This document shows, one piece after another, positions 1 to 64,000 of a stretch of DNA of 64,000 nucleotides. The DNA lies in contig JBAYKP010000003.1 of assembly GCA_041664465.1 (NCBI GenBank), positions 19,405 through 83,404 on the forward strand, in the 5' to 3' direction. A program made the position numbers and the translations under genes. Positions within the stretch are counted from its first letter, which is position 1; the number at the start of each line of letters is the position of its first letter. This DNA comes from Minisyncoccota bacterium (GTDB taxonomy: Bacteria > Patescibacteriota > Minisyncoccia > Phycocordibacterales > UBA9973). The notes under the pieces are model-generated. The model had not been told where the DNA came from. It made no database searches and saw only the letters and a list, made by a program, of their open reading frames with translations.

Positions 1-297
1 GGTGTTTTGGCAATCATTTGCTTCTCCATTCCAATTTGCCGCAAACGCATTTTGCGCAGCAAAAAGTAAAACAAAACTAAAGATTCCGACTATTATTTTT
101 TTCATATATTTTTTCATATTATTATTTATTATTATTACAATTTTAAACCTTCAATTTCGAAGAATTAAAGACTTAAATATGTAGTGAAGCTTTTAATTAA
201 ATTAAAGGCTTCACTATTATATTTATTACTACAGCTTTTCTTGTTTCTACTTAATTAAAAGTAGTTTTAAACTTAAGCTGTTTTTTAAAGAGCAAAT

Positions 298-1041
298 TTA
301 AAAGTTGATGTTAGCACGAAACCCAATAAAAGGGTTTTGTACCCGCCCTTGTGGCTGAGCATCTACGGGACTACCATCTTTCTTAGGAGGAGGAATGACC
401 ACGATAGGCTCTGATGACCCACCTTGGTTTTCAATAATGCGGTAAGTTCCGTACGCAAACCCTACTCCAGCAATCCACTTAACCAATGGATAATTTTTAT
501 TGAAATAATATAGCTTGCTATGCTTTATTTCAATTACCGGTGGAGGAGGTGGAGGTGGAGGAGTTGACGAAACTGTCCCCCTAAAGTATCTCCAGTCATG
601 ATTTACGGCTGGAACTGGGACAGGTTGATCTTCTTCTATCAAACCAAAATATTTTCTCTGTGTGTTTAAAATGTTGACACAGGTATCCTTATACAGGATA
701 GTCTCAAATATTTTGTTCTGGTAGAGAGTTATCTCTCCTTCAAATCTTTTCCCTGGAAAAAATTTTAACTCTTGGGTTGGGACATCCCAATAAGAGTTTT
801 CATAAGTCCCGGCTTCGAGAATTGTGTCTTTAACCACAACTTTTTGAAACAAGGAATTGATACTACTTTCTCCTGTTTTAAGGAGAAGGTAAGCAGAAAC
901 TTTTTTCGCTTTTGGTGAATCCCCATTGGCGAAATTTTTGACTTGCCTTGGACTATAGTGCCCGTAAGGAAGTATGGGCTGTCTCTGTCCATTTGTTATC
1001 AACCAACCTAGGGCGAATAACAAAACTATTGTTTTTTTCAT
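298..1041 (-). CDS. secreted hypothetical protein with poly-proline tract (PPPPPPPP)
   Basis: N-terminal signal-peptide-like hydrophobic segment; 8xPro run; no recognisable family. Confidence 0.5.
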   Translation of the reverse strand: MKKTIVLLFALGWLITNGQRQPILPYGHYSPRQVKNFANGDSPKAKKVSAYLLLKTGESSINSLFQKVVVKDTILEAGTYENSYWDVPTQELKFFPGKRFEGEITLYQNKIFETILYKDTCVNILNTQRKYFGLIEEDQPVPVPAVNHDWRYFRGTVSSTPPPPPPPPVIEIKHSKLYYFNKNYPLVKWIAGVGFAYGTYRIIENQGGSSEPIVVIPPPKKDGSPVDAQPQGRVQNPFIGFRANINF

Positions 1042-1132
1042 TTTAAATCCCTAATTTTGTTCTATCCATCCCCTAAATAGCTCTTTAATTAAGAAAGAGA
1101 TACAACAAAACTAGAAATTGACATTTGCACAT

Positions 1133-1161
1133 ATTATATCAAATCCTGCAACTATTGTCAA
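1133..1161 (-). promoter_or_regulatory. consensus sigma70-type promoter (minus strand): -35 TTGACA, 17-nt spacer, extended -10 TGaTATAAT
   Basis: read directly: plus 1156-1161 tgtcaa and 1133-1138 attata are the reverse complements of TTGACA and TATAAT; about 85 nt upstream of the 298..1041 start. Confidence 0.45.
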
Positions 1162-1240
1162 CCCCACCCTAAATCCCCTTTCTGGTGACCTATTTATAAA
1201 GTTTTTTAATTAAAAAGTTAAAATTTTATTATATAAATAA

Positions 1241-1280
1241 AAAAAGGGCCTGGGATAAATTAATAATCCCAGGTTTTTCC
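1241..1280. terminator. bidirectional rho-independent terminator (stem gcctggga/tcccaggt flanked by A-run and T-run)
   Basis: GC hairpin with A-run 5' and T-run 3'; downstream of the minus-strand gene 1313..1936. Confidence 0.45.
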
Positions 1281-1312
1281 TTTCCTTTAATATTGTTTGC
1301 AGAAAAAAATAA

Positions 1313-1936
1313 TTAATACAAGTTTTCCCATCCTTCATTATCATCTTGGGGTTCTATGAACTTTCTAAAGTCTACCAGAAGATAACATGGTGGATTTGGT
1401 ATAACAATTTTTATGTTACATTCCTTCCCGTTATATTTTACAGTACCAGTAGCACTAAAAATAAAAGAATCGGGGTTCTTAGCTGTTTTAGTTTTTTCGG
1501 CTATATCCTTTTTGCAAACTGTGAAAAAATACTCCACATTTTTTCTTTTACAGGTTACTTGAATGAAATCACATGTCTTTCTATTACTAATTATTTTGTA
1601 ACTGACATCTGAGATTTTCATTGGTGTTCTAATAGGAATTTTTTTTGCAACCTTGTTAGAATCTACGGAATAGATAACTCCGTTTTCAATGAAATCGTGT
1701 TCTTCCATTTCTTGAAGTTCTTCTGTTTTTTCAATAACCAAAACAATACTGTTATAAAAAGTTATCGTGTCCTTTTTACTTAAGTCTCTTTTGAGTCTTT
1801 GCTCAAAATTTTTAAGGCTATCTATTTTAACAGAATCAACCGAAGTTGTTGCTTTTGTGGTCTCTTTTTGTGGAGTACAACCCAAAAAAATAACACTAAA
1901 AAAAATCACTAAAATCCAAAAAGTCTGTGTTTTCAT
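1313..1936 (-). CDS. putative lipoprotein (hypothetical)
   Basis: signal peptide followed by LGC lipobox-like motif; Lys-rich. Confidence 0.5.
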   Translation of the reverse strand: MKTQTFWILVIFFSVIFLGCTPQKETTKATTSVDSVKIDSLKNFEQRLKRDLSKKDTITFYNSIVLVIEKTEELQEMEEHDFIENGVIYSVDSNKVAKKIPIRTPMKISDVSYKIISNRKTCDFIQVTCKRKNVEYFFTVCKKDIAEKTKTAKNPDSFIFSATGTVKYNGKECNIKIVIPNPPCYLLVDFRKFIEPQDDNEGWENLY

Positions 1937-2067
1937 AATTATAAATTTATGTGAAATGAATATTAAAATATCTTATTTATGCCCCAATGATGAGAAGCAA
2001 ATAAGATACTTTAATAGCCTAACAATTTGAGTATATTGTATAATAATAAATCAAGTCTGTCAACCCT

Positions 2068-2210
2068 AATTCCTCCCCTTGATAAGGGGGACTGAGGGGG
2101 TTGTTTCCCCTCTCCTTTACAAGGAGAGGGTTGGGGAGAGGTTCCTAATTAATTAAGAACCTCCCCTCATTCCCCTCCTTAGTAAGGAGGGGAGGAATTA
2201 GCTCAATCTT
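2068..2210. repeat. GC-rich palindromic repeat family 1, copy 1 (longest copy, carries an extra internal hairpin)
   Basis: aattcctcccct...cctaattaattaagaacctcccctc...tcccctccttagtaaggaggggaggaatt; intergenic upstream of pilB. Confidence 0.6.
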
Positions 2211-2250
2211 CCCTTTTATAAACCTTACTTATAATATATAATGGATATAT

Positions 2251-3951
2251 ATGACACTCACATTTGATGACGACAAGCAAAAGAAAAATCTATCAGATTT
2301 GCGAAAGCAAGAGGAGGAGGACTTGGTGGATACATTAGCAGAGACTCGCTATGGAGTTCCTCCTGTGCATCTATCCGTTATTCCAATAGACAACGACGCT
2401 CTCCGTACTATAGATGAGAAAGAGGCCAGAGAGTTAGAAGTCGCTCCGTTCAAACTTCTCGGGAAAGATATTCACGTCGCTGTTCATTCGCCACAACCAG
2501 ATAAATTAGAAAATTTGAAAAAGTATTTTGCAGATCGCGAGTATATCCCCCATTTCTATATGGCATCCAAGTTTAGTTTAGAAAAAGCTTGGGATAGATA
2601 CAAAGAAATTTCATATGCTTCCGAATCCAAAGCAGGCGGTATAGCTATCTCAGGAGAAGTTTTGAAAAAGTTGATGGCGGGTATTAAGAATATTGAAGAT
2701 ATTAAAAAAGCAATTTTAGATATAGAAAAAGATAATATCCATACGACTTCCCACATACTAGAGATAGCTATCGCTGGGGCTGTCGCTATCAATGCTTCCG
2801 ATATACACTTTGAGCCAGAAGAAAATACTGTGCGTTTAAGATTCCGTCTCGATGGAATTCTCCATACAGTAATGGATATCCCCCCTGCCGCTCACAAATT
2901 TATAAATTCTCGCATCAAGCTTATCTCTGGTCTTAAGATTACTGCGAACTCTATCGCTCAAGATGGGCGATTCAGCATCTGGCTTGATCAAGATGAGATT
3001 TCTCTCCGCGTCTCTCTCATCCCCGGAGCCTACGGCGAATCTATCGTGATGCGTATCTTAAATCCGAAATCTATCAGAGTAAAACTTGAAGATATGGGTA
3101 TAGAGCCCAAATTGTATGAGATATTCATGAAAGAAATAAAGAAGCCCAATGGTCTCATTCTCCTCACAGGTCCGACTGGCTCTGGTAAGACGACGACTCT
3201 CTACTCTTTCCTACAGAAAATTTATTCGACGGAAATTAAAATTATCACCATAGAAGACCCTATCGAATATCATTTGCCGGGGATTACCCAGACTCAGACA
3301 GATGAAGAAAAGGGTTATACTTTCCTAGAAGGCTTGCGTTCATCTCTTCGCCAAGATCCTGATGTCATAATGGTAGGAGAAATCCGTGATAGCGAGACAG
3401 CCAAGATTGCCGTGGAGTCTGCCCTTACTGGGCACCTCGTCTTCTCTACTTTGCATACGAACAACGCTGCTGGAGTCATCCCTCGTCTGATAGATCTAGA
3501 AGTGAATCCGAAAATTCTAGTCTCGGCGTTGTCTCTATCAATTGCTCAGCGTCTAGTAAGGAGGCTCTGCCTCAATTGCAGAAAAGAAAGAGTAATAAAA
3601 CCAGAAGAATTATCTTTAATAAATGGAATGATAGAAAAAGCGAAATCTTATGGAAAAGATTTCGCAGATTATGGAGTAGATATGAAGAATCCATTTAAAT
3701 TCTATGAAGCTACTGGATGTCTAGAATGCAACAATACGGGATTCAAGGGTCAGATAGGAATATTTGAAGCAATTTATAATGATGCCAAGATAGAAGATAT
3801 AATTGTGACGAATCCAAGTGAAAGAGAAATCAAAGAAGTAGCAAAGAGCCAAGTCTCTCTCAATATGCAACAAGATGGCCTTGTGAAAATACTAAAAGGA
3901 ATCACTTCTTATGAAGAAGTCGCCAGCACAGTGGATTTCTACGAGGAATAA
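2251..3951 (+). CDS. pilB: type IV pilus assembly ATPase PilB/GspE family
   Basis: Walker A GPTGSGKTTT, Asp and His boxes, tetracysteine CxxC...CxxC motif, GspE-N-like N-terminal domain. Confidence 0.85.
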   Translation: MTLTFDDDKQKKNLSDLRKQEEEDLVDTLAETRYGVPPVHLSVIPIDNDALRTIDEKEARELEVAPFKLLGKDIHVAVHSPQPDKLENLKKYFADREYIPHFYMASKFSLEKAWDRYKEISYASESKAGGIAISGEVLKKLMAGIKNIEDIKKAILDIEKDNIHTTSHILEIAIAGAVAINASDIHFEPEENTVRLRFRLDGILHTVMDIPPAAHKFINSRIKLISGLKITANSIAQDGRFSIWLDQDEISLRVSLIPGAYGESIVMRILNPKSIRVKLEDMGIEPKLYEIFMKEIKKPNGLILLTGPTGSGKTTTLYSFLQKIYSTEIKIITIEDPIEYHLPGITQTQTDEEKGYTFLEGLRSSLRQDPDVIMVGEIRDSETAKIAVESALTGHLVFSTLHTNNAAGVIPRLIDLEVNPKILVSALSLSIAQRLVRRLCLNCRKERVIKPEELSLINGMIEKAKSYGKDFADYGVDMKNPFKFYEATGCLECNNTGFKGQIGIFEAIYNDAKIEDIIVTNPSEREIKEVAKSQVSLNMQQDGLVKILKGITSYEEVASTVDFYEE

Positions 3952-4173
3952 AAAAACATAAATCTCTAAACAATCCTTTGGAAGCATGCGCTAACAAAGT
4001 AATATATGATTACAGGATAGCCACAGTAAATATAAATATAAACCAAGACGTCCTATGCACATATATAGAGCACGGGGCCGATTGCTTAGAGATTTATGTT
4101 CTCTTCGCATAAAAAAATGCTATAATCAAACTGTATTAAATAACTAAAAGAAGTATAGCATACTAAGAAAATA

Positions 4174-5199
4174 ATGTCAAGTAAAGATAATACAACCAAA
4201 CACATTCGGGAAGAAGCCTCAGTGCACAGTAAGGATGAAGGCTTCTTAGACCAGACACTGCGTCCAGAGGTCTGGGAAGAGTATATTGGCCAAGAAAATA
4301 TCAAAGCCAATCTCAAAATTCTTCTAACTGCCGCCGAAGAGCGAAACCATCCTGCCGAGCATATCCTTTTCTATGGTCCACCAGGTCTTGGCAAGACTAC
4401 CTTGGCTCATTTGATAGCCAAAGAGACTCGTAGGCAAATTAAAATTACTTCCGGACCTGCCATAGAGAAAGTTGGAGACCTTGCTTCTATACTTACCAAT
4501 CTCGCCCCTGGTGATATTGTCTTCATAGATGAGATCCACCGTCTAAATAAAATGGTGGAAGAAATACTTTATCCAGCGATGGAGTCTGGTGTTTTAGATA
4601 TCATTATTGGTAAGGGTCCTTCAGCTCGTACTATTCAGCTTGAGCTCCCGCCTTTCACTCTTATTGCTGCTACTACCCGCATTGCTCTCCTCTCTTCCCC
4701 TCTTCGTTCACGTTTCTCTGGTGGAGTTTTTAGACTTGAATTCTATACCCACGATGAAATAAAAAAGATATTGGCTCGTTCGGCAAAAATATTGGGGGTA
4801 GAATTAGAAAGTGATGCATTGGATGAGATAGCCAAGCGCGCTCGTTTCACACCTCGTACTGCCAATTATTTCCTCAAGCGTTGTCGCGACTATGCACAAG
4901 TTCATAAATTGCCACTTTCTAAAGATGCAGTAAAGAAGGCTTTGGCTTTACTTGAAATAGATGAGATAGGTCTCTCTTCTTCTGATAGAAGAATCCTTGA
5001 AATAATAATCAACAAATTTAATGGCGGACCAGTCGGGCTTAAAACTATCTCAGCCGCTACAAGTGAAGAAGAGGCGACAATAGAAGAAGTCATAGAGCCA
5101 TACCTGATACAACTTGGGCTTCTCGAGCGTACTAGCCGTGGTAGAACCGTCACTAAAAAGGGTTATGAGCATTTAGGGTTTGATTTTATAGGAAAATAA
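4174..5199 (+). CDS. ruvB: Holliday junction branch migration helicase RuvB
   Basis: GPPGLGKTTLAHLIA Walker A, DEIHRL, winged-helix C-terminus; TGcTATAAT extended -10 at about 4115-4123 upstream. Confidence 0.9.
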   Translation: MSSKDNTTKHIREEASVHSKDEGFLDQTLRPEVWEEYIGQENIKANLKILLTAAEERNHPAEHILFYGPPGLGKTTLAHLIAKETRRQIKITSGPAIEKVGDLASILTNLAPGDIVFIDEIHRLNKMVEEILYPAMESGVLDIIIGKGPSARTIQLELPPFTLIAATTRIALLSSPLRSRFSGGVFRLEFYTHDEIKKILARSAKILGVELESDALDEIAKRARFTPRTANYFLKRCRDYAQVHKLPLSKDAVKKALALLEIDEIGLSSSDRRILEIIINKFNGGPVGLKTISAATSEEEATIEEVIEPYLIQLGLLERTSRGRTVTKKGYEHLGFDFIGK

Positions 5200-5200
5200 T

Positions 5201-5692
5201 ATGAAAATACTTGCAATCGATCCTGGCTTTGAAAGAGTCGGAATAGCGGTAACAGAGAAGACAAATGCAAAGAAACACTTGCTTGTTTATTCTGATTGTT
5301 TTAAAACTTCTGCAAAAATTCCTTTTCACAAGAGACTCACTCTAATTGGAAATGAAATAGAAAAAATTATTAAGAAGTACAAACCGGAAGCTCTGGCAAT
5401 AGAGAAATTATATTTCACTACCAATCAAAAGACTGTAATGGGTGTTTCTGAAGCGCGAGGAGTCATTATATATACTGCTTCAAGAAATAGTTTAAATATT
5501 TTTGAATACACCCCTCCCCAGATAAAAGTAGCGGTTACAGGATATGGCAAAGCCAGCAAGGATATGGTGATGTCTATGGTGCCGAAACTTATAAATATAG
5601 ATAAAAGCATTAATTCTGATGATGAATTGGACGCTATCGCCATAGGTCTCACATTGCTTGCTTGTGAGAAATTCACTATAAAACAAAAATAG
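5201..5692 (+). CDS. ruvC: crossover junction endodeoxyribonuclease RuvC
   Basis: MKILAIDPGFERVGIAV RNase H-fold N-terminus typical of RuvC; immediately follows ruvB. Confidence 0.85.
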   Translation: MKILAIDPGFERVGIAVTEKTNAKKHLLVYSDCFKTSAKIPFHKRLTLIGNEIEKIIKKYKPEALAIEKLYFTTNQKTVMGVSEARGVIIYTASRNSLNIFEYTPPQIKVAVTGYGKASKDMVMSMVPKLINIDKSINSDDELDAIAIGLTLLACEKFTIKQK

Positions 5693-5781
5693 TTATCCAC
5701 AGTTTAAAAGGTATTGCAAAGAAAATAATATTTTGATACAAATGATTATTATAATATGTTTTTAAATTAAAATATTAAATT

Positions 5782-5976
5782 ATGAGTTATAAAGATGATG
5801 AAGAACTAAGTGGAATAGAGATTAAAGACGACGAAGAAGATGTGCTTATTTCTCCAGATGATCTTGATGATCCACTGGACGATGATTTAATAGTGGATGA
5901 TGATTTAATCGCCATTGAAGAAGAAGACGATGAATTAGAAGATTTCGTCGGATTAGATGGTTCTCCTGATTATTAA
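5782..5976 (+). CDS. small highly acidic (D/E-rich) hypothetical protein
   Basis: 64-aa ORF, mostly Asp/Glu; may be a real small protein or a spurious ORF. Confidence 0.3.
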   Translation: MSYKDDEELSGIEIKDDEEDVLISPDDLDDPLDDDLIVDDDLIAIEEEDDELEDFVGLDGSPDY

Positions 5977-7184
5977 TTCGTTTCAATTCTACAAAACCTT
6001 TTCTTCCCTATTCTATAGACTCCACTTTTTGCTAATTCTCCCATAGCAGAAACTTTTTCATTTTTCTCCATATAGGTCACAGCCCCACTTTCTACAAGTC
6101 GTCTAAATTCGCTTTTTGATTCAATAATTTTATTATTCAATAGTACCTCTACCAATAGAGCACCTTTTTTTGCAACAATTTTTTCTACTTCTTCCGGTAT
6201 CTCCTTTTTAGAAAAAGTCTTTTCCCAATTATCTTGCGCTTTTATAGCTTCTTGTTCGCTTTTTATAGACTTAACAATTTCATATGCCATTAGTTTTTTA
6301 AACTGCATAGGATTTGCGCCTTGTTTTATTTCTTCTTCAATCTTTTTTATATCTTCCATAGATACCTCTGTTAGAAGTTCCAACCCAGATAAAATAGCAG
6401 TATCTGGGTAAGACATGGCCTTCCCGAACATTTGCTCTGCGTTGTCACCTAGATTAATACCATTGCCCTTGGTTTTACTCATAGTAATGCCATCTGGGGC
6501 ATCCATCATTTTATTTGCTCTAACAAATTTTTCTTTGTTCAAATAAATTTTTGATAAATCTCTACCAACCAGCATATTGAAAATCTGATCAGCTCCACCG
6601 ATTTCTATATCAACTCCCATTGCAACCCCATCATATCCCTGCATTAATGGGTACACAATTTCGTGTAATTTAAATTGCTCTTCATCTTTTAATCTTTTTT
6701 TGAATAAATCCCTTTGTAATATTTGTGGTACAGTAAAATTAGACATCAATTTCAAAACATCTTCTAGTTGTAATTTAGAAAGCCATTTAAAATTTCTTTC
6801 AAATCGAACAGGATTTCCCCCTCCAAAATCTATAAGCTGGGCGGCTTGTTCTTTCCAGTTGGCCATATTTTTTTCAATTTCATCATCAGTCAATATTTTT
6901 CTAGTTGAGCCCTTGTCAGGGTCACCAATTTTAGAAGTAAAATCACCAACCAAAAAAATCACTTCATGCCCTAATTCTTGCAAAATTTTTAAAGCCCGTA
7001 TGCCTATGGCATGTCCTACATGAAGATAAGGACCTGTTGGATCAAAGCCTTGATAAATTTTTAGTCTTTCTCCTGACATTAATTTTTCTTTGAGTTTCTC
7101 TTTCGATGGGAAAATCTCCGCAACTCCCCTTTCTAAAAATTGGTCTATCTTCTTTTCATCTATTATTACTTTACTCATATTCAT
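5973..7184 (-). CDS. tyrS: tyrosine--tRNA ligase
   Basis: HVGH (HIGH) motif, GDFTSKIGDP, KMSKT (KMSKS-like), C-terminal S4-like domain, about 400 aa. Confidence 0.85.
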   Translation of the reverse strand: MNMSKVIIDEKKIDQFLERGVAEIFPSKEKLKEKLMSGERLKIYQGFDPTGPYLHVGHAIGIRALKILQELGHEVIFLVGDFTSKIGDPDKGSTRKILTDDEIEKNMANWKEQAAQLIDFGGGNPVRFERNFKWLSKLQLEDVLKLMSNFTVPQILQRDLFKKRLKDEEQFKLHEIVYPLMQGYDGVAMGVDIEIGGADQIFNMLVGRDLSKIYLNKEKFVRANKMMDAPDGITMSKTKGNGINLGDNAEQMFGKAMSYPDTAILSGLELLTEVSMEDIKKIEEEIKQGANPMQFKKLMAYEIVKSIKSEQEAIKAQDNWEKTFSKKEIPEEVEKIVAKKGALLVEVLLNNKIIESKSEFRRLVESGAVTYMEKNEKVSAMGELAKSGVYRIGKKRFCRIETN

Positions 7185-7222
7185 ATATTATCACATCTTT
7201 TGCTCTTTGTCCGTAGAATTTT

Positions 7223-7262
7223 TCCTCCCCTGTGAAGGGGAGGTGGCTCCTAGCCGGAGGGG
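7223..7262. repeat. hairpin repeat family 2, copy A (cctcccctgtgaaggggag gtggct..agcc ggagggg)
   Basis: matches the copies at 14797, 27419 and 62305; intergenic between tyrS and PBP; source of the spurious ORF 7171..7449. Confidence 0.5.
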
Positions 7263-7285
7263 TTTTTGTGTTATGATATATAAGT

Positions 7286-9787
7286 ATGAAAAAAATATCA
7301 CCTAAGACATCTAAATTATTAAAAAATATAGCCTTTGTTTGTATTGGATTGGGGGTCATATTCACAGGAGTTCTCATTGTTTGGATTAGTACATTGAAAT
7401 TACCAGACTTTAAGCTTTTCACTGAAAGGAAAATACAAGGTTCTACCAAGATCTATGATCGCACAGGTGAGATATTACTTTATGATGTTCATGAAAATAT
7501 TAAAAGGACAGTAATCCCTTATGAAGAAATAGGAACTAATATAAAAAATGCCACAGTTGCTATCGAGGACTCAGATTTCTATAATCACAAGGGTATCCGT
7601 ATTTCTTCTATAATTCGAGCAACAATTTGGGCTAAACTAACCGGTAGAAAAGTTCAAGGAGGTTCTACCATAACTCAACAGTTAATTAAAAATACTCTTC
7701 TGACTCCAGAAGTAACCATCACTCGCAAAATGAAAGAGTGGATACTCTCAGTAAAACTTGAAAAGATTATGAGCAAGGAAGATATTCTCACTCTATATTT
7801 AAACGAAGCCCCTTATGGTGGTAATCTCTATGGGATAGAAGAAGCAGCTAAAGCCTTCTTCAATAAAGAACCGTTGAATCTAACATTGGCCGAATCAGCC
7901 TACTTAGCAGCTATACCCAATGGCCCGACATACTATTCTCCTTACAGGAAAAATAAAGATAAATTGGATGAAAGAAAAAATTTAGTTTTAAAAAGAATGC
8001 TAGATTTAAAATGGATAGATGAAGCGACGTACAATACTGCTAAGAATGAAGTGGTGGTCTTCATGCCTGAGCGTCCAATGAACATTGCAGCCCCACACTT
8101 TGTATTTTTTATTAAAGATTATTTAGAGAAACATTATGGAATAAATGCCCTAGAAGAAGGTGGATTTAAAGTTATAACGACACTTGATTATAATCTGCAG
8201 AAAAAGGCAGAGGAAGTCGCCTTGCAAAGATCAAAAGAAAATGAAAAGAGTTGGAATGGTAAAAATGCAAGTATTGTAGCTATTGATCCCAAGACAGGAC
8301 AAATATTGGCAATGGTAGGATCTCGTAATTATTTTGATAAGACAGTGGATGGAAATTTCAATGTAGCCACAGCCGCAAGACAGCCAGGTTCTTCTTTCAA
8401 GCCGATAGTCTACGCTGCCGCTTTCGAAAAAGGATATACCACAGATACAACTCTTTTCGATGTGAAAACAGAATTCAATGCTTCTTGTAGCCCAGAAGGT
8501 AATCCTCTCCCAGGGCACAAGAACGCTACTTGCTATACACCAAGTGATTATGATAATAAATATCGCGGTCCAATGACGCTCCGTGATGCCCTAGCTCAAT
8601 CTATAAACATAGTAGCTATTAAACTTCTATATTTAGTCGGGATAAATGATTCATTAAAAATGGCAAGTGATTTAGGAATTACTACTTTGACTGACCCATC
8701 TCGATATGGATTGTCTCTAGTCATCGGAGGAGGAGAGACGACTCTCCTAGAAATGACTTCTGCTTATAGTGTCTTTGCGGCCAATGGAATTCGCCATCCT
8801 TATAAAGAAATTCTTTCTGTGGAAGATGCTAGTGGAAAAGTCTTAGAAAAATATGAAGACAAGCCATATCAAGTCCTCACCCCTAATACTACAAATATTT
8901 TATCTAATATTTTATCGGACGATAAGGCTCGAACTCCTACTTTTGGAGTAAACTCTGTTTTGAATATTTCGGGACACAATACAGCTGTAAAGACTGGTAC
9001 CACCAATGACAACAAGGATGCTTGGACGATTGGCTATACCCCTTCTATTGCTGTTGGTGTCTGGGTTGGTAACAATGATAACATCCCAATGAAAAAAGGC
9101 GGTGCAGCCCTTGCTGGCCCTATCTGGAACGATGTGATGTCCTTTGCCCTCAAAGACAAACCAAATGAATTCTTTGAAGAACCAGAGCCAATTGATCAAA
9201 ATTTACCTCCTATAATCCGTGGCTTCTGGCAAGGGGGAGAAACTTTCACTACAGATACTCCCTCATATAGCACCATTACCGGTCTTCCTCTTCTAAATAA
9301 TAAAAAAGAGGTGTCAGTAACAAATGTTCATACTATCTTATATTGGATAGATAAGAATAACCCACTAAATATGACTCCAAGCAAAAGTACTAATGACTCA
9401 CTTTATACCAACTGGGAATATGGAGTACAAAAGTGGTGGACAAACAATTATATGAATTATCAAAATGTTTCAGCCCTAGAAAGACCAACTGGTAGCAACA
9501 TAGAGCTATCTAAGCCAGAATTTACTATCAGCGGGATACATCCCGATTCTTATAAAAATACAGATAATGTTTCTTTCACTATTAATTCTATTGGACAAAA
9601 TCAAATCAAAAAAATAGATGTATTTATAAATAATACATATTATAAATCATTAAAAACTGCGCCTTTTAATGTCTCTTTTACTCCGAAAGATATATCCCCT
9701 ATAACAACCAATAATACTATCCGCATTGTCGGCTATGACACACTAGGTGGTGTTGGAGAAACTACTACCACAGTATTAATAAAATAA
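7286..9787 (+). CDS. mrcA: class A penicillin-binding protein (transglycosylase plus transpeptidase) with about 180-aa C-terminal extension
   Basis: N-terminal TM anchor, GT51 motif EDSDFYNHKGI, transpeptidase SSFKP and KTGTT motifs. Confidence 0.85.
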   Translation: MKKISPKTSKLLKNIAFVCIGLGVIFTGVLIVWISTLKLPDFKLFTERKIQGSTKIYDRTGEILLYDVHENIKRTVIPYEEIGTNIKNATVAIEDSDFYNHKGIRISSIIRATIWAKLTGRKVQGGSTITQQLIKNTLLTPEVTITRKMKEWILSVKLEKIMSKEDILTLYLNEAPYGGNLYGIEEAAKAFFNKEPLNLTLAESAYLAAIPNGPTYYSPYRKNKDKLDERKNLVLKRMLDLKWIDEATYNTAKNEVVVFMPERPMNIAAPHFVFFIKDYLEKHYGINALEEGGFKVITTLDYNLQKKAEEVALQRSKENEKSWNGKNASIVAIDPKTGQILAMVGSRNYFDKTVDGNFNVATAARQPGSSFKPIVYAAAFEKGYTTDTTLFDVKTEFNASCSPEGNPLPGHKNATCYTPSDYDNKYRGPMTLRDALAQSINIVAIKLLYLVGINDSLKMASDLGITTLTDPSRYGLSLVIGGGETTLLEMTSAYSVFAANGIRHPYKEILSVEDASGKVLEKYEDKPYQVLTPNTTNILSNILSDDKARTPTFGVNSVLNISGHNTAVKTGTTNDNKDAWTIGYTPSIAVGVWVGNNDNIPMKKGGAALAGPIWNDVMSFALKDKPNEFFEEPEPIDQNLPPIIRGFWQGGETFTTDTPSYSTITGLPLLNNKKEVSVTNVHTILYWIDKNNPLNMTPSKSTNDSLYTNWEYGVQKWWTNNYMNYQNVSALERPTGSNIELSKPEFTISGIHPDSYKNTDNVSFTINSIGQNQIKKIDVFINNTYYKSLKTAPFNVSFTPKDISPITTNNTIRIVGYDTLGGVGETTTTVLIK

Positions 9788-9807
9788 ATAACTATTCCAA
9801 TAGTTAT

Positions 9808-10071
9808 TTATTTTATATCTTTAAAATTACTTTCCGGAGAGATTTCCAATATCTCTTTTAATATTTTTTCTTTTCTTATTAAAATCTCATTGCGAACCAA
9901 GGGAGAGGCTTTTATATAAATAAAAGGGGGTTTTATTTGAATAAATTTATCATCAATTTTTACTGAAATATTATTTTCTATAACCTTAGAAATTATTCTA
10001 TATTTTTCTTCTTTTGAAAAAAGAATGTCTTTAAATTTATCGAAATAATTTTTAATGTGATTATAATCCAT
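9808..10071 (-). CDS. small hypothetical protein, possibly DUF721/DciA-like
   Basis: 87 aa immediately downstream of dnaN; alternating hydrophobic pattern followed by a helical tail resembles DUF721; weak. Confidence 0.25.
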   Translation of the reverse strand: MDYNHIKNYFDKFKDILFSKEEKYRIISKVIENNISVKIDDKFIQIKPPFIYIKASPLVRNEILIRKEKILKEILEISPESNFKDIK

Positions 10072-10073
10072 AC

Positions 10074-11171
10074 TTATCTATTCATTGGCATTACCAAGTA
10101 CATAAAAGATGAATCTCCTACTGGTCTTATTATCATCGGTCTATTATTGCCATTGAACTCAAGTACAAGTGAGTCCGCAGTCACAGACAAGAAGCAATCT
10201 ATAATATATTTGTAATTAAAATTAAGTAAAACATTTTCTCCAGAAATTGCTGCCCCAATAAGTGTAATATTTTCACCAATATCTGTATTCTTAGCTTCTA
10301 TTTCAAAAACTTTTTCGGATGGTTTGATATTGAAAGTAACTTCATTAAATTTATTTGAAAAAATATTTGATATTTTAAGAGATGAAATAAAGTCTTGTTT
10401 TAATAAAGTGGCTTCGGTGGTAGGATTCTTGGGGATTATTTGTTTGTAATCTGGGAAAGATCCATCGATAATCCTCGAAGTAAGATAAACATTAGCAGAT
10501 GAAAATGATATTTGATTTTTCTGAAGAGTAATCTTAATATCACCTTCTATAGAATCAAGAACCTTAATAATTTCAACTGTATTTTTAAAAGGAAGTAATA
10601 TTCCACTGAAAGAGAGCTTTTGTTTTACTTTTACTTTCTTTTCTGCCAATCTAAACGAATCAGTGGCCACAAAGACAAGGAGATCATCTTCTGGATATAT
10701 ATAAACACTTCCTATTTCTGGTTTAATCTCAGATATAGAAGCACTATAATAAACAGATTTTATCCCTTCTAAAAATTTCTTGGCTGGTATGAGCAATTCT
10801 TCTCCTTGTATAACTGGAATAGTTGGAAAGTCTTCATTTGGGATACTCTTCAAAATAATGGTATTTAATTTTGTTTTAACAGATAAATTATTATTAATTA
10901 ATTCAAAAGAAACAATTTGATCACCAGAAAGTACAGAAAACAAAGACGAGAGGACATCACTTCTTATGGCTACTACTCCCTCTTTCTCAATTTTAGCTGG
11001 GACTTCCATCTCTATACCAATGTTTAAATTTGTAGCTCTTAGTTTCAATGTTTTACCAGTAGCTACCCAGAGAACAGAACCAAGTACTGGTAGAGTTAGA
11101 TTCTTGCCTGTTATTCTATCTACTATCATCAATGCGTTTTTAATTTTTTCTATTGAGCATTCTAACTTCAT
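10074..11171 (-). CDS. dnaN: DNA polymerase III beta sliding clamp
   Basis: three-domain clamp length (365 aa), N-terminal pattern typical of DnaN, directly downstream of dnaA. Confidence 0.85.
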   Translation of the reverse strand: MKLECSIEKIKNALMIVDRITGKNLTLPVLGSVLWVATGKTLKLRATNLNIGIEMEVPAKIEKEGVVAIRSDVLSSLFSVLSGDQIVSFELINNNLSVKTKLNTIILKSIPNEDFPTIPVIQGEELLIPAKKFLEGIKSVYYSASISEIKPEIGSVYIYPEDDLLVFVATDSFRLAEKKVKVKQKLSFSGILLPFKNTVEIIKVLDSIEGDIKITLQKNQISFSSANVYLTSRIIDGSFPDYKQIIPKNPTTEATLLKQDFISSLKISNIFSNKFNEVTFNIKPSEKVFEIEAKNTDIGENITLIGAAISGENVLLNFNYKYIIDCFLSVTADSLVLEFNGNNRPMIIRPVGDSSFMYLVMPMNR

Positions 11172-11386
11172 ATATTTGTATAGTTAATTTATTAATATAA
11201 TTTATTATTACTACTATGGGTGTGAATATGTGTATTACTTTTTTATATATATTTTACTTATGTTATTTTTTATTTTTAATAATTTTTGATTTAACTATTT
11301 TTGAATAAATATTTTTATAATACTTTTGGACAAAGTTATTAACATTTTTATCTTTTATAAACACAGTTTATCCACATAGATATAAT
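11172..11386. promoter_or_regulatory. candidate oriC: AT-rich dnaA-dnaN intergenic region with a perfect DnaA box TTATCCACA at 11368-11376 and a TGTGAATA-like box near 11212
   Basis: box read directly; long A/T runs suitable for DNA unwinding; canonical oriC position. Confidence 0.45.
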
Positions 11387-12745
11387 TTACTTAAACATAA
11401 TTCTTATTTTTTCAATCTCTTGTAATAATGCTGGGTCTGTTTTCAAATCTTCTTTTATCTTTAAATGTGAGTGGATAGCAGTAGTATGATCTCTTCCCCC
11501 CAATTTGCTTCCTATAAGAGGATAAGAGATGTTGAAATCTTCTCGGAGGATATACATTGCTACTTGTCTAGCCTTCACTATTTCTTTGCGTCGCGTCTTC
11601 TCATATATAACTTCTTCAGAAATTCCATAATGATTAGCGATAACACCCACAATATCCTTAATAGCTACGGTTTTCTTGGGTTTAATATTATTTTTAATAA
11701 GAGCCTTAATTTCGTTTAAAGATAACGATTTGTTTTTAAGTTGAGTCTGACAAATTATTGTGTTTAGGCTACCTTCAAGCTCACGGATGTTTCCCTCAAG
11801 TATCTCTGCTAGATAAGAAATTACATCATTTTCTATAATTGAATTAGTGGATTCAAATTTAGCCTTTATAATTGCAACTCTTGATTCATAATCTGGCTCA
11901 ACAATTTGGACGGTCATCCCAGAGGCGAATCTAGACTGAAGTCTTTCCTCTAATCCTTGTATGAAATTAGGGTGTTTATCAGAAGAAAAGATAATCTGTT
12001 TATTACTTTCGTATAAAGTATTAAAAAGGTGGAATAATTCTTCTTGGGTTTTATCTTTACCAGAGATGAATTGAATATCATCCATTATAATCACATCATA
12101 TTTGCGGTATTTTTCTTTGAAGGAATTTGGGTTCTTGTTTTGGATTGAATTTATATAATCAATTGCAAATCTTTCCAATGAAACATAATATATTTTCTTG
12201 TTTGGGTGTTTTATCTTTATGGTATTACCTATGGCTTGTATCATATGAGTTTTACCAAGACCTGTCCCTCCATAAACAAAGAAAGGATTATAATTTTGCC
12301 CTGGGTTAGCGATAATCGCTTGAGCGACAGCATAAGCCAGCTCATTGAAAGGTCCTACAATGAAAGAATTAAAATTATACTTTGGGTTTAAGTTATCTTC
12401 TTTGTTTAAATATAAATCGTTTAATGGAAGCTCTTTATTTATATTTATTTGTTTATGAACTACATTTTCTATGTTTTTATTTGAGATTTCATTTTTGTGA
12501 ATTATATATTCAATACTACGTATCCCCTCTTCATAGCTTATGATTGTCTTTAATATTAGTTTGTGAAATTTATTATAAAGCCAATCCTTCACAAATTCAT
12601 TGGGAACTCCAATATATAAAGTCCCACCCTCTTCTTTTATTATTGATGTATTCTTAAACCAAGTCGTGAAATTAGCCTTTGATATATTTAATTCTACCTC
12701 AGACAGACACTTTTCCCAGAGTTCTTTTGTATTCATAGAAACCAT
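11387..12745 (-). CDS. dnaA: chromosomal replication initiator DnaA (ORF open to 12826; start placed at the conserved MVSMNTKELWEKCL N-terminus)
   Basis: AAA+ Walker A GGTGLGKTH, C-terminal DNA-binding signature IGSKLGGRDHTTAIHS; DnaA box TATCCACA (minus-strand sense) at 12804-12811 just upstream. Confidence 0.85.
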   Translation of the reverse strand: MVSMNTKELWEKCLSEVELNISKANFTTWFKNTSIIKEEGGTLYIGVPNEFVKDWLYNKFHKLILKTIISYEEGIRSIEYIIHKNEISNKNIENVVHKQININKELPLNDLYLNKEDNLNPKYNFNSFIVGPFNELAYAVAQAIIANPGQNYNPFFVYGGTGLGKTHMIQAIGNTIKIKHPNKKIYYVSLERFAIDYINSIQNKNPNSFKEKYRKYDVIIMDDIQFISGKDKTQEELFHLFNTLYESNKQIIFSSDKHPNFIQGLEERLQSRFASGMTVQIVEPDYESRVAIIKAKFESTNSIIENDVISYLAEILEGNIRELEGSLNTIICQTQLKNKSLSLNEIKALIKNNIKPKKTVAIKDIVGVIANHYGISEEVIYEKTRRKEIVKARQVAMYILREDFNISYPLIGSKLGGRDHTTAIHSHLKIKEDLKTDPALLQEIEKIRIMFK

Positions 12746-12803
12746 TATACTCGTGTTTTCAAAAACACAATAATTAAATACCTTAATTAAGCTGTTGATA
12801 ACG

Positions 12804-12811
12804 TGTGGATA
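12804..12811 (-). promoter_or_regulatory. DnaA box (TATCCACA) in the dnaA/rpmH divergent promoter region
   Basis: plus strand tgtggata; position typical of dnaA autoregulation. Confidence 0.4.
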
Positions 12812-12862
12812 TGTTTTCCTCCACATATTGCTTTATATGTCATTTTAGTATATATTTTCCAT

Positions 12863-13003
12863 ATGTCTTTAACATATCAACCAAACAAAAGAAAAAGAGC
12901 CAAGACCCACGGATTCTTAGTTCGTGCTAAAACCCCAGGAGGTAAAAAGGTTACGAAGGCACGTCGTCAGAAAGGACGCGCTAAAGTATCAATTGCAAAA
13001 TAA
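12863..13003 (+). CDS. rpmH: 50S ribosomal protein L34
   Basis: [30 protein letters not shown]...; internal start of the longer ORF 12803..13003; putative -35 TTGCTT / -10 TATATT with the -10 ending 6 nt before the ATG. Confidence 0.85.
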
Positions 13004-13005
13004 TT

Positions 13006-13326
13006 ATGCTCGCAAAGAAAAAACGAATCACCAAAAATACTTTTCAAACCATTATGGAGAAAGGAAGTATCGTTTCTGGTTCGTTTTTTCTTTTGCGTTA
13101 TTTAAGACAACCATCCCCTATTTATGCCTTCGTAGCTCCTAAAAAGATTGCCAAGACTGCGGTTAAAAGGAATTCCCTTCGAAGAATTGGTTATAATATC
13201 CTCCGTTCATATGATCTGGAATCTTGTGCTGGAATATTTTTTTATAAAAAAGAAGCATTATCGGCTACCAACATAGATCTTAAAAAAGATATAGAAACTA
13301 TATTAAAGAAAATTAATCTAATTTAG
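13006..13326 (+). CDS. rnpA: ribonuclease P protein component
   Basis: basic roughly 106-aa protein directly after rpmH; canonical rpmH-rnpA synteny. Confidence 0.8.
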   Translation: MLAKKKRITKNTFQTIMEKGSIVSGSFFLLRYLRQPSPIYAFVAPKKIAKTAVKRNSLRRIGYNILRSYDLESCAGIFFYKKEALSATNIDLKKDIETILKKINLI

Positions 13327-13331
13327 ATAAT

Positions 13332-13538
13332 ATGAAAAGATTTTTTATAAAATTAATTAATTTTTATCAAAAAATTCCATTCAAATCACATAATTCCTGT
13401 GTATTCTTGCCTACTTGTTCAGAATATACTAAAGAAGCTATTCTTCGGTATGGTATTTTAACCGGTATTTATAAGGGTTTTAAGAGAATTCTTCGTTGTC
13501 ATCCTTGGCAGAAAAAGCATTATGATCCACTAAAATAA
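13332..13538 (+). CDS. yidD: membrane protein insertion efficiency factor YidD
   Basis: conserved Cys and CHPW motif (LPTCSEY...LRCHPW). Confidence 0.8.
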   Translation: MKRFFIKLINFYQKIPFKSHNSCVFLPTCSEYTKEAILRYGILTGIYKGFKRILRCHPWQKKHYDPLK

Positions 13539-13580
13539 TTAATAATTTTTAATTATTAATTAATATGCTACAATAGAGCA

Positions 13581-14324
13581 ATGTCAGCTTTATGGAACAC
13601 CATCTTTTATCAGCCAATTTATAATATCCTTATGTTTATTATAAACCACGTCACTTTCGGTGATGTTGGTTTTGCTATTATAATAGTGACCATTATCGTC
13701 AAACTTATTCTTTCTCCTCTCACCAAAAAGTCCATTAAAAGCCAGATTCTTATGAAGAGAATGGAGCCCGAAATCAAACTTATCAAGAAGAATTATCCCA
13801 ATAAAGAAGAACAAGCTAAAAAAACCTTTGAATTATATAAGAAATATGGGACCAATCCGTTTTCTGGTTGCTTGGTAGTATTACTTCAATTGCCAGTTAT
13901 TTTCGCTTTGTATTATGTATTTTTAAAAGGGCTTTCTCTAGACACCATAAATACTAGTCTAATTTATCCTTTTGTAGGCGTTCCTTCTCTTATGCATACC
14001 AACTTCTTAGGCTTTATAGAAATGGGAGGCAAAAGCATAATTCTAGCCGTTTTAGCGGGAGTTACGCAGTTCGTTCAAGGGTATCTCTCCTCCCCTATCA
14101 CTCCCAAAGTTGAAGTTGTGGGAGATGCCACCCCCAATGAACCTAGGACATTTCAAGATGAATTATCTAGTAGTATGCAGACTAATGTGAAATATATTCT
14201 CCCAATATTTATAGCTTTCATTTCTTGGCAAATTTCAGCTGCGGTTGCTCTCTACTTTGTTATTAGTAATATATTTACTATTCTTCAAGAATGGTATATA
14301 AGAAGAACATTAGATAATAAATAA
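13581..14324 (+). CDS. yidC: membrane protein insertase YidC (short form)
   Basis: multi-TM Oxa1 fold; synteny; TGcTACAAT extended -10 at 13566-13574 ends 6 nt before the ATG. Confidence 0.8.
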   Translation: MSALWNTIFYQPIYNILMFIINHVTFGDVGFAIIIVTIIVKLILSPLTKKSIKSQILMKRMEPEIKLIKKNYPNKEEQAKKTFELYKKYGTNPFSGCLVVLLQLPVIFALYYVFLKGLSLDTINTSLIYPFVGVPSLMHTNFLGFIEMGGKSIILAVLAGVTQFVQGYLSSPITPKVEVVGDATPNEPRTFQDELSSSMQTNVKYILPIFIAFISWQISAAVALYFVISNIFTILQEWYIRRTLDNK

Positions 14325-14332
14325 ATTTCAAT

Positions 14333-14794
14333 ATGGATCAAGAACTTGTAAAATCAATCATAGAAAATATTTTTACACATACAGCTTGTACTATTTCCAA
14401 GTGCGAACTATCCCTTGAAGATGGGATGCTTTGGTGTATGATTGAAACTCCAGATTCAAGATTTATGATTGGACGTGAAGGAGAGACCCTCAGATCCCTC
14501 AATCATTTAGTCCGTAAGATTGCTGAGAAGGCAAGTGGCACAGAAGAAATTTCTAATATCTTTGTGGATGTGAATGGATATCAAAAGAAAAGATTTGATA
14601 ATCTGAAAAATATTGCTCATATGATGGCCGAGAGAGCCCGCTATTTTAAGAGTAATATCGAGATTGATCCTATGCCTGCCAATGAACGTCGCATTGTTCA
14701 TATGTTCTTAGAGAAGATTCCAGATATTAAAACAGAATCAGAAGGCTATGGACCAGAGAGAAGAGTGGTAATTAAATATATAGGAAACAACTAA
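14333..14794 (+). CDS. khpB: Jag/KhpB R3H-domain RNA-binding protein
   Basis: KH-like fold plus R3H motif (ERRIVHMFL); canonical position after yidC. Confidence 0.75.
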   Translation: MDQELVKSIIENIFTHTACTISKCELSLEDGMLWCMIETPDSRFMIGREGETLRSLNHLVRKIAEKASGTEEISNIFVDVNGYQKKRFDNLKNIAHMMAERARYFKSNIEIDPMPANERRIVHMFLEKIPDIKTESEGYGPERRVVIKYIGNN

Positions 14795-14796
14795 AT

Positions 14797-14838
14797 CTCC
14801 CCCTGCTAAGGGGGAGTGCCTGAAAGGCGAGGGGGTCA
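14797..14838. repeat. hairpin repeat family 2, copy B
   Basis: ctccccctgctaagggggag tgcctgaaaggcga gggggtc; intergenic. Confidence 0.45.
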
Positions 14839-16038
14839 AAGATCCAAACTCCACAGCATACCGTCTTTTTTGTTTATGAAGAATAAACTATTTTCTTTAT
14901 CACTTAGGAATAAATTAGTAGCATCTATGGGTGTCTCATTGCTAGAATTGGCAAAGGTAGTAGTCTCTTTAGTCTGGGTATTTATTTTTATAAATCTATC
15001 TTCAAAAGATATTAACCCTTGATACCAATAATCAGGATATTGCGTTCCTATTATTGTATTGGGGATAGCGCAATAAGCATTTATATTGTCATTACTCCAA
15101 ACACACTTCTCAGGTAATCCATATATATCTAAATCAAAAGATGTATGATTTTTAATATTAAAAACGTTTAATTTAGGGCCGATATTAAGAGAGGCTCCAT
15201 ATAATACAAGGTTGCCATTACTACTGGCAAGAGTCGTGAGGCCTGGGATACCTCCGAAAAGTTTCGTCAATGTTCCATTGGTAGTATTTAGACTGAAAGT
15301 ACTTCCATCTACTAGATAAGATGGCTTAGTAGTCAGATAGACGCCTTGATTTGTAACCCATTGTGGCAACCACTCAGAGAAACTAGAAGTGAAGACTTGG
15401 GAAGTCTTCGTCTCATCAAAAGGTTTAATCACTCCTATCACACCATTTTTATTTTTTATAATAGAAAAGAATTTAGTTTTGTCTGGAGATAGGCTGACTG
15501 CTGTAATATCAGGGTTTAAGAAACTGCCACTCTTCCCTCCAAGAGAAGCAAGGAAGCTTGTAATACTTTTATCATCAGATGAGGCATATCTATAAACAAT
15601 AGAAGTTCCACTGCCATTGAAAATTGTTTCGTAGACACTCGGAATTGTGGAATTTGATATTTTTCCAGTTATTTTCGTATCTAGATAAATTTGATATATA
15701 TGTCCAGTGGCACGTTCTACATATCGTAGTGATGGCACTGCTACCCCGTCTCTCATATCTTCAAAGAAGACAGCTCCAGCTACCGCGAAGTCTGTTATTT
15801 TATGGAAGCGTGAATTCTCCTTGATCACTTCTCCGGTTGTTGATGTGGTCACTTCATTTGGAGTAGTTGTCGTAGGAACTTTTGAACTTGTGCCAAAGGG
15901 ATTAAACTTTTGGTAAATACTTGTATTTGGGTCAGTTACAGCTACTCCCCTACTTTTGTTATAGAAATAAATACCGAGCATTATCGCTCCTACAAGTATA
16001 AACGCTGTTATGAAAATAATTATTGTTTTTCGTGGCAT
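14836..16038 (-). CDS. membrane-anchored extracytoplasmic hypothetical protein (Ser/Thr-rich linker, beta-rich domain)
   Basis: single N-terminal TM helix; first gene of the T4SS-like block on the minus strand. Confidence 0.5.
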   Translation of the reverse strand: MPRKTIIIFITAFILVGAIMLGIYFYNKSRGVAVTDPNTSIYQKFNPFGTSSKVPTTTTPNEVTTSTTGEVIKENSRFHKITDFAVAGAVFFEDMRDGVAVPSLRYVERATGHIYQIYLDTKITGKISNSTIPSVYETIFNGSGTSIVYRYASSDDKSITSFLASLGGKSGSFLNPDITAVSLSPDKTKFFSIIKNKNGVIGVIKPFDETKTSQVFTSSFSEWLPQWVTNQGVYLTTKPSYLVDGSTFSLNTTNGTLTKLFGGIPGLTTLASSNGNLVLYGASLNIGPKLNVFNIKNHTSFDLDIYGLPEKCVWSNDNINAYCAIPNTIIGTQYPDYWYQGLISFEDRFIKINTQTKETTTFANSSNETPIDATNLFLSDKENSLFFINKKDGMLWSLDL

Positions 16039-16049
16039 AAATTAATTAT

Positions 16050-17525
16050 TTAACACCCCCAACCATTTGCTGTTAGTTTATTAAAGTTGGCTTCAACTCT
16101 TGGTGCATATATTCTAGTTTGTTGGTATCCAGCATAAGCCGTGCATTGCCAATTTGTTGATCCTGGGCAAGCAGTAGCCTCTTTATTTGCACCAGGTCCC
16201 CCATTATAAGATGCAGCTAAATATTGTATATTTGAGATGTCACATACTGAAGATTTTGCAGAAAGATTACAACCATTTTTTTGGAGTTTGCTGAGATAAC
16301 TTGCACCAGCCATTATGTTTGTTTGTGCATCCATAGGGTCAGATCCTACACCTTGTTCCGCAAAGGTTTTTGGCATAAGCTGTATGAGTCCTTGAGCTCC
16401 TGATGGGCTTGTTAGATTATTTACCCCTCCAGACTCAGCATACATAAAAGATTTTAAGAGAGTACAACTCAATCCGTATTTTGAAGCAGCAGTTTTCAAC
16501 TGAGCATCGTATGTAGTTATATTTTTATTGGCATTTGGATTTCCAGGAGTTCCAATTGTAACTCCATAATAACCTCCGCCAGATGTTTGGGTTATTTCTA
16601 CACTTGCGGTATCTATTACCAACCCCTCTTTCCCTGTCAGTGCTGGATTGATAGTATTGAGTAATGCCCAAGCGCCGAGAGCTATGATTAATCCAAGGAC
16701 AGCTGAGAACATTTTCTTTTTCGCTTCAGTTTTGCCGAAAACAGATTCATCCCCCATATATGAGACTCCAGCTATTATAAGCATTATGACTGCAAGAGCA
16801 GCACATATCCCAATAGCAAGCTTGAAAATTATATTTAGATATTTCCCGATATCATTTGATATACAGTTTGTATCTTTACCACTTGAATCCATACAAGTAA
16901 TGTTGCCGATAGGAGCCAGCATTTTATAAATACTTTTATTCTCCGCAACATTTATTTTAGGAGTGACATCCACAGCAGGATCTTCTGCTAGTGCTATGGT
17001 TCCACTTGCATATATTTCATTATAATTACCATTAAAATCAGGATTAGCATTATAAATTTTCCAATGGAAAGGGACATTATTCTCTTTTGTTATTGAGAAA
17101 AGAAGCGCCATTGGGATTCTTACTGTTTTTTCTATTGTTTTCCCTTTATTTTCATCAGCGTTCATTTTTGTAACATACATCACCCCGTTGTCACTATTAG
17201 CTATAATCTCTGCTGGTGCTTCCGATAAACCAGATTTAAGAACAGTCCCACGAAGATCAAGCCGCTTACTATTAATATCAGCCTCAAAATACGAGTTAGC
17301 GTTTATGTCATTTGGTGACCCCATTGTTGTTGGGTTGTCTGCAACCTTAAAAGTAAAAGTAAAATCGTAATATTGACCACCAAAATTATTTACATCATAT
17401 TTATAAAGGTTAAGTGGAACATTTTTATTAATTAAAGAAATATTACCCGCCAATACCGAAGCAGGCATAATGAGATTTGTAAATAAAATAAACGATATTA
17501 AAATAGAAGAAAATATTTTTTTCAT
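16050..17525 (-). CDS. lytic transglycosylase (SLT domain) with N-terminal extracellular domain and central TM segment; VirB1/PrgK/TcpG-like cell-wall hydrolase
   Basis: C-terminal SLT catalytic motifs AESGG...GLIQLMP...YNGGPG; signal peptide; adjacent to VirB4. Confidence 0.7.
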   Translation of the reverse strand: MKKIFSSILISFILFTNLIMPASVLAGNISLINKNVPLNLYKYDVNNFGGQYYDFTFTFKVADNPTTMGSPNDINANSYFEADINSKRLDLRGTVLKSGLSEAPAEIIANSDNGVMYVTKMNADENKGKTIEKTVRIPMALLFSITKENNVPFHWKIYNANPDFNGNYNEIYASGTIALAEDPAVDVTPKINVAENKSIYKMLAPIGNITCMDSSGKDTNCISNDIGKYLNIIFKLAIGICAALAVIMLIIAGVSYMGDESVFGKTEAKKKMFSAVLGLIIALGAWALLNTINPALTGKEGLVIDTASVEITQTSGGGYYGVTIGTPGNPNANKNITTYDAQLKTAASKYGLSCTLLKSFMYAESGGVNNLTSPSGAQGLIQLMPKTFAEQGVGSDPMDAQTNIMAGASYLSKLQKNGCNLSAKSSVCDISNIQYLAASYNGGPGANKEATACPGSTNWQCTAYAGYQQTRIYAPRVEANFNKLTANGWGC

Positions 17526-17526
17526 A

Positions 17527-18531
17527 TTATAGTGTTAATTTTAATTGGCCAGTAACTTTTTGGAATAATTTACTTATATTCTCAAATGTGACATTTATAT
17601 CTGCATATCCCCCACGAGCTGTAGGTCTTATAGTTAGCTCTGTCTTTTTAAAAGGTGTAGAGATAGGATCTCCGTTTATATTCCAATTATAATTGAAATT
17701 ATCTTCACTACCTTTTATTGCAAGGAAATATGGCACAGCTACCATCGTCATCTCATCCCCTGTGAAAATTGTATCACTATTTAAAGCATTATTATATAGA
17801 GTCCCTTCGGTTGGCGATTTCTTATAAAAAATTACCTTCGGAGAATATGAAGAAACTGTTGTTGTTCTTTCAGCAGTATAATTCTCACCGACAGAAGAAG
17901 CTACTACTGTTATCATATTTTCTGTATCAAACAAATCATTACTGAAAACAAAAGAATTCTTATTATACCCAGAAGCATCAGTCACAGCGTTGTCATTATT
18001 TTTCCACGAGTAAGAAACATTTCCACCGCCAGACTTTATGGTATCTGTATTGGGGATTGCTACGGCTTTTATAATACCACCCCGAGAAGGGAGAGCCTTA
18101 CCTTTATAAAAGGGTGGCACGTATCCATCGAGAGATTCCCAGAGTAATTCAATCTCAGAAGGCGAGATAGAGACACTCTTCGTAATAGTACTCATAGCCC
18201 CAACAGGCTTTATCATAATATCAAAATTGGTTGTAGTATTAGGGCCTAAGGCTTTAAAAGAATAATCAGTCTTCCCTATTCCAGACAGCACAACCTTGGA
18301 GTTCATTTGCCAAGATATCGTAGCTTTATTCAAGTCGGTCGCGTAACTTGATATACTTATAGAGACATCCTCATATGGTTGTGGATTTTTAGGAGAGATT
18401 GTCACAATAATCTCATCTTCTTGGGTATTTATTTGCATTTCAGCAAAAGAAAAAGAATGAATAGACAATAGACTAACCATAAAAATCACCCCAATTAAAA
18501 ATTTCATTTTTATAAGCTTCACTTTATACAT
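17527..18531 (-). CDS. secreted hypothetical protein
   Basis: N-terminal signal peptide, beta-rich; between the VirB4 and SLT genes. Confidence 0.5.
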   Translation of the reverse strand: MYKVKLIKMKFLIGVIFMVSLLSIHSFSFAEMQINTQEDEIIVTISPKNPQPYEDVSISISSYATDLNKATISWQMNSKVVLSGIGKTDYSFKALGPNTTTNFDIMIKPVGAMSTITKSVSISPSEIELLWESLDGYVPPFYKGKALPSRGGIIKAVAIPNTDTIKSGGGNVSYSWKNNDNAVTDASGYNKNSFVFSNDLFDTENMITVVASSVGENYTAERTTTVSSYSPKVIFYKKSPTEGTLYNNALNSDTIFTGDEMTMVAVPYFLAIKGSEDNFNYNWNINGDPISTPFKKTELTIRPTARGGYADINVTFENISKLFQKVTGQLKLTL

Positions 18532-18560
18532 TATATAATATTTACCAAGTTATTGCATTT

Positions 18561-18654
18561 TCTCCCCTCCTTACCAAGGAGGGGACCAAGGAGAGGTTCT
18601 TAATTAATTAGGAACCTCTCCCTCCCCTCTCCTTAGTAAGGAGAGGAGCTAATT
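18561..18654. repeat. GC-rich palindromic repeat family 1, copy 2
   Basis: tctcccctccttaccaaggagggga...cttaattaattaggaacctctccc...ctccttagtaaggagagg; overlaps the VirB4 stop codon. Confidence 0.6.
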
Positions 18655-20478
18655 ACCACCCGACACAGCCAGATCATCCTTTGCTTTCTTAATAGCAAGG
18701 ATTTGAGATGGATCAGATGTGATAATTTGGTCTTCTGTATATGAAGCGATTGTCTTGATGGCTACGTGCTTGAGTCCAGCAAAGAATATTCCTTCTCCGA
18801 CATTGGCTTCGAGAAGTAGATACTTTTCTTCATCAGTAAGACTGAAAGTCTTCTGGAGGACATCAATAGTCGCTGGGGATTGCTTTAATAGAAGCTGAAT
18901 AGAAGAGTTCGTCACGATAGGCACGCCATAAGGGCTCTTCATAAAGTCCCCTACATCTTGGGTAATAGTAGCCAGACCTAGATAATATTTACGCCCTCTC
19001 TTAGCAATAGAATAAAGGAATGAAGCGGTATCTTCTGATTTCATCATCCACCAAGCTTCATCCACGACGAGTAATCGCTTCTTAAGATTTTTACGGACAG
19101 CATTCCAGATGAAGTGAGTGACTATATACATAGCCACAGGCTTGAGTTCATCTTCCATATCTCGCACAGAAAAGACGACGAATTTACGATTGATATCCAC
19201 ATTGGATGGTCTATTGATAAATGATGCCCAAGAACCGTGCGTATACTTCGCGATACGCTGTATTAGAGAGTTACTTCCCTCCATTCCAGCGAGGACAACT
19301 TCAAAGTCTGAAAGAAGTGGAGGTTCTATATTTGCAAAATTGGAAGATGCCGTTATGTCTTTCAGGGCATAAGTCTCTGTTATAGCTCGGTCTATGATGG
19401 AATCCTCTTCTGGCGTAAGTCCTCCGAGCATTATTCGGAATAATCCTACGAGGTTTATGGTATTGGAGCGGAGGACGTCGGCGGCTGTCTCATCCGGTCG
19501 TGGTATTGGTAGATCAAATGGGTTGATATGGTGGTCAGAGGAGAGGGCGATATTGAAATATCTACCACCTATGGCTTCTGCCAAGTATTCATATTCACGT
19601 TCAGGGTCTATGACAATAACTTCTGCATCAAACATAAGTGTACGGATAATTTCAAGCTTCGTGGCATAAGATTTACCAGCTCCAGCTGTGGCGAAAGTTA
19701 TAGAGTTGTAGTTTGGAAGAGAAAATCTGTCAAAAATGATAAGACTAGAGTTGTGCCTGTTCACTCCATAGAGAATTCCCTTATCTGAAGTCAAATCAAA
19801 TGAGACAAAAGGGAAAATACTTGAGAGAGGCTCTGTATCAAGCTTCTGATGAATTCCTAAAATATCAGTCCCCAGAGGAATAACACTTTTGAAGCCTTCA
19901 ACTTGTTGGAATAATGCTGGCTTCAAGTAGACAAGCTTAGAATCTAGAAGAGACTTCACCTCACTCTCTATTTTGAACAAATCATTTTCATTATCAGCAT
20001 AGACAGTAATATAAAGCCCCACATCAAACATTTTATTTTGAGCTTGCATTAGACTGTCACGCAAATTCTCGAGATCTTGGTAGGCAGTATCTAGCATCGG
20101 GTCGCGGACCAAACCTTTGGACTCACGGACAGATATTTGGCTTTGAACTTCCGCCACTTTCTTTTGGAAAGATCTTAGTATGTCGGCAGTTTCTATTGGG
20201 TGTATGAAGATAGAGACGTCAAAAATTTTGTCCAAGTTCACAATTGGTGAGAACCAATTATCCGTAAGATATCTAGGATAAGAAATGACGAAGAAAGTCC
20301 TCGCTATCTTATCTCCTAAATTTATAGACTTGGGGGTTATCTGAAGTGCCGAAGGTGCGATTACATCTTGGAGCTCAAGAGTGGCCGCTTTGTATATTTC
20401 GGTTGGCAAAACAGGCATAACGGTATTCGTCTGTTTTGATTTATTGCCCCCACTAAATATTGATGAAAATATTCCCAT
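18649..20478 (-). CDS. VirB4/TrbE/CagE-family T4SS ATPase, C-terminal part including the ATPase domain
   Basis: Walker A GAGKSY, Walker B hhhVVDEAW, family-typical central and C-terminal motifs. Confidence 0.75.
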   Translation of the reverse strand: MGIFSSIFSGGNKSKQTNTVMPVLPTEIYKAATLELQDVIAPSALQITPKSINLGDKIARTFFVISYPRYLTDNWFSPIVNLDKIFDVSIFIHPIETADILRSFQKKVAEVQSQISVRESKGLVRDPMLDTAYQDLENLRDSLMQAQNKMFDVGLYITVYADNENDLFKIESEVKSLLDSKLVYLKPALFQQVEGFKSVIPLGTDILGIHQKLDTEPLSSIFPFVSFDLTSDKGILYGVNRHNSSLIIFDRFSLPNYNSITFATAGAGKSYATKLEIIRTLMFDAEVIVIDPEREYEYLAEAIGGRYFNIALSSDHHINPFDLPIPRPDETAADVLRSNTINLVGLFRIMLGGLTPEEDSIIDRAITETYALKDITASSNFANIEPPLLSDFEVVLAGMEGSNSLIQRIAKYTHGSWASFINRPSNVDINRKFVVFSVRDMEDELKPVAMYIVTHFIWNAVRKNLKKRLLVVDEAWWMMKSEDTASFLYSIAKRGRKYYLGLATITQDVGDFMKSPYGVPIVTNSSIQLLLKQSPATIDVLQKTFSLTDEEKYLLLEANVGEGIFFAGLKHVAIKTIASYTEDQIITSDPSQILAIKKAKDDLAVSGGN

Positions 20479-20485
20479 AATAATT

Positions 20486-21139
20486 TTATTGTAATTTAAT
20501 TCCTTGACTAATATCCCCAGGATTGAATGTCTTATAGAAAAGTTCTACGACTTCGTCCGTTTTAAGCTGACTACTTCGTATCCCTATCCCACTTAATCCA
20601 TTAATAATGACGTTCGTTCTTTGTTCTAGCTGGCTACGCTTCTCCTCGAAAGATGCTAGATCCATAGCCTTCTTGGTATCCTCTACTTGTTTCTTGGGGG
20701 CTCCGCCACCAATCAGACTATCTACTATGCCATTCCCAGATTTTATAATACTTGAACTATATGGCACAACGACGAAGAAAGTTTTCGTCATTATGTTCAC
20801 TTCATCTGTGAAAGATCGAATGAAGTCTATATATTCTTTCGTCTGTATTTTAAGGAGGGGTTCGGTTTGCTCTTTCAAGCGATTCTCAAGCATTAAGAGA
20901 TATGGCCTTATATTCAAGCGTCTGGACTGGATTACAATTTGAGTGGAGAAATCTAGACCATTTAAGAATGATTGGAATTGATTAATAATGGCGACTTGTT
21001 CATCGGAAGACTTAAGAGAGAGGTTGATGGAGGAAGCGATAAGGATAGCACGAAGACCACCATCCTTAAGTACAATGATGCCATTGCGGACCTCCTTTAT
21101 AGGAACGAACTCTTGTGCTGCTTTTGAATCAATTGCCAT
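20486..21139 (-). CDS. VirB4-family N-terminal domain, separate ORF ending 7 nt upstream of the ATPase ORF in a different frame
   Basis: pattern IKEVRNGIIVLKDGGLRAILIASSINLSLKSSDEQVAIINQFQSFLN typical of conjugative VirB4 N-termini; the two ORFs total 826 aa. Confidence 0.5.
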   Translation of the reverse strand: MAIDSKAAQEFVPIKEVRNGIIVLKDGGLRAILIASSINLSLKSSDEQVAIINQFQSFLNGLDFSTQIVIQSRRLNIRPYLLMLENRLKEQTEPLLKIQTKEYIDFIRSFTDEVNIMTKTFFVVVPYSSSIIKSGNGIVDSLIGGGAPKKQVEDTKKAMDLASFEEKRSQLEQRTNVIINGLSGIGIRSSQLKTDEVVELFYKTFNPGDISQGIKLQ

Positions 21140-21163
21140 AATTTATACTAATATTATATCACA

Positions 21164-21574
21164 CTATTTATCGTTTCTATCTTGAACGTCCAAACTCCAA
21201 GATAAATCCTTCAATTTACTTTCTGAAAGCATTGGTACATTGGATATGGTAGTGGGCATTTGCACATCTTCATCTTGTATATCCCCTTTCTTTACAAGTC
21301 TTTGCTTCCACAAGTAAAGTTTGCTTGAGATTAAGTAATTAAAAGAAGCTTCTAAATAATATATGAAAGGCTTGCCATTTATTTTCACAAAGACGAGGCA
21401 GACAGTAAGCCCAGCGACGGGTAAGATAAGGAAGATGCCTATCCAAAGTGGCAAGATTTTGTATATGACGAAAATTATTCCTCCTCCACCAATCAAAAAG
21501 GCAAATTGGCGAAAGGTAAAAGGGCCAAAAATTTTATCTTCTATGTCTATAAATTGTGGTACTTTGAATTGCAT
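21164..21574 (-). CDS. small two-TM membrane protein, PrgI/VirB3-like
   Basis: 136 aa, two TM helices, immediately upstream of VirB4. Confidence 0.4.
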   Translation of the reverse strand: MQFKVPQFIDIEDKIFGPFTFRQFAFLIGGGGIIFVIYKILPLWIGIFLILPVAGLTVCLVFVKINGKPFIYYLEASFNYLISSKLYLWKQRLVKKGDIQDEDVQMPTTISNVPMLSESKLKDLSWSLDVQDRNDK

Positions 21575-21576
21575 AT

Positions 21577-22602
21577 CTATATTTCCTCATGATATGGATC
21601 GTGAGGTTTTGATTGAGGTTCTCCGCTCATCTTTGGTAGAGAATAGTCACTTACAGAAGCTTTGCTAGTTGTATTACCGAATAGTTTATTGGTGATGATG
21701 TTGGGAGTAGGTGTGGATTTTTCATCATCTGAAATTATTTCTATGCCGTGTTCTTTATACATATCAGTTTCTTTGGTATTCGTATTTGCAATTATATTTT
21801 CTATTTCACTTTGAGAAGACCCCTTCTGCCCTTCAGGCATCTCCCCCTTAGCAGGGGGCGAAGAAAATACAGGTGATGGTATCGGAACAACTTCTTCTTT
21901 CTTTTTCGCATAAGGCGGAAGTGGCACCTCATCATTTGATTTTTCATTCTTAACTACTTTTATCCCTTCTTCTTCTACATTTTTTATATTTTTAAATATA
22001 TTTTCATTTATTTCCCCCACCATTTCTTGTATTTTATCATTCCCCAAGTCTATCTTGGACCTTATGGCATCTTCATATTGATTACCCGCTATGGTATTCA
22101 GTATTACCTTTACTGTGATGTCTTCTAATATTCCCATTTGCTCCACATTAATCTTATACTTTCTAGCTACATCATATAATTTTTCTTTCCAATTAGAATA
22201 AGCAATTGATTCTTGGATGTCTTTCGGTAAGCTTGCAAAACGAAGATCAAGATTTTTATTATTTAAAGAGATTGCGTTGGATTGGAAAGTTTCAGTAAGC
22301 TCTCCTTTTATTGTTTTAAGGATATTTTCATCTATTTCTATTAATATTTTTTCTGTAACTTCTTTTTCTAATTCCAAATCTTTCCTTAAAATATTTTGAT
22401 ATTCTTCAATATGAATAATACCCAGTAATACCAAGGTGGTTTCTGTGGCTAAAATTTCTATCCGATTTTCTTTTAAACCATATTTAATACCAAGTTCTTT
22501 AAGTTTTTCCATCCAGAGCATAGAAGAGAAAACACTCTGAGCCTCTTTCGGGAGCTTCTGGTAGTATTCTGCTATTTTTTGTTGTAATTGTATTTGATCC
22601 AT
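21577..22602 (-). CDS. hypothetical protein; contains an in-frame partial copy of repeat family 2 (plus 21841-21860, encoding SPPAKGE)
   Basis: no recognisable family; inside the T4SS-like operon. Confidence 0.45.
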   Translation of the reverse strand: MDQIQLQQKIAEYYQKLPKEAQSVFSSMLWMEKLKELGIKYGLKENRIEILATETTLVLLGIIHIEEYQNILRKDLELEKEVTEKILIEIDENILKTIKGELTETFQSNAISLNNKNLDLRFASLPKDIQESIAYSNWKEKLYDVARKYKINVEQMGILEDITVKVILNTIAGNQYEDAIRSKIDLGNDKIQEMVGEINENIFKNIKNVEEEGIKVVKNEKSNDEVPLPPYAKKKEEVVPIPSPVFSSPPAKGEMPEGQKGSSQSEIENIIANTNTKETDMYKEHGIEIISDDEKSTPTPNIITNKLFGNTTSKASVSDYSLPKMSGEPQSKPHDPYHEEI

Positions 22603-22611
22603 AGTTATTTT

Positions 22612-25374
22612 TTAGTGATGAGCCCCACCTCCTCCATGTGCATCTCCTCCTGTGCTTGTTGGTGCTTTTGGAACTTCTATTTTTACACCCTTCAGTGCTT
22701 CTGTAATTGTTGCTCCTATATCTTTTATCGCATCTCCTTGCCCTTGTCCGTGGTTAACCCCAGAGCTCTTTAATCCAGCACGAACACCAAGAGCTACTCC
22801 AGCAATCATAGCAGTTGGAATTTTATTAAAGAATCCGTCTCTCTTATCTGTATTAACTTGAGAAATATTTCGAACATCATAACTAGCCTTATTTGATCTA
22901 GCGAAGCCTCTTGTAAGCATTGAAACATTTTGTTTAGATTCTTCACGTAAGTGTTTGAATAATCCTTCAAGTTGAGCATCTGTTGTAACTTTTACTGCGG
23001 CATTTAATTTGATATCCAATTCATCTTCCATTTTCTTCTGTACTTCACCCTTTAACTCACCATTTTTATCCAAATTCTTTGAATCTTTTTTCAACTCAGC
23101 AGCCACTTCTTCTCGGTTTTTTGATTTGAACGCCTTTTCTCCTACAAAACTACGGCCCTTTTCATCTACAATTCTTGCTTCGTTTTTACCAGTAGCATCA
23201 AGACCTTTTCTTGCATTTGTTTCAACATCAGATCTCTTTGTCTTATTAAAGGTTGTTTTTAGCTTGTTTTCATCTTCACCAGAAATATTACTATCTTCTA
23301 ATATATTACCATTAGCATCTACAAGTCCAGCAGCTTTCTTCGTCTCGTCTATTTCATGACGAGCATGGTCAATCTTATTCGTATCTCTTTGTGATTTATT
23401 TAGCTGAGCACCCAAACGACTAAATACGTTAGTTTTAGGAACAGCATTTGCCTTTTTATGATCTTCCCATGTTGGTTTAGCCCCTCTTGTTTTAGGATCT
23501 GCAGCTTTCCACTTCTCAAGGTTATCATTGAATTTAATTTTTTCTGTTTTTATTTTATCAAGATTTTCTGGAGTAGCTCCTTCCATTCGTGACATTTTAG
23601 CTATTCCTGCACCAACGACTCTTCTTCCTAATAATGCAGTTCCAAGTGCCGCTCCACCAAGAAGCATTCCACCAGTTGCGGCTATTCCTCCTGTAATTTG
23701 TTTACCTATCTCCCCAGACATATCTGAAGCGATACCTTTTGCTTTTATAAGGAAAATCATTATAAAAATAAAAGGTATGGTTATTCCTAAAATAAAATCT
23801 AAACCACTTTTACCATCGGTAGAGAAAAGACCTAGCCCAGTATCAAGGAATTTAATTATTATATATAAAAAGAAAATAAATACAGGGGCAAGGAATGCCA
23901 TCTTCAAAGTATCTGGCCACCAATTCTTCCATCCAATCATTTTTATACTAGACATTTCAGGAAGTATATAAGTGAAGAATGCAAGTGGGGCTAGGATCAT
24001 AGCGAGCCAGAGTCCGATGACTCGAGCCACGAACATTAATCCAACAGAAATAAATACAATAATCCCAACAATATTAATGGCGGATGTTAGTAAAATAACC
24101 AAGATAAAAGTGCTAGCAGAGATTCCATTTTTTTGGGTTCCATCTGATCCAATATTTCCTTTTGCTGTTATATTACCGACGTCTGATGCATTTATAATTA
24201 ATTTTTGTGGATTAATTTTTGAAACAAGCGCTTCTGATAATTTTATTTCACCGGTAGATCCAGGTGCATTTTGTATTACCCCATCAATCTTGGGGCCTAC
24301 TTTTATAGCGTCTGAATTGTAGAAAACTCTAGCAGTAATATTGGATGCATCAATAATCACTTGAGTAGCGAAAAGAGAAAAGTTTATAAATAGTCCAATG
24401 ATAACTATATTTATAATAGTTTCTTTGGTTTTCACACTATGCAAGTTTAGTATTGTGCCTATCGCTATATAAAGCATTATGAATATGAAAAATAAATTAC
24501 AGAAATCACGCACAAGCCCCCAGCCTTGCACTACGAAAGTAGACCGATACGAAGAATCTTGGACAGAGTATGAAAAAGTTTTATCAAACAGTGTTCCAGA
24601 TAAAGCAAATAAAACAGAAGTTGGTTTGAAGACTGCCCAATAAAGAAGACTACCAAAACAGCCACCAATATTACTCCAAAAATTCCATGGACATTGTGGT
24701 AGTATAGAATCAAGATAATTTTGATTAACATTTACATTTTTATCAAGAGTCACCACCTGTGGGTTATCAGCGCTGTTTGTTGTTATTGCGGGAGATTCAC
24801 CTATGGATGTTTCATTTGATTCAGTACCGGGATCTGCAAGTTTAGCACCAATTGCAATACCGACTGCCATTCCTAAAGGATTTAAAGTAAAAATTCCTGC
24901 TACAACACCACCAGCAAATCCACCAGCAGCACTAACGATAGTGGAGGCCCAAAGAGGAGTTGTTTGCGATGCAACAGTTTTTAAAACATATGTTGTGCTA
25001 GGATTTAAGTTTGGAAAATTAAAGCTACCAGTTCTTACTACATAAGCTTCTTTCTCCATAGTAGTATTATCTCTTACTGCATCTTCAAGTTTAATATTCT
25101 GTACGAAAAGTGCGACATTATTTGTGTCTAAAAGATAAACAATTGCCGCAGCCTTACTTATATTAAAATCACCACTTTCAAAGACAACGCGTACGGTCCC
25201 AGATATTGTGGTGTTTGTCTTTTGTGGAGATGTTGTTACTTTTATACTATCAGCCGCACTGGCTTCATTCTTCCCAATCTCCACCTTATTTTTATTCCAC
25301 CCCACACTAAACGGAGCGAAGAGGTTCGCAGAGATTATGAGTGATATTAAGATGTATGATATGATTCTCTTCAT
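22612..25374 (-). CDS. large polytopic membrane protein, VirB6/TrbL-like candidate: signal peptide, roughly 300-aa exodomain, multi-TM core, long Lys/Glu-rich tail ending in Gly/His
   Basis: topology read from the translation; head of the operon containing VirB3/VirB4. Confidence 0.45.
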   Translation of the reverse strand: MKRIISYILISLIISANLFAPFSVGWNKNKVEIGKNEASAADSIKVTTSPQKTNTTISGTVRVVFESGDFNISKAAAIVYLLDTNNVALFVQNIKLEDAVRDNTTMEKEAYVVRTGSFNFPNLNPSTTYVLKTVASQTTPLWASTIVSAAGGFAGGVVAGIFTLNPLGMAVGIAIGAKLADPGTESNETSIGESPAITTNSADNPQVVTLDKNVNVNQNYLDSILPQCPWNFWSNIGGCFGSLLYWAVFKPTSVLFALSGTLFDKTFSYSVQDSSYRSTFVVQGWGLVRDFCNLFFIFIMLYIAIGTILNLHSVKTKETIINIVIIGLFINFSLFATQVIIDASNITARVFYNSDAIKVGPKIDGVIQNAPGSTGEIKLSEALVSKINPQKLIINASDVGNITAKGNIGSDGTQKNGISASTFILVILLTSAINIVGIIVFISVGLMFVARVIGLWLAMILAPLAFFTYILPEMSSIKMIGWKNWWPDTLKMAFLAPVFIFFLYIIIKFLDTGLGLFSTDGKSGLDFILGITIPFIFIMIFLIKAKGIASDMSGEIGKQITGGIAATGGMLLGGAALGTALLGRRVVGAGIAKMSRMEGATPENLDKIKTEKIKFNDNLEKWKAADPKTRGAKPTWEDHKKANAVPKTNVFSRLGAQLNKSQRDTNKIDHARHEIDETKKAAGLVDANGNILEDSNISGEDENKLKTTFNKTKRSDVETNARKGLDATGKNEARIVDEKGRSFVGEKAFKSKNREEVAAELKKDSKNLDKNGELKGEVQKKMEDELDIKLNAAVKVTTDAQLEGLFKHLREESKQNVSMLTRGFARSNKASYDVRNISQVNTDKRDGFFNKIPTAMIAGVALGVRAGLKSSGVNHGQGQGDAIKDIGATITEALKGVKIEVPKAPTSTGGDAHGGGGAHH

Positions 25375-25472
25375 TTTTTCTTTCTATTTCTTAACCCTTT
25401 TTCCAATTCTTAATTCGTAATTTTTAATTCCTAATTATTTATATTATAGCATTTTAATTATAAATTACATCT

Positions 25473-26171
25473 TTAATTACTATTATTATCAAGATTTAAT
25501 TTTAGTAAGAAAATAGTCTCCTTTTTAAGTTTTTCACGGGCCCAATCCTTTTGAGACGAAGAAAGCAATTCCCCAAGACCGTCTAAGATATGCTTATTAT
25601 CCATATTTTCAAGCATCTTTATACACTTGATCAAAGTATCTTTAAAAGATATACCAGATCTATTTTCCACTATCTTTTTATTTATCTCCCAGTTGTTTTT
25701 ATAAAAGAAATAAACATCAAATATGTCTCTGCTTGTTTTGCCAATTCTTTCATACATAGCCATAAGTTTATGGGCAAACATATCTTCTTTGACCATTACA
25801 AGCATTGAGATGCCGAGCAATGTTTTAATCTCATATTTAGAGCCAAATTGTCTACGGCTCACTTCTACTTTTATTTGCTGAGCTCCTTTCTTATATGAAA
25901 TAATATTAAGCAAATTGAAATGCTTTATCCTAGATTCTGTGATAGTCCCATAGCTTTCAGTAATTTTCTGAATCTTATTAAAGACCTCTTCTTCCTTAGT
26001 ATCATCCAATAAATCAAAATCAAGATCCACTGAATTACGATCTAAGCCGTAGAATAAAAGAGCGGCAGTGCCACCTTTGAATCCAAGATATGGAGAGATA
26101 GAGGTGTCAGAATAAATATCTTTCAAGATTTGAAGTAATATATTTTTGTGTTTTGAATAGTCTAATGTCAT
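25473..26171 (-). CDS. AbiEii/AbiGii-family nucleotidyltransferase (type IV toxin-antitoxin or abortive-infection toxin)
   Basis: FKGGTAALLFYGLDRNSVDLDFDL matches the family GGTAL...R.S.DLDF signature. Confidence 0.55.
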   Translation of the reverse strand: MTLDYSKHKNILLQILKDIYSDTSISPYLGFKGGTAALLFYGLDRNSVDLDFDLLDDTKEEEVFNKIQKITESYGTITESRIKHFNLLNIISYKKGAQQIKVEVSRRQFGSKYEIKTLLGISMLVMVKEDMFAHKLMAMYERIGKTSRDIFDVYFFYKNNWEINKKIVENRSGISFKDTLIKCIKMLENMDNKHILDGLGELLSSSQKDWAREKLKKETIFLLKLNLDNNSN

Positions 26172-26191
26172 ATTTTTTTATTTTCTTCTTT

Positions 26192-26839
26192 TTATTTTTT
26201 AAAATCATCATAATACTTCTTCACGGTTTTTGCCATTCTCTTATTATGATAGATTGGCAAGATTTCAAATACTTTTTCCCAATCTAATGGGTTTGTGTTA
26301 TCAATATAATATTTTTTACTTACATATATACGGTCTAAGTAAGCACGCTCTTTTGTTGCTCTGGCATAACCGTCACTATTTTCAATTCCTAAAGTATTAC
26401 TTAATACATAATCTTTCATTCTAATAAATTCTATTTTTTGTCCATCAACTTCCATTTCTCTTTTTATGTATGAAGCCACAAAAATATTTCCATAATATTG
26501 GAAAGTCATACCAGATGAACCCAAGACAGTTTCAAAGCTGATATATGAAGGAGTATTTATTCTAGTGGCTAATTCAAAGCGGTTATAGTTTTTATCTTTA
26601 ACATATAAACCACGATGAACTCTAATCAACTTCTTTGCTTTAACGTAGTAATTCAATCTCACACGCACAGGTCCGTTAGCCTTTTCTCCCCACATTAAAG
26701 CAACATCTTTATTGGAAAAGACGGTTTTACTAGACCTCAATAAAATATCTAAATATTCCCCTTTTTGAATTTTTTTATCCATATATCTACTGGAACTTAG
26801 TTTAAACCTAACATCCAGTCCATATACTAGCATAAACAA
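26192..26839 (-). CDS. AbiEi-family antitoxin/transcriptional regulator candidate
   Basis: directly upstream of AbiEii on the same strand; LIRVHRGLYV matches the AbiEi motif; probable start at the internal MDKK. Confidence 0.45.
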   Translation of the reverse strand: MFMLVYGLDVRFKLSSSRYMDKKIQKGEYLDILLRSSKTVFSNKDVALMWGEKANGPVRVRLNYYVKAKKLIRVHRGLYVKDKNYNRFELATRINTPSYISFETVLGSSGMTFQYYGNIFVASYIKREMEVDGQKIEFIRMKDYVLSNTLGIENSDGYARATKERAYLDRIYVSKKYYIDNTNPLDWEKVFEILPIYHNKRMAKTVKKYYDDFKK

Positions 26840-26986
26840 TATATAAATACAACCCTTTTAATCTCCTCCTTATAGAGTGGCTGTAAGCCGGGATGGACTG
26901 ACATTTGACACATTTTACATATCTGATATACTGTACTTACATTCGGGATTTTCCCGCGACCCTACTGGTAAAACAGTGGGGAATAT

Positions 26987-27400
26987 TTATTTATACAGAC
27001 TATTAAACCCTATTCTAACCTTTTTAAAATCTTCACCATCTAATGTTCCAAGTTTTGAGAATAGTCTACGATAATCCACAACCCTTACTTGATGTAAACA
27101 AGCAAACATTTCTATGTTTTTATGAATAAAACCCACATACCAAGAACCCCTTTTGTCTTTCGTTGTAGTAGGAATAATAAGATAGAAACTGTGTGATAGT
27201 TTCTTATAAATAATTCCAGGTCTTGTAAATATTTCACTTTTACCATTTATCTCTGATCCAACATTTTCTCCTAGACTTATCCACCAAATATCTCCCTCTG
27301 ATACAAAAGGAGGCCGCGATTCTTTATTGTGCAACTTCTCTTTCAACCCTATCCATTCTAGAAATTTTTTAATTATATTATGTTTTTCTTTTTCCAACAT
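26987..27400 (-). CDS. MazF/PemK-like endoribonuclease toxin with about 40-aa N-terminal extension
   Basis: GDIWWISLGENVGSEI...RPGII, IIPTTTK and HQVRVVDYRRL align with MazF GDLIWVDF...RPAVVL, CVPCTTQ and ADQVKSIAWRAR. Confidence 0.5.
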   Translation of the reverse strand: MLEKEKHNIIKKFLEWIGLKEKLHNKESRPPFVSEGDIWWISLGENVGSEINGKSEIFTRPGIIYKKLSHSFYLIIPTTTKDKRGSWYVGFIHKNIEMFACLHQVRVVDYRRLFSKLGTLDGEDFKKVRIGFNSLYK

Positions 27401-27418
27401 ATTGTTTTTTGTATTTTT

Positions 27419-27543
27419 GCTCCCCTGCTAAGGGGTGAGCTTGGGATTATGGGACCCAAGCGCAAGACCGTGAACGTTTTGTAACCAGAATGTGAACGGT
27501 GTACTGCTCCTGTAAGGAGGTGCCCGTAGGGCGAGGGGGTCTC
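27419..27543. repeat. hairpin repeat family 2, copy C, expanded with about 85 nt of additional GC-rich hairpins
   Basis: gctcccctgctaagggg ... gcttgggattatgggacccaagc ... tgcccgtagggcgagggggtc; intergenic. Confidence 0.45.
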
Positions 27544-27555
27544 TTAATTATAATC

Positions 27556-29496
27556 TTACCAAATATTCAAAATTCTTTCCGTATTATCCAGTATTACTCC
27601 ATCTTTCCAACTACAACCAGCTTCAAGTATCTCCTTTCGTGGCATTCCTTTATCTAATTGGGTGGTATTTTTATCTGATTGATCAATAAATGCTCTATAA
27701 TTATAACTAATTATAGAATCACCAGGGAAACCACCACCATTAGCCTCTCTTCCATCTCCACCTTGGTAATGCCCTGTATATATATTTGGGTCATCATTTA
27801 TTTGTTTTATTTTTCCATAACCTGGAAAATTATTGAATTTATTACAATCTTCTCCTGCTACACCCAATGTTGTAATTCTATCACCAGTGAATTTGTCTAT
27901 TGTTTCATTTCCAAAACCAAAGGTGGCGATACTTGCAATTTCCCCTAAGAAATTAACAGTTTTATTTACTTTTCTAATAATAACAGCATCTTTGGTTAAT
28001 TTTCCATAATAATATCCAGATATAACTTTAAATCCTGCTGGAGTCATTCCTCCTTCTAGTTTAGTATAATCTAGATATCCAACATTATCATTTGTATAAG
28101 GGAAGCTTCCACCTGTTGTTTTTGTATACCAAGGGTTACCGTGTCTCTTCCAACTATTAGCAATAATCATTGCCGGAGTTACTTGGTCATAGCACTGATT
28201 TGTTAATCCGTCTATCTGGCTTATGAAATTTTTATTTTGTTCTATTTCATTATTCAAAGTAGTTAAATCCTCGGCTGTTCTAAGAGTAGAAGAGACGAGG
28301 TAGAATTTGCGAAGCAGTACTGCCAGTCTAGCCTTTTCATCTTCTGTGAAGACTAGTGGATTCTTCTCTATTGCCAAGCATTTGTTTTCAATAACGGTTT
28401 GTGTGATAGGGTTAATAGCCGGATTATTGTTATCTGGTGGAGTTCCTGTGTCAGTGTTTGGAGTAGTAGGATTAGCAGGGGCAGTTTGGTCTGGTGGAGT
28501 AATAGGATTGAAGGCAGGTGCTCCAGGTGTACCAGGAGTGCCTATATCTGGGGTATTTACGTTGAAGTTTATTGGACCAAAGATTGAACCCCAATAATCA
28601 AGCATATCCATTGGTATATCATTTAAAATCTGAGCATTTAAATAGTTAATCATATTCATCTGCCCATTACTTAAACTTCGATTACCATTTACAGCACTTA
28701 AGATACTAGAACTTAGACTTCTGATATTATTTTTCTGAGTATTACTTAGGTTGGTATTTGTAGATAAAAGATTTAGAAGTTTAGTATTCAAACCATTTAG
28801 AGTATTTCTTTGCAGGGTACTCATGTCTTTATTATTTGCAGAGTCTCCTATACGAATAGAGCCATTGACCGCATCTACTTTTATCACGCTTCCTACAGGG
28901 ACTACAAATGATGGAGAGACTGGAGCATTCTTGGTCATTCCTCCATATATTTTATCGCTTAGATAAAGTGGATTGTTTGCTATCCAGAAAGTCCCCTCTT
29001 TTCTATTAGTAGGGACTCCACTCAGGATTCCTTCTATTATTACGTCCAGCATTGCACCTTTAGTCATATCTTGCCCTGCGACGCCAAAGACTAGAGATTT
29101 GTTCTTGTCATTTGCTATTGCTTTCATTACTATTGGGTCGTCATTTTTATTAAACCCTGCGATATAAAGTACATCACCCTTTTTCAAACTCTCTCCTGCT
29201 TCTGCACGGACGACTTTATTACCATTCACATCGGTAATTACTACACCCGCCCTTTTCTTTACGGCCGGAGTGGTATCTACTACAGGAGTGGTAGGGGTAG
29301 TATCTATTACTTTCACATCTTTCCCCTTAGAAGATCCTAATAATGGAGAGAATACTTTACTAATAGAGAGAGAACCCTTCGCTCCGAAGTATTGCTCTCT
29401 ATTCTTAAAGAAATAATAACCTGCTACTAAAAGTATCAGAATCAGTATGAATGTGATGATGAATGCTTTGCTTTTTTTAGGGTTATTGTTATCCAT
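27556..29496 (-). CDS. membrane-anchored large hypothetical protein with Pro/Thr-rich linker
   Basis: N-terminal TM helix; TPGTPGAP...NPTTPNTDTGTPPD linker; no recognisable family. Confidence 0.5.
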   Translation of the reverse strand: MDNNNPKKSKAFIITFILILILLVAGYYFFKNREQYFGAKGSLSISKVFSPLLGSSKGKDVKVIDTTPTTPVVDTTPAVKKRAGVVITDVNGNKVVRAEAGESLKKGDVLYIAGFNKNDDPIVMKAIANDKNKSLVFGVAGQDMTKGAMLDVIIEGILSGVPTNRKEGTFWIANNPLYLSDKIYGGMTKNAPVSPSFVVPVGSVIKVDAVNGSIRIGDSANNKDMSTLQRNTLNGLNTKLLNLLSTNTNLSNTQKNNIRSLSSSILSAVNGNRSLSNGQMNMINYLNAQILNDIPMDMLDYWGSIFGPINFNVNTPDIGTPGTPGAPAFNPITPPDQTAPANPTTPNTDTGTPPDNNNPAINPITQTVIENKCLAIEKNPLVFTEDEKARLAVLLRKFYLVSSTLRTAEDLTTLNNEIEQNKNFISQIDGLTNQCYDQVTPAMIIANSWKRHGNPWYTKTTGGSFPYTNDNVGYLDYTKLEGGMTPAGFKVISGYYYGKLTKDAVIIRKVNKTVNFLGEIASIATFGFGNETIDKFTGDRITTLGVAGEDCNKFNNFPGYGKIKQINDDPNIYTGHYQGGDGREANGGGFPGDSIISYNYRAFIDQSDKNTTQLDKGMPRKEILEAGCSWKDGVILDNTERILNIW

Positions 29497-29518
29497 AAAT
29501 TTTTATTGATTATTATTT

Positions 29519-32467
29519 TTATCTCGTTCTAGCCCGTTCCAAAGTATTACCTGTATTTGTAGTATTAGTCTTAGGAACAGTAGATGGGGCGACATAGTTC
29601 GGGCAAGCTGGATCTTGTGCATCTGTCAATCCATTCAAGTCGTTATCTATACCGTCATTACAATTCTCCTCGGCCTTGCTACCTCTCCCTAGTATACCGT
29701 CTGCATCGAAGACTTGGATATCTTCTTCTTGTAAACAGCTGGCATATTTAGCATCGTATTGTGCTTTGGTTAGAACTTTCCCGCCCGTTCTTGTGGCCTC
29801 ATCATTTAGTATTTTTACCAAGTTGGCATCTCGGCGATCTTGGGCAGCTTTTATTATTCCACTAACTTCGTCTCTTATAGGCTGGAGTTTTGCTATGTTT
29901 ATCTTTGCTTGGGCCACTGCATCTGTATATTCTTGTATTTTCTGAGAAGTTTGATCATTGTAGTATAGTATGTCTTTTGTAAAATCGAGACCATTCTGAG
30001 CCATAGGTACATATGAAGGGTTCTTTATCTCCCTTATACTTGTTTCAGTATCATTATACTCTCTAGTCATATTATTAAAATAGACTTTATTCATCATTTT
30101 ATCAAAAACTTCATAAAAATTCTGGAACAAATAACTGTTGGTATAATCCGTAATAAATTTTTGTAATTTAACTGCTTCATTAAATTTAACCCCACTTTTC
30201 CACACATAACTATTTGTTCCTTCATTTTTAGTGCCAGTGAATGGGCCAAAGTAATTTAGGAACCAAGCCACTGCATTTGAGTCTGCTATTTGTTTCCATA
30301 CATTTTTGTTATTATCAAAGATTTTTGACAGATTTTTATATGTTGTACTATCTTCACGATCTATTTTCCACTCCAATCTATCTATGTCACCTTGATTTAG
30401 TGGGCCAGTATAGATTGAATTTACCCAATCTTGGTATGCACTTTGAGCATCTGTGGAGTTCGTCTTATAGCTTGGGTTGGGTCCGGGGATACAATAGTCA
30501 AGCTCTCCTAGACTCGTCATTACTTTTGGTAATACTCCAAGTACTTCTTTGGCTGCTACTATGTAATCTTGCTGAAGCTGGATGACTCCTCTCTTGGCTA
30601 TTGGGCTTTGTTGCCCTTTTTTCCAATTTTGCCACGCACTTCCATCCCAGAATGCCCTGTCTCCAACTTCCCAGCCATTATAGCCATCAGTCATAAGTTT
30701 TGTTTTCCCTGCTACAGTCACTGTATAAAATGGATTTACTGGATAAGCAAGTTCTTTTATCTTAGTCTCATTATTATAAGTATAAATTTCTGGAGCAGTG
30801 CTAGGATACAATCCGATAGTAATATTTATATCTTTTGGATAAACTTTAATAGCATCGCCAGAAAGAGTGGCTTTATTAGTATTAGCATTCCAAGTTCCGA
30901 GATTTGTCGTAGCACTATGTATATAAGTATTACCTAAATCACGAGTCAGATTGAAACCATCATAAGCACCGTTGTTGTCATAAGTAGTACCACCTTTTAA
31001 TGTATTCATATTATCAGTCCAGCTAGTAGCCACAGCAGAGTCTGAAAGACTTGTAAGTCCTCCACTTTGAAGCTTGGATATTAATGCTGAGAATAATACG
31101 TTTAATCCATCGTTTATAGTTTTGACAAGCTCAAGCTGGCGGTCTGGAGAATTTAAATAATTTCCAACTTTATCTTTAATAAGACTTCCTGGAGTTATTA
31201 TTTTTTCTTTAGCACAGGAATTTGGTTTTTTACGTTCTGCATCTGTTGGATTTTGTGTTTGTACTCTCTCTTGATGAGTTCCTCCTCCTTCATTTGCATC
31301 TCCTACCTCTTGATATAACCAGTCATTGGTTTTTGTATCTATTCTATACCACCATATACATTCCTTCTGACTCATGAAACCATTATTCTGAGCTATTTCG
31401 GCTTTTTGGTCACTCACTACTTGCGTTTGCATATCACTGAGATATTGGTTTGCGAGCATATTGAAGCCGAGAGGATTATTCTTCTCTCTTTGAGTCAATG
31501 CTAGCCAGCCGTTCCACCCACCGAGAGAGAAATCTCTAGCGAAAGCGTTATTGGCATCTTGAGCATTTCGTAAAGCTTGTTGCGTTTTTTCTGCTTCAGT
31601 AAGTTGTTTGTCACTGTAGTAGGACTTTGGATTTGATATAAAGTTCCCTAAGTCTGATTGAAGCCCGCCAAGGAATCTGGAAGAGCTAGATACTATACCT
31701 TGGCTGTTGATAGTAGACCGAGCGAAGTCTGCTGCATAAGGGTTTGCATTCTTCGGAGCGAGCATTATATCAATACCTGTTTCTACAACATTTTTTTCAA
31801 TGTTGTATGTAAGATTTCTCATGTTTTGAACGAATAAAGGATTGCCTCCATATCCAGAATTTACCCAGTTCATAGTGCTACGGGCCATGGCTGTCAGTTG
31901 GTTCTTTGCAAGAGTAATAGCGATACCATCAAAACAGTCGTCTTTCATTTTTTTTGCTTTTTCTTCTTCTAGTATTTTAGCTAGAGTATAGCCAGATTCA
32001 GGGTCGTTTGTTCTTGTATATGCCTCGCAGAATTTAACTTTTTCAGCAGTAGTTTTTGCTGCATCTGTTAAATTATTAACTACTGGAGTAGTTCCTGCTA
32101 TTAATTGAATTCCAGCTTTTATTGCTACACATGTATTATTTGCGAGTTTTATTACAGCATCTTTTTGTACTTTTATTTGTGCTGCTCTCTCTTCTGGAGA
32201 TCCTACCATAGCAGTCATAAATTTTGCAGTTTTATTCACAACACCAGTACAGCCGACGACGCTTGTAAGCATTTGAGGGTTAACCACATCAGAAACTTTA
32301 AATCTATATGGATTGTTTGGGCTACTTTGATTTGGATTAGAATATAAACTTGCATTAGATCCGGCTGAAGTGGCAGCATTTAAGTATGAAATAGGTAAGA
32401 CAAAAGCTAACAAAACAACTGAAACTATCAGAGGTGAAATTATTTTTGTAATAGTTTGTTTTTTCAT
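29519..32467 (-). CDS. very large secreted hypothetical protein (982 aa)
   Basis: N-terminal signal peptide, Asn/Thr-rich; no recognisable family. Confidence 0.55.
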   Translation of the reverse strand: MKKQTITKIISPLIVSVVLLAFVLPISYLNAATSAGSNASLYSNPNQSSPNNPYRFKVSDVVNPQMLTSVVGCTGVVNKTAKFMTAMVGSPEERAAQIKVQKDAVIKLANNTCVAIKAGIQLIAGTTPVVNNLTDAAKTTAEKVKFCEAYTRTNDPESGYTLAKILEEEKAKKMKDDCFDGIAITLAKNQLTAMARSTMNWVNSGYGGNPLFVQNMRNLTYNIEKNVVETGIDIMLAPKNANPYAADFARSTINSQGIVSSSSRFLGGLQSDLGNFISNPKSYYSDKQLTEAEKTQQALRNAQDANNAFARDFSLGGWNGWLALTQREKNNPLGFNMLANQYLSDMQTQVVSDQKAEIAQNNGFMSQKECIWWYRIDTKTNDWLYQEVGDANEGGGTHQERVQTQNPTDAERKKPNSCAKEKIITPGSLIKDKVGNYLNSPDRQLELVKTINDGLNVLFSALISKLQSGGLTSLSDSAVATSWTDNMNTLKGGTTYDNNGAYDGFNLTRDLGNTYIHSATTNLGTWNANTNKATLSGDAIKVYPKDINITIGLYPSTAPEIYTYNNETKIKELAYPVNPFYTVTVAGKTKLMTDGYNGWEVGDRAFWDGSAWQNWKKGQQSPIAKRGVIQLQQDYIVAAKEVLGVLPKVMTSLGELDYCIPGPNPSYKTNSTDAQSAYQDWVNSIYTGPLNQGDIDRLEWKIDREDSTTYKNLSKIFDNNKNVWKQIADSNAVAWFLNYFGPFTGTKNEGTNSYVWKSGVKFNEAVKLQKFITDYTNSYLFQNFYEVFDKMMNKVYFNNMTREYNDTETSIREIKNPSYVPMAQNGLDFTKDILYYNDQTSQKIQEYTDAVAQAKINIAKLQPIRDEVSGIIKAAQDRRDANLVKILNDEATRTGGKVLTKAQYDAKYASCLQEEDIQVFDADGILGRGSKAEENCNDGIDNDLNGLTDAQDPACPNYVAPSTVPKTNTTNTGNTLERARTR

Positions 32468-32546
32468 TCTTAATTCTTTACCTTTATAATTAGTAATTGT
32501 TAATTATTAATCAGTAATTACTCTCATTATACCATTTTATTATTAT

Positions 32547-33431
32547 TTATTGCAAAATTTCAGATATTTTCTCTAGGTCTGTTCCCAATGCGTCATTATA
32601 CTTTTTATAGTTCAGGATTCCTTTCATTCCCCCGAGTGGGTCACCCAGCATTGTGGTAAGACTATGAATAGTTTGGCCAGTTTTCTCGTAATTGTTGGAT
32701 GCATTTAATTGTAAATCTGCAAGAGCTTTGGGGACGGGGACTTTTATGAATTCTTTGCCGAAATTTTGGTATGCGATGGCGACAGTCTTGGCAGCATACA
32801 AGGCTTGTGGGTCTTTATTGTTTAATCCTTGAATGATGAAAGTGAGCTCATTGCCAATATCGGCATCTTTATATTTAGTTACGAGCTTGCTCAGATTGTT
32901 TTGATAAGTAGTATTGGCAATAGCAGAATCATTCACTATACTCATCATATTGCGAGTATAAATATCCTTGATCTCTACAGCTTTTACATTATCCCCTATG
33001 GCACTAGTAATAGCGCCCAGTGATTCATCGTTGAGAGATCCTGTCTGTTGTAATGATACAATTGCGGCGAAAAATTCTTGAGATAAGACTTCGTTATCTG
33101 TGATAGTTTGAGATGGATCGGCTGATAGTGGGTCGTTGTTTTCTGCTAAAGTTTTCTTTTTGGCTAGGATAAATTCTTTATTCTCTGGGCCATTTTTATA
33201 AGGGTCGAGACCCCAGAGATACTCCTCCCAGTCGGCTATGCCGTTATTATTGCTATCTTTTTGGATGATTTCTCCGATGGTCACTTTTACAGGTTGACGA
33301 ACTGAGGGCTTTTTATTTTTAAAAAGAGAAATAACCCCTTTGATAGAGAAGAATATGATAATCAATATTATTATGAAGAGAATAATTGCTTGGAATTTTT
33401 TGCTTGGGAGGTAATTTTTATAATCACTCAT
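32547..33431 (-). CDS. membrane-anchored hypothetical protein
   Basis: N-terminal TM helix; tail gene of the surface-protein operon. Confidence 0.5.
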   Translation of the reverse strand: MSDYKNYLPSKKFQAIILFIIILIIIFFSIKGVISLFKNKKPSVRQPVKVTIGEIIQKDSNNNGIADWEEYLWGLDPYKNGPENKEFILAKKKTLAENNDPLSADPSQTITDNEVLSQEFFAAIVSLQQTGSLNDESLGAITSAIGDNVKAVEIKDIYTRNMMSIVNDSAIANTTYQNNLSKLVTKYKDADIGNELTFIIQGLNNKDPQALYAAKTVAIAYQNFGKEFIKVPVPKALADLQLNASNNYEKTGQTIHSLTTMLGDPLGGMKGILNYKKYNDALGTDLEKISEILQ

Positions 33432-33533
33432 AAGATCAATAAATGGTTAATTAAGAATTTAAAATACTCTATTTTATATAGAAATACTATCTTAATAATA
33501 CAACTTATTTTTAAAATATCCTAATCTTTTATC

Positions 33534-34433
33534 CTAATTTTTTATAGAAAGATTGGATATTTCTATCCATTTTTCAAATTTGATATCCTCAGCTCTTGCC
33601 TTAGGATTTATATCTAATTTTTCAAATATTTCATCTATTTTATTTATATAAGGAAGTCCGACTTCCTTAATTTGTATGTTTGGAAGTCCGACTTCCAAAT
33701 TTTTACGGAGGACTTTTCTTTTATGAGCAAAGCCTGCTTTGATAAGTTGGAAGAATGAATCTTCTTCATTTTTATTTTTGAAAAATTTGTTGGAAATATC
33801 TCCTATGTGAATAATTGCCGAGTCCACCTTAGGAGCTGGGGAGAAGAATCTTTTATGAACTTTCATTATGTATTTTGGTGTGCTGAAAGCTTTCACGGAA
33901 AGAGAAAGAATACTTTCCTTCTCATCTCTTGCTACAATTCGCTCGGCTACCTCTTTCTGGACCAAGAGAGTCATACTGACAGGCTTTGGTTCTTCACTTA
34001 AAAATTTCCTAAGTATTAAACCGGTGATGTTGTAAGGAATGTTGGCGACTATCTTATAGGTATTAATTCCTCCCCTCCTTACTAAGGAGGGGACTGAGGG
34101 GAGGTTCTTAATTAATTCACCCCTCCCTAGCCCTCCCCTTAGTAAGGGGAGGGGATTAAAATTTAAAATATCTTCATTTAATAAAATTAGTTTTCCAGAT
34201 TTTATTTCTTCTGTGAATTTTTCATTAAGTATTTCTATCAAGTCGCGGTCTTTCTCAACCGCAATTACTTTCCTCGCTCTCTCTAAAAGTTTCTCTGTCA
34301 GTGCCCCCTTCCCTGGGCCAATTTCAACAACTATATCTTTATCATTCACACCACTCATCTCGCACATCTTGAAAAGCGCCTCTTTAGACTTCAAGAAATT
34401 CTGCCCCATACTTTTCTTTGCTTGATGAATCAT
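33534..34433 (-). CDS. rsmA: 16S rRNA (adenine1518/1519-N6) dimethyltransferase carrying an in-frame repeat insertion of about 32 aa
   Basis: MGQNFL, VEIGPGKGALT SAM motif, NIPYNI; the insert [32 protein letters not shown] is encoded by repeat family 1 copy 3. Confidence 0.8.
   Translation of the reverse strand: MIHQAKKSMGQNFLKSKEALFKMCEMSGVNDKDIVVEIGPGKGALTEKLLERARKVIAVEKDRDLIEILNEKFTEEIKSGKLILLNEDILNFNPLPLLRGGLGRGELIKNLPSVPSLVRRGGINTYKIVANIPYNITGLILRKFLSEEPKPVSMTLLVQKEVAERIVARDEKESILSLSVKAFSTPKYIMKVHKRFFSPAPKVDSAIIHIGDISNKFFKNKNEEDSFFQLIKAGFAHKRKVLRKNLEVGLPNIQIKEVGLPYINKIDEIFEKLDINPKARAEDIKFEKWIEISNLSIKN
34065..34157. repeat. GC-rich palindromic repeat family 1, copy 3, in frame inside rsmA
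   Basis: aattcctcccctccttactaaggaggggactgaggggaggttcttaattaatt...ccctccccttagtaaggggagggg. Confidence 0.6.
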
Positions 34434-34434
34434 A

Positions 34435-36372
34435 TTATAAGTATACTACCTTCTCTCCACCTTTTGAATAACTCTGCCTGAATTCTGTCAGGTGAACTGG
34501 GATGTCGTAGATGAATTCACTCGGAGTATTTACTTGTTTCATTCCGAAAATTGTACGCAATGTTGTATAAGTAAGGAAAAGTTTTTTCTCTGCTCTTGTG
34601 AGTGCCACATAGAAAAGTCTTCTCTCTTCCTCTTTATCTTCTTTCGTTCCCTGACCTGTTCTTGCATGTGGAAATAAATCTTGCTCAAGCCCCGTGACGA
34701 AGACATATTTGAATTCTAGCCCTTTCGATGCATGCACTGTCATCAATCTGACTCCGCCAGTTTTAGCTTTATTTATAAGGCTATCTTGGTCACTTGAAAG
34801 TGAAGCATCTTCTAAAAGTTTTTCTATTCCATTCTCCATTGTGTCATATTTTATGGCGAGAGTTACAAGCTCTTTCATATTTTCTAATCGTTCCATTTCT
34901 TCATTTGTACCATGCGAGAGTTCCTCTTCAAGTCCCGACTTCTCTATTATATATTTTATTATTTCAGATGGTTTATGCGTATCAATATACTCGTGAATAT
35001 TTTCTAATAATTCATAGAATTTATTTATTTTAATTTGCATTCCCGCTGGTAGTTCTGCGAACTGACCCGCGAAAAGTTTCGTGAGTGTCACCTTCCCTAC
35101 TCCACGAGCCGGAGTATTTATAATTCTTTTTATATCTGTTAGGCTTTCTTTATTCAAGCTTGCTTTAATATATGCGATGACATCTTTGATTTCTTTTCTC
35201 TCGAAAAATTTTACCCCAAGGACTTGGTAAGGAATTTGCCGAGAGAGCATTGCCTCTTCTAAGACGCGGGATTGAAAGTTCGCACGGTACAAGACTGCTA
35301 TATTCTCTGGTTTATTTTCTTTTAGGAGTTCATCTATTTCTTCCGCTACAAAATTTGCTTCTGATGTTTCATCATAAGCTTCGCAGACCACTATCTGCTC
35401 GCCATCTACATTTTTAGTAAATAAAGTTTTCGGTACTCTATACTGATTCTTCTCTATCACACTATTGGCAGCTTCTATTATCTTTCCTGTGGAGCGGTAA
35501 TTCTGCTCAAGCATCACAATCTTGGCATTCGGATAATCTTTTTCAAAACGAATCATGTTTTTAATGTTCGCTCCTCTCCATGAGTACACACATTGATCTT
35601 GATCCCCAACAATACAAATATTTTCATCTTTACTTACTAGAAGCTTCGTCATTTCATACTGCACTTCATTTGTATCTTGATACTCATCTATATGCACATA
35701 CTTCCACTTCTCTTGATATTTATTTTTAACCTCTGGAAACTTCCGCAAAATCATTACAGATTCCAAAAGTAAATCATCAAAATCAAGCCCTTTTTCATTT
35801 TTAAGTCTGGCTTCGTATCCACCCCAGACGAGGGCTACAATACTTTGCATGCTACTTTTCACCTCTCCTCTATAATTAGGAAGTGTAATAAAGTCACCTT
35901 TGGCTTTGGAAATAATACTTTTAATTTTCCTTGGCTCGTGTTGCTTCGGGTCTATATCGTGCTCTTTCATCACATCTTTGATAATAGAGATAGCGTCACT
36001 CTCGTCTATTATAGAGAAGTGCTTGGTAAGGCCTATCAGGTGGGCATTCTCTTTTATAATATGTACTCCAAGAGAATGAAAAGTAGAGACAAATGGAGTC
36101 CCCGCGCCAGAGCTTCGCTCTGGCGCACTTATCCCATGCCTTTTGTCTTCCAGTAGCATCATCACTCTATCTCGCATTTCCTTGGCAGCCTTATTTGTAA
36201 AGGTTACTGCCAGAATAGAAGAAGGATTCACTCCTTGATGTATCAAATGAATTATCCTGTGTGTTATCGTCTTCGTCTTCCCCGCCCCCGCCCCTGCTAC
36301 TATCAAAAGAGGCCCATCTGTATACAAGACTGCCTCTTTCTGTTTATCATTCAATTGCTCCAAATATTGCAT
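34435..36372 (-). CDS. uvrD: ATP-dependent DNA helicase UvrD/PcrA family
   Basis: GAGAGKTKT Walker A, DEYQDTN, QNYRST helicase motifs. Confidence 0.85.
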   Translation of the reverse strand: MQYLEQLNDKQKEAVLYTDGPLLIVAGAGAGKTKTITHRIIHLIHQGVNPSSILAVTFTNKAAKEMRDRVMMLLEDKRHGISAPERSSGAGTPFVSTFHSLGVHIIKENAHLIGLTKHFSIIDESDAISIIKDVMKEHDIDPKQHEPRKIKSIISKAKGDFITLPNYRGEVKSSMQSIVALVWGGYEARLKNEKGLDFDDLLLESVMILRKFPEVKNKYQEKWKYVHIDEYQDTNEVQYEMTKLLVSKDENICIVGDQDQCVYSWRGANIKNMIRFEKDYPNAKIVMLEQNYRSTGKIIEAANSVIEKNQYRVPKTLFTKNVDGEQIVVCEAYDETSEANFVAEEIDELLKENKPENIAVLYRANFQSRVLEEAMLSRQIPYQVLGVKFFERKEIKDVIAYIKASLNKESLTDIKRIINTPARGVGKVTLTKLFAGQFAELPAGMQIKINKFYELLENIHEYIDTHKPSEIIKYIIEKSGLEEELSHGTNEEMERLENMKELVTLAIKYDTMENGIEKLLEDASLSSDQDSLINKAKTGGVRLMTVHASKGLEFKYVFVTGLEQDLFPHARTGQGTKEDKEEERRLFYVALTRAEKKLFLTYTTLRTIFGMKQVNTPSEFIYDIPVHLTEFRQSYSKGGEKVVYL

Positions 36373-36395
36373 TCCCTTATTGTAGCATTTTATTT
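36305..36395. repeat. 91-bp direct repeat, copy 1 (native uvrD 5' end plus upstream region)
   Basis: near-identical to 37642-37732 (2 mismatches). Confidence 0.6.
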
Positions 36396-36406
36396 AATTT
36401 AATTCT

Positions 36407-37537
36407 TTAGTTATATTCTTCTAGATTCTCTAAATATTTTTCTGCATTTTTTATTTTTGCACCAGATTTAGAAACCCTCTCTGTTTGTAGATTATATACT
36501 ACTTGCGTACTTTCCACTTTGTATTTTTCTCTGAAATATTCCAAGGTTTTTGATATACTACTATCAGAAACTTTTGCTTCAATGATTTCTATTAAATTAT
36601 TTTCACTATCTGATAAGGCAAAGTCCACCTCTTTCTTTTCTTTGGTCTTTAAAAATCCGAGAGAATATGAGGCTCCATCTCTATCATTTTTTAATTTTAT
36701 ATGTTTATACAAAGCAAGTGCTACGAAGTTTTCGAATTTTGCACCAACATCATTTATCAAAGCATAATCAAAGAAATAAATTTTAGGTTCTTTTAAGATT
36801 GAACGAGAAATTTTATGAGTGTATGGTTTTATTATAAATATAATATATATTGCTTCCAATATCTCAATATATTTTTTTACCGTAATAGAAGAAATCCCTA
36901 TATCTCCTGCGATATTACTATAACTTATAGGTGAGCCTACTTTATTTTTCAAAGATTGATATACAAGACGAATAGCATTCACTTTATCTATATCTTGAAA
37001 TTCTAAAACATCTTGTCCCAGAAGACTCTCAGTATATAAACTACGCCAACGGTTTACATCTTCATTGTTGCTGGCTAGTAATGGCTCGGGGAACCCGCTT
37101 CTTTCCATTAGTAAGCTTGCAACATTCTCTATATCACTTCCTTTTAATTCACTCAGAGTAAATGGGAATAGATGGTGGACATAGAATCGTCCAGCCAGCG
37201 AATCCCCCACTTTTTTAAATGCATCCATTCTAGCACTTCCAGTCACTAGTATGTGTACTGATGAAGATTTTGTATCATATACTCCCTTTAAATAATTTTT
37301 CCATTTTGGCATTTTATGGATCTCATCAAACACAATTAGATCAACATCAGGGAGCCAAGCTTCTTTTCGAATTATTTCTCGATGGTCACTGTTATCATAA
37401 TTCAAATAAACAGGATTTTTATATTCCTTCATTATCTCTTTGGCCAGCCAAGTCTTCCCCACTTGTCGTGGTCCCACAATAAAGACCATTTTCTTTTGTA
37501 AATCGGAGAGTATTTTGTTGTATATTTTCCTTTTCAT
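36407..37537 (-). CDS. AAA+ ATPase with C-terminal DUF4143-like domain
   Basis: Walker A GPRQVGKT, Walker B LIVFDEIH; flanked by the 91-bp direct repeats. Confidence 0.7.
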   Translation of the reverse strand: MKRKIYNKILSDLQKKMVFIVGPRQVGKTWLAKEIMKEYKNPVYLNYDNSDHREIIRKEAWLPDVDLIVFDEIHKMPKWKNYLKGVYDTKSSSVHILVTGSARMDAFKKVGDSLAGRFYVHHLFPFTLSELKGSDIENVASLLMERSGFPEPLLASNNEDVNRWRSLYTESLLGQDVLEFQDIDKVNAIRLVYQSLKNKVGSPISYSNIAGDIGISSITVKKYIEILEAIYIIFIIKPYTHKISRSILKEPKIYFFDYALINDVGAKFENFVALALYKHIKLKNDRDGASYSLGFLKTKEKKEVDFALSDSENNLIEIIEAKVSDSSISKTLEYFREKYKVESTQVVYNLQTERVSKSGAKIKNAEKYLENLEEYN

Positions 37538-37641
37538 ATATTTATTATTATGAATTATACTTAAATCTCATATACGACTATTCTATACTACTATATAGAA
37601 TAGTCAAGACTATTCTATATTCTCCTTAATTTTAAACAAAA

Positions 37642-37732
37642 AAAAGAGGCCCATCTGTATACAAGACTGCCTCTTTCTGTTTATCATTCAATTGCTCCAA
37701 ATATTGCATTCTCCTATTGTAGCATTTTATTT
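37642..37732. repeat. 91-bp direct repeat, copy 2 (duplicate of the uvrD 5' end)
   Basis: near-identical to 36305-36395; overlaps the stop of ORF 37727..38035. Confidence 0.6.
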
Positions 37733-38035
37733 GCCTATTTCACTCATTATTTCAGCGCTTTCTTCTCTTAATTTCTCTGCCTCTTCTTTTACTATTTCAT
37801 CTAGATTGGGAACTTTTTCTGAAAGAAAACCAAATATGTTTTCTGGGTCTGGATTCTTTTCAATTAATTTTTCAAAAGTATCTTTATCTTCTTCTGAAAG
37901 TATGTCCAATACACGAAGCATTACTTCTTGATAAACGATAGCTCCAAGGCGCTCCATCGCTTCTTTTTGTTTTTCGACTGGTAAAGTATTGATACCTAGG
38001 ATAAGCACTATATTTTTATTTATATCATTAAACAT
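37727..38035 (-). CDS. small acidic hypothetical protein
   Basis: 102-aa helical Glu/Lys-rich ORF; 3' end overlaps repeat copy 2. Confidence 0.35.
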   Translation of the reverse strand: MFNDINKNIVLILGINTLPVEKQKEAMERLGAIVYQEVMLRVLDILSEEDKDTFEKLIEKNPDPENIFGFLSEKVPNLDEIVKEEAEKLREESAEIMSEIGK

Positions 38036-38079
38036 ATATTTTTTGTTAATCCACCTGAGATGGACATGTTAATAATTAA

Positions 38080-40944
38080 TTATAACTTAATTTCATTTAG
38101 TTTGCCCATTTTAGCTATTGCTTCTTCGGCTCTCATTATAAAATGAGGGATTGATTCAGCTTTCGTTATGGTAGTCTCTAACACAGGCTTTAATCCAGAA
38201 ATTTCTTCTAACTTTGTGATATGTGATGCCAATGGTTTATAAACATCTGCGAGCTCTCCTGTTTTGTTTATATGCATCAATTTCTCAACTGAATATGAAT
38301 CTTTTATTTCTTTCCAGAATTCTATTTTCTTATCAGGGAAGAGGTGCTCTATATTTTTTGTATAAGTTTGATTTACTTTTTCTAATAATTCAGGAGTTAA
38401 ATTATTATTTATATTTAAGCTTTCCGCTGGAACATTTACAGAAGTAGTATTTACTAGTTTTTCTGGGTTGAGTACGTTCCCATAATTATCAATAATTTCT
38501 TTCTGCATTTTTGCAACCTCTTCCGATAAGAATTTAAATTCTAAGGTGTCTTTTGGTAAAAGATCTAAGAATCGAGCCTTGGAAGTCATTTTAAATATTG
38601 CTTGGTCTGCATCTAATCGATCAAACCTTCCTAATTTTCCTAATTCTCCTTCAAGTGTATATGGATTTGGTCCTATAATATTTATTTCTCCTCCAACATC
38701 TACCCTCGTGATTTTTCCATTCTCATCATAAATAAATTGCATCTTACCTGAAGACCCGTTCTCTTTTATAGAAACAATATGATTATTATTTTCGAATATC
38801 ATATGCTTGTTTCCTGCTAAATTTTCTGTTGGGGTTGTAATATTTTGATTTAAATTATGTGGCTCCGTATCTACTACTGGTTCTCCTGTATCTGGTGATG
38901 TTCCTATGCTGTCATTGTTAGTTTCTACTCCTGAATGGTCAGAATCAAACATCTTACCTTCGTATTGAGTATTTACTTTTATTTCCGCACCCTTCTCAAG
39001 ATTTATATCAGTTTTCATTCCTACTTCGTGGTAAGTTACATTGCCATTCGCATCAACTTTGAAAGAAGAACCAGACTTAATAAATGCGCTCTCTGCATCT
39101 TGCCCTGGTTTGTACATTCCATATTCTTGTGCAAGTTTATGTGCATCTGTATTTAAAATATGTTTTACACTAGCGGGAGCATTATCTAAATCATTTCCAT
39201 ATTCAACTTTTAAATTGTGTTGAAGTTCACGAAGAGTTGCTATTGCTCCTTTCCCGTGGAGAGCTGTCGCTTCTATATTTGAATGAACAATATTTTCATG
39301 TAATTTCAATACGCCGTGAGTTCCAGGAGGAAGATTATCTGCCTCTGGTGTTTTAATTGGGAATGGATATTTTATTTTAAAACCGGTTTCAGGATTAGTA
39401 CCAGCATTAGCAAGAGGAGGACGTGGATGGTCTGGTATAGAAGGAGTCTTTATATGTTCGATTGTTGAGCTTGTTGGAGTATGGCTGATATCTGGTCCAG
39501 TAATAGCATCTACTCCATTATGTACACCATTACCCATATGTTCTACTCCGAGACCCATTGCAGTATAAGAACCATAGCCAGCAGCAAGGGCGAGAAGTCC
39601 GCCAGTTCCAGCTTTTAGGAGCATACGATTACGAGCTCTTTTCTTTTCTTCGTTTTCAATTATTTCTATTCCTTTTTCATATTCTTCTACATCAATTTTA
39701 CCTGTGGCGAATTCATTTTCTAATCTTGATTTTTCTTGATCTTGGTTTTCTTTAAATTTTAGGTCAGCACCTTTCTTTGCCCAATCGATTCCTTTTGCCA
39801 AATGTCCGACTCCGAAACCAATTGCCATACTAGCTCCGAATTTTAGACCAGCAAGTCCAGCTATTCCAGCATAGACTCCACCAGCAGCAATGGCAGATGC
39901 CCCTATCGCTCCAGTGGCTGAGAGAGGTAAGAATATTATAGTGCTTAATGCCACTCGTTTCCATCTTGGTTTTATTTTCATATATGCATCAATAGCTCTT
40001 TTCCAGAGTGCAGGTTTGATGGGTGATCCTTCTACTTTTGCATCTATAATCTTTTGTCTTTCATCTATTATCGTTTTTGCCAATATCTCTGTTGCTTTAT
40101 ATTGAGTGAGGGCTGTTTCTAAGTCTGCTCCAGTAAGTCCTGCTTTTTCTAGTTCAGCTTTTTTATGGTTATACATTGCTTCCCCCATTTCTATACGAGC
40201 TTGGTTGTATTCCTTTTTAGATTCTATAATTTCTTTTGTAAAATAATCTTCTACTTTTATTGATTTCTTGTATTCAATTTTCTTCTTAGAAAAAACATTT
40301 TTAACCCCAGATAATATATTAAATACAGCGTTCCTTGTTTTATCTATTAGCATTTCTTTGTCAGCTTCTTTTTTACATTTTTTGTATTCCTCAACATATT
40401 TCTCTCTTGTAGCTTCAATTTTTTTATCTAATTCTGTTTCCAACTTTTTCTCCTCAGGAGCAACTGGGGCTTTTACATTTTCTTTATCTCCACCTTCTTC
40501 TATAACTTTCATAGTATCAATATTTTCTCCACTGAACTCCACTGTATCCCCAGTCTTTATATTAATTGGAGCTTTTTCATCATCTACTTTTTTCTGAGTA
40601 GTGACTGGTTTGGTCTTTTTTATGACAGTAACATTCTTTGCTCCCTTTTTCTCTCTTTTAGAAACTTTTAGTGTCTCTGGATTGTTTTCTACTACGACAT
40701 CCTCTATTGCTACAACTGGAGTAGTTCCTACTTCTGTTTCCGCAATTTTTACATTTTCAGTGACAGCTTCTCCCTTCAAAAGTTTTGCCATTTCGTCTTC
40801 AGTATAACCCAACTTTTCTCCTTGTTGCATCAATTTTTCTCTTTCTCTATTCATCAGCTCCTCATTTTTAATTATTGCAGCTTGCACCCCTGCTATGTCC
40901 GCTTCTATTTGTTCTTTGCTCCTTGGTTTTTGTTCGTTTTCCAT
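38080..40944 (-). CDS. large membrane protein with N-terminal coiled coil and Gly/Ala-rich TM cluster
   Basis: heptad-like Glu/Lys-rich N-terminus, central TM helices, C-terminal soluble domain. Confidence 0.5.
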   Translation of the reverse strand: MENEQKPRSKEQIEADIAGVQAAIIKNEELMNREREKLMQQGEKLGYTEDEMAKLLKGEAVTENVKIAETEVGTTPVVAIEDVVVENNPETLKVSKREKKGAKNVTVIKKTKPVTTQKKVDDEKAPINIKTGDTVEFSGENIDTMKVIEEGGDKENVKAPVAPEEKKLETELDKKIEATREKYVEEYKKCKKEADKEMLIDKTRNAVFNILSGVKNVFSKKKIEYKKSIKVEDYFTKEIIESKKEYNQARIEMGEAMYNHKKAELEKAGLTGADLETALTQYKATEILAKTIIDERQKIIDAKVEGSPIKPALWKRAIDAYMKIKPRWKRVALSTIIFLPLSATGAIGASAIAAGGVYAGIAGLAGLKFGASMAIGFGVGHLAKGIDWAKKGADLKFKENQDQEKSRLENEFATGKIDVEEYEKGIEIIENEEKKRARNRMLLKAGTGGLLALAAGYGSYTAMGLGVEHMGNGVHNGVDAITGPDISHTPTSSTIEHIKTPSIPDHPRPPLANAGTNPETGFKIKYPFPIKTPEADNLPPGTHGVLKLHENIVHSNIEATALHGKGAIATLRELQHNLKVEYGNDLDNAPASVKHILNTDAHKLAQEYGMYKPGQDAESAFIKSGSSFKVDANGNVTYHEVGMKTDINLEKGAEIKVNTQYEGKMFDSDHSGVETNNDSIGTSPDTGEPVVDTEPHNLNQNITTPTENLAGNKHMIFENNNHIVSIKENGSSGKMQFIYDENGKITRVDVGGEINIIGPNPYTLEGELGKLGRFDRLDADQAIFKMTSKARFLDLLPKDTLEFKFLSEEVAKMQKEIIDNYGNVLNPEKLVNTTSVNVPAESLNINNNLTPELLEKVNQTYTKNIEHLFPDKKIEFWKEIKDSYSVEKLMHINKTGELADVYKPLASHITKLEEISGLKPVLETTITKAESIPHFIMRAEEAIAKMGKLNEIKL

Positions 40945-40968
40945 AGAATTTAAAATTAATTAATAATA

Positions 40969-43041
40969 TTAATTGTTTGGTTGATTATAATTCCAATTTG
41001 ATGCATAATAATTTTCACTCACTTCACCCGAATAAACAGTTACTTTTTTTGAGTACTCAAAAACTTTATTGATATAATATTTAGATTTAGGGCCTAATTC
41101 TTCTATTTTTAGATTTCCATTTATTACTTGTTTAACAGCTACCGGTCGACTGTGTTTTAGAGCAACTAATTCTTTATAATCTTTTTCTCTTCCATGGGCT
41201 GATATATAGAGATAATTATCAAGTAATGTTGACATTGTAGCTATAGAATTTATTTTTATATTAAATAAATCATCGTTCTTTGTGATATTAAATGTCTTTT
41301 TAATTTTATCTTCTATACTTCCTATTTTTGTTTGACCTATACCAACACTAGTTTCAAACCCCCCAACTGTTTTCAATATATCTCCCACTCTTCCTATTTG
41401 ACCCCCATATATTTTGCCGTATTCTCCAAAAGAACTTTCTTTACCAATAATTCCATATGCTAGTTTTGCTATTTCGTTATAAACAGTATTTGGTATAGTG
41501 GGGTATAAGCTCATTAGCTTCTCTTTGTTTTCTGATATTGTCATTAGAAAAACTTTTGAAGGTTCCGATGGATTTTCGGCTTTAATAATAATTGGTCTTG
41601 GTGCATATGGGCGTATAGTTTTATTGACATCTTTCTGTTGAGATAAAAATCTTAACTCACCATCAATAATTTGAAATTTATTATTTGGATCATCTGGTAA
41701 AATATAAACTTTTTCACCTAGATTCATTATTTTATATAATTTGCGAATACATTCTGGTTCAAAGCCAACACACCCATTACTTAATCTAAATTTTTTAGAA
41801 TTACCATGAATATTTTTATGTAGAGATGTTGAAACCTGTTCACCTCTTTCATTCTTAAGAAATAGCGCTTTGTCTCCAAGGAAAGGACCTTTGTTTGAAA
41901 TAGTATATATTCCCGCTCCCGTTTTCATATTCCCTTCTCCCCAGTCTGTAAATGCTTCATAGCCATCTTTCAAATATCTTTCTCCTTCTTGAAGGTATGT
42001 CGCTTCTTCTATAGAGACTTCTTCTCTTCTGTGGAAAGATCCATCATCTGCAACTTTACGTCTATATGTTGATTTCAATGTAGTTTGTTCGTCTCCAATT
42101 TTTTCACCTAGACATACATTAAAAGATTCAATAAGATTGTCTCCTTGATATCTATGGCATTTACCATTTTGTTTATCTATCACTAAGTATTTGTCGTTAC
42201 TTTTTTCTCTTGCTTTGGTAATGATAGAAAGATTATCACGCATATTAATTTCATCTTCGTATAATCGAATATTTCCAAAATCTTTCAGATTATCAAATTT
42301 GAGGTTATTATAAGAAATTACTGAAGCTTTGTCAGTGCCGCTAAAAGCTGAGGGTGCTCTAAATGCCGTTGCAGTAACGAGAAGTATACTAAAATAAGTT
42401 GCCGCTTTTTTTGCCTTTGTTACAAAGTAACTTAATTTTGTTCGTTCTTTAACTGTTTTAATCTTTTTGTCATTTAACTGTTCAACTATTTTATTTTCTA
42501 TCAGTTTTTCAATATTCTCACTAGGGAATTGTTCCTGAAGTATTTTTTTGTCTTCCTCTGAAAAATTTTCATCTATTATTTCTTGCACTTTCACCTCCTC
42601 TGGTCCTTCTAATTTATTAGTTATATCTTCCTTTATCTCTGTAACTTCAATAGAGGCTTCCTTTTCAGCAAGAATATCTTTCTCTGTTTTATCTTCAAGA
42701 TTGTTTGTATTATCAATTATGGTATCTGTAATATTTCCACTAATTTTTTCTTCAGGTAGAATTTCTACATTTATGGGTGTTTCTATTTCATCTATTTCTT
42801 GTTTTGATTCAATTAGACCCAGTTCTTCTCTTAGAGCCTCTAGTCGTTCATTTAGTCTAATCTTTTCTTCATTATAAAATTTTTCCTTTTCTCTAAATTT
42901 TTCAATTCTTTCCAGGAATTCCTTCTTTCTTTGTTCTATACTAGAAGATTCTAATTTTGTAGTTCCACCCGTATTTATCAGTCCTTCTTCTTTATGGACA
43001 TCATCTTGTTCACTTAGGGTATCAAGTGGTTGATTTTTCAT
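40969..43041 (-). CDS. coiled-coil membrane protein with possible L,D-transpeptidase-like (YkuD) segment
   Basis: acidic coiled-coil N-terminus, one TM, H...SNGCVG motif loosely resembling the LDT catalytic H/C site (weak). Confidence 0.45.
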   Translation of the reverse strand: MKNQPLDTLSEQDDVHKEEGLINTGGTTKLESSSIEQRKKEFLERIEKFREKEKFYNEEKIRLNERLEALREELGLIESKQEIDEIETPINVEILPEEKISGNITDTIIDNTNNLEDKTEKDILAEKEASIEVTEIKEDITNKLEGPEEVKVQEIIDENFSEEDKKILQEQFPSENIEKLIENKIVEQLNDKKIKTVKERTKLSYFVTKAKKAATYFSILLVTATAFRAPSAFSGTDKASVISYNNLKFDNLKDFGNIRLYEDEINMRDNLSIITKAREKSNDKYLVIDKQNGKCHRYQGDNLIESFNVCLGEKIGDEQTTLKSTYRRKVADDGSFHRREEVSIEEATYLQEGERYLKDGYEAFTDWGEGNMKTGAGIYTISNKGPFLGDKALFLKNERGEQVSTSLHKNIHGNSKKFRLSNGCVGFEPECIRKLYKIMNLGEKVYILPDDPNNKFQIIDGELRFLSQQKDVNKTIRPYAPRPIIIKAENPSEPSKVFLMTISENKEKLMSLYPTIPNTVYNEIAKLAYGIIGKESSFGEYGKIYGGQIGRVGDILKTVGGFETSVGIGQTKIGSIEDKIKKTFNITKNDDLFNIKINSIATMSTLLDNYLYISAHGREKDYKELVALKHSRPVAVKQVINGNLKIEELGPKSKYYINKVFEYSKKVTVYSGEVSENYYASNWNYNQPNN

Positions 43042-43141
43042 AGTTTAGTTAATTTATTTAATGATAACATTGTATCAGAATTATCACCGATTGTCCCCAT
43101 ATTATATAATATTTAAGCTATTTGTCAATAGTTTTAGGTAA

Positions 43142-44623
43142 TTATTTTAAATTATATAATTCATCTATTATGTCTTCTTTGGTTTTTTTAAATTCTTTAA
43201 CTAATTTTGGTTCAATAATTTCATGAGCCTCATATTCTAAGGTAGAAGTGTCAGAATATTCTTTTAGCTGGGCTTCATCGTAACTTATTTTTTCTTTTCT
43301 TGATATGGAATCAGTTTTCAGGACATCTTTATTATTCCAAGCAAAATATTTTTCTGATTCAGGACCTTTAAATTGTACAGCATGACTTAATTCAGCTAAA
43401 TAATCTGATAATGAAAAATGACCAGTATAAGTTGGTAAATGCATAGTGTTGGCGTATTGATAATAGCAAGCCCTATCATGAAAATGAGGAGCTGTGCCGT
43501 ATTCTACTTTTGGTTTCCCATATTTTTCATTCATACGTAAAAGTACAATATAATTTAATTTATTTTCAAAATCTGGATCATTCATGGCTTCGTCTTTTTT
43601 GTTTTTATATTCCTCATATAAAGAGTTCATAAAAAATTCACTGCTATCTTCCTTCGCTAGGAATTCACGCCATTTTTGGGGTAATTCTTTATCTTGTGCA
43701 ATGTCATGGAGAATAATTTCAGTGACCGAGTCTAGGGGTGCAGCTTCTGCATATTTGTAGAGATTATCAATTTTAGATTTTACCTGTTCTCTTTTTATTT
43801 CATCTTTAGCTTTTTGTATTCCCCATGATAAAGCCAGCACAGAGAAGGTCAAAACGGTTGTTCTAATTGTCCATTTTTTGAATTGAGACGCTAATTCTTC
43901 CATTATAAATAGTTGTTTTGCTATTAGACTTTTACTCCCCTCCTGATCTTCTAGATTGAGATTTGTTATTTTATTTAATCTTTTTTTAAGATTGTTTTCT
44001 TTTATTCTTCTATATTTATTTATTTCCAATGAAAATTTATTTACTATTGTTTCAAACCAATCTTTATTTAAAGATTCATATTCTTCATAAATATTATTAA
44101 AATTATCACGTGCCGTAGAATATTTTTCCCAGAAGCCGCTTCTAGAGTCTGATGCCGCCATATATTTTTCACGCGTTAGTTTAATATCTTGAATTTCTTC
44201 AGGAAAATTCGAGATGAGATGTTTAAGGATGGTATAACTCTCATCATATTTATCTCTCTTCTTTTTATACTCTTGATATAACAAATCCAAACTGGGAGTT
44301 TCTACTATGTCTAATGGGTCCGCTTTAGGATTTTTTTCTTCTAACCTCGCTCTTTCATCATAGAAAATACTCCATAATTTATCCTTTTCTTGTTCTAGAA
44401 ACTTCATCGTTTGATATTCAGTAGGAAATTTGTTATATAGACTTTCTTGTTTGGAATTATATTGTTCATACAAAGAATCTTCTTCTTTGTTCAATTTATT
44501 CCACATTTCTCTAGTTTCTTTTCTTTGCCATTTAGAATAAAAATAGTCTACTTCAATTTGAAGTTTACTTTTTGGTGATTCTATTTCAGTTTCTTCTTTG
44601 GGGCTAGTTTCTCTCATTTTCAT
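43142..44623 (-). CDS. hypothetical protein with central TM helix, Glu/Lys-rich
   Basis: no recognisable family. Confidence 0.5.
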   Translation of the reverse strand: MKMRETSPKEETEIESPKSKLQIEVDYFYSKWQRKETREMWNKLNKEEDSLYEQYNSKQESLYNKFPTEYQTMKFLEQEKDKLWSIFYDERARLEEKNPKADPLDIVETPSLDLLYQEYKKKRDKYDESYTILKHLISNFPEEIQDIKLTREKYMAASDSRSGFWEKYSTARDNFNNIYEEYESLNKDWFETIVNKFSLEINKYRRIKENNLKKRLNKITNLNLEDQEGSKSLIAKQLFIMEELASQFKKWTIRTTVLTFSVLALSWGIQKAKDEIKREQVKSKIDNLYKYAEAAPLDSVTEIILHDIAQDKELPQKWREFLAKEDSSEFFMNSLYEEYKNKKDEAMNDPDFENKLNYIVLLRMNEKYGKPKVEYGTAPHFHDRACYYQYANTMHLPTYTGHFSLSDYLAELSHAVQFKGPESEKYFAWNNKDVLKTDSISRKEKISYDEAQLKEYSDTSTLEYEAHEIIEPKLVKEFKKTKEDIIDELYNLK

Positions 44624-45003
44624 TTTTTTGATTGATCTTTTTTATCTTTTAAATAAGTGTCAATTACTTTTTCGGCTTCAGTATAAACATCATCAATTTC
44701 CTGCAGGCAACTATTTTTAGCCTCAATCATCAATTTAAGGAACTTTCTTTTATTATCATCTTGGGCATTATTCATGATAAGCATTATACTATATAACCAG
44801 AATCTATTCATAGCTATTTGGGTTGGTTTAGTATGAAATATTGCAAAATCTGGGGTCTGTGTCCCTGTATATCCCTGTGTATAACTCGGTTGACTATCCC
44901 CGCCCAATGGGCTACCCTTATATGTAGAGCCTCCTAGAAAGGGGTTCGTTATACTGAAAGACAGGGATAGCCACATTTTGAAGGCTTGCCGAAATGACTG
45001 CAA
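44620..45003 (-). CDS. small hypothetical protein
   Basis: 127-aa ORF overlapping the upstream gene by 4 nt (operon-like). Confidence 0.35.
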   Translation of the reverse strand: MQSFRQAFKMWLSLSFSITNPFLGGSTYKGSPLGGDSQPSYTQGYTGTQTPDFAIFHTKPTQIAMNRFWLYSIMLIMNNAQDDNKRKFLKLMIEAKNSCLQEIDDVYTEAEKVIDTYLKDKKDQSKK

Positions 45004-46190
45004 AAATTATGTATACGAAACCAACTAAAGACTCCCAAATATCCTTATTTATCAAGTCTTATACTGGCAAGGCTTGTTTTTTGTCTCTCTCTTTTCTTCT
45101 CATAGCTGGCACCCCTACAGTGGCTGATGCTGGCTTTTTTAGTGATATTTTCGCAAGTATTACAGGGTCCAAAGTTCAGGCTACTGATATAAACGAGGAT
45201 TCCACTCATAATTCTCAAAATATTCCACTTCTAGAAACTTCCGTTGATCCAGATATAAAGAATGCCAATAGTGGGGCTAGTACTTCTACCATAGAAGACG
45301 GAGCTCTCCTCCCAGAGAGTTTACAAGGAACGGATTCGGCGACCAATTCATATATATCTTCATCAGAAAAAATTACTACTTATAAGGTTGTAAGTGGGGA
45401 TACATTGGAGAAAGTAGCTAATAAATTCAGCATTTCCAAGAACACGATTCTCTACGCGAATACTATAAAAAATAATGCTCTAAAAGTCGGGCAAGTTCTT
45501 ACCATTCTCCCTGTAGATGGAGTTTCTTATACAGTGAAAAAGGGCGATACTCTCGCCTCTATTGCCAAGGCTCATAAGGCTGACATGAAAGATATCGCAG
45601 AATATAACGATATTTCAGACAAAAATTTGAAGAGTGGCGATAAGATTATTGTCCCAGGAGGTGTCATTGTGAAGAAAGTAGAAGCTCCTCTCCCTATTAT
45701 TAAGGTAGAGCAGGGAGAGCCAGAAGTAAGTCCACAGAGTCAATCTGAAAATAAGCCAGAGAAAAGTCAGGCAAATCCAGAAGATATCTCAAGTGGCAAT
45801 GGCATTACGGGTGGCTATATTTGGCCATTACCGAAAGGTGTTGGTAGAGTCTCTCAGAGATTACACGATGACAATGCTTATGACTTCGCAGCGCCAAAAG
45901 GCACCCCTATCTATGCGATACAAGATGGAACAGTCCTCATCGCTGATGGCGCAGGGTACAATGGTGGATATGGATTATACGTAGTAATAGATTTCAATGA
46001 TGGAGGGCAAGCAATCTTTGGTCATATGAGCAAAGTCACAGCCTTTGTGGGTGAGACAGTGGGGAAGGGTGATATAATAGGTTACGTAGGTTCTACTGGT
46101 AGATCTACTGGCAACCATGTACATATAGGTTATCGTGGAGGAAAGCCAAATCCTTATCGTAATTTACCCAAGAATAGTAATGGATTATAA
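44994..46190 (+). CDS. LysM-domain M23 family peptidoglycan metalloendopeptidase
   Basis: two LysM repeats (YKVVSGDTLEKVANKF, YTVKKGDTLASIAKAH); C-terminal M23 HxxxD and HxH motifs (GNHVHIGY). Confidence 0.8.
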   Translation: MTAKIMYTKPTKDSQISLFIKSYTGKACFLSLSFLLIAGTPTVADAGFFSDIFASITGSKVQATDINEDSTHNSQNIPLLETSVDPDIKNANSGASTSTIEDGALLPESLQGTDSATNSYISSSEKITTYKVVSGDTLEKVANKFSISKNTILYANTIKNNALKVGQVLTILPVDGVSYTVKKGDTLASIAKAHKADMKDIAEYNDISDKNLKSGDKIIVPGGVIVKKVEAPLPIIKVEQGEPEVSPQSQSENKPEKSQANPEDISSGNGITGGYIWPLPKGVGRVSQRLHDDNAYDFAAPKGTPIYAIQDGTVLIADGAGYNGGYGLYVVIDFNDGGQAIFGHMSKVTAFVGETVGKGDIIGYVGSTGRSTGNHVHIGYRGGKPNPYRNLPKNSNGL

Positions 46191-46206
46191 TTAAGAATTA
46201 TAGTTT

Positions 46207-46557
46207 ATGAAACAGCACACACTTGTTTTAATAATTTTAATTTTCATTGCAACGACTTCCTCAGTTGCTGTCTTGGCTTCTGAGGGTTATTTCAATAAGA
46301 AAAAAGCCGAGAGTAAAATATTATCTAAACAGGAGCAATCAGTTTCTAAACCAATAGCTCTCGCTTCAAATGCTATTTCAGTGCAAAAGCCAACGATTGC
46401 AAAATCTTCTACAACAGTCTCCAAAGCTCCAGTGAAAAAAGCCCCAGTCAAAAAAGTTGTTCCTAAGAAAAAAGTTGTTGCCAAAAAGAAATCCAAATTA
46501 AATCTCGCCCCTCCCGTCATCACCCCCGCCACCGCCCCGTATTCAGCAAAGAGATAA
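46207..46557 (+). CDS. secreted lysine-rich protein with KAPVKK/PKKKVVAKKK repeats
   Basis: signal peptide; Lys/Ala/Pro repeats. Confidence 0.45.
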   Translation: MKQHTLVLIILIFIATTSSVAVLASEGYFNKKKAESKILSKQEQSVSKPIALASNAISVQKPTIAKSSTTVSKAPVKKAPVKKVVPKKKVVAKKKSKLNLAPPVITPATAPYSAKR

Positions 46558-46571
46558 AAATAAAAACAACT

Positions 46572-46600
46572 AGCCCCGCCGGTAAACCGGCGGGGCTATC
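46572..46600. terminator. bidirectional terminator hairpin gccccgccgg-taaa-ccggcggggc between convergent genes
   Basis: perfect 10-bp GC stem read directly. Confidence 0.6.
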
Positions 46601-48256
46601 TTAATATATTTCTTGTTGATAACAAGATTCACAGTAGATAACTTCAGACCTATCTGGGGCGTAAGTAGTTTCAAATTCATTTGAACAACCAGGTTTCATA
46701 CAAGAACGATGATATAATTTCATTCCATTTCTTTTTTTCATTCTGTCTTCATGTCTGCATTCAAAATCTTTGTGAGGTAATGGCAACCCCATTTTTTTAT
46801 AGAAAGTTAATTCAGCTTCAACTATTTTGAAATTTTTATTACATTTTTCACAGATCAGAATTTCATCTAGAATCTTTTCATCGATATTATTTATAGAATT
46901 AGGTATCTCGCCTTTTTTAATCGTTTCTTTTCCAAAAGTTCCTGTAGTTTTCTCTTGCCACTCATATCCTCTTTTAGTAGCTTCTTCTTTTGTAAGTGGG
47001 AAGAAATCATGAATCAAGGATTCGTTGTATGCAAATGGTGCAACTTCGGGTGGGAAGAATTGTCCGAAATCTTTTTCTTTTTTCATTTGCTCATAAATTT
47101 TTTCTCTCAAGACTAAATATTCTTCTTTGGAGTACTCTTTATTAAAGATCATATTATTGCCTTTTCTAATAGAGATGCATCCTATGGCATTTGATAAATG
47201 GTGACAGTTGTCGCAATATTCAACCTCATTACAATAAAAAACAAAGGCAGAATTCTTGAGCTTACTCCCTTCGAGTGCTCCCATAATATTGTATCCGAAT
47301 TCTGGCTTATAGTAATAGTTATTACAATCCCAACTATCAGTTGGACTTTCTGTGTCCTTCATATAGGAACAGTTTTTAGCATCATAAGTATCAAAAAGCA
47401 TTACTCCCTCGTGGCAATTATGGAGATAGTCACCCGTTACATTATTGCATTTGGTTTGTGTAGAAAATTTTACAATAGTTTCCTTTTTTAATTTCTCGAA
47501 TTCTTTTTTTGTGTTTTCTATGCTCTCATAATTTTCTAAGATTTCTTTTTTCTTTTTATCAAATTCTTCCTTACTATACTTAATATTTAAAATCGCGTTA
47601 GACATATTCCTTCCATTTGTACACATAATGCAATTATTTGAATTTCGCATGTTATAACAGAACAATAAATCACTAGATGATTGGCATTTTTCACTAAACA
47701 TACATTTAAAACATTCACGACTATCTATACACTCGTAACATAATTCTGATTCATGGAGAAAAGCACAATCCATACATTGTTTATCTCTTTGTAGAAGTCT
47801 CCCATATAAACAGTCTTCATTATAATCAGATGCGAAAATAAGATAGCAATCTTTATTTTCAGCTGAGCCATTTGTATAATCGCTCCTGACATTCTGAATA
47901 GCGACAAGCCCAAGCCTTGGGACTTTCGCTTGTAGTTCTTTGTATTGTTCAAAAAATGATTTAGAAAAATCATAATCTTGCGCATAATCTTTCGGATTCC
48001 ATTCATCACTCCACCAACATTTACTACAATAAACTTTGTATGGAGCATCAGGCGTATAAAGTGTAATCATATTTTCTTTGCACAAGTCACACGGTCTTTT
48101 ATATAAAATTCTCTCATTGCGGAACATCAAACGTCTCGCCATTCGACATTCCGGGCAGTAAATAGGAGGAACAGTCTTCATCTGCTCATAAAACACAAGA
48201 TCTTCATCTCTTATCTCAAATTCTTTCTCACAAGTTTTGCATATTTCTTTTGTCAT
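46601..48256 (-). CDS. cysteine-rich hypothetical protein with internally duplicated zinc-ribbon-like terminal domains
   Basis: N-terminal CKTCEKEF..DLVFY..M...CPECRM and C-terminal CEKCNKNF..ELTFY.KM.....CRHEDRM repeat each other; more than 40 Cys, many CxxC pairs. Confidence 0.5.
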   Translation of the reverse strand: MTKEICKTCEKEFEIRDEDLVFYEQMKTVPPIYCPECRMARRLMFRNERILYKRPCDLCKENMITLYTPDAPYKVYCSKCWWSDEWNPKDYAQDYDFSKSFFEQYKELQAKVPRLGLVAIQNVRSDYTNGSAENKDCYLIFASDYNEDCLYGRLLQRDKQCMDCAFLHESELCYECIDSRECFKCMFSEKCQSSSDLLFCYNMRNSNNCIMCTNGRNMSNAILNIKYSKEEFDKKKKEILENYESIENTKKEFEKLKKETIVKFSTQTKCNNVTGDYLHNCHEGVMLFDTYDAKNCSYMKDTESPTDSWDCNNYYYKPEFGYNIMGALEGSKLKNSAFVFYCNEVEYCDNCHHLSNAIGCISIRKGNNMIFNKEYSKEEYLVLREKIYEQMKKEKDFGQFFPPEVAPFAYNESLIHDFFPLTKEEATKRGYEWQEKTTGTFGKETIKKGEIPNSINNIDEKILDEILICEKCNKNFKIVEAELTFYKKMGLPLPHKDFECRHEDRMKKRNGMKLYHRSCMKPGCSNEFETTYAPDRSEVIYCESCYQQEIY

Positions 48257-48342
48257 ATATTTATTTAATCACATTTATAATAATACACTTTTTATTAACT
48301 TTATAAAACAAAGGAGCATGGCCCCTTTGTTCTAAAAATTAA

Positions 48343-48897
48343 TTAATTTTTAGATTTTTTAAAGCCTTTGAATACAAAATAAAGAGAAATAATTTGTAAT
48401 GCTACAAATATCCATTTATTTTGTATTGTCATTAAAATTCCCATACTGACATTCATAACTGCAAAAAATAACCATCCCTTCCCATTTCTTTTTGCAAGTA
48501 AATATGTACCTGCTAGATATCCGATGGTGACTCCACATTCAAGAATTTGTGTTAGTAAAATTGTTCCATGACTTTCGTATATACTGTACACGATCCCAAT
48601 AATTATTAACATCCAAACAAAAATCTTGACTACCGTATCTATTCTGGGCGAATAATTATGTTTTTGAGTAGTTACAATAATTCCAAGAATCATTGATGGA
48701 GCACCTCCCAATTCAATTGTCATAGCAATCCAATTATGGTTTTGTTCTAAAACAATAATCCAAGCTGGTATTCCAATTAAATATGCTAACCACCCAATTC
48801 TGCGCCACTTAGAATTTTCTTTTCCTTCAGCATTTGAAAGGAAAATTTTTGCAAGGAGATAAAAAATACCTCCCCATAATTGCAATACAATGTTCAT
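48343..48897 (-). CDS. polytopic membrane protein (possibly PnuC-like transporter); start at MNIVLQLW preceded by a GGAGG RBS
   Basis: 5-6 TM helices; rc AGGAGGTAAAAATG at 48897-48911 (one of the few clear SD sites). Confidence 0.4.
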   Translation of the reverse strand: MNIVLQLWGGIFYLLAKIFLSNAEGKENSKWRRIGWLAYLIGIPAWIIVLEQNHNWIAMTIELGGAPSMILGIIVTTQKHNYSPRIDTVVKIFVWMLIIIGIVYSIYESHGTILLTQILECGVTIGYLAGTYLLAKRNGKGWLFFAVMNVSMGILMTIQNKWIFVALQIISLYFVFKGFKKSKN

Positions 48898-49087
48898 TTT
48901 TACCTCCTCTTTTTTGTTTTGAGTAACAGTACTCATTAATAATATAAAAAATAAAAATTTATTTGTCAAGTAATTTAAACAATAAAGACTTAAAATATAC
49001 CTATAATACATACTTAAAATTAAGCATTACATATTCTGTTCGCAGGTATTGACAAAATATGGGGCTTTAATATATACTTAGAATACT

Positions 49088-49861
49088 ATGAATGAAAATT
49101 TAGATATAAAGAAAAGTCTCGAATATATAGGCTTCTCCGAGAAGGAAGTTGTGGTGTATTTGGCATTACTTTCTTTGGGGAAAGGGACTGTCACAGAGAT
49201 ATCAAGAAAGGCTGGAATCAATCGCCCGACTGGGTATCATGTGCTCGCTTCCCTATCAACCAAAGAGCTAGTGAAGGTCTCTGGCAAAGAACCAAAGCAA
49301 GAATATGTAGCCGAATCTCCAGACCAAATAGAGAAACTTTTGCAAGATAAAATAGAAGAAGATCAAAAGTTTATAAATGAAGCAAGGAAGATTATTCCTG
49401 AACTTAAATCTATACACAATGTAGCAGATAGACCAAAAGTATTTTTCTATGAAGGAGTTGAAGGATTAAAGAAAGTTTACGAGGATACTCTCACCTCTCA
49501 TGAAGCTATAAGAGCTTATGCTACGGTTGATGATATGCATGAAGGCATACCACATTATTTCCCAGAGTATTATAAGCGACGTGCAGGGGCAGGTATTGCT
49601 ATTCGTGCAATAACTCCAAAGACAGAAATTGGTATTGAAAGAAGAAGTCATGATGCCGAAGAGAAAAGAGAAATGGCTTTTGTCCCAAAAGATAAATACT
49701 ACTTTTCTCCAGAAATAAATATTTATGATAATAAAGTTATGATAGCTTCTTGGCGAGAGAAGCTCGGCATCATTATAGAAAGTGCCGAAATTGCCGACGC
49801 GATGAAAAAGATATATGAACTCTCTTGGTCCGAAGCTAAGAGGTTGGATAAAGAAATTTAA
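49088..49861 (+). CDS. TrmB-family transcriptional regulator
   Basis: N-terminal wHTH (VVYLALLSLGKGTVTEISRKAGINRPTGYHVL) plus C-terminal TrmB-like domain. Confidence 0.65.
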   Translation: MNENLDIKKSLEYIGFSEKEVVVYLALLSLGKGTVTEISRKAGINRPTGYHVLASLSTKELVKVSGKEPKQEYVAESPDQIEKLLQDKIEEDQKFINEARKIIPELKSIHNVADRPKVFFYEGVEGLKKVYEDTLTSHEAIRAYATVDDMHEGIPHYFPEYYKRRAGAGIAIRAITPKTEIGIERRSHDAEEKREMAFVPKDKYYFSPEINIYDNKVMIASWREKLGIIIESAEIADAMKKIYELSWSEAKRLDKEI

Positions 49862-49909
49862 AAAAGTTCTGAATGTGTACCAATATCAAAAACTAGTAAG
49901 ACTAGCATG

Positions 49910-50191
49910 TCATTTTTTATTTTGTATATCATCAATCATTTCTTTGGCAGAAGAAAATCTTTTACCATGTTTGATAGCATACTGTGCTTCTTTCTCATAT
50001 TCTTTTAGCATTTCGGGAGTATATTTATGCATAAAACCAAAAGGGCATATATAGGTAGTGTTATTTGGGCTACTTACTTGATTTAAAAGATATTTAATTC
50101 CAGATGATAAATCTAGGCCCATATTTTTAAAAGCTTTTTGAGCTTTTGATTTTGTTGTCTGGTCTATTCTTATTTGTATTGTTGTATTCAT
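49910..50191 (-). CDS. RelB/DinJ-family antitoxin-like protein (orphan)
   Basis: TIQIRIDQTTKSKAQKAFKNMGLDLSSGIKYLL matches the DinJ ribbon-helix-helix N-terminus; no cognate toxin adjacent. Confidence 0.5.
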   Translation of the reverse strand: MNTTIQIRIDQTTKSKAQKAFKNMGLDLSSGIKYLLNQVSSPNNTTYICPFGFMHKYTPEMLKEYEKEAQYAIKHGKRFSSAKEMIDDIQNKK

Positions 50192-50233
50192 ATTTTATAT
50201 AATACTCCCTTGTAATGACAATGTCAATACAAG

Positions 50234-51802
50234 TTAACTTTCTCTCGGTCTATATTGAAGAGCTTCTAAAATATGAGATTGAGAGATATCAACACTGCCT
50301 TCTAGGTCGGCAATGGTGCGGGCGAGCTTGATGGTGCGGTGGTAGGCACGAGCGGAGAGTTGCAGACGTTCAGCACTTTGATTTAGAAGTTTCTTGGTCT
50401 CATTATCGAGCGGTGCATAAATATTTAATTCTTTCACATTCATCTCGCTGTTCGTATTTATTTTCCTTGGAGAATTTTTAAATCTTTTTGTTTGTATTTC
50501 GCGAGCATTCTTTACTCTCTCTTTTATTGTATTCGTTTTCTCTCCTTCTTGTCCTATGGAGGAAAGCTTTTCATAATCTACATTCCCCACTATTACCCAG
50601 ATATCTATACGATCCATTATAGGTCCGGAAAGTTTCCTTTTATATCTATCTAGGTCGCCTTGTTTACAAATACAATCCTTCTGCTTATTGCCTTTATTGC
50701 CACAAGGGCAAGGATTCATAGCAGCAACGAGGATAAAGTTGGAAGGAAATATTGCCGAGCCCTTGGCACGAGAAATAGAAACGATGTTGTCTTCAAGTGG
50801 CTGGCGTAGTGACTCTAAAACTTTCTTTTCAAATTCTGGAAATTCATCAAGGAAAAGTACTCCTCGGTGAGCCAAAGTTACTTCGCCAGGTTTAGGATTG
50901 ACTCCGCCACCAATCATAGAGACGTAGCTTGCAGTATGATGTGGGGCTCGAAATGGTGGATCAGTAATGATGGCATCTTCTAGAAGTCCTACCACAGAAT
51001 GTATACCTGTAATTTCTAAGCAATCATCTTTCTCTAGATCAGGAAGTATTTGCGAGAAGACTCGGGCTAGCATTGTCTTGCCCGTTCCTGGAGGACCTGA
51101 CATTGCGATATTGTGCCCACCACTCGCTGCAATTTCAAGCCCTCTCTTGGCTCCTTCTTGACCTTTGATATCAGAGAAGTCGATATTGTTTTCTTTTTCT
51201 TTGTGAATAATTTCTGTCTTAGGTTGAGGAATTATTTTTGGTCTTTCTGGTTCAAGCAAATTTCCTTTCCTATCTTTTTTTGATATATAAATGTGGTCTA
51301 TCACTTCTTTCAAATTCTTCACACCATATATAGTGATGCCATCTACTAAGGCGGCTTCGGAGGCATTGTCTATCGGCAAGAATATTTCTTTGTATCCAAG
51401 CTTCTTGGCTTCTTGTGTAAGAGGCAATGCTCCTTTTATTGGCCTCAATTCTCCATTTAAAGAAAGTTCTCCTAGGAATATTCGCCCTTCGGGGTCAAAC
51501 TTTATTTCTTCTGCTGAAAGTAAGTATGCAAGTGCAATAGCTAAGTCAAAATATGGTCCTTCTTTCTTAAGGTCTGCTGGAGATAGAGAAATAACGACTT
51601 TCTGATTTTGATTCTTGGGGGATTCAAAGCCTGAATTTTTCAAAGCCGAGCTCATTCTATCTTTTGATTCATCGACGGCCTTATCGGGAAGTCCAACCAA
51701 CGTAAAAGAATGCAAAGTTTTCTTTGTAATGTCTACTTCTACTGTGACAATCTTGCCTTTTAGGAGATGTGTTTGTGCAGAATATATTCTTGAAAACGAC
51801 AT
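50234..51802 (-). CDS. comM: YifB/ComM family Mg-chelatase-like AAA+ ATPase
   Basis: Lon-like N-terminal domain, Walker A GPPGTGKTM, Walker B, C-terminal Mg-chelatase domain. Confidence 0.85.
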   Translation of the reverse strand: MSFSRIYSAQTHLLKGKIVTVEVDITKKTLHSFTLVGLPDKAVDESKDRMSSALKNSGFESPKNQNQKVVISLSPADLKKEGPYFDLAIALAYLLSAEEIKFDPEGRIFLGELSLNGELRPIKGALPLTQEAKKLGYKEIFLPIDNASEAALVDGITIYGVKNLKEVIDHIYISKKDRKGNLLEPERPKIIPQPKTEIIHKEKENNIDFSDIKGQEGAKRGLEIAASGGHNIAMSGPPGTGKTMLARVFSQILPDLEKDDCLEITGIHSVVGLLEDAIITDPPFRAPHHTASYVSMIGGGVNPKPGEVTLAHRGVLFLDEFPEFEKKVLESLRQPLEDNIVSISRAKGSAIFPSNFILVAAMNPCPCGNKGNKQKDCICKQGDLDRYKRKLSGPIMDRIDIWVIVGNVDYEKLSSIGQEGEKTNTIKERVKNAREIQTKRFKNSPRKINTNSEMNVKELNIYAPLDNETKKLLNQSAERLQLSARAYHRTIKLARTIADLEGSVDISQSHILEALQYRPRES

Positions 51803-51810
51803 ATATTGTT

Positions 51811-51829
51811 CCCTAGGTCCGACCTAGGG
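51811..51829. repeat. perfect palindrome CCCTAGGTC-c-GACCTAGGG, 9 nt upstream of the comM start; second copy inside xerC at 58484-58504
   Basis: read directly. Confidence 0.4.
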
Positions 51830-51839
51830 TCTATAAAAA

Positions 51840-52202
51840 CTAAACAACTTTCTCCATACAAGACATACAAGTTTTCGCACTTGGATTCACTTCTAATCTT
51901 TCTTCTTCTATTTTATTGTGGCAGATTTCACATACCCCATATGTCCCAATCTCTATCTTGGATAACGCACTTTGTATATCATTTAATCTAGATTCTAATG
52001 CAGAAAGAGTACTTGATTTCTCCTCATAATCTTCGGCTCTATCTGCCAAGTCTCCTTCATCAGGTACATCTTGAGTACTGACTTCACTTTCAGGGGTAGC
52101 TTCCCAGTCGCCTGTCTCATCCTTCTTGCCGAGTGAGGCTAGCTCTTCTTCCAATAACTTTTTCTCTTCTTCTAATTTTGTTTTATGTGTATTTGTGTTC
52201 AT
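51840..52202 (-). CDS. dksA: DksA/TraR-family C4 zinc-finger protein
   Basis: C-terminal CEICHNKI...CMSCM zinc finger; coiled-coil N-terminus. Confidence 0.6.
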   Translation of the reverse strand: MNTNTHKTKLEEEKKLLEEELASLGKKDETGDWEATPESEVSTQDVPDEGDLADRAEDYEEKSSTLSALESRLNDIQSALSKIEIGTYGVCEICHNKIEEERLEVNPSAKTCMSCMEKVV

Positions 52203-52240
52203 ATTTTTATTTTATCATTATTATGGATAAATTAGCAATT

Positions 52241-53119
52241 TTATAACGGCTTGATATTTTTTATTATTAATCTTGCAATTATTTCTTTTATGGTGTCTTC
52301 ACTATCTGCTATGATGAGATTATTTTTATCGTTAAACATATAGTACAGTATTGGCACGTCACTCTCATTAGAGAGGACTCTGGCATCTTTATTATTGATA
52401 ATAATATCTTTCCATTGTCTTGCATTTAATTGCAGGATACTTTCTTTGGTATTGAGTTCAAATAATGAGAACATATCTCTTGCTAATGTTTTCTCCCATT
52501 CCAGCATTCCAGCATAAGTATACTCGTAATCTTTCGTCTGGAATATTAAGAATAATTTCTTGTTATACATTCCTATCATATATGAAGGGGACAAAGATCT
52601 GACAAGTGATGAAGGGGCAGTGAAATTCATCTCAGAGAAAATTTCAGGGGCTCCTAGCTTTTCTTTCACACCATTTGCATCTTTCGTTATGGAGATAAGT
52701 CGGATTGAATTTTCTTTATCCACGACACTCGCATCTTTTTTCAGGGCGTTTACTTTCTCTACTAGATTATTAGTATTAGTCGCATCTATGAAAGAGTTCG
52801 CATCATAAGAAATTATTGATTCTTCCTTCACTACTTCTACGACGGTATTATCTATCGCTTTTTGTTTGAGGATATAATACACTCCGAAGATAGCCACCGC
52901 AATTAGAAGTAATCCGCCAATGAACCAGAAAGTTTTCTTGGCAGGAGTGCCTTCTATTTTCTTGTAGATATCTTCTCGCTCGTGTTTATTCTGTTCTGCA
53001 AGGGCAACTTTAATAACAGAGATTTCATTTTGTCGTACAGTGTCAGCCATATCAGAGAGATAAGTTCTGACAGTTTTTAGATTTTCTCCGTTATTATGTT
53101 GTTGATTATTTTCATCCAT
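52241..53119 (-). CDS. membrane-anchored hypothetical protein
   Basis: single TM; abuts the pnp stop. Confidence 0.45.
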   Translation of the reverse strand: MDENNQQHNNGENLKTVRTYLSDMADTVRQNEISVIKVALAEQNKHEREDIYKKIEGTPAKKTFWFIGGLLLIAVAIFGVYYILKQKAIDNTVVEVVKEESIISYDANSFIDATNTNNLVEKVNALKKDASVVDKENSIRLISITKDANGVKEKLGAPEIFSEMNFTAPSSLVRSLSPSYMIGMYNKKLFLIFQTKDYEYTYAGMLEWEKTLARDMFSLFELNTKESILQLNARQWKDIIINNKDARVLSNESDVPILYYMFNDKNNLIIADSEDTIKEIIARLIIKNIKPL

Positions 53120-55246
53120 TTATATTTTTGGTTTAAAGAAATCTTTATTTGCTTCTTTAATAGAAAGATTGAGTCTGCCTCTCTCATCTACTTTTATTAT
53201 TTTTACTGGTACAATATCTCCTTCTTTAATAATATCAGAAACTTTCTCTACTCGGAATGGGGCAATCTCTGATATGTGGACTAGCCCTTCTGTCTCTCCA
53301 CTTATCTTTACAAAAGCACCAAAGTCCATAAGCTTGACCACGACCCCTTCGGCTACTTCCCCTATTTTATATTCATGAGTCATCTCTTCAATTATTTTAA
53401 CAGCCTTCTCTGCTCCGCCATTCTTGCCAGTAACGAAGACCGTGCCATCTTCTTCTATTGTTATCTCTGTGCCGGTCTCTTCACGGATGGCATTTATATT
53501 CTTGCCTCCTGGGCCGATGACCATACCTATCTGATCTTTTTTAATTTTGACAGTCAGAATCATCGGTGCATTCGGAGAAATATTTGCTCTTGGTTCGGCA
53601 ATTTCTTTTGTGATAGTTTCAAGAATTTGTAGACGAGCAGTCTTGGCACGAAGTAAGGCCGCTTTCAAAATTTCAATTTGAACGCCATCCACTTTCACGT
53701 CTAGTTGTATTGCGGTAATTCCATTTTTAGTTCCTGCAACTTTGAAGTCCATATCGCCGTAGTGATCCTCTGGTCCTTGGATGTCAGTTAAGAGAACATA
53801 TTTGTTTACATCACTCTCGTCTGCCATAAGTCCGACAGAGATTCCAGCGACCGGAGTCTTGATCGGCACACCACCATCCATGAGAGCAATAGTTGCTGCG
53901 CAGATGGATGCTTGAGAAGTAGAACCATTGGAGGCTGTTGATTCAGAGACGACACGAATCGTATAAGGGAAATTTATTTTATTTGGAATGACAGGAGTCA
54001 GAGCTTTCTCTGCGAGGAATCCATGCCCCATCTCTCTTCTATTTATTCCACCGACTCTTCCTGTCTCACCTCCTGAATATGGAGGGAAATTATAATGATG
54101 CATAAAACGTTTCTTGGATTCTGATTCCATTCCCTGCACGATTAACATATCTTCTGGTCCACCAAGAGCGAGGACTGAGAGCACATGAGTCTCTCCTCGA
54201 TAGAAGATTCCTGATCCGTGCAACACAGGAGATACACCTCCTGCTTTAGCAAAGAGTGGTCTTACTTCATCTACCTTTCTACCATCAGCACGAATATTTT
54301 TCTCGAGTGCCATCTTGTGAAACGAAGCATCTAGATAATGGTGGAGGTAATCTTCCGAGGCACTTTTGATAGCATCTTTCTCTTCTTCGGGATATTTTGC
54401 GTCAAGAATTTCTCCCCAAAGTTTCTCCATTTCACTTGTAACTTTTTTACTTTCGTTACTGAAAAGTTTCTCATCAAGTGCGGGCTTTATCTTTTCATCA
54501 AAGAGAGTGATGATATCTTTCTCTACTTCTATTTTAGGGAATACTAATTTTTCTTTTCCTAATTCTTTTTGTAACATCTTTTGGAATTCTTCCCACTTTG
54601 TAATCTCGAGAGAAGCGAGATCAAAACATTTACCGATCTCATCTTCAGAAAGCTCGTACGCCATCGCTTCTATCATATTGATAGTTTTATCTTTCCCGCA
54701 AACAGAAAGATCAAGGTCATAGACAGATTCATCGGCATTTGGAATGTAATGATTTACTTTCAATGTTCCATCTTCTTTTGTTTTACTTATTTGAACTGCT
54801 CCGATAGGTCCGTTCCAAGGAATGTTGGAAGTATGAAGTGCAATAGATGCAGCATTCACTCCTAATATTTTTGGATCAGTATTTCCGACAGCAATAACTG
54901 TAATAATAACTTGGACAGCATTCTTAATATGCTGATCGAAAAGTGGACGGATAGTACGATCTATCACGCGAGCTGCGAGGATGGCTTGGTCGCTTGGTCT
55001 GCCCTCTCGCTTGTTGTACTGACCGCCGAGAATTTTCCCAGCGGCGTAGAACTTTTCTAAATATTCAACTGTTAGATTGAAGAATCCAAGATTCTTGCTT
55101 CCATCTTTTGAGATGACGGCTGTCGCCATTACGACTGTCCCCTCACTTTTCAATATCACCGAACCATTTGCTTGATTGGCTAGGTCAGAGAACATTGCGA
55201 CAATTTTCTTGCCACCAATTTCTACTTCATATTCTTTACTTTGCAT
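53120..55246 (-). CDS. pnp: polyribonucleotide nucleotidyltransferase (PNPase)
   Basis: two RNase PH domains, KH and S1 C-terminal domains, about 700 aa. Confidence 0.9.
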   Translation of the reverse strand: MQSKEYEVEIGGKKIVAMFSDLANQANGSVILKSEGTVVMATAVISKDGSKNLGFFNLTVEYLEKFYAAGKILGGQYNKREGRPSDQAILAARVIDRTIRPLFDQHIKNAVQVIITVIAVGNTDPKILGVNAASIALHTSNIPWNGPIGAVQISKTKEDGTLKVNHYIPNADESVYDLDLSVCGKDKTINMIEAMAYELSEDEIGKCFDLASLEITKWEEFQKMLQKELGKEKLVFPKIEVEKDIITLFDEKIKPALDEKLFSNESKKVTSEMEKLWGEILDAKYPEEEKDAIKSASEDYLHHYLDASFHKMALEKNIRADGRKVDEVRPLFAKAGGVSPVLHGSGIFYRGETHVLSVLALGGPEDMLIVQGMESESKKRFMHHYNFPPYSGGETGRVGGINRREMGHGFLAEKALTPVIPNKINFPYTIRVVSESTASNGSTSQASICAATIALMDGGVPIKTPVAGISVGLMADESDVNKYVLLTDIQGPEDHYGDMDFKVAGTKNGITAIQLDVKVDGVQIEILKAALLRAKTARLQILETITKEIAEPRANISPNAPMILTVKIKKDQIGMVIGPGGKNINAIREETGTEITIEEDGTVFVTGKNGGAEKAVKIIEEMTHEYKIGEVAEGVVVKLMDFGAFVKISGETEGLVHISEIAPFRVEKVSDIIKEGDIVPVKIIKVDERGRLNLSIKEANKDFFKPKI

Positions 55247-55412
55247 AATAATTTATAGCTACTCTCCAGACTCTAGTTTTGAAACCCATTTTACTTACCC
55301 GTGGCTTCAACTCTAATTGTCCGAAGATTAACTAGGTTATCTTTTAATGGGGGTATTATAACACAAATCTGTTATTTTATAAAGCTCTGATTATTGTGCT
55401 ATATTTAGTTTT

Positions 55413-55979
55413 ATGGCAATAATTATTTTTGATTTTGATGATACTCTTTTTGAGACTCATAAGCTGAAAGATTCTATTTTTAAAAAAATAAAATCTTTTG
55501 GAGTATCTCATGAAATTATTTTGAGTACCTACAAAGAAGCAGTTGAGAAGTTTGATCATTATACCCCGATCAATCATATCTCAATTATTAATGAGATGGA
55601 CGAGTTTAATATTCCAGATTATGACATAGAAAAAATTAATGATATTGATTTTAGTTTTCATGAGATTGATGAAACACGCAAAATCCTTCTAGATTTATCA
55701 AAAAAGCATACACTCATTCTTCTAACATTAGGAGACAAAAATTTTCAAGAACTTAAAATTATTAATTCTGGTTTTGCTTCGTGTTTTAGTGAGATTCATA
55801 TTGTTTTCAAGAAAAAAGAAAATTTTCTTAAAGAAAAGAATTTTCAAGGGGATGTGTATTTTATAAATGATAAAAAATCTGAAAATGAAATAATAAGGAA
55901 AATGTTCCCCCATATCCAAGTTATTGATTTTGACATAAAAAATCAGGGAAGCCTTAGTAGACTCCCCTTCATTTCTTAA
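55413..55979 (+). CDS. HAD-superfamily hydrolase
   Basis: N-terminal FDFDDTL (DxDxT) motif. Confidence 0.6.
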   Translation: MAIIIFDFDDTLFETHKLKDSIFKKIKSFGVSHEIILSTYKEAVEKFDHYTPINHISIINEMDEFNIPDYDIEKINDIDFSFHEIDETRKILLDLSKKHTLILLTLGDKNFQELKIINSGFASCFSEIHIVFKKKENFLKEKNFQGDVYFINDKKSENEIIRKMFPHIQVIDFDIKNQGSLSRLPFIS

Positions 55980-55981
55980 TA

Positions 55982-56959
55982 TTATAGATCACATCCCGAT
56001 GGGCCGTTACCAGCCCCTCTCATCGTGATTTTTTTACCTGCCACTTTCGCGGCAAAGTAAATAGCCTCTTTTATTTCTTCTTCTGTAATTTCCAGAATTG
56101 ATTTCCCAGTTTTTACAAAAAATGAAATTAAAGATCCAGCGAACCAGTCGCCGGCGCCTGTAGGGAATATTTCTTCTCCATCAAAAATATAATCAGTATA
56201 AGCATCAAATTTCTCTGTTACCTCTGTTACATTATTTGAGAGTGAATATTTTCCGCCATCTCTGTCTTTAGTTACAACCACAAGGGATACTCCGAACATT
56301 TTTTGGATATCTGCTCTTGACCCAATTTCCTTATAGTGTGTACATGCTTCGTATTCAGCATGATTTATAACTAAGACATCTGTTTGTCTTAACAAATTAA
56401 AGAAAATTTCTTTTGATTGGATTAGATCCATTCTCGGATTCAAATATCTGAATCCTTTGTGATTTTCTCCAAAAAGAGCTTTTACTAAATCTGATTCAGA
56501 CGGTCGCGTACCAGTGGCAATTTTCCAAACATTTTTTCCTACATCCTGTTCTATAATTTTGATGCAGTCAGAAATTTTACTCGGCAGTAGATTCCCTTTA
56601 TATCCGAATACTTGAGAGGATTTTTTTATTCCGTCTATGGGTATAAACCCCATATGTCCCTGTTCAAGTATTGGGAATTCAACTGTTTGGATTTTTTCAT
56701 GCGAATACTTTAGAGCATAACGGAAACAATGAGTATAAAAATCATCATTGTATCCAGTTAAAGTATAAAGCGTACTTTGTATTCCCATTTTTGCCATTGC
56801 TTTGGCGACGTTTGATGACGTCCCACCAAGTTCGCAGGTCATTTCCTCTAAAGGAGCCTTTTCAGATTCCTCAAGTCTATTTATGCGAACTATTATTTCT
56901 GGGTTCGCAGAAAACCCAATGAATGCCATAGGTTTCCCAATTTCTTTTACCTTTTCCAT
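55982..56959 (-). CDS. PfkB-family carbohydrate/nucleoside kinase
   Basis: C-terminal TGAGDWFAG (GAGD) motif; ribokinase-like fold length. Confidence 0.65.
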   Translation of the reverse strand: MEKVKEIGKPMAFIGFSANPEIIVRINRLEESEKAPLEEMTCELGGTSSNVAKAMAKMGIQSTLYTLTGYNDDFYTHCFRYALKYSHEKIQTVEFPILEQGHMGFIPIDGIKKSSQVFGYKGNLLPSKISDCIKIIEQDVGKNVWKIATGTRPSESDLVKALFGENHKGFRYLNPRMDLIQSKEIFFNLLRQTDVLVINHAEYEACTHYKEIGSRADIQKMFGVSLVVVTKDRDGGKYSLSNNVTEVTEKFDAYTDYIFDGEEIFPTGAGDWFAGSLISFFVKTGKSILEITEEEIKEAIYFAAKVAGKKITMRGAGNGPSGCDL

Positions 56960-57056
56960 AATAATGTACAGTTTTGATTAAAATTTATTTTATATTAATT
57001 TGATTTTAATTTTTTTCTTCATCCTATTCTTTTTTTATCATTTAGTCAAAAATAAA

Positions 57057-57085
57057 AACACCTCTAAATTAGAGGTGTTTTTTGG
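57057..57085. terminator. bidirectional terminator (acacctcta-aat-tagaggtgt flanked by A-run and T-run)
   Basis: read directly; downstream of the NYN gene. Confidence 0.5.
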
Positions 57086-57093
57086 GCTATATT

Positions 57094-57591
57094 TTAATAC
57101 ATCAGATATTTTCTCGGATTAGCAGATAGGTCGAGGAAGTCGTCGGCAACTTCTTTTAATTTCATTGAAGTTGATTTGCCGAATGAGATTACTTCTACTT
57201 GCGTTGTATTCTTTAAATATTCAACTAATGGAACGAAGTCACCATCACCAGTTATTAAAATTACCGCGTCAATTCGTGCAGCCATAATAATAGCATCTAC
57301 AGTAATTCCTACATCCCAATCCCCCTTCTTTGCTCCACCCGCAAATATTTGCAAGTCTTTGGTCTTTGTCTCTATCCCTAATTTTGTTAATGCATCAAAA
57401 AAGTTTTTCTCTTCACCTCCTTCACTTGTTATCACATATGCGATAGCACGGACAAGCTTCCTCCCTGCGACAGCATCTCTTAGAACAGCCCCGAAGTTTA
57501 CTTTCCTTTTATATAAATTTTTGGCAGAGTGATATAGGTTTGATGTATCTATGAAAACTCCGACCCTCTGTTCTTTTTGTTTTATTATCAT
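57094..57591 (-). CDS. NYN-domain (LabA/DUF88-like) protein
   Basis: VGVFIDTSNLY ... ILITGDGDFVPL NYN nuclease-fold motifs. Confidence 0.7.
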   Translation of the reverse strand: MIIKQKEQRVGVFIDTSNLYHSAKNLYKRKVNFGAVLRDAVAGRKLVRAIAYVITSEGGEEKNFFDALTKLGIETKTKDLQIFAGGAKKGDWDVGITVDAIIMAARIDAVILITGDGDFVPLVEYLKNTTQVEVISFGKSTSMKLKEVADDFLDLSANPRKYLMY

Positions 57592-57607
57592 ATATTACTA
57601 TTATAGC

Positions 57608-57634
57608 AAAATAAAAAGCCTCTTGCGAGACTTC
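57608..57634 (-). terminator. rpsO terminator (GUCUC-GCAA-GAGGC followed by UUUUUAUUUU)
   Basis: GNRA-loop hairpin plus U-run on the minus strand immediately after the rpsO stop. Confidence 0.4.
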
Positions 57635-57640
57635 TTATTA

Positions 57641-57910
57641 TTAAGCTTTAATTTTTTTAATTTCTTTCTCGTGGCGACTCTTGTCTGTCTTCTCTAAGTA
57701 TTTAAGGTGAGTTCTCCTGTCTGCTACCATTTTGATAAGTCCACGGCGTGAATGGTTGTCTTTCTTGTGGATTTTAAGGTGGTCGGCTAATTCGTCAATT
57801 CTTTTAGATAGAACGGCAATCTGCACCTCTGGGCTTCCTGTATCTTTATCATGAAGCTGATTCTTCTTTATAATATTTTGCTTTTTCTTTGTTGTTAACA
57901 TGATTGGCAT
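57641..57910 (-). CDS. rpsO: 30S ribosomal protein S15
   Basis: [14 protein letters not shown]...[11 protein letters not shown] signature. Confidence 0.85.
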
Positions 57911-57945
57911 ATAGTAGCATAAAATCTTGGTAATTGCAAGGGGGT

Positions 57946-58043
57946 GTTCCCCCTCCCCTTACTAAGGGGAGGGTTGGGGAGGGGTTCCTAATTAATTAAG
58001 AACCTCCCCTCAATCCCCTCCTTGGTAAGGAGGGGAGGAATTA
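57946..58043. repeat. GC-rich palindromic repeat family 1, copy 4
   Basis: ccccctccccttactaaggggagggttggggaggggttcctaattaattaagaacctcccctcaatcccctccttggtaaggaggggaggaatt; rpsO/xerC intergenic. Confidence 0.6.
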
Positions 58044-58062
58044 AATTCATATGGTATAATTA

Positions 58063-59004
58063 TTGTGCGACATTATGAACACAAAACTTGAACAACTTAA
58101 AAGGGAGTTTTTGGAGCATGTGGAAATAGAGAAAGGAAATAGCTTAAAGACTGTGAATAATTACGACCATTACATAAGTCGTTTTTTGGATTTTGCCAAG
58201 ATTGATAATCCGAAAGATATTACAGACGATAAAATTCGTGAGTTTAGACTTTTCTTAAATAGACAGCCTGGGGTGAAGGTTCGTGGGCAATCATCCGCGA
58301 CTCTCAAGAAGAATACACAGAATTACTATCTGATAGCCCTTCGGACTTTTCTTAAATATCTTATGAAAAGAGATGTCCCCTCCCTTTCTCCTGATAGAAT
58401 AGACTTGGCAAAAGTAAAAGAACGCTCGCTAGATCTTATCTCTGTGGATGAACTTAATAGATTATTGAAGGCCCCTGAGTCTTCCCCTAGGTCGGACCTA
58501 GGGGCAAAAAAATCTTTGCGTGATAAAGCAATTCTTGAGCTTTTCTTCTCGACAGGTCTTCGTCTCTCAGAGCTTTGCTCACTTAATAGAGATTTAGATT
58601 TATCAAAAGATGAATTTTCAATTCGTGGAAAAGGGGAAAAGGTAAGAGTAGTCTTCCTTTCTGATTCGGCCAAGAGTGCGATAAGAGAATATTTGAAAAA
58701 TAGAAAGGATTTAGATGAGCCATTATTCATACAATATTCTAGGAATGGGGCCAAGGGGAACCGTTTAACACCAAGATCTATAGAGAGGATAGTGAAATAC
58801 TATGCAATAAAGGCTGGGATATCAAAGAAAGTTACTCCGCATGTTATTCGCCATTCGTTCGCCACTGACTTACTTTCAAATGGTGCCGATATTCGCTCGG
58901 TCCAGATGATGCTCGGGCATGCCAACATTGCTACGACACAGATATACACACACATAACAGACAAGCAACTTCGTGACGTGCATAAGAAGTTTCATTCGAA
59001 TTAA
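58063..59004 (+). CDS. xerC: tyrosine recombinase XerC/XerD family, with a 7-aa in-frame palindrome insertion (SPRSDLG)
   Basis: C-terminal catalytic motifs HVIRHSFAT...LGHANIATTQIYTH; the CCTAGGTCGGACCTAGG palindrome at 58484-58504 lies in the coding sequence. Confidence 0.8.
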   Translation: MCDIMNTKLEQLKREFLEHVEIEKGNSLKTVNNYDHYISRFLDFAKIDNPKDITDDKIREFRLFLNRQPGVKVRGQSSATLKKNTQNYYLIALRTFLKYLMKRDVPSLSPDRIDLAKVKERSLDLISVDELNRLLKAPESSPRSDLGAKKSLRDKAILELFFSTGLRLSELCSLNRDLDLSKDEFSIRGKGEKVRVVFLSDSAKSAIREYLKNRKDLDEPLFIQYSRNGAKGNRLTPRSIERIVKYYAIKAGISKKVTPHVIRHSFATDLLSNGADIRSVQMMLGHANIATTQIYTHITDKQLRDVHKKFHSN

Positions 59005-59018
59005 TATATAATAAAATT

Positions 59019-59792
59019 ATGAAAATAATTAGCTGGAATACAAATGGTTTGCGGGCGACGGCGAAGCAAGGGAATCTCATTCCCCTTTTTGCATATAACA
59101 ATGCAGACATTGTCTGCTTGCAGGAGACCAAGTGTGAGCCGGATCAGCTAGATGACGCCACGAGGAATTTAAAGGGTTATCATTCATATTTTTCATATTC
59201 TAAACTTCGTAAGGGTTATAGTGGTGTGGCTATTTATTCTAAAGTGGAGCCCTTAAAGGTTGAATATGATATGGGTATTAAAAGATTTGATGATGAAGGG
59301 CGAACGATTGTCGCTTATTACCCGAATTTTGTTTTAATAAATTGTTACTTCCCTAACGCAGGCATTGATCCTGCAAGATTAAAATATAAATTAGAATTTT
59401 ACGATGCATTTTTGAAATTTATAAATAAACTGAAAAAAAGTGGCAAGAATGTAATCTTCACTGGTGATGTGAATACTGCTCACAATGCTATTGACCTCGC
59501 TCGTCCGAAAGCCAACGAGAACAATACCGGCTTCTTAAGAATAGAAAGAGACTGGCTTGATAAAGTTGTTGCGAATGATTTCGTGGATATCTTCCGCACT
59601 CTTCACCCTGAAATGAAGGATGTATACACTTATTGGGATATGAAGACCGGTGCCCGAGCCCGTAACGTCGGCTGGCGTATAGATTACTTCTTCACAAACG
59701 AATCTTTCCTAAAAAATGTAAAATCTTTCAAAACCCTTACAGATTACCCCGGCTCAGATCACTGCCCGATAATGATTGACATTAGTGTCTAG
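59019..59792 (+). CDS. xth: exodeoxyribonuclease III (AP endonuclease)
   Basis: MKIISWNTNGLRA N-terminus, QETK, SDHCP C-terminal motifs. Confidence 0.85.
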   Translation: MKIISWNTNGLRATAKQGNLIPLFAYNNADIVCLQETKCEPDQLDDATRNLKGYHSYFSYSKLRKGYSGVAIYSKVEPLKVEYDMGIKRFDDEGRTIVAYYPNFVLINCYFPNAGIDPARLKYKLEFYDAFLKFINKLKKSGKNVIFTGDVNTAHNAIDLARPKANENNTGFLRIERDWLDKVVANDFVDIFRTLHPEMKDVYTYWDMKTGARARNVGWRIDYFFTNESFLKNVKSFKTLTDYPGSDHCPIMIDISV

Positions 59793-59839
59793 ATAGGAGT
59801 AGAATTAAAATAAGTTTTAGTAAGCCTTAGTAGTTAGAA

Positions 59840-59880
59840 AGCGGTATGTGTAGCCCCCTGCACATTGCCGCTTTTTTATT
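59840..59880 (+). terminator. probable terminator after xth (imperfect hairpin aagcggtatgtg...cacattgccgc followed by TTTTTTATTT)
   Basis: stem imperfect; T-run clear. Confidence 0.35.
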
Positions 59881-59990
59881 TAAGCATCTGGGTAACCAGT
59901 GCCACCATTTGGTCTTTTTTGTTTGGATGGCTTTCAGCAATGTATTTTTGTTATATAGGCTTTATTTATAAAGAATAATTTTAAGGATGG

Positions 59991-60026
59991 TTGACAGTTG
60001 ACAGTAAACTGTCAACCATATATACT
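59991..60026 (+). promoter_or_regulatory. strong promoter with embedded palindromic operator: tandem TTGACAGT, inverted repeat GTTGACAG-taaa-CTGTCAAC, -35 TTGACA (59998-60003), 17-nt spacer, -10 TATACT (60021-60026)
   Basis: read directly; the -10 ends 7 nt before the ATG at 60034. Confidence 0.45.
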
Positions 60027-60033
60027 AGTTTAT

Positions 60034-61011
60034 ATGATTACAGATACAGCAGAAAAGATAATTAAGTATATTAAGCTCAAACAACAAGTAACAGCCCATG
60101 AATTGACGAACTATCTTGGTATTTCAAGGCAGGCTTTTTATAAGCAAATAACTAAATTAATAAAAGATGAAAGTATCTATAAAACTGGCCAACCACCGAA
60201 AGTTTTTTATTTGATTAAGGGAAAAAGTGTTGTTAAAAAAGACGAAATAGTAAAGCCAGATATTAAAAAGATTATTGATAAGAATTATCTTATTATTACT
60301 CCAGCAGGAGAAATGAAGAATGGGGTGGACGGCTTTTCATATTGGTGTAGTAGAAATAATCTTCCTTTCGGAAAAACCGCAGAAGAATATGTAAAGACAC
60401 TTGCAAAATATGATGTTTGGAAAAAAGATGGAATGATAGATGGAACTCAAAAATTAAAAGGGTCTTTCAAAGAAATTGGATTGGACAAAATGTTTTATTT
60501 GGATTTCTATGCAATTGAAAGATTTGGAAAGACAAGACTTGGACAATTACTTCTCTATGCTAAACAAAGCCAAGATAAAAAAATGATAAAGAACATAAGC
60601 GAAGAAGCCCGCTCCCCTATTTTGAAATTGATCAAAAAATATCAAATAGATGCTGTGGCCTTTATTCCTCCTACAGTTAAAAGAGAGGTTCAACTCATAA
60701 AGGAATTGAAGAATCAACTGTCTTTACCACTTATGGAGATTAATTTAGTTAAAGCAAAAACAGAAGTTATAGTTCCTCAGAAAACTCTTAGCAAACTTGA
60801 GGATAGAATAGAAAATGCCAGAAAGTCTATATTTGTGAACGACAAGAAGACTTGCAGGAATATACTTATGATTGACGACGCTGTCGGTTCTGGGGCGACT
60901 CTAAATGAAACAGCCTTGCAAATTAAGAAAATGAAAGTTTGCTCTGGCAAAATCATTGGTCTTGCTATTACAGGTAGTTTTAAAGGTTTTGATGTAATAA
61001 GTGAAGTTTAA
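60034..61011 (+). CDS. HTH-domain protein with C-terminal type I phosphoribosyltransferase domain (ComF/PRTase-like)
   Basis: N-terminal wHTH (VTAHELTNYLGISRQAFYKQI); C-terminal PRTase motif ILMIDDAVGSGATL; ORF opens at 59998 but the promoter geometry favours the internal Met. Confidence 0.5.
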   Translation: MITDTAEKIIKYIKLKQQVTAHELTNYLGISRQAFYKQITKLIKDESIYKTGQPPKVFYLIKGKSVVKKDEIVKPDIKKIIDKNYLIITPAGEMKNGVDGFSYWCSRNNLPFGKTAEEYVKTLAKYDVWKKDGMIDGTQKLKGSFKEIGLDKMFYLDFYAIERFGKTRLGQLLLYAKQSQDKKMIKNISEEARSPILKLIKKYQIDAVAFIPPTVKREVQLIKELKNQLSLPLMEINLVKAKTEVIVPQKTLSKLEDRIENARKSIFVNDKKTCRNILMIDDAVGSGATLNETALQIKKMKVCSGKIIGLAITGSFKGFDVISEV

Positions 61012-61054
61012 ATAACATTATAAAAAATCGACTAGGTCTTGCCTAGTCGATTTT

Positions 61055-62611
61055 TTATACCCCATGCTTTTTGTGTAATTTCTCAATTTCTTCTTTTTCT
61101 AGTTCATCCTTTTTCTCTTTTCCGCGTTCCCCTAGTGTTTTCAGCTCATCATCGCCGAGCATATCTAGGGAAGCGACTAATTCACTCAGATGCTCAGGAG
61201 TGTTTTTGGTGGGGTCGTCGAGGACTTCTTCGAGGAGGGCATTCAGAATCCATCCCATTCGGGGCCCAGGTTTCATGTGTAACACCTCCATCATATACTT
61301 GCCGTTAATAGCTAATTGACCGACGGAGATAGGATCACGGAGGACTTCTTCTATCATTGCATGATATTTGCGGAGTCTATAAGGGGTCTCTTTCTTCTTC
61401 ATTCCTACCCTATCGCACTCGCGAACATTCATAAGGTCCCAGATATTCTCCTTGCCGACATGCTGGACTACCCTTCTGACAGCCGAAAGTGTTATCTTCT
61501 CTGTATCTGAGAAGAACATATGGTTTCTCGTGAAACTAATCACCTTTTCTATAGTATTTCTAGGATATTTCAATCTTTCCATTATTTGCTTTGTCATTCT
61601 AGCTCCTATCACTTCGTGGCCGTAGAATGTATATTCTTTCTTGGTTCCTACCCTTCTAGACCTTGGCTTGCCTATATCGTGAAAGAGGGCTGAAAGACGA
61701 ACTTCCAAAGACCAGCCTTTATTTGCAGCATGATCGAGAGCATGAAGTAGATGCTCCCAAACATCATATATATGGGCACCTTTCTGCTCGCATCCTATAC
61801 CCTCTTCAAGTTCTGGAATTATATATTTGAGCAAATTAAGCTTTTGGAGTAAGCCTATTCCAGCGACTGGATTATCTGAGTTTATTATCTTTGTGAATTC
61901 ATCACGGATTCTTTCAAAAGATATATTCTTTATTAAACTTGAATTATCTACAATTGCCTGCATTGTTTCATATGAAACAGCAAAATCGAGTTGGACGGAG
62001 AATCGAATAGCTCGAAGCATACGTAAGGCATCTTCCCTAAATCTATCATTCGGGTTACCTACGGCTCTGATAACTTTGTCCTTTATGTCCTTTACACCAC
62101 CAAATAAATCTATAAGATGTCCGTTACTATGACTACCCTCCTTTGCCAAGGCTATGGCGGGCGAGTAAGCCAAAGCATTGATTGTAAAGTCTCGTCTTTT
62201 TAAATCATCTTCTATATTTTCACTGAAATTTACTTCGTCCGGATGGCGAAAATCGCTATATTTTGCTTCGGTTCTATAGGTTGTAACCTCAATTATTGTA
62301 TTTTCCTCCCCTGCTAAGGGGAGGTGGCTGTAAGCCGGAGGGGTCAAAGGGAGAACTATTCCAACGGTTCCAAATTTATTCTCATATATAGTCTTTTCAA
62401 ATAAAGGTATTATCCCCTCGGGTTTAGCATTTGTGGCTATATCCCAATCTTTTGGTTCCCTCTCTAATATTAGATCTCTTACACAGCCACCCACTAGAAA
62501 GGCCTCAAAACCTGCTTTTTTGAGTGTTTCCGTTACACGTGTAACATATTCTGGTATTTTTGACTTATCTATGTTTAGATGATTAGTCATAATATTTATA
62601 AAGTTAGTCAA
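61055..62611 (-). CDS. cca: CCA-adding tRNA nucleotidyltransferase / poly(A) polymerase family HD-domain protein, with a 16-aa in-frame repeat insertion
   Basis: GGCVRDLIL, RDFTINALAY head-domain motifs, HD domain; the insert PLTPPAYSHLPLAGEE is encoded by repeat family 2 copy D. Confidence 0.75.
   Translation of the reverse strand: MTNFINIMTNHLNIDKSKIPEYVTRVTETLKKAGFEAFLVGGCVRDLILEREPKDWDIATNAKPEGIIPLFEKTIYENKFGTVGIVLPLTPPAYSHLPLAGEENTIIEVTTYRTEAKYSDFRHPDEVNFSENIEDDLKRRDFTINALAYSPAIALAKEGSHSNGHLIDLFGGVKDIKDKVIRAVGNPNDRFREDALRMLRAIRFSVQLDFAVSYETMQAIVDNSSLIKNISFERIRDEFTKIINSDNPVAGIGLLQKLNLLKYIIPELEEGIGCEQKGAHIYDVWEHLLHALDHAANKGWSLEVRLSALFHDIGKPRSRRVGTKKEYTFYGHEVIGARMTKQIMERLKYPRNTIEKVISFTRNHMFFSDTEKITLSAVRRVVQHVGKENIWDLMNVRECDRVGMKKKETPYRLRKYHAMIEEVLRDPISVGQLAINGKYMMEVLHMKPGPRMGWILNALLEEVLDDPTKNTPEHLSELVASLDMLGDDELKTLGERGKEKKDELEKEEIEKLHKKHGV
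62305..62345. repeat. hairpin repeat family 2, copy D, in frame inside cca
   Basis: cctcccctgctaaggggag gtggctgtaagcc ggaggggtc. Confidence 0.5.
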
Positions 62612-62634
62612 ATGATAACTTTAGTTATTTTCTG

Positions 62635-62705
62635 TGCGGGGTAGGAGAATCGGACTCCTGTCTCATCCTTGGCAAGGACGTGTTCTACCACTAAACCAAC
62701 CCCGC
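62635..62705 (-). tRNA. tRNA-Gly (anticodon GCC), no encoded CCA; 23 nt upstream of cca on the same strand
   Basis: manually folded cloverleaf: acceptor GCGGGGT/ACCCCGC, anticodon loop TTGCCAA, T-arm AGGAG-TCCGATT-CTCCT. Confidence 0.75.
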
Positions 62706-62830
62706 ATATTATTTATAACTAGTTGCTATTATAATATTTTTAATGACTAAATGCAATTGATTTTTAGCTTTGGTAAATAAAGACATTTTGTAAAGAATTA
62801 GAAATGATGTATAATATAAATGTAGTATTT

Positions 62831-62902
62831 GCACCCGTAGTGAAATGGATATCATACCCGCCTTCGAAGCGGTCGTTCCAAGTTCGACTCTTGGCGGGTG
62901 CA
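62831..62902 (+). tRNA. tRNA-Arg (anticodon TCG), no encoded CCA
   Basis: acceptor GCACCCG/CGGGTGC, anticodon loop CTTCGAA, T-arm CCAAG-TTCGACT-CTTGG. Confidence 0.75.
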
Positions 62903-63128
62903 CAAATATCTAATGATTTGCCCTTTATTAGTCTTTTATGCACGGAAAAATCCCTTAGGAATTAAGATTTATGTGTATAACTATGTGAGCATTGTTTATA
63001 AAAGACAAGTTATATACTATGTTACGTCTATCAGTTTTTCAAATTTTTAAAGATAATACTGTTATATTATAAGTATATTTATGAAGGACAAGATTATAAA
63101 ATAGATTTTATGTCCAATATATAGATAA

Positions 63129-63563
63129 GTGTTTCACGTGGCACACTTTATGAAGAATTTTACTTCAAATTCTCAAAAGATAGGAGAGTTGGGCGAGGAT
63201 GTCGCTTGTAAGTTTCTCATGAAACACGATTTTTCTATATTAGAAAGGAATTATACTAAGAAATGGGGGGAGATAGATATAATAGCCCAAAAAGGGGATA
63301 AGAGGTATTTCATAGAAGTGAAATCGAAAAGTGTATCCTCTTTAGATTTTGCTACGGGCTTTAATGAGGATGGGAAAGAGACCAATAGACCCGAAGAGAA
63401 TATGCACCCTTGGAAGATGAGGAGACTTCGAAGGATAGTGGAGACTTACTTGATAAGCAAGAGGCTAGGATATGTAGACTGGCAGTTTGACTTACTAGTT
63501 GTGTATTTAGATATTGACCACAGAAAGGCAAGAGTGAAAGTAGTAGAGAATATAATATTGTGA
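63129..63563 (+). CDS. yraN: YraN/UPF0102-family predicted endonuclease
   Basis: GELGEDVACKFL...ILERNY...GEIDIIA...FIEVKSK matches the YraN PD-(D/E)xK signature. Confidence 0.65.
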   Translation: MFHVAHFMKNFTSNSQKIGELGEDVACKFLMKHDFSILERNYTKKWGEIDIIAQKGDKRYFIEVKSKSVSSLDFATGFNEDGKETNRPEENMHPWKMRRLRRIVETYLISKRLGYVDWQFDLLVVYLDIDHRKARVKVVENIIL

Positions 63564-63567
63564 TTTG

Positions 63568-63638
63568 TGCGGGATAAGGGAGTCGAACCCTTCACCACAG
63601 TTTGGAAAACTGTTATTTTACCGATAAACTAATCCCGC
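63568..63638 (-). tRNA. tRNA-Gly (anticodon TCC), no encoded CCA
   Basis: acceptor GCGGGAT/ATCCCGC, anticodon arm ACAGT-TTTCCAA-ACTGT, T-arm AAGGG-TTCGACT-CCCTT. Confidence 0.75.
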
Positions 63639-63731
63639 AAATGTTTTATCAATATACACTATTTTAAATATTTATTCAACAAGAAATAAAATTGTAATTA
63701 TTACAAAATATGCTAATATAAGGGAGTTATA

Positions 63732-63804
63732 TCGGGGTGTAGTATATCGGTAGTATCCATGTTTTGGGAACATGAGGGCCGGGTTCGATTCCCGGCACCC
63801 CGAC
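63732..63804 (+). tRNA. tRNA-Pro (anticodon TGG), no encoded CCA
   Basis: acceptor TCGGGGT/ACCCCGA, anticodon arm CATGT-TTTGGGA-ACATG, T-arm CCGGG-TTCGATT-CCCGG. Confidence 0.75.
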
Positions 63805-63810
63805 AAAATG

Positions 63811-63840
63811 AAAAAGCTCTCTTCGGAGAGCTTTTTCATT
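63811..63840 (+). terminator. terminator hairpin agctctc-ttcg-gagagct plus T-run, nested inside a 26-bp inverted repeat that includes the tRNA-Pro 3' end
   Basis: read directly. Confidence 0.5.
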
Positions 63841-63990
63841 TTGTCGGGGTGAGCAAGAGAACTGCTTCTCTTGCGTCCGGGAAGCGAAAGACTTTTCGTT
63901 CTCTTGTGATAACAAGAGCGAAAAGTACCTGACGATGTAATCGTCGATAAGTGTACTCACGGTCCTGGCACCTTTTATATTTTGTATTCT
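63841..63990. ncRNA. GC-enriched, hairpin-dense segment; candidate small structured RNA, identity unresolved
   Basis: nested hairpins (caagagaac/gttctcttg; acttttcg...cgaaaagt; gacga-tgtaa-tcgtc); weak resemblance of GUCCGGGAAGCG to SRP RNA helix 8; the window ends here. Confidence 0.15.
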
Positions 63991-64000
63991 TTGCTATAAT

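What the first reader, a model, noticed from the sequence alone, without database searches (positions are those of the whole stretch)
34065..34157. GC-rich palindromic mobile-repeat family (about 95-145 bp) with one copy in frame inside ksgA/rsmA (RPE-like behaviour)
Four copies (2068-2210, 18561-18654, 34065-34157, 57946-58043) share the architecture [cctcccctccttaNtaaggaggg hairpin]-[gaggttcctaattaattaagaacctc core with a central TTAATTAA]-[tcccctccttagtaaggaggggagg hairpin]. They are far more GC-rich than the genome. Three copies are intergenic, and copy 2 abuts the VirB4 stop. The third lies inside the conserved rRNA dimethyltransferase gene. There it adds about 32 aa ([32 protein letters not shown]) between the conserved ..EDILNF.. 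and ..YKIVANIPYNI.. segments without breaking the frame. In-frame insertion of palindromic elements into housekeeping genes is the hallmark of Rickettsia palindromic elements. As far as I know, no such system has been described for reduced-genome CPR-like bacteria.
Basis: seen in the sequence. Interest (0 to 1): 0.8.

Follow-up and report, generated by a model that had tools for sequence, protein, structure and literature searches.

The report
Palindromic repeats translated inside CPR genes
A roughly 103-base palindromic repeat is scattered through the small genomes of Paceibacteria (CPR bacteria), and one variant sits in frame inside essential genes such as ksgA and uvrB, much as the "Rickettsia palindromic elements" do in an unrelated, reduced-genome lineage.

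Summary
The window (a Ca. Paceibacterota MAG, 35% GC) holds four copies of a ~103-nt element. It consists of two 10-bp GC-rich hairpins (CCCCTCCTTAnnAAGGAGGGG) flanking a palindromic core around TTAATTAATTA. Copy 3 lies in frame in ksgA and encodes 31 aa in a loop predicted to be disordered.

Pattern and HMM searches found 92 distinct loci in Paceibacteria/Nomurabacteria-type genomes and metagenomes. None were found in phage, plasmid or viral collections.

The canonical core has stop codons in all six frames and is never found inside a gene (0 of 34). A variant with a short core deletion has one open frame per strand, and 7 of 20 such copies are in genes (p=4e-4). The host genes are KsgA, UvrB, Tgt and an RluA-type synthase. 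Partial or related copies occur in MetRS, a release factor and a phosphomutase.

The closest KsgA orthologues (81-88% identity) lack the insert. Other orthologues carry an unrelated palindrome at the same site.

There are no target-site duplications and no transposase in the window. Covariation supports the two local hairpins. Intergenic copies abut stop codons.

Best reading: an RPE/Correia-like selfish palindromic repeat family, not described for CPR in the searched literature, whose mode of mobilisation is unknown.

The parts
34061..34164 (+). Copy 3 of the family-A palindromic element. It has the open-frame variant core TTAATTAATTCACC. It lies inside ksgA and is read from the minus strand as 31 codons (34065-34157).
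   Evidence: (108 bits). It is 90-94% identical to the element in the KsgA alleles P0002/P0003/P0008, whose remaining gene sequence is 68-81% identical to the window gene.
33534..34433 (-). ksgA/rsmA (16S rRNA adenine dimethyltransferase), 299 aa, the host of copy 3.
   Evidence: Pfam RrnaAD E=2e-52. The PDB alignment splits at the insert: query 5-74 and 126-294 against B. subtilis KsgA 22-91 and 122-285. In the AF2 model, pLDDT is below 50 for residues 103-121 and 252-261.
2102..2200 (-). Copy 1, canonical form with stop codons in all six frames. It is intergenic, between divergent genes (ORF 1313-1936 minus and the PilB-like T2SSE gene 2251-3951 plus).
   Evidence: 105 bits. 97% identical to the copy in L020 from another MAG.
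2068..2100 (.). Solo hairpin module (CCTCCCCTTGATAAGGGGG plus spacer) adjoining copy 1. It is a partial extra copy.
   Evidence: D1 family member 2059-2092.
18553..18655 (+). Copy 2, canonical form. It fills the spacer between the VirB4-like gene and the next gene, and its edge overlaps the VirB4 stop codon.
   Evidence: (92 bits). The orthologous spacer in L013 holds a different (D5-type) hairpin element at the same position.
57944..58046 (-). Copy 4, canonical form. It is intergenic, between the NYN-domain gene (minus) and a tyrosine recombinase gene (plus, ORF call 58063).
   Evidence: 108 bits. 98% identical to copies at non-orthologous loci L055 and L053.
33653..33695 (-). Two copies of a 13-15-nt mini-palindrome, GGAAGTCGGACTTCC (encoding EVGLP), in the C-terminal part of ksgA. 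The region varies between orthologues, which carry 0-2 copies, and one orthologue has a further hairpin nested inside.
   Evidence: (4 matches against 0.01 expected). pLDDT is below 50 at residues 252-261.
62301..62344 (-). A second GC-rich hairpin family (D5), in frame in the CCA-adding enzyme gene (61055..62590, minus). It encodes about 15 extra aa (LPLTPPAYSHLPLAGEE region).
   Evidence: D5; PolyA_pol head domain spans 146 aa against a 126-position profile; gaps in the PDB 6ibp alignment at this exact point.
7220..7263 (.). Intergenic copy of the D5 hairpin family.
   Evidence: Further D5-like copies lie at 14793-14836 and 27509-27545.

Best explanation
The four repeats belong to a family of short (~103 nt), non-coding, palindromic repeat elements that have spread through genomes of Paceibacteria/Nomurabacteria-type CPR bacteria.

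Anatomy: A-N-TTCC, then hairpin 1 (10-bp stem, 3-nt loop), a 5-nt spacer, a palindromic core GGGGAGGTTCTTAATTAATTAGGAACCyCTCCC, a 4-nt spacer, hairpin 2, then GGAA-N-T.

The canonical core carries TAA in all six frames, so a copy landing in a gene would truncate the protein; no such copy is seen inside a gene. A derivative that has lost 3-4 nt of the core has one open frame on each strand. Copies of this derivative that land in frame in permissive surface loops of essential proteins are tolerated, transcribed and translated as a disordered peptide. The ksgA copy is one of these. It replaces the short crossover loop between the motif-III strand (..EDILNF) and the motif-IV strand (YKIVANIPY), on the side of the Rossmann sheet away from the catalytic NIPY loop.

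Shown here: family membership, dispersal, presence/absence among orthologues, restriction of in-gene copies to the open-frame variant, and loop location.

Inferred: that the copy is translated and nearly neutral, and that the elements are, or recently were, mobile.

The mobilisation mechanism is not shown. The absence of target-site duplications, the covariation-supported terminal hairpins and the absence of a transposase in the window point to trans-mobilisation by a hairpin-recognising enzyme (a Y1/HUH, RAYT- or IS200/IS605-like transposase) or to recombination or template switching at hairpins. They do not point to a classical DDE-transposase MITE. Selection then leaves copies only just after stop codons and in permissive loops.
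For: Family and dispersal:
- The strict pattern matches 21 loci in about 12 Patescibacteria MAGs and 53 metagenome loci.
- The HMM gives 125 hits at 92 unique loci.
- Window copies are 97-98% identical to copies at non-orthologous loci of other MAGs, and the mean identity over all pairs is 84%.

Insertion polymorphism:
- KsgA orthologues P0004-P0007 (81-88% aa identity) lack the element. P0002, P0003, P0008, P0012, P0017, P0029 and P0065 carry it at the same site and in the same orientation, and P0011 keeps an internally deleted remnant.
- On an NJ tree, filled and empty alleles are interleaved.
- UvrB shows a clean insertion: VSAN[AFPPLL..REKS]SYP against VSASTDSNYG in an 87%-identical orthologue.

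No selection on the peptide:
- P0003 reads the first half of the element in a different frame (+4 nt, then -1 nt), yet the ORF is kept.
- KsgA reads one strand of the element and UvrB/Tgt/RluA read the other, giving unrelated peptides.

Frame filter: 0 of 34 copies without an open frame are inside genes, against 7 of 20 copies with one (Fisher p=4e-4).

Host genes were confirmed by Pfam.

Loop location: pLDDT is below 50 at residues 103-121, between strands 82-85 and 127-131, and the PDB alignment breaks there.

Hairpins: helix 1 is 100% paired and helix 3 is 97% paired, with 6 pairs showing changes on both sides. The whole-element palindrome has 0 such pairs. Folding z-scores are -3.4 (DNA) and -3.6 (RNA).

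Precedent: RPEs, and the 107-bp versus 155-bp Correia elements, show the same split between in-gene open-frame copies and intergenic all-stop copies (PMC2229807, PMC10969869).
Against: - No transposition has been observed, and no clean empty/filled pair was found at an intergenic site between very close strains.
- No target-site duplication was found in 54 copies.
- No transposase was found among 48 window ORFs, and no autonomous partner was identified.
- In KsgA the element replaces the ancestral ~10-aa loop instead of being simply added. A plain insertion does not predict this.
- The element is much more conserved than its host gene (90-94% against 66-81% between KsgA alleles) and is 98% identical between species at unrelated loci. 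That would also fit purifying selection on a functional sequence.
- Some copies sit at orthologous intergenic positions in different genomes, for example upstream of ftsH in L007/L017, so not all copies are recent.
- Translation of the ksgA insert is inferred, not measured.
Confidence: 0.72

Rival explanations
1. The element is mainly a functional cis-acting module kept by selection, and in-gene copies are by-products. One version is a gene-boundary element placed just after stop codons that blocks read-through translation (stops in six frames) and forms stable 3' hairpins that stabilise or attenuate mRNA, as REP/BIME elements do. Another version is a binding site for a DNA-binding protein or recombinase.
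For: - Of 31 element ends approached by an ORF of at least 100 codons, 27 have the stop codon 6-30 nt before the terminal hairpin stem, and 18 of these within 6-15 nt.
- Flanking-gene orientations are 30 tandem, 6 divergent and 0 convergent.
- Copies are 97-98% identical between species at non-orthologous loci.
- Compensatory changes keep both hairpins paired.
- The core TTAATTAATT is nearly invariant across 56 copies.
- The hairpin arms are CCUCCUUA/UAAGGAGG, which is anti-SD/SD-like (seen directly in the sequence).
- From my own knowledge: about half of E. coli REPs lie within 15 nt of a stop codon and modulate upstream gene expression.
Against: - Two of the three intergenic window copies lie between divergent genes, that is in promoter regions and not at 3' ends.
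- No T-run follows the hairpins, so they are not canonical intrinsic terminators (seen directly in the sequence).
- A selection filter in compact operons, where an insertion must spare the downstream promoter and RBS, would also push surviving copies towards stop codons.
- Different, unrelated hairpin families occupy the same sites, so no specific sequence is required there.
- In-frame copies in essential genes, tandem copies (P0166) and deleted copies (P0011) look like selfish spread and decay.
Confidence: 0.2
2. History of the ksgA copy: a single ancient insertion in an ancestor, followed by repeated loss by deletion in many lineages and by homogenisation of the surviving copies (gene conversion from other genomic copies). 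The alternative is recurrent independent insertion at a hot spot.
For: - All KsgA copies are at the same codon position and in the same orientation, and all lack the ancestral 10-aa loop.
- P0029 and P0065 carry diverged variants whose identity (0.55-0.72) matches that of the rest of the gene (0.63-0.68).
- P0011 shows an internal deletion in progress.
- The loop of P0005 retains AATTAAGAA, which aligns with the element core.
Against: - Most orthologues across the tree share a homologous PxxFxLKEGE loop, which looks ancestral. Filled alleles are nested among them on the NJ tree.
- The elements of P0001 and P0008 are 90% identical while the genes are 68% identical, and identity drops exactly at the element edges. 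That needs conversion or a fresh insertion.
- An unrelated palindrome family (B) occupies the same site in another clade, and at least 8 sequence types occupy one UvrB site. This shows that sites are hit repeatedly.
Confidence: 0.35
3. The 31 aa are an ordinary lineage-specific protein loop (or a small functional domain) of KsgA, and the intergenic look-alikes are coincidental or are gene fragments.
For: The beta3-beta4 connection of KsgA/Erm enzymes varies naturally in length. B. subtilis has 30 residues there.
Against: - The same ~100-nt DNA occurs at 92 loci, mostly intergenic.
- It is read on opposite strands in different genes.
- It is read in a shifted frame in P0003.
- It is absent from the closest orthologues.
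- The model gives it pLDDT below 50.
Confidence: 0.02
4. Metagenome assembly artefact: a repeat-induced chimeric join that places a repeat inside ksgA.
For: Repeats can cause misassemblies in MAGs. One matching contig was evidently mis-binned (L021 'Syntrophales' is the same sequence as L004).
Against: The identical 299-aa protein is on record from four sources. Independent assemblies from other samples carry the element at the same codon with an intact frame (L024, L025, L028, L029, L030).
Confidence: 0.01

Closest known systems
Rickettsia palindromic elements (RPE-1 to RPE-10; Ogata et al. 2000, 2002; reviewed in PMC2229807 and PMC10969869)
   Same: Both are palindromic repeats of about 100-150 bp in a small, AT-rich genome of a host-dependent bacterium. 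Several families coexist. Copies are found both between genes and in frame inside conserved housekeeping genes. The inserts fall in places compatible with the protein fold. Target-site duplications are unclear and no cognate transposase is known.
   Different: The lineage (Patescibacteria) and the sequence are unrelated. Here the units supported by covariation are two local 10-bp hairpins flanking a palindromic core, not one long stem. The canonical form has stops in all six frames, and only a deletion variant is found in genes. The same protein sites are re-used by several unrelated palindrome families (KsgA, UvrB). Sequence homology to RPEs was not tested.
Correia elements / NEMIS of Neisseria (107-bp and 155-bp forms; PMC2229807)
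   Same: The same dichotomy exists. The long form has stop codons in all frames and is almost exclusively intergenic. The shorter internal-deletion form has open frames and is often fused in frame to genes. The size (~100-155 bp) and the terminal inverted repeats are also similar.
   Different: Correia elements have 24-26-bp TIRs and a TA target-site duplication. No duplication was found here. Correia elements are AT-rich and carry an IHF site. Here the arms are GC-rich hairpins.
REP/BIME/REPIN elements mobilised by RAYT (Y1/HUH) transposases, and IS200/IS605-derived palindrome-associated elements
   Same: Both are short, GC-rich imperfect palindromes recognised as hairpins. Both show pairs of hairpins in one unit, no target-site duplication, and a position in 3' regions close to stop codons in tandem gene arrays. 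Hairpin stems are conserved through compensatory change.
   Different: REPs are by definition extragenic, whereas these elements also occur in frame in genes. No RAYT or Y1 transposase gene is present in the window, and the rest of the genome was not examined. There is no GTAG-type conserved 5' tetranucleotide. The central TTAATTAATTA palindrome has no REP counterpart.
GC clusters of yeast mitochondria and double-hairpin elements of fungal or algal organelle genomes (from my own knowledge; not checked here)
   Same: Both are GC-rich palindromic modules that proliferate in a very AT-rich small genome. Both include in-frame insertions in protein genes (for example var1) and show re-use of sites.
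   Different: Those are organellar, not bacterial. The sequences are unrelated and the mechanism is equally unresolved.

Membership tests
RPE-like protein-coding palindromic repeats (behavioural class) | Dispersed multi-copy palindromic repeat of about 100-150 bp | tested here: met
   Four copies in the window and 92 unique loci elsewhere; length ~103 nt.
RPE-like protein-coding palindromic repeats (behavioural class) | Copies inserted in frame in conserved protein genes and absent from close orthologues | tested here: met
   KsgA, UvrB, Tgt and an RluA-type synthase; related or partial copies in MetRS, RF and a PGM/PMM-family phosphomutase.
RPE-like protein-coding palindromic repeats (behavioural class) | Insert lies in a surface region compatible with fold and function | tested here: inconclusive
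   In the AF2 model the insert is a loop with pLDDT below 50 between two strands, while the rest of the model is confident. The PDB alignment breaks at the insert. Exposure relative to the 30S-binding surface was not computed, and enzyme activity cannot be tested here.
RPE family proper (Rickettsia) | Sequence homology to RPE-1..10 and occurrence in Rickettsia | not tested
   No RPE consensus sequences were available in the tools. All hits were in Patescibacteria MAGs. No Rfam family matched.
RPE-like protein-coding palindromic repeats (behavioural class) | The insert is transcribed and translated with the host protein | not testable with these tools
   There is only indirect support. The reading frame is kept in at least 8 KsgA lineages, one of them through compensating indels, and in-gene copies are restricted to open-frame variants.
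Bacterial MITE (classical, DDE-transposase derived) | Terminal inverted repeats | tested here: met
   The ends A-N-TTCC..GGAA-N-T and the two terminal hairpins are inverted copies of each other.
Bacterial MITE (classical, DDE-transposase derived) | Target-site duplication flanking each copy | tested here: not met
   54 unique copies were tested with k=2-8 over a range of boundary offsets. No excess over permuted flanks was found. The UvrB filled/empty comparison shows none either.
Bacterial MITE (classical, DDE-transposase derived) | A parent IS with matching ends, or a transposase, in the genome | tested here: inconclusive
   No transposase domain was found in the 48 window ORFs; the only recombinase is a tyrosine recombinase (ORF call 58063-59004). 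It has no homologue next to elements in other loci. Whole genomes were not scanned.
REP/REPIN-RAYT system | Short GC-rich hairpins whose stems are conserved by compensatory change, in inverted pairs | tested here: met
   Helices 1 and 3 are 100% and 97% paired, with 6 pairs changed on both sides. The long-range pairing has none.
REP/REPIN-RAYT system | Strictly extragenic location, typically 3' of genes | tested here: not met
   Intergenic copies do abut stop codons (27 of 31 ends). However, 7 of 54 unbiased full copies are inside genes, and two window copies lie between divergent genes.
REP/REPIN-RAYT system | A RAYT (Y1 transposase) gene flanked by the repeats | tested here: inconclusive
   Absent from the 64-kb window. 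The remaining genome and related genomes were not examined.

The most novel reading that the evidence does not exclude
Paceibacteria may carry a whole population of unrelated GC-rich hairpin modules (family A, family B/C, D5, the EVGLP mini-palindrome and at least 8 sequence types in UvrB). These would be placed without target duplication, by a hairpin-directed mechanism not yet described, at a small set of re-used sites: immediately after stop codons and in a few permissive protein loops. Family A would be kept almost invariant between species because it works as a gene-boundary insulator, combining stop codons in six frames with SD/anti-SD-like hairpins. On this reading the system is partly domesticated and is a major, ongoing source of new peptide segments in essential CPR proteins.
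Probability: 0.2. Interest if true: 0.85.

Novelty: new variant of a known kind. Interest (0 to 1): 0.7.

Why it matters
CPR/Patescibacteria are about as reduced as Rickettsia but phylogenetically remote, and they are thought to have very streamlined genomes with few mobile elements. A multi-family set of palindromic repeats translated inside essential enzymes (KsgA, UvrB, Tgt, CCA-adding enzyme and others) has four consequences.

- 'Protein-coding palindromes' would be a recurrent outcome of genome reduction in AT-rich genomes, not a Rickettsia oddity.
- It would explain part of the length heterogeneity and the unexplained insertions seen in CPR protein families. Here, 74 of 112 UvrB orthologues carry an insert at one site.
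- It gives a natural data set of hundreds of tolerated loop insertions for studying protein robustness.
- It poses a concrete mechanistic question: how are hairpin elements without target duplications mobilised in genomes where no transposase is evident?

In practice, these repeats can confuse MAG assembly and binning, gene calling and alignment-based phylogenomics of CPR.

Tried and rejected
- Searching the 5.8-billion-protein index with the two element-encoded peptides found nothing, because the word index needs longer queries.
- An exhaustive HMMER search of 1.84 billion representatives with the 32-aa peptide gave one unrelated repetitive protein. In-gene copies were found through DNA instead.
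- Association with the neighbouring tyrosine recombinase was tested. No homologue lies near elements in other loci, so this idea was dropped.
- A transposase in the window: none.
- Carriage by phages or plasmids: 0 hits in IMG/VR, INPHARED and PLSDB.
- A known RNA family: only tRNAs reach the gathering score, and the element gives only far-sub-threshold generic hairpin (miRNA precursor) matches.
- One long hairpin for the whole element: no covariation, so rejected in favour of two local hairpins.
- An intrinsic-terminator role for family A: no T-run follows the hairpins, so this was not pursued.
- Intein or intron-like removal: no support, because only stop-free variants occur in genes.
- Within-genome homogenisation: not supported, because window copies are closer to copies in other genomes than to each other.
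Full report
**1. Observation**

The hairpin motif CCYCTCCTTANYAAGGAGRGG occurs at 8 sites, against 0.02 expected by shuffling. The core GGTTCYTAATTAATTARGAACC occurs 3 times against 0 expected. Copy 3 carries a variant core. The window has 35% GC and the elements have 47-52%. The four copies are 76-87% identical over their full aligned length and 82-90% over the core columns of alignment A4.

The window comes from a Candidatus Paceibacterota MAG: the 299-aa KsgA is 100% identical to a protein named that way by NCBI, on an 88.9-kb contig. It also contains dnaA/dnaN, a T4SS cluster, uvrD, cca, pnp and other genes.

**2. Anatomy**

I scanned one genome per species with a strict pattern that matches all four window copies. 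This gave 21 loci in about 12 MAGs, all Patescibacteria. One was labelled Saccharibacteria. One 'Syntrophales' contig is the same sequence as a Paceibacterota contig, so it is probably mis-binned. The metagenome collection gave 53 loci. The viral, phage and plasmid collections gave none.

An HMM built from these copies found 125 hits at 92 unique loci. Fifty-six unique full copies were aligned as A4. The consensus is:

- A-N-TTCC
- hairpin 1: TCCCCTCCTT-ACC-AAGGAGGGGA
- AT(GA) spacer
- GGGGAGGTTCTTAATTAATTAGGAACCyCTCCC
- cAG spacer
- hairpin 2: CCCTCyCCTT-AGT-AAGGrGAGGG
- GGAA-N-T

Conservation falls off sharply outside these ends.

Covariation supports the two local hairpins. Helix 1 is paired in 100% of cells and helix 3 in 97%. 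Six pairs show changes on both sides, for example C:G to U:A in 11 sequences and U:A to C:G in 24 sequences. Pairing the left arm with the right arm to form one long hairpin gives no compensatory change, and one position is unpaired in 44 of 55 sequences. The ksgA copy folds more stably than shuffled controls, as DNA (-26 kcal/mol, z=-3.4) and as mRNA (-54.5 kcal/mol, z=-3.6). No Rfam family matches.

**3. Two forms, and where each is found**

The canonical core TTAATTAATTA(A/G) places TAA in all three frames of both strands, so these copies have no open frame. A variant, ..TTAATTAATT----CACC.., has lost 3-4 nt and has exactly one open frame per strand. I took the 54 full copies that were not fetched through KsgA or UvrB look-ups:

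| Form | Total | Inside genes |
|---|---|---|
| No open frame | 34 | 0 |
| At least one open frame | 20 | 7 |

Fisher p = 4e-4.

The in-gene hosts are:

- KsgA (the window copy).
- UvrB in four assemblies, all at the same site.
- A queuine tRNA-ribosyltransferase.
- An RluA-type pseudouridine synthase.
- Related or partial copies in MetRS, a class-I release factor and a phosphogluco/phosphomannomutase.

KsgA reads the reverse strand of the element ([29 protein letters not shown]). UvrB, Tgt and RluA read the forward strand (PPLLTKEGNEGRFLINSPLPSPPLSKGRE). The peptide therefore follows from the DNA and is not a conserved protein module. The same split, all-stop form intergenic and deletion form in genes, is described for the 155-bp and 107-bp Correia elements (PMC2229807).

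**4. The ksgA copy**

Pfam places the ORF in RrnaAD (E=2e-52). Against B. subtilis KsgA the alignment splits into query 5-74 and query 126-294. An AlphaFold model built on 49 orthologues is confident overall (mean pLDDT 84). It drops below 50 only at the N-terminus, at residues 103-121 (the insert, between strands 82-85 and 127-131), and at residues 252-261.

Among the 49 closest orthologues, most have a ~10-aa loop (NF[ND]-PEKFKIKEGE-YKIVANIPY). The closest relatives P0004-P0007 (81-88% identity) have no element. P0002, P0003, P0008, P0012, P0017, P0029 and P0065 have it at the same position. P0011 and P0048 have partial copies. DNA alignments confirm that this is the same element in the same orientation.

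P0003 differs from the window allele by +4 nt at the left edge and -1 nt at the core. Its first half is therefore read in another frame ([18 protein letters not shown]) while the ORF survives. That argues for selection on the reading frame only. P0011 keeps an in-frame internal deletion.

Two points complicate a simple 'insertion' story.

- All filled alleles lack the ancestral loop, so the net gain is about 21-23 aa.
- The element is 90-94% identical between alleles whose remaining gene sequence is 66-81% identical, and identity drops exactly at the element edges.

On an NJ tree built without the variable regions, filled and empty alleles are interleaved. This fits either several gains at one site, or one old gain followed by many losses and by homogenisation of the survivors. 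I cannot decide between them.

**5. Site re-use**

A different palindrome occupies the same KsgA codon position in another clade (P0046, P0053, P0058, P0076, P0084). Its DNA has long AT-rich inverted arms around the core GGTCCTCGGAYGAGGGAGGACGAG. The same core occurs in the UvrB loop of L085, in another ORF in L040, and intergenically in L019, L051 and L068. It is therefore a second dispersed family.

In UvrB, 74 of 112 close orthologues carry 19-61 extra residues between VSA and YP-GQIQDF, in at least 8 sequence types. These include family A (7 clear cases, one of them a tandem double) and family B/C. Comparing a filled allele with an 87%-identical empty allele shows a clean addition without duplication.

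The spacer after the VirB4 stop codon, which holds family-A copy 2 in the window, holds a D5-type hairpin element at the same point in the orthologous locus L013.

**6. Position of intergenic copies**

Of 36 classifiable intergenic copies, 30 lie between tandem genes, 6 between divergent genes and 0 between convergent genes. The background is 168, 25 and 20. Of 31 element ends approached by an ORF of at least 100 codons, 27 have the stop codon 6-30 nt before the terminal hairpin stem. That places the stop at or within a few bases of the element edge, as in window copy 2. Distances to downstream start codons are looser, with a median of about 30 nt.

This could mean that selection spares promoters and ribosome-binding sites in compact operons. 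It could also reflect a target preference, or a REP-like function at 3' ends. Two of the three intergenic window copies lie between divergent genes.

**7. Mobilisation**

No target-site duplication was found for k=2-8 over a range of boundary offsets in 54 copies. No transposase domain occurs in the 48 ORFs of the window. The only recombinase is a tyrosine recombinase next to copy 4, and it has no homologue near elements elsewhere.

Window copies are more similar to copies at unrelated loci of other MAGs (97-98%) than to each other (82-90%). Some copies are at orthologous positions in different genomes, for example upstream of ftsH in L007 and L017, one canonical and one variant.

The features found are hairpin ends, no duplication, stop-proximal placement and compensatory changes. 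They resemble REP/RAYT or IS200/IS605-type single-strand transposition more than DDE-type MITEs. No such enzyme was found, and the rest of the genome was not available. The mechanism is therefore inferred, and only weakly.

**8. Comparison and novelty**

The behaviour matches Rickettsia palindromic elements: 105-146 bp, several families, in frame in 19 or more conserved genes, with the insert tolerated by the enzyme (PMC2229807, PMC10969869). It also matches Correia elements. It fails the classical MITE test (no TSD) and the REP definition (the elements are not strictly extragenic). Homology to RPEs was not tested.

Full-text searches combining palindromic elements or MITEs with CPR, Patescibacteria, Parcubacteria or Paceibacteria returned nothing relevant. 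The library is incomplete.

I rate this a new variant of a known kind: an RPE-like system in a second, unrelated reduced-genome lineage. Its distinctive features are a six-frame-stop core, hairpin modules supported by covariation, the lack of target duplications, and strong re-use of sites by several families.

**9. What led nowhere**

The peptide-based searches, the TSD test, the recombinase association, the phage/plasmid/viral searches and the Rfam scans all gave nothing. Details are in the Tried and rejected section.

Noticed in passing
window 62301-62344 (in cca, 61055..62590 minus); also 7220-7263, 14793-14836, 27509-27545: A second GC-rich hairpin family (D5: CCTCCCCTGyrAAGGGGAGG + GGCTnnnAGCC + GGAGGGGT). 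One copy is in frame in the CCA-adding enzyme and adds about 15 aa that solved CCA enzymes lack. The same family follows the VirB4 stop codon in L013, where the window has family-A copy 2.
   Followed up: partly
L010, L031, L057, L072, L084, L085 and proteins P0122-P0241 (UvrB): UvrB orthologues have an insertion hot spot between VSA and YP-GQIQDF. 74 of 112 carry 19-61 extra residues of at least 8 sequence types, including family A (once as a tandem pair) and family B/C. Several other, rarer insertion sites exist in the same protein.
   Followed up: partly
L026:390-500, L085:2306-2420, L040, L019:1148-1260, L051, L068: Palindrome family B/C has a conserved core GGTCCTCGGAYGAGGGAGGACGAGGRGCCAGACC between A-rich and T-rich arms, so it looks like a bidirectional terminator. 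It is found intergenically and in frame in KsgA, UvrB and a third ORF.
   Followed up: partly
window 36305-36395 and 37642-37732: A 91-bp direct repeat (98% identical) brackets a gene for an AAA_14/DUF4143 ATPase (36407-37537) and duplicates the first 68 nt of uvrD plus its upstream region. This looks like a gene insertion with a long target duplication. Related contigs have DUF5663 upstream of uvrD instead.
   Followed up: no
window 36094-36130 (inside uvrD/pcrA, 34435..36372 minus): A perfect GC-rich palindrome, GCGCCAGAGC-TTCG-GCTCTGGCGC, lies in frame in the helicase (peptide ..ISAPERSSGAGTP..). It may be another small in-frame hairpin insertion.
   Followed up: no
window 33653-33695 (ksgA C-terminal part): Two copies of the mini-palindrome GGAAGTCGGACTTCC (EVGLP), 30 nt apart. 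Orthologues have 0, 1 or 2 copies, and P0002 has another hairpin (CCCGCCTTATCGGCGGG) nested in its loop. The model has low confidence here.
   Followed up: partly
KsgA orthologues P0009, P0037, P0052, P0061, P0084, P0099 (alignment A2, N-terminus): Several orthologues start with HKAKKSMG-LNKFSxENLSPDFS-HRAKKNLGQNFL. This is a duplication of the first 8 codons around an inserted ~15-aa segment, possibly another inserted element at the gene's 5' end.
   Followed up: no
L001:1884, L062:6018, L066:420, L051:5072: In several MAGs a family-A copy lies directly next to a DnaA-box-like TGTGGATAAC sequence. This may be an orthologous position in the origin region.
   Followed up: no
window 16050-25374: A cluster of type IV secretion genes: SLT/T4SS-pilin protein, a VirB4-like ATPase and a PrgI-family protein, with large unannotated ORFs. 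This fits the monoderm-type T4SS reported for Patescibacteria (bioRxiv 10.1101/2025.01.22.634366). AbiEii and PemK/MazF toxin genes follow at 25473-27400.
   Followed up: no
L021 (JBAZOY010000069.1, 'Syntrophales' MAG) versus L004 (Paceibacterota): The two contigs share the same element and flanks, and both come from the same sampling campaign. The Syntrophales assignment is probably a binning error.
   Followed up: no
window 46566-46602: A GC-rich hairpin, AGCCCCGCCGG-TAAA-CCGGCGGGGCT, sits at the 3' end of ORF 46601..48256. It looks like a terminator and is unrelated to family A.
   Followed up: no

Follow-up and report, generated by a model that had tools for sequence, protein, structure and literature searches.

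How did a lone ATPase gene come to lie between two copies of the start of uvrD? We examined this locus within a 64-kb stretch of DNA, hereafter the window. The host is a tiny groundwater bacterium belonging to Candidatus Paceibacterota (Patescibacteria). The features of the locus are listed in Table 1.

Table 1. Features of the DUF5663-ATPase-uvrD locus, in window coordinates.
Feature	Position	Strand	Description	Basis
uvrD/pcrA helicase gene	34435..36372	-	645 aa, intact	Pfam UvrD-helicase 288 bits, UvrD_C 235 bits
Direct-repeat copy 1	36305..36395	-	uvrD side	Repeat search
Inserted cassette	36396..37641	-	1,246 bp	Repeat ends and alignment to empty site
ATPase gene	36407..37537	-	376 aa; AAA+ ATPase, winged helix, PD-(D/E)xK nuclease	Pfam, PADLOC
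Operator	37576..37619	.	Minus-strand reading TATAGAATAGTC-TT-GACTATTCTATA-N6-TATAGAATAGTC	
uvrD' stub ORF	37632..37709	-	25 codons, MQYLEQLNDKQKEAVLYTDGPLFFV then stop	Product of duplication
Direct-repeat copy 2	37642..37732	-	DUF5663 side	Repeat search
DUF5663 gene	37727..38035	-	102 aa, upstream neighbour	ORF; Pfam PF18908 30.8 bits

A direct repeat across a gene boundary flanks the cassette

The DUF5663, ATPase and uvrD/pcrA genes are all encoded by the minus strand. The ATPase gene is enclosed by one pair of 91-nt direct repeats, which match at 89 of 91 bases (98%) with a spacing of 1337. A 68-nt core of the repeat, allowing up to three mismatches, occurs exactly twice in the window; shuffled sequences are expected to contain no copies. 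The pair is also the sole close-range long direct repeat of the window. Hence, the near-identical segments with two mismatches reported in the first-pass annotation are genuine. The repeat had been described there as the 5' end of uvrD plus upstream sequence. It does include the uvrD start. However, it spans the DUF5663/uvrD boundary and so comprises more than the uvrD 5' end.

Briefly, copy 2 consists of the last codon and stop of DUF5663 (AAA-TAA), a spacer with Shine-Dalgarno (SD) sequence AGGAGA, and uvrD codons 1-22 plus 2 nt. Copy 1 carries the SD sequence AAGGGA and the true uvrD start, and runs on into the intact uvrD gene, which starts MQYLEQLNDKQKEAVLYTDGPL. Both mismatches between the copies fall in the SD region. 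Because the boundary is duplicated, DUF5663 retains its stop codon while uvrD retains an SD sequence and start. Hence, both neighbours are intact and a short, dead uvrD stub remains upstream. Between the repeats, 104 nt of operator, promoter and leader precede the ATPase ORF, and a tail of 11 nt completes the cassette. A terminator scan of the minus strand between positions 36372 and 37537 predicted none. Hence, uvrD would now be transcribed by read-through from the cassette.

The name of the source contig begins k141_, which we take to be the MEGAHIT convention for a k-mer of 141. This exceeds the repeat length. Thus, with k inferred from the contig name, k-mers spanning flank, repeat and cassette must exist. 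In independent Logan data (k=31), a unitig of 1,327 nt begins 30 nt inside the repeat and finishes 51 nt into the repeat. These are exactly the ends expected if reads hold both junction types; a 1,337-bp circle would fit the k=31 graph equally well. All three genes are present in at least two assemblies, of 74.7 and 88.9 kb.

An empty site in a syntenic relative

The first-pass annotation had proposed comparing related uvrD loci, and this comparison revealed an empty site. Relative L096 shares nine genes in synteny with the host. DUF5663 is directly upstream of uvrD here too, the genes are 18 nt apart and there is no ATPase. Each repeat copy aligns to bases 4957-5069 of L096, which has no counterpart of the intervening 1.2 kb. 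UvrD is 91% identical in L096 and the host, with DNA identity of ~80%. Flanking DNA is 74-81% identical compared with 98% for the two repeat copies. The filled site has lost no base of the empty site, and the DUF5663-repeat and repeat-uvrD junctions are both preserved.

Altogether, the cassette is missing from two syntenic relatives with a UvrD identity of 91%. A survey of 120 UvrD homologues and 160 ATPase loci revealed no further copy linked to uvrD. The best reading of these alignments is that the insertion was recent and duplicative. Recent insertion of a single-gene cassette, as first suggested, is consistent with both the empty site and the 2% difference between repeats, set against ~20% for host DNA.

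The cassette encodes an ATPase with a predicted nuclease domain

The cassette protein belongs to the AAA_14/DUF4143 family, COG1373, which is PADLOC candidate PDC-S01. AAA_14 (PF13173) scored 100 bits (cut-off 27) across residues 15-131. The C-terminal DUF4143 domain (PF13635) scored 83.9 bits (cut-off 28.1). These matches agree with the first description of a DUF4143-type AAA ATPase with Walker A motif GPRQVGKT. Across 27 homologues this motif and D71/E72 are invariant, as are the PD-(D/E)xK catalytic residues D305, E320 and K322, all intact here. The PDC-S01 profile PDLC04789 covers residues 2-351 (E = 2.2e-55). DUF4143 has been classed as a PD-(D/E)XK family (PMC3424549). We found no sequence-level homology between the ATPase and solved structures. 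The structure model (pLDDT 88.9) resembles RuvB, Orc1/Cdc6, PAB2304 and MuB, with Foldseek E values of 2e-7 to 4e-5 for the predicted fold between residues 1 and ~240. We infer that the product is an NTP-dependent DNA nuclease of defence or selfish type.

PDC-S01 ranks as the fourth most common 'defence' system (PMC12988326) and COG1373 is among genes shared by horizontal transfer (PMC10782964). The defence role is a candidate one that stems from genomic embedding, and a single PDC-S01 member assayed in E. coli B did not protect against T4, T5 or T7 (bioRxiv 10.1101/2024.09.26.614923). The family is present on 345 plasmid records, and no relatives of the ATPase were found in IMG/VR viral contigs. 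Among 5.8 billion proteins, the best non-self match was 86% identical and no cassette exceeded this value.

Conserved palindromes overlap the predicted promoter

The sequence GACTATTCTATA occurs three times upstream of the ATPase gene: at 37576-37587 (plus strand), 37594-37605 (minus strand) and 37608-37619 (plus strand). Only 0.7 matches are expected with up to one mismatch. Hence, the operator-like inverted repeat with a third half-site, noticed at the outset, is upheld. The operator comprises the right half of one unit (A) and a second, complete unit (B). The best promoter match is TTGACT-16-TAGAAT. The two units join at the -35 element, TTGACT (37607-37602), and the -10 element, TAGAAT, is at 37585-37580.

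The GTCTTGAC core was detected in 95 of 139 homologous upstream regions compared with 52 of 2,780 control windows. It is conserved across phyla, mostly 34-36 nt from the ATG. The half-site variant differs between lineages yet is common to all sites within one locus. We conclude that the operator consists of two conserved 12-N6-12 palindromes in tandem, within which the predicted promoter lies. Palindromes that overlap the -35 and -10 elements, with constant spacing to the start codon, are the arrangement by which an autoregulated gene would be recognised. The ATPase protein probably binds the two palindromes and so represses its own expression. At cassette 3' ends, operator half-sites are absent from 91 of 94 loci, equal to controls.

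Long gene-end duplications recur around the family

Close homologues of the cassette (64-86% amino acid identity) occupy at least ten other contexts. Independent insertions around the ATPase are flanked by duplications of a gene end, 72-193 nt long. The duplications are of an epimerase 5' end (72 nt, 92% identical; L008/L100), the rplB 3' end with its terminator (101 nt, 85%; L181), and the 3' ends of the genes for RACo (109 nt; L073), T2SSE (110 nt, 96%; L023) and Exo_endo_phos (193 nt, 85%; L056). In total, the ATPase is enclosed by seven independent duplications, and other cassettes with flanking duplications occur within ~1.6 kb of it. The duplications range from 45 to 313 nt and each includes a gene terminus. 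A 56-nt internal copy of ksgA, at L046, fits no simple model. Neighbouring cassettes at L149, L075 and L088, which have no ATPase, bear duplications of the same kind. At L149, these form a nested array of cassettes separated by gene-end copies.

Most homologous loci have no flanking repeat, and these may be old or derive from another route. The survey took in loci centred on the ATPase, and the link between duplications and this family may thus be an ascertainment effect. Long gene-end duplications recur around the family across several phyla of bacteria.

In three independent events (the window locus, L008 and L181), the cassette starts 4-19 nt ahead of the operator and ends 0-11 nt past the stop codon. 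In other phyla, the inserts hold extra genes and DNA. The targets are unrelated in sequence and share no core. Hence, the insertion target is not sequence-specific. The insertion had initially been thought site-specific; this did not hold, since homologous cassettes have similarly long duplications at unrelated targets, with no shared core and no recombinase.

We also compared the cassette with defined classes of element. Like an insertion sequence, it has a flanking duplication, of 91 nt, and an empty site in a relative. The ATPase is the only ORF of the insert, with AAA-type and DUF4143 Pfam matches, and no known transposase (DDE, HUH, tyrosine or serine recombinase) is encoded. Neither terminal inverted repeats nor two-end recognition sites were found, and the cassette ends are not conserved across loci. 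In the window, the cassette is single copy, with no near-identical copies. A site-specific integrative element was rejected because the 1,246-bp insert has no integrase and the targets no common att core. The filled site retains both empty-site junctions intact, unlike that of a homing endonuclease gene, the insertion of which interrupts the recognition site. An integron cassette is also unlikely: the palindrome is upstream with the promoter, nothing follows the stop codon and no integrase is among the neighbouring genes listed.

Possible routes of insertion

Our preferred interpretation is that a compact, autoregulated accessory-gene cassette was recently inserted at the DUF5663/uvrD boundary, probably with de novo duplication of the target and no site-specific recombinase. 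The target duplication could arise from breaks staggered ~50-300 nt apart. Alternatively, a replication template switch could copy the cassette and then re-prime upstream. Neither route would imply a site-specific recombinase. In gene-dense genomes, only insertions that duplicate across a gene end would survive. Afterwards, the 91-bp repeats might permit precise excision and re-integration by RecA-type recombination. Points against this explanation are the tight cassette limits, which unguided template switching does not predict, the lack of a flanking repeat at most homologous loci, the possible ascertainment effect and the ksgA copy at L046.

An alternative that we consider unlikely is Campbell-type integration. 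Here, circular or concatemeric DNA with the cassette and a copy of the uvrD 5' end would have recombined homologously into the resident uvrD 5' region. Such DNA might have entered from a related strain, or have been released at an earlier time by repeat recombination. A single crossover puts the 91-bp homology on both sides, and an intact gene results only if the homology extends over a gene end. The duplications, at 45-313 nt, are within reach of RecA-type recombination. They always include a gene terminus, a feature shared with insertion-duplication mutagenesis in the laboratory. Successive integrations would account for the nested array at L149, the circle compatible with the k=31 graph fits equally, and the two mismatches cluster at one repeat end, the pattern expected of a crossover between alleles that differ slightly. 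However, the donor must already hold the cassette beside each of at least five different target genes. Random fragment ends should also bring extra donor DNA, yet the far end of the insert is within 20 nt of the functional limit at the window locus, L008 and L181. A circle from an older site should carry the repeat of that site, and none was seen. The absence of any cassette above 86% identity among 5.8 billion proteins also counts against this route.

Still more doubtful is an autonomous element of a new kind. In this case, the AAA+/PD-(D/E)xK protein would recognise the operator end and make widely staggered cuts at gene boundaries, generating the ~50-300 bp duplications. The defined cassette limits in independent events point this way, as do predicted binding sites exactly at the cassette 5' edge and the seven independent duplications around the ATPase, with others within ~1.6 kb. 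According to the structure model, a DNA-binding winged helix, a MuB/Orc1-like AAA+ oligomerising module and an intact nuclease may be combined in one protein. Conversely, the 3' end has no recognition site and terminal inverted repeats are absent. The gene is single copy with no near-identical copies anywhere, inserts in other phyla bring extra genes and DNA, and neighbouring cassettes lacking the ATPase show the same duplications. Moreover, we know of no transposase with only a PD-(D/E)xK nuclease. If the element were autonomous, DUF4143/PDC-S01 genes would not be (only) defence genes. Instead, they would be minimal selfish elements whose own protein drives duplicative insertion at gene boundaries, and we hold this to be similarly improbable. 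The insertion sequences IS1549/IS1634, with repeats of 8-514 bp, provide a precedent for long duplications (PMC2266710).

Very improbable is an ancient, vertically inherited architecture in which gene conversion kept the repeats alike and the 'empty' relative lost the cassette by repeat recombination. The epimerase junction is common to lineages with ATPase DNA ~80% identical, yet the L008 repeat is 92% identical. Hence, such repeats can persist. In addition, ATPase divergence between contexts (66-86% nucleotide identity) resembles host divergence. Against this stand the two cassette-free relatives and the lack of a second uvrD-linked copy in the UvrD and ATPase surveys, and a recent event is the simplest explanation for 98% identity across a non-coding stub. 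Finally, the source is metagenomic and the k=31 graph cannot separate a true insertion from an empty-site chromosome joined by the assembler to a separate 1.3-kb circle or another strain, but such an artefact is extremely improbable given the inferred k of 141, the multiple assemblies, repeat copies differing at two positions, consistent with separate contexts, and the same architecture at other targets in unrelated assemblies.

Implications and comparison with known systems

Few uncharacterised accessory genes of bacteria and archaea are as abundant as those of AAA_14/DUF4143 (PDC-S01), which are filed as candidate defence systems on context alone. The clean empty site defines the unit as operator, promoter and ORF, ~1.25 kb in all, and predicts autoregulation via two palindromes. 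Long gene-end duplications would let the gene enter compact operons, even by rplB or uvrD, with neighbours unharmed, and leave repeats long enough for precise excision. If general, the pattern would represent a way of gaining genes that has gone unrecognised in streamlined genomes, such as those of Patescibacteria, chlamydiae and Legionellales-like bacteria. Should the ATPase-nuclease be the cause, this would be a new type of mobile element, with transposition chemistry that uses no DDE, HUH, tyrosine or serine enzyme. Were the selfish-element reading true, it could explain why the family is so common as an 'orphan' accessory gene and why small cassettes gather beside the ATPase.

The cassette protein resembles PDC-S01/COG1373 in its full-length match, its occurrence as a lone gene and its fusion of ATPase to PD-(D/E)xK domain; members of the family occur widely and are transferred horizontally. 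In the literature searched, we found no description of an operator, cassette limits or flanking target duplications for these genes. Hence, the gene family is known but its mode of insertion appears undescribed. Orc1/Cdc6, RuvB, MuB and PAB2304 share the predicted AAA+ winged-helix fold and, by analogy, archaeal orc1/cdc6 genes adjoin inverted repeats that their products probably bind. The ATPase differs in its additional C-terminal nuclease domain, and there is no evidence for a function in replication or branch migration.

Free-standing homing endonuclease genes are also compact nuclease genes with their own promoter, placed among conserved genes, as the cassette is even beside rplB (L181). 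However, homing makes no target duplications, and insertion of the cassette destroys no recognition site. Campbell integration in naturally transformable bacteria, and MMBIR/FoSTeS, produce inserts with variable target duplication and no dedicated recombinase, as observed here. We know of no report of either process as the way in which a given gene family spreads in nature, and tight cassette limits are not predicted by either.

Insertion of IS1549/IS1634 yields long direct repeats of variable length, as for the cassette, and no mechanism has been proposed (PMC2266710). IS1634-family elements differ in having a DDE transposase, terminal inverted repeats and multiple copies; the cassette has none of these and its sole protein is the AAA+/PD-(D/E)xK ATPase. 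Elements that integrate at gene ends (tRNA or 3'-end islands, CIMEs and SCC-like elements) differ from the cassette, which has targets with no shared core, a length of only ~1.2 kb and duplications of either the 5' or 3' gene end; no recombinase of the tyrosine or serine type lies within or close to the insert. In both cases, the repeats correspond to a host gene end and the gene stays intact. Tandem accretion of such elements gives arrays of cassettes between gene-end copies, as seen at L149.

An ATPase gene lies between direct repeats at the uvrD locus

The first-pass annotation had placed a DUF4143-type AAA ATPase gene between near-identical 91-bp repeats with two mismatches. Both parts of this description were borne out. 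A repeat search of the window placed the copies 1,337 nt apart and found them identical at 89 of 91 positions, and profile searches assigned the enclosed ORF to AAA_14 and DUF4143. The 68-nt identical core of the repeat occurs exactly twice in the 64-kb window and not in shuffled sequence; no other close-range long direct repeats were found in the window. On the minus strand, the order is the DUF5663 gene, copy 2, a palindromic site, the 376-aa ORF, copy 1 and uvrD/pcrA. The repeat comprises the last codon and stop of the DUF5663 gene, a spacer with a Shine-Dalgarno sequence, and uvrD through codon 22 (plus 2 nt). Both mismatches are in the Shine-Dalgarno region. At present, the upstream copy encodes a 25-codon stub. 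No terminator-like site was predicted between the ATPase gene and uvrD. Hence, uvrD is probably transcribed both from upstream and from a putatively autoregulated promoter in the cassette.

Features of the uvrD locus and dispersed palindromic repeats in the window
Feature	Position	Strand	Evidence or content
DUF5663 gene	37727-38035	minus	ORF and Pfam; small gene upstream of the cassette
Repeat copy 2	37642-37732	minus	between DUF5663 and the palindromic site
Palindromic site	37576-37619		GACTATTCTATA motif three times
ATPase ORF, 376 aa	36407-37537	minus	Pfam AAA_14 (100 bits) and DUF4143 (84 bits)
Repeat copy 1	36305-36395	minus	between the ATPase and the uvrD body
uvrD/pcrA	34435-36372	minus	Pfam UvrD-helicase and UvrD_C
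GC-rich palindromic repeats	34067-34152, 2097-2200, 18552-18655, 57940-58043		CCCCTCCTTACTAAGGAGGGG...
Second palindromic repeat family	7220-7263, 14793-14836, 62301-62344		

The uvrD gene of the window has no intein. Several close UvrD/PcrA homologues in this clade (P0129, P0148, P0155, P0181, P0224 and P0240) are ~1,010-1,030 aa long and carry an intein domain (PF14890). Separately, one of the dispersed GC-rich palindromic repeats (34067-34152) is embedded in frame within ksgA/RrnaAD (33534-34433, minus). This copy adds 23 aa (stretch LLRGGLGRGELIKNLPSVPSLVRRGG), an insertion that the orthologue in a related genome (locus L096) lacks. It resembles Rickettsia palindromic elements, which insert into coding sequence.

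The insertion is younger than the split from the nearest relatives

Loci from other genomes and metagenomes are given L-numbers. The nearest UvrD homologues are 91% identical. One of these, at L096, shares the gene order of the window on both sides, but its gap between DUF5663 and uvrD is only 18 nt and contains no ATPase gene. L095, from a second relative, also has uvrD without the ATPase. The window and L096 are colinear at 74-81% identity (BLASTN), and each copy of the repeat aligns with L096 bases 4957-5069. In a three-way alignment, the sequence to the left of copy 2 and that to the right of copy 1 both match L096. On these comparisons, the 1,246 bp at 36396-37641 are an insertion. The two repeat copies have diverged by 2%, compared with ~20% for host DNA. 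By this measure, the insertion is much younger than the split from the L096 and L095 relatives.

Assembly data were also inspected. The exact ATPase, DUF5663 and UvrD proteins occur together on an ENA MEGAHIT contig (k141_1474732, 74.7 kb); an 88.9-kb contig is a second database record. In MEGAHIT contig names, k141 denotes a k of 141. This is longer than the repeat, so the junctions should rest on k-mers that span it. An independent Logan unitig (k = 31) of 1,327 nt begins 30 nt within one repeat copy and extends 51 nt into the other, exactly as expected from a repeated 91-mer with two early mismatches. The k = 31 graph would equally fit an empty site accompanied by a 1,337-bp circle.

The cassette is defined and carries a conserved operator

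Homologues of the ATPase (64-86% amino-acid identity) occupy many gene contexts. Some are enclosed by two genes, either Wzy_C and an epimerase or wzm-like and wzt-like ABC genes. Others precede GT2 and GT11 genes, follow an M23 peptidase gene or polA-like genes, adjoin toxin-antitoxin-like arrays, or come directly after rplB in a tuf-S10-L3-L4-L23-L2 cluster. Between contexts, DNA identity of the ATPase gene is 64-86%, which indicates that no recent donor has been sampled. Homology between cassettes begins a few bases before the operator and stops 0-11 nt past the stop codon. The cassettes have no terminal inverted repeats. Operator half-sites from -40 to +120 nt around the stop codon were no more frequent than in controls across 94 loci, except at three Cloacimonadota loci.

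An operator-like inverted repeat upstream of the ATPase gene had been noted from the window alone. Consistent with this, upstream regions of homologues contain two tandem 12-N6-12 palindromes (e.g. GACTATTCTGCA-N6-TGCAGAATAGTC). These are joined by TT, creating the junction TTGACT, which is the -35 box; the -10 box lies within the second unit. Of 139 distinct upstream regions, 95 contained the GTCTTGAC core, mostly 34-36 nt ahead of the ATG; among control windows, the count was 52 of 2,780. In our window, the left half of the first palindrome unit is degenerate and marks the cassette edge. Outer half-site bases vary between lineages and agree among sites of one locus. Such a pattern would be expected for a co-evolving protein-operator pair. 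We infer that the winged helix of the ATPase binds the palindromes and represses its own gene.

Several loci have variant arrangements. In Cloacimonadota, L030 (4934-4998/6121-6185), and likewise L093 and L094, has a complete second tandem operator/promoter directly after the ATPase stop, with no obvious homologous gene following. This may be a tandem-cassette remnant or may serve a regulated downstream gene. L103 and L105 (JGI Ga0163144 and Ga0163151) contain a variant cassette without the palindromic operator (ATPase at 4001-5161 in L105), 20 nt after a GIY-YIG-like 91-aa gene. Here, the ATPase ORF is extended and runs 35 nt into the start of a GT11 fucosyltransferase-like gene. At L097 (780-4000, JGI Ga0208373_1008796), four small toxin-antitoxin-like cassettes of two genes each form an array that ends with the closest homologue (86%). 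A boundary module of 100-190 nt (GGTTAATACGCC...CTTAAAAAGTATTC, hairpin, terminator) is repeated after each cassette. The same module also comes after the ATPase at L102 (113-137/1507-1531) and L164 (692-746/1331-1385). No Rfam-type RNA family reached gathering score in the modules of L097, L102, L149 and L164.

The ATPase belongs to a known family with a nuclease motif

The ATPase matches the PADLOC candidate model PDC-S01 (E = 2e-55); the gene family is already known. An NCBIfam search gave neither a name nor a meaningful match, and no sequence relatives were found among solved structures. The Walker A motif, D71/E72, D305, E320 and K322 are invariant across 27 aligned homologues. The last three residues form the PD-(D/E)xK motif of DUF4143, which is listed as a nuclease-fold family of unknown function (PMC3424549). 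The AlphaFold model (pLDDT 88.9, pTM 0.90) resembles the winged-helix AAA+ proteins RuvB, Orc1/Cdc6, PAB2304 and MuB. Among prokaryotic 'defence' systems, PDC-S01 has been ranked fourth in abundance, as a candidate only (PMC12988326). In E. coli, one member that was tested failed to protect against T4, T5 or T7 (10.1101/2024.09.26.614923). Viral contigs (IMG/VR) yielded no relatives, and family members were found on 345 plasmid records. The context on a Rhabdochlamydia plasmid gave no information on the insertion mechanism. At L109, the cassette is followed 148 nt downstream by a divergent AAA_14-type paralogue (1838-2974, 378 aa), placing two members in tandem.

Long gene-end duplications recur

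For each ATPase, we compared 500 nt upstream with 500 nt downstream; we also ran a self-BLAST of 149 non-redundant loci (1.13 Mb), and kept two-copy, non-hairpin repeats enclosing the ATPase. The duplicated targets were the first 24 codons of a downstream epimerase gene (L008/L100; 72 nt, 92%), the last ~55 nt of rplB with its terminator hairpin (L181; 101 nt, 85%), the 3' end of a RACo gene (L073; 109 nt, 89%), and the 3' ends of convergent T2SSE (L023; 110 nt, 96%) and Exo_endo_phos (L056; 193 nt, 85%) genes. The L056 insert also has a 586-aa ORF. At L181 (3022-5640, ENA ERZ19032037 scaffold_4932), rplB is followed immediately by an 85%-identical cassette and then, in place of rpsS, by a 107-aa ORF of unknown function. 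Decayed epimerase 5' fragments flank the ATPase on both sides at L015 and L180, and a fragment encoding the M23 C-terminus follows it at L109. Displaced control regions gave nothing comparable. Most loci have no flanking repeat. Decay of the useless copy would lead to this, and such loci may also have arisen by another route. Some flanking repeats were rejected as target duplications: those of L016, L015 and L171 are multicopy hairpin MITE/REP-like elements, that of L130 reflects tandem paralogues, and those of L030, L093 and L094 are the second operator copy.

Neighbouring cassettes bear the same signature. At L149 (5162-7822, JGI Ga0207036_10003), two successive inserts are set apart by copies (~45 and ~280-313 nt) of an acyltransferase gene 3' end, which start 40 nt after the ATPase stop. 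The order is ATPase, 95-nt copy, 331-aa ORF, 278-nt copy, two small overlapping ORFs and the true 3' end. This nested array fits two successive duplicative insertions, of ~313 and ~45 nt. 'Kinase' and 'toxin-antitoxin' labels for the 331-aa ORF and the small paired ORFs were dropped for want of a Pfam match. At L075 (2647-3787), a 126-aa ORF without a Pfam match is enclosed by a 205-nt duplication (97%) of the 3' end of a UvrD/PcrA helicase gene. An ATPase homologue follows 1.2 kb downstream. The locus is a second case with a UvrD-family gene end as target. At L088, a 46-nt repeat surrounds two small ORFs. Thus, the duplication signature reaches beyond the ATPase as cargo, in a set where every locus was selected for carrying the ATPase and a general route is inseparable from one promoted by it.

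In a Methylococcales MAG (L046, 4059-4114/6318-6373), a 56-nt, 100% copy of an internal piece of ksgA lies 200 nt downstream of the ATPase; the upstream ksgA gene is intact. This copy fits neither simple target duplication nor Campbell-type integration and may be templated filler DNA.

Mechanism of insertion and comparison with known systems

The analysis confirms the finding, and the first-pass interpretation, recent insertion or duplication-mediated capture of a single-gene cassette, holds in its core. Site specificity is the exception: the targets are unrelated and have no common core, and the insert encodes no recombinase, ruling out a site-specific recombinase. Classical homing by a homing endonuclease was rejected because the duplication keeps every base of the empty site. 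Campbell-type integration would yield an identical product if the integrating circle bore a copy of the target gene end, and it would account for a gene end always being included. It requires a donor with the cassette beside each target and, if fragment ends were random, extra donor DNA would be expected. In three independent events in the clade, the far end of the insert instead coincides with the functional cassette limit to within 20 nt.

We favour duplication made at the target during insertion. Widely staggered breaks or a replication template switch would generate the repeat, and selection would keep only events where the duplicated stretch spans the gene boundary. No convincing common motif was found at the in-gene ends of the duplications (n ~6, no donor sequence). 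The encoded ATPase-nuclease, with putative binding sites at the cassette 5' edge, is the obvious suspect for defining the cassette ends. Recombination of the recA type between the 91-bp repeats would also allow the cassette to excise precisely and re-integrate, so that the insertion would be reversible.

We found no description of the defined cassette, conserved operator or recurrent long gene-end duplications in the searchable literature. The insertion sequences IS1549 and IS1634 offer a precedent, in that their direct repeats measure 8-514 bp and arise by an unknown mechanism (PMC2266710). However, these elements have DDE transposases and inverted ends, whereas the cassette has no terminal inverted repeats.

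Follow-up and report, generated by a model that had tools for sequence, protein, structure and literature searches.

Within the window, by which we mean the whole analysed stretch of 64,000 nucleotides, one gene raises the question of what a single protein might do with an unusually large number of cysteines. The ORF listing gives a complete CDS at 46601..48256 on the minus strand, encoding 551 amino acids plus stop codon, as the preliminary description of this DNA had stated, and the product is a 100% match to the NCBI MAG protein WCW54_01750 of Candidatus Paceibacterota, annotated as 'hypothetical protein'. Cysteine accounts for 35 of its 551 residues (6.4%), compared with 0.55% across the window's 50 remaining ORFs (binomial P ~2e-25), and the spacings comprise ten CxxC pairs, one Cx4C (519/524) and one Cx5C (342/348). 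The dense cysteine clusters first described were thus real with respect to enrichment and CxxC pairs, whereas the count of more than 40 was too high and the CxC motif is absent from the position list of all cysteines. The protein has neither a transmembrane segment nor a signal peptide (maximum KD19 0.60).

The window copy seems to be transcribed on its own and is flanked by the following elements:

46571..46598, minus strand: intrinsic terminator of the 551-residue gene, between the convergent genes (12-bp stem with 10 G-C pairs)
48280..48307, minus strand: promoter-like site TTTATA-16-TATTAT (consensus scan, 9 of 12 matches; weak evidence)
49088..49861, plus strand: divergent gene for a TrmB-family regulator (Pfam TrmB, E 6e-16)

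The terminator hairpin has a dG of -27.3 kcal/mol (z -5.5), and on the minus strand a U-run comes directly after it; beyond it lies a convergent 116-residue Lys-rich ORF (46207..46557, plus strand) with a signal-peptide-like N-terminus, in keeping with the secreted Lys-rich neighbour across a strong terminator that had been described from the sequence. The promoter-like site is located 24 nt 5' of the ATG, with a small hairpin after the preceding gene lying upstream of it; in the upstream region overall, such sites are not enriched relative to shuffled sequence. In 10 of 82 loci, and at the P0058 locus too, a TrmB-like gene lies in the region flanking family genes, and in the loci that we inspected, including those of other subfamilies, it lies directly upstream and divergent, with small ORFs in between. 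The TrmB-type neighbour is a candidate regulator of the 551-residue gene. An operon was considered for the window copy and rejected, the neighbours (LysM/M23 peptidase, the Lys-rich secreted protein, a PnuC-like membrane protein, RelB, ComM and DksA) being unrelated or reflecting plain synteny.

We found no curated family for the whole protein above threshold in Pfam, NCBIfam, PADLOC or PHROGs. The closest model, Pfam PF13451 (zf_Tbcl), matches residues 4-42 with 16.8 bits (E 0.0066), below its gathering cutoff of 24, although the feature typical of it, two CxxC knuckles of which the second sits at a helix start, is present; PF23477 (zf_Tbcl_2) scores 9.2 bits against a cutoff of 27, and NCBIfam, including TIGR04272 (cutoff 36 bits), gave no match for the window protein. 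Among 20 relatives, however, 9 matched PF13451 (E <=0.01, best 8.5e-8), 5 matched PF23477 (best E 1.5e-5) and 6 matched TIGR04272 (best E 1.4e-4), and precomputed labels assign some close relatives to PF13451 and some subfamily-A proteins to PF23477. PDB sequence searches, run with the protein alone and with a profile of 142 sequences, returned only non-significant LIM-like matches, and Foldseek found no significant match in PDB and BFVD. As no curated family emerged, the preliminary view that none could be assigned was not overturned by an HMM match to a well-known family.

The protein belongs to subfamily C of a family that is restricted to the ultra-small bacteria of the CPR (Patescibacteria) and, clustered at 50% identity, comprises 4,114 clusters or more; a full-text literature search found no paper describing it. 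Two apparent occurrences outside the CPR, at locus L031, labelled 'Burkholderiales', and locus L053, labelled 'Ignavibacteria', were treated as mis-binned because of their GC content of 30-31% and, for L031, CPR-like neighbours. Membership in an anti-phage defence or phage family is not borne out by PADLOC and PHROG, whose matches were weak and inconsistent: phrog_15341 matched weakly in three of six family proteins (E 3e-4 to 8e-3), and a PADLOC NsnC match of 18.6 bits in one of six, on the K/E-rich hairpin described below, was treated as compositional. For a phage or mobile-element origin, tblastn gave no hits in 50,697 GenBank phage records and IMG/VR held no relatives. Subfamily C evolves slowly: between paired genomes its members share 70-72% identity, against 61% for PNPase and 67% for ComM in those pairs. 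Its neighbours include PNPase, S15, the CCA-adding enzyme and NYN, and in several of its loci ZIP zinc transporter genes are located a few kb away.

How the cysteines are distributed became clear from the domain layout, in which a double zinc module, a beta-solenoid, a helical hairpin, a second beta-solenoid, a conserved segment and a second double zinc module follow one another, all encoded on the minus strand:

47981..48256, minus strand: N-terminal double zinc module, residues 1-92 (containing the sub-threshold zf_Tbcl match at 4-42)
47903..47980, minus strand: linker and helix, residues 93-118 (model helix 101-111; conserved F101, Q104, L108 and P113)
47591..47902, minus strand: beta-solenoid 1, residues 119-222 (net acidic, ~12 residues per coil)
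47471..47590, minus strand: cap motif ILNIKYSKEEF, then the K/E-rich helical hairpin, residues 223-262 (model helices 229-239 and 243-258)
47141..47470, minus strand: beta-solenoid 2, residues 263-372 (homologous to solenoid 1; ends in the motif GCISIRKGNNMIFNKEYSKEEY)
46862..47140, minus strand: helix 373-395, conserved segment 396-436 and variable linker 437-465 (column entropy; AF2 pLDDT 93-98)
46604..46861, minus strand: C-terminal double zinc module, residues 466-551 (hhalign against the N-terminal module)

Structure prediction, which had been proposed at the outset as a way forward, yielded a double beta-solenoid with terminal zinc modules: the final AF2 model, based on a 142-sequence alignment of 50%-cluster representatives, has a pLDDT of 88.8 and a pTM of 0.90, with the solenoids themselves at only 60-87. 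AF2 on 47 close homologues (>=69% identity) gave a pLDDT of 57 overall and below 50 in the central regions. The hairpin helices are predicted at 95-98, N224 is nearly invariant, and the cap motif that precedes the hairpin occurs again after solenoid 2.

This layout reflects two internal duplications. The terminal repeats recognised in the preliminary description are indeed homologous, residues 5-81 and 468-546 being 37% identical over 79 residues (E 4e-16) and the corresponding family profiles aligning over 81 columns with an hhalign probability of 99.8% (E 5e-30), while a control alignment of zinc module with solenoid gave 0.9%. What the first reading had missed is that the interior regions ~119-240 and 263-392 are homologous as well (hhalign 99.9%, E 1.9e-36, 118 columns), so that the domain order is A-B-hairpin-B'-segment-A'.

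Each terminal module contains two putative metal sites. In the N-terminal module, site 1 (C6/C9/C34/C37, CxxC-x24-CxxC) is treble-clef-like, with C6-x2-C9 in a predicted beta-hairpin (strands 2-5 and 12-15) and C34-x2-C37 at the N-terminus of helix 35-43, and site 2 consists of C56/C59/C77/C80 (CxxC-x17-CxxC); pLDDT values are 92-97 for the site-1 finger and 92-96 for the remainder. In the C-terminal module, site 2 is formed by C519/C524/C542/C545 (Cx4C-x17-CxxC), whose cysteines are 99% conserved, and site 1 by C469/C472/C500, with D497 standing where 72% of relatives have cysteine; the fourth ligand would be D497 or, as further candidates, H495 or H502. Across the 142 relatives, all four N-terminal site-1 cysteines are 94-100% conserved, C59/C77/C80 are either all present or all absent (phi 1.00), and positions 472, 497 and 500 co-vary with phi 0.80-0.95. 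Because these terminal sets are gained and lost all-or-none, they behave as metal ligands, and together with the zf_Tbcl and zf_Tbcl_2 matches among relatives this agrees with the zinc-ribbon-like ends described initially. By sequence, the terminal sites of the 551-residue protein probably bind zinc, as has been measured by ICP-MS for A00184 and A01980, small CxxC-x17-CxxC proteins of Methanosarcina mazei (PMC12704099).

Compared with known zinc domains, the spacing of N-terminal site 2 is identical to that of the CxxC-x17-CxxC domain (TIGR04272/PF23477), C-terminal site 2 being a variant of it, while zf_Tbcl (PF13451, 'probable treble clef') aligns with site 1. The known cases of all three models are, however, ~40-residue domains or stand-alone small proteins, whereas here four sites in two tandem pairs surround a core of 370 residues not covered by any model. 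LIM domains (CRP1/CRP2/MLP) likewise use two consecutive zinc sites as a protein-interaction module, and C-terminal site 2 is weakly similar to CRP LIM (E 0.005-0.05, non-significant), but the two differ in ligand spacing and in their use of His, and LIM domains are eukaryotic.

The interior cysteines follow another rule. In solenoid 1, all 12 cysteines fall in a single inner register with a strict period of three residues. Interior positions carry cysteine in 21-93% of the 142 relatives and Ser, Val, Ile or Leu otherwise, and they vary almost independently of one another (phi <=0.39); co-occurrence within the solenoids peaks at a separation of 12 and is negative at a separation of 6 (mean phi -0.12), and solenoid 1 contains between 3 and 20 inner-register cysteines, depending on the protein. 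Independent variation, exchange with Ser/Val/Ile/Leu, the 3-residue register and the 12-residue coil together make these cysteines look like core packing rather than cluster ligands, and a disulfide or metal pairing within the solenoid core was rejected on the grounds of cysteine co-variation.

It is on these grounds that we consider it improbable that the interior ladders bind metal or an Fe-S cluster, or serve as a thiol buffer or Hsp33-like oxidation sensor, a role as metal cluster or redox centre having been among the first suggestions for this protein. A stress sensor would go well with the location of paralogues in the heat-shock operon, discussed below, the ZIP genes near several subfamily-C loci would fit a metal-related role, and high cysteine content is a family trait (35 here; median 38, range 26-50). 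Within subfamily C, moreover, the interior cysteines vary little or not at all, but this says little because the whole protein is 75% conserved there; in addition, neither quartets nor pairs of them co-vary, they are anti-correlated across the core, and we detected no Fe-S type motif and no metal or redox family in Pfam or NCBIfam.

A 12-residue coil with small inward residues at every third position is also found in the antifreeze protein of Tenebrio molitor (1EZG). Insect antifreeze beta-helix proteins are secreted and carry cross-core disulfides between Cys i and i+6. Relative to 1EZG and to the spruce budworm antifreeze protein 1M8N, the present protein is cytoplasmic and its cysteines at separation 6 are anti-correlated, and Pfam and PDB sequence searches detected no homology; the antifreeze beta-helix is an analogous fold, not a sign of family membership. 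CsgA-type curli and the solenoids of LpxA/LpxD/GlmU and gamma-carbonic anhydrase appeared in Foldseek at insignificant values (E >=0.07, TM ~0.08), differ in coil length, and the gene lacks an amyloid or acyltransferase context. Hexapeptide-, pentapeptide- or curlin-repeat signatures and significant fold matches were absent from Pfam and Foldseek results.

Many beta-helix proteins are enzymes, among them LbH acyltransferases and gamma-carbonic anhydrases, and the presence of both classes among the weak fold matches raises the question of whether the 551-residue protein is an enzyme, too. Segment 396-436, the most conserved stretch outside the cysteines (consensus FFPxxxSPFxYNETxA..FPLTKEEA..G..W), has an entropy of 1.74, the lowest of all regions, in a protein whose regional entropies differ modestly (2.3-2.7 for solenoids, hairpin and linker, 1.7-2.0 for zinc modules and mid segment). 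Y410, N411 and E412 are each conserved in at least 90% of the 142 sequences, and an active site could be composed of S406, Y410-N411-E412 and W433 packed on the solenoids. While these invariant polar residues, and an evolutionary rate of subfamily C as slow as that of core enzymes, would be compatible with catalysis, no similar catalytic family is found in Pfam, NCBIfam or PDB sequences, and a single housekeeping enzyme would not usually have dozens of deeply diverged paralogues in each clade, which makes this explanation very unlikely in our estimation.

A further possibility, which we regard as doubtful, is that the protein binds nucleic acids, with Arg-rich helices of the paired zinc modules gripping RNA or DNA, or with acidic solenoids mimicking nucleic acid. 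R38, R42, R46, N47, R501 and R505 are invariant or nearly so in the 142 relatives, but the arginines could equally form structural salt bridges. The C-terminal zinc module is basic (family median +6) and the solenoids are acidic (-5 for solenoid 1, -4 for solenoid 2); the protein as a whole, however, is net acidic (-11; family median -6). Transcription-related roles have been proposed for CxxC-x17-CxxC proteins (PMC12704099), and the ATPase partner of the paralogues belongs to the FtsK/HerA/VirD4 type, a class typically handling DNA, yet Pfam, NCBIfam and PDB sequence searches matched no known DNA- or RNA-binding family. The RNA-metabolism neighbours of subfamily C would also fit, but represent ordinary conserved synteny.

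In 50 of 82 loci, 2-8 co-directional family copies are found side by side, with arrays reaching 8 or more. These copies are ancient, with a median within-locus identity of 40%, a division into 51 subfamilies and recurring subfamily orders. A gene arrangement that also recurs is GrpE, two to four family copies, (wHTH), DnaK, ATPase and a further family copy; it was seen again in the independent metagenome contigs L082, L084 and L085, and in L082 and L085 grpE overlaps the first family gene by ~20 nt. The conserved neighbours that the preliminary description had suggested looking for in related genomes exist around the paralogues, both for grpE/dnaK and for a VirD4-like ATPase. The window copy itself is not adjacent to dnaK, grpE or such an ATPase, so the contextual evidence comes from paralogues at ~40% identity, and the grpE-family-dnaK order may go back to one ancestral insertion within one Paceibacteria clade rather than to repeated selection. 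DnaJ, with its CxxCxGxG zinc-finger domain, and Hsp33, with its Cys4 zinc redox switch, are zinc-dependent chaperone components. Like them, the family combines putative Cys4-zinc sites with a possible DnaK association, an analogy drawn solely from the gene context of the paralogues between grpE and dnaK; unlike them, the 551-residue protein has no DnaJ_CXXCXGXG or HSP33 Pfam match and no J-domain.

Of the 82 loci, 17 encode VirD4-like ATPases, whose genes often directly precede a family gene. Their long forms carry TIGR04272/PF23477 ribbons that match the family's second zinc site; a short-query homology search with the ATPase ribbon returned two proteins. Among partner ATPases of at least 480 residues, 17 of 18 have no transmembrane segment (maximum KD19 0.95-1.39), and 16 of them have their Walker A motif at residue 35-71. 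NCBIfam scores of the ATPases are 44-56 bits, far short of the cutoffs of 250-650. The VirD4/TraD-type combination of N-terminal membrane anchor and virB4 linkage was not found for the paralogues' ATPase partner.

These properties bear on the idea that family members are cargo or effectors, recruited by the VirD4-like homologue and exported via the Patescibacteria T4SS into a host, with the arrays as an effector repertoire. T4SS are widespread in Patescibacteria (PMC12102498), the ATPase genes are repeatedly adjacent, a Sec signal peptide is absent as expected of T4SS substrates, and large diversified paralogue arrays occur in episymbionts with tiny genomes. The partner ATPases, however, lack the membrane anchor of a true coupling protein, and in published data just 148 of 5,713 CPR VirD4 homologues lie near virB4, and t4cp was reported as non-essential for epibiotic growth in Ca. 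S. epibionticum strain ML1, where other T4SS genes are essential. Moreover, the paralogues are ancient and conserved, with subfamily C as slow as PNPase, unlike arms-race effectors; the C-terminus is predicted to be a folded zinc site rather than a disordered tail, and a protein with four zinc sites and two solenoids would be hard to unfold. Export as an effector is therefore highly unlikely.

The explanation that we favour, with a probability of about 0.45 for structure and function taken together, is that of a zinc-clamped double beta-solenoid acting as a binding or adaptor scaffold; its structural part is well supported, while the scaffold function is what we infer for the family. The protein would be a soluble cytoplasmic product of two internal duplications, in which homologous terminal modules with two structural zinc sites each, three of them Cys4 and one Cys3 plus Asp or His, clamp paired homologous acidic beta-solenoids with coils of ~12 residues. 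In the narrow cores of these solenoids, small residues (Cys, Ser, Val, Ile, Leu) at every third position would provide the packing, so that the 20 interior cysteines would be core packing and not metal-cluster ligands. Zinc modules and segment 396-436 may supply a common docking function, while each ancient paralogue may owe a partner specificity of its own to the more variable solenoid surfaces and the hairpin. The likeliest partners would be DnaK/GrpE/DnaJ and a soluble VirD4-like hexameric-type ATPase with a CxxC-x17-CxxC tail ribbon. The window copy would represent the slowly evolving subfamily C, possibly under the adjacent TrmB-type regulator.

One can go further and ask whether the family, the soluble ribbon-tailed VirD4-like ATPase and DnaK/GrpE/DnaJ form a CPR-specific machine for proteostasis or macromolecule handling, with the paralogues as substrate-specific adaptors or hetero-oligomeric subunits that dock via their zinc modules. 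We consider this rather unlikely; if true, it would be a previously unrecognised system taking up as much as ~14 kb in genomes of ~1 Mb, and the 'orphan' coupling-protein genes of Patescibacteria would find an explanation in it.

Although the genomes of Patescibacteria are among the smallest in bacteria, many members retain tandem arrays with 2 to 8 or more copies of a 550-residue protein that, beyond its ~40-residue zinc fingers, belongs to a family without name or model in the databases. New for this family are an architecture, in which zinc-finger pairs are predicted to clamp two antifreeze-like beta-solenoids, a rule for its cysteines, with terminal ones as probable ligands and interior ones as core packing, and the recurrent genomic partnership of its arrays with the grpE-dnaK operon and with ribbon-sharing soluble VirD4-like ATPases. 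This partnership makes a published question directly testable, namely what role is played by the orphan coupling-protein genes, of which there are approximately two in each CPR genome. Should the link hold, it would point to chaperone or translocation biology that is specific to this lineage, a major branch of the bacteria that is largely uncultivated.

The window protein is set apart by its cysteines: among its 551 residues are 35 Cys, alongside 9 His, giving a Cys share of 6.4% vs 0.55% in the window's other 50 ORFs (binomial P ~2e-25). The preliminary description had counted more than 40 Cys, in dense CxxC, CxC and CxxxxC clusters; CxxC pairs are indeed present, as are one Cx4C and one Cx5C, but no CxC motif occurs among the Cys positions. 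The gene lies in the following surroundings (window coordinates).

43142-44623, minus strand: 493-aa K/E-rich protein, no Pfam match
44620-45003, minus strand: 127-aa ORF with TTG start, overlapping the 493-aa ORF, no Pfam match
46207-46557, plus strand: 116-aa secreted Lys-rich protein with VKKAPVKK-type repeats, no Pfam match
46571-46598: terminator hairpin at the 3' end of the Cys-rich gene, 12-bp stem, dG -27.3 kcal/mol, z -5.5, U-rich tail
46601..48256, minus strand: Cys-rich CDS, 551 aa (ORF listing)
48343-49011, minus strand: PnuC-like multi-pass membrane ORF (nicotinamide mononucleotide transporter; Pfam sub-threshold, E 5.7e-4, 20.3 bits vs cutoff 27.3)
49910-50191, minus strand: RelB-antitoxin-like ORF, no obvious toxin partner listed
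50234-51802, minus strand: ComM/YifB Mg-chelatase-like ATPase
51840-52202, minus strand: DksA/TraR C4 zinc-finger protein, second most Cys-rich window ORF (3.3%)
62635-63803, both strands: four-tRNA cluster, two per strand (Rfam, 58-65 bits)

As had been proposed, the Cys-rich gene converges with the Lys-rich ORF, whose start is signal-peptide-like, across a strong terminator. On its 5' side, 86 nt separate it from the PnuC-like ORF; this gap holds a small hairpin as well as a weak promoter-like site, so that the Cys-rich gene is probably its own transcription unit. The 222-aa call of the PnuC-like ORF is probably too long at its start; translation from an internal Met would give 184 aa.

In line with the preliminary description, the protein could not be assigned to a well-known family: Pfam gave only sub-threshold matches, to zf_Tbcl (16.8 bits, cutoff 24) and zf_Tbcl_2, NCBIfam gave none, a PDB sequence search no significant one, and PADLOC and PHROGs only weak, inconsistent ones. 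A word-indexed search returned at least 3,597 relatives, the best 120 of which match over their full length at 69-100% identity; every relative with a source name is labelled 'hypothetical protein', and all named relatives come from Paceibacterota or Patescibacteria MAGs. Profile searching of 1.84 billion 50%-identity representatives yielded 4,114 clusters at E <= 1e-3, of which 1,749 reach E <= 1e-30; nearly all of the top 150 are 540-600 aa long and matched end to end. When one genome per GTDB species was scanned, at least 578 loci were confirmed, and the 80 that were kept span a range of CPR lineages: Paceibacteria, Nomura-, Staskawicz-, Jorgensen-, Lipton-, Sungii-, Harrison-, Abawaca-, Peregrini- and Peribacteria. 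That this family is huge and CPR-specific is well supported. Two loci carry labels from outside the CPR, Burkholderiales (L031; JAMPXW010000001.1, a 277-kb contig) and Ignavibacteria (L053); given their GC content of 30-31% and the CPR-type neighbours of L031, these labels are most likely binning or taxonomy errors of public MAGs. Paceibacteria-type synteny is also shared by many of the loci that bear the label 'uncultured Candidatus Saccharibacteria (binchicken)', which may be generic. No relative was found by tblastn among 50,697 phage records, nor in IMG/VR. The 276-position phage family phrog_15341, to which no function is assigned, is weakly matched by 3 of 6 family members (E 3e-4 to 8e-3) over solenoid and hairpin (aa 158-315 in the window protein; likewise in the relatives P0123 and P0200), a similarity that could be compositional or could point to a distant solenoid relative in phages.

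Structure prediction, which the preliminary description had suggested, placed zinc modules on either side of two beta-solenoids. AlphaFold2 with 142 diverse representatives reached a pLDDT of 88.8 and a pTM of 0.90; with 47 close homologues only, pLDDT was 57 and the model failed in the central part. The predicted layout is as follows.

aa 1-92: double zinc module
between this module and the first strand run: helix
aa ~119-222: first run of short strands (solenoid 1)
aa 223-262: cap motif and helical hairpin
aa 263-372: second run of short strands (solenoid 2)
after the second strand run, before aa 396: helix
aa 396-436: highly conserved segment
between aa 436 and 466: linker
aa 466-551: second double zinc module

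Profile-profile comparison points to two internal duplications. The terminal repeat noticed earlier was borne out (aa 5-81 vs 468-546, 37% identity, E 4e-16; profile probability 99.8%, E 5e-30), and the two central regions, which both finish with '...GCxGLRxKxYCIxNKxYSKEEY', match each other with a probability of 99.9% (E 2e-36); zinc module against solenoid, as a control, gave 0.9%. Among fold matches for the solenoids, curli CsgA and the left-handed beta-helix transferases did not reach significance. Neither a TM segment nor a signal peptide was found in the window protein (max KD19 0.60; family median 0.90), whose net charge is -11, with -5 and -4 in the solenoids and +2 in the C-terminal zinc module (family median +6). 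Judged by alignment entropy, solenoids, hairpin and linker (2.3-2.75) are somewhat more variable than the 396-436 segment and the zinc modules (1.7-2.0). There is good support for a cytoplasmic protein with about four predicted zinc sites and two beta-solenoids; its fold types are known, and the architecture as a whole is novel.

To assign roles to the cysteines, we treated the 142-sequence alignment as mutagenesis done by nature. C6/C9/C34/C37 are 94-100% and C519/C524/C542/C545 99% conserved, C59/C77/C80 are jointly present in 87 and jointly missing in 55 sequences (phi 1.00), and C472/C497/C500 co-vary with phi 0.80-0.95. Such all-or-none gain and loss is the signature of metal-ligand sets, which, with the CxxC-x17-CxxC spacing at site 2 of each module, favours the zinc-ribbon-like termini proposed earlier. 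[quoted passage not shown] Position 497 is Cys in 72% and His in 19% of relatives and Asp in the window protein, so that its C-terminal site 1 would consist of three Cys with either Asp or His as the fourth ligand; the His candidates, H495 and H502, are both conserved in the protein's subfamily, C.

The interior positions behave otherwise: they are Cys in only 21-93% of sequences, alternate with Ser, Val, Ile and Leu, and form no pair with phi >0.39. All Cys of solenoid 1 fall in a single 3-residue register (12/12 in the window protein) that is 90% C/S/A/V/I/L/T/G and 38% Cys; in the remaining two, Cys falls to 0-1% and polar residues are abundant. Cys co-occurrence is maximal at a separation of 12 residues (mean phi 0.15; -0.12 at 6), and individual proteins have between 3 and 20 inner-register Cys. 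This pattern describes a putative narrow solenoid with 12 residues per coil and a core of small residues. In the Tenebrio antifreeze protein, residues C2, S5, C8 and A11 point inward; the geometry is the same, but its cross-core pairing is absent from the family. The interior Cys thus appear to be packing residues, and the metal-cluster or redox protein considered in the preliminary description is not supported.

In 50/82 loci, 2-8 co-directional family copies lie within 6 kb either side of the query match, a count of what fell inside the fetched region, past which several arrays extend. Copies within a locus are as divergent (median identity 40%, maximum 63%) as those between genomes (38%), which argues that they are ancient; at 45% identity the family divides into 51 subfamilies, with recurring orders including J-A-F and J-A-D-F. 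Array-type paralogues are also found time and again within the chaperone operon, in the order L13-S9-GrpE-two to four family genes-(PaaX-like wHTH, opposite strand)-DnaK-VirD4-like ATPase-(family gene)-DnaJ. This order was found anew in the independent metagenome contigs L082, L084 and L085, obtained with a subfamily-A query, where all unlabelled genes proved to be family members (E 1e-155 to 1e-233); an overlap of ~20 nt between grpE and the first family gene in L082 and L085 suggests their co-transcription. Across the Paceibacteria-type loci L015, L018, L019, L026, L037, L042, L082, L084 and L085 (e.g. L082:7727-20628), the classical grpE-dnaK-dnaJ operon is interrupted by 2-4 paralogues between its first two genes; dnaK is directly preceded by the wHTH gene and followed by a soluble VirD4-like ATPase. 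At L083:11758-20222, one subfamily-A copy adjoins CutA1 and a type IV pilus set (T2SSE ATPase, T2SSF, N_methyl pilins) rather than the dnaK operon, with more family copies on both sides.

Of the 82 loci, 17 have VirD4/HerA-like ATPase genes, often immediately 5' of a family gene. With ~2 VirD4-like genes per CPR genome (PMC12102498), we would expect them, by a rough, phylogeny-uncorrected estimate, in about 2-3% of segments 12-14 kb long. Long ATPase forms carry a C-terminal TIGR04272/PF23477 ribbon scoring above cutoff, which the zinc-module HMMs of the family recognise at their site 2 (shared motif 'P.RP.VYC..C'). Since Walker A lies near the N-terminus and a TM segment is absent, these ATPases are not canonical membrane-anchored coupling proteins; exaptation of CPR t4cp genes for other functions was already suspected by the authors of PMC12102498. 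T4SS cargo is, with the metal or redox role of the interior Cys, the rival reading of the family that our data disfavour most. Ribbon-tailed 'orphan' VirD4/TraD-like ATPases lie at L018:10396-12711, L020:7703-9703, L063:3908-5995, L082:16858-18837, L084:18701-20716 and L085:16310-18430; after the CxxC-x17-CxxC ribbon they carry the conserved motif 'YD.SKF.KPLADLGIEF' and a long Pro-rich, apparently disordered tail, and they also match PADLOC mad8/HerA weakly. Ahead of dnaJ lies a shorter form (~480-520 aa) that lacks the ribbon.

The window copy itself neighbours genes for a LysM/M23 peptidase, the Lys-rich secreted and PnuC-like proteins, RelB-like, ComM/YifB, DksA/TraR and PNPase, and a divergent TrmB-family regulator. 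The search for conserved neighbours proposed earlier found this neighbourhood repeated in related genomes, but as ordinary synteny. Among the neighbours, the TrmB gene persists best (10/82 loci and the locus of the relative P0058), being retained also where the adjoining family member belongs to another subfamily. Subfamily C appears strongly constrained, being 70-72% identical in genome pairs with PNPase at 61% and ComM at 67%. L038 is an exception: when L038:6001-7710 is compared with window 46601-48256, the synteny PNPase-c25-DksA-ComM-...-family gene-M23 is identical and the flanks are 75-82% identical, but the family member is only 41% identical, which suggests that at a fixed locus one paralogue was replaced by another, or that gene conversion or transfer took place there. 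The pattern is similar at L064, with TrmB 77% and the family members 40% identical.

We infer that the window protein serves as a rigid scaffold for binding or as an adaptor. Its conserved zinc modules and mid segment would dock on common machinery, for which the DnaK system and/or the ribbon-tailed soluble ATPase are the most plausible candidates, and the solenoid surfaces would set the partner choice of each paralogue. Nucleic-acid binding and an enzymatic function are the other rivals to this scaffold role, less disfavoured than the two already named. The finding is real, and it is more interesting than first thought, since it leads to a greatly expanded CPR family that carries no annotation but has a definable architecture and a partnership that is suggestive.
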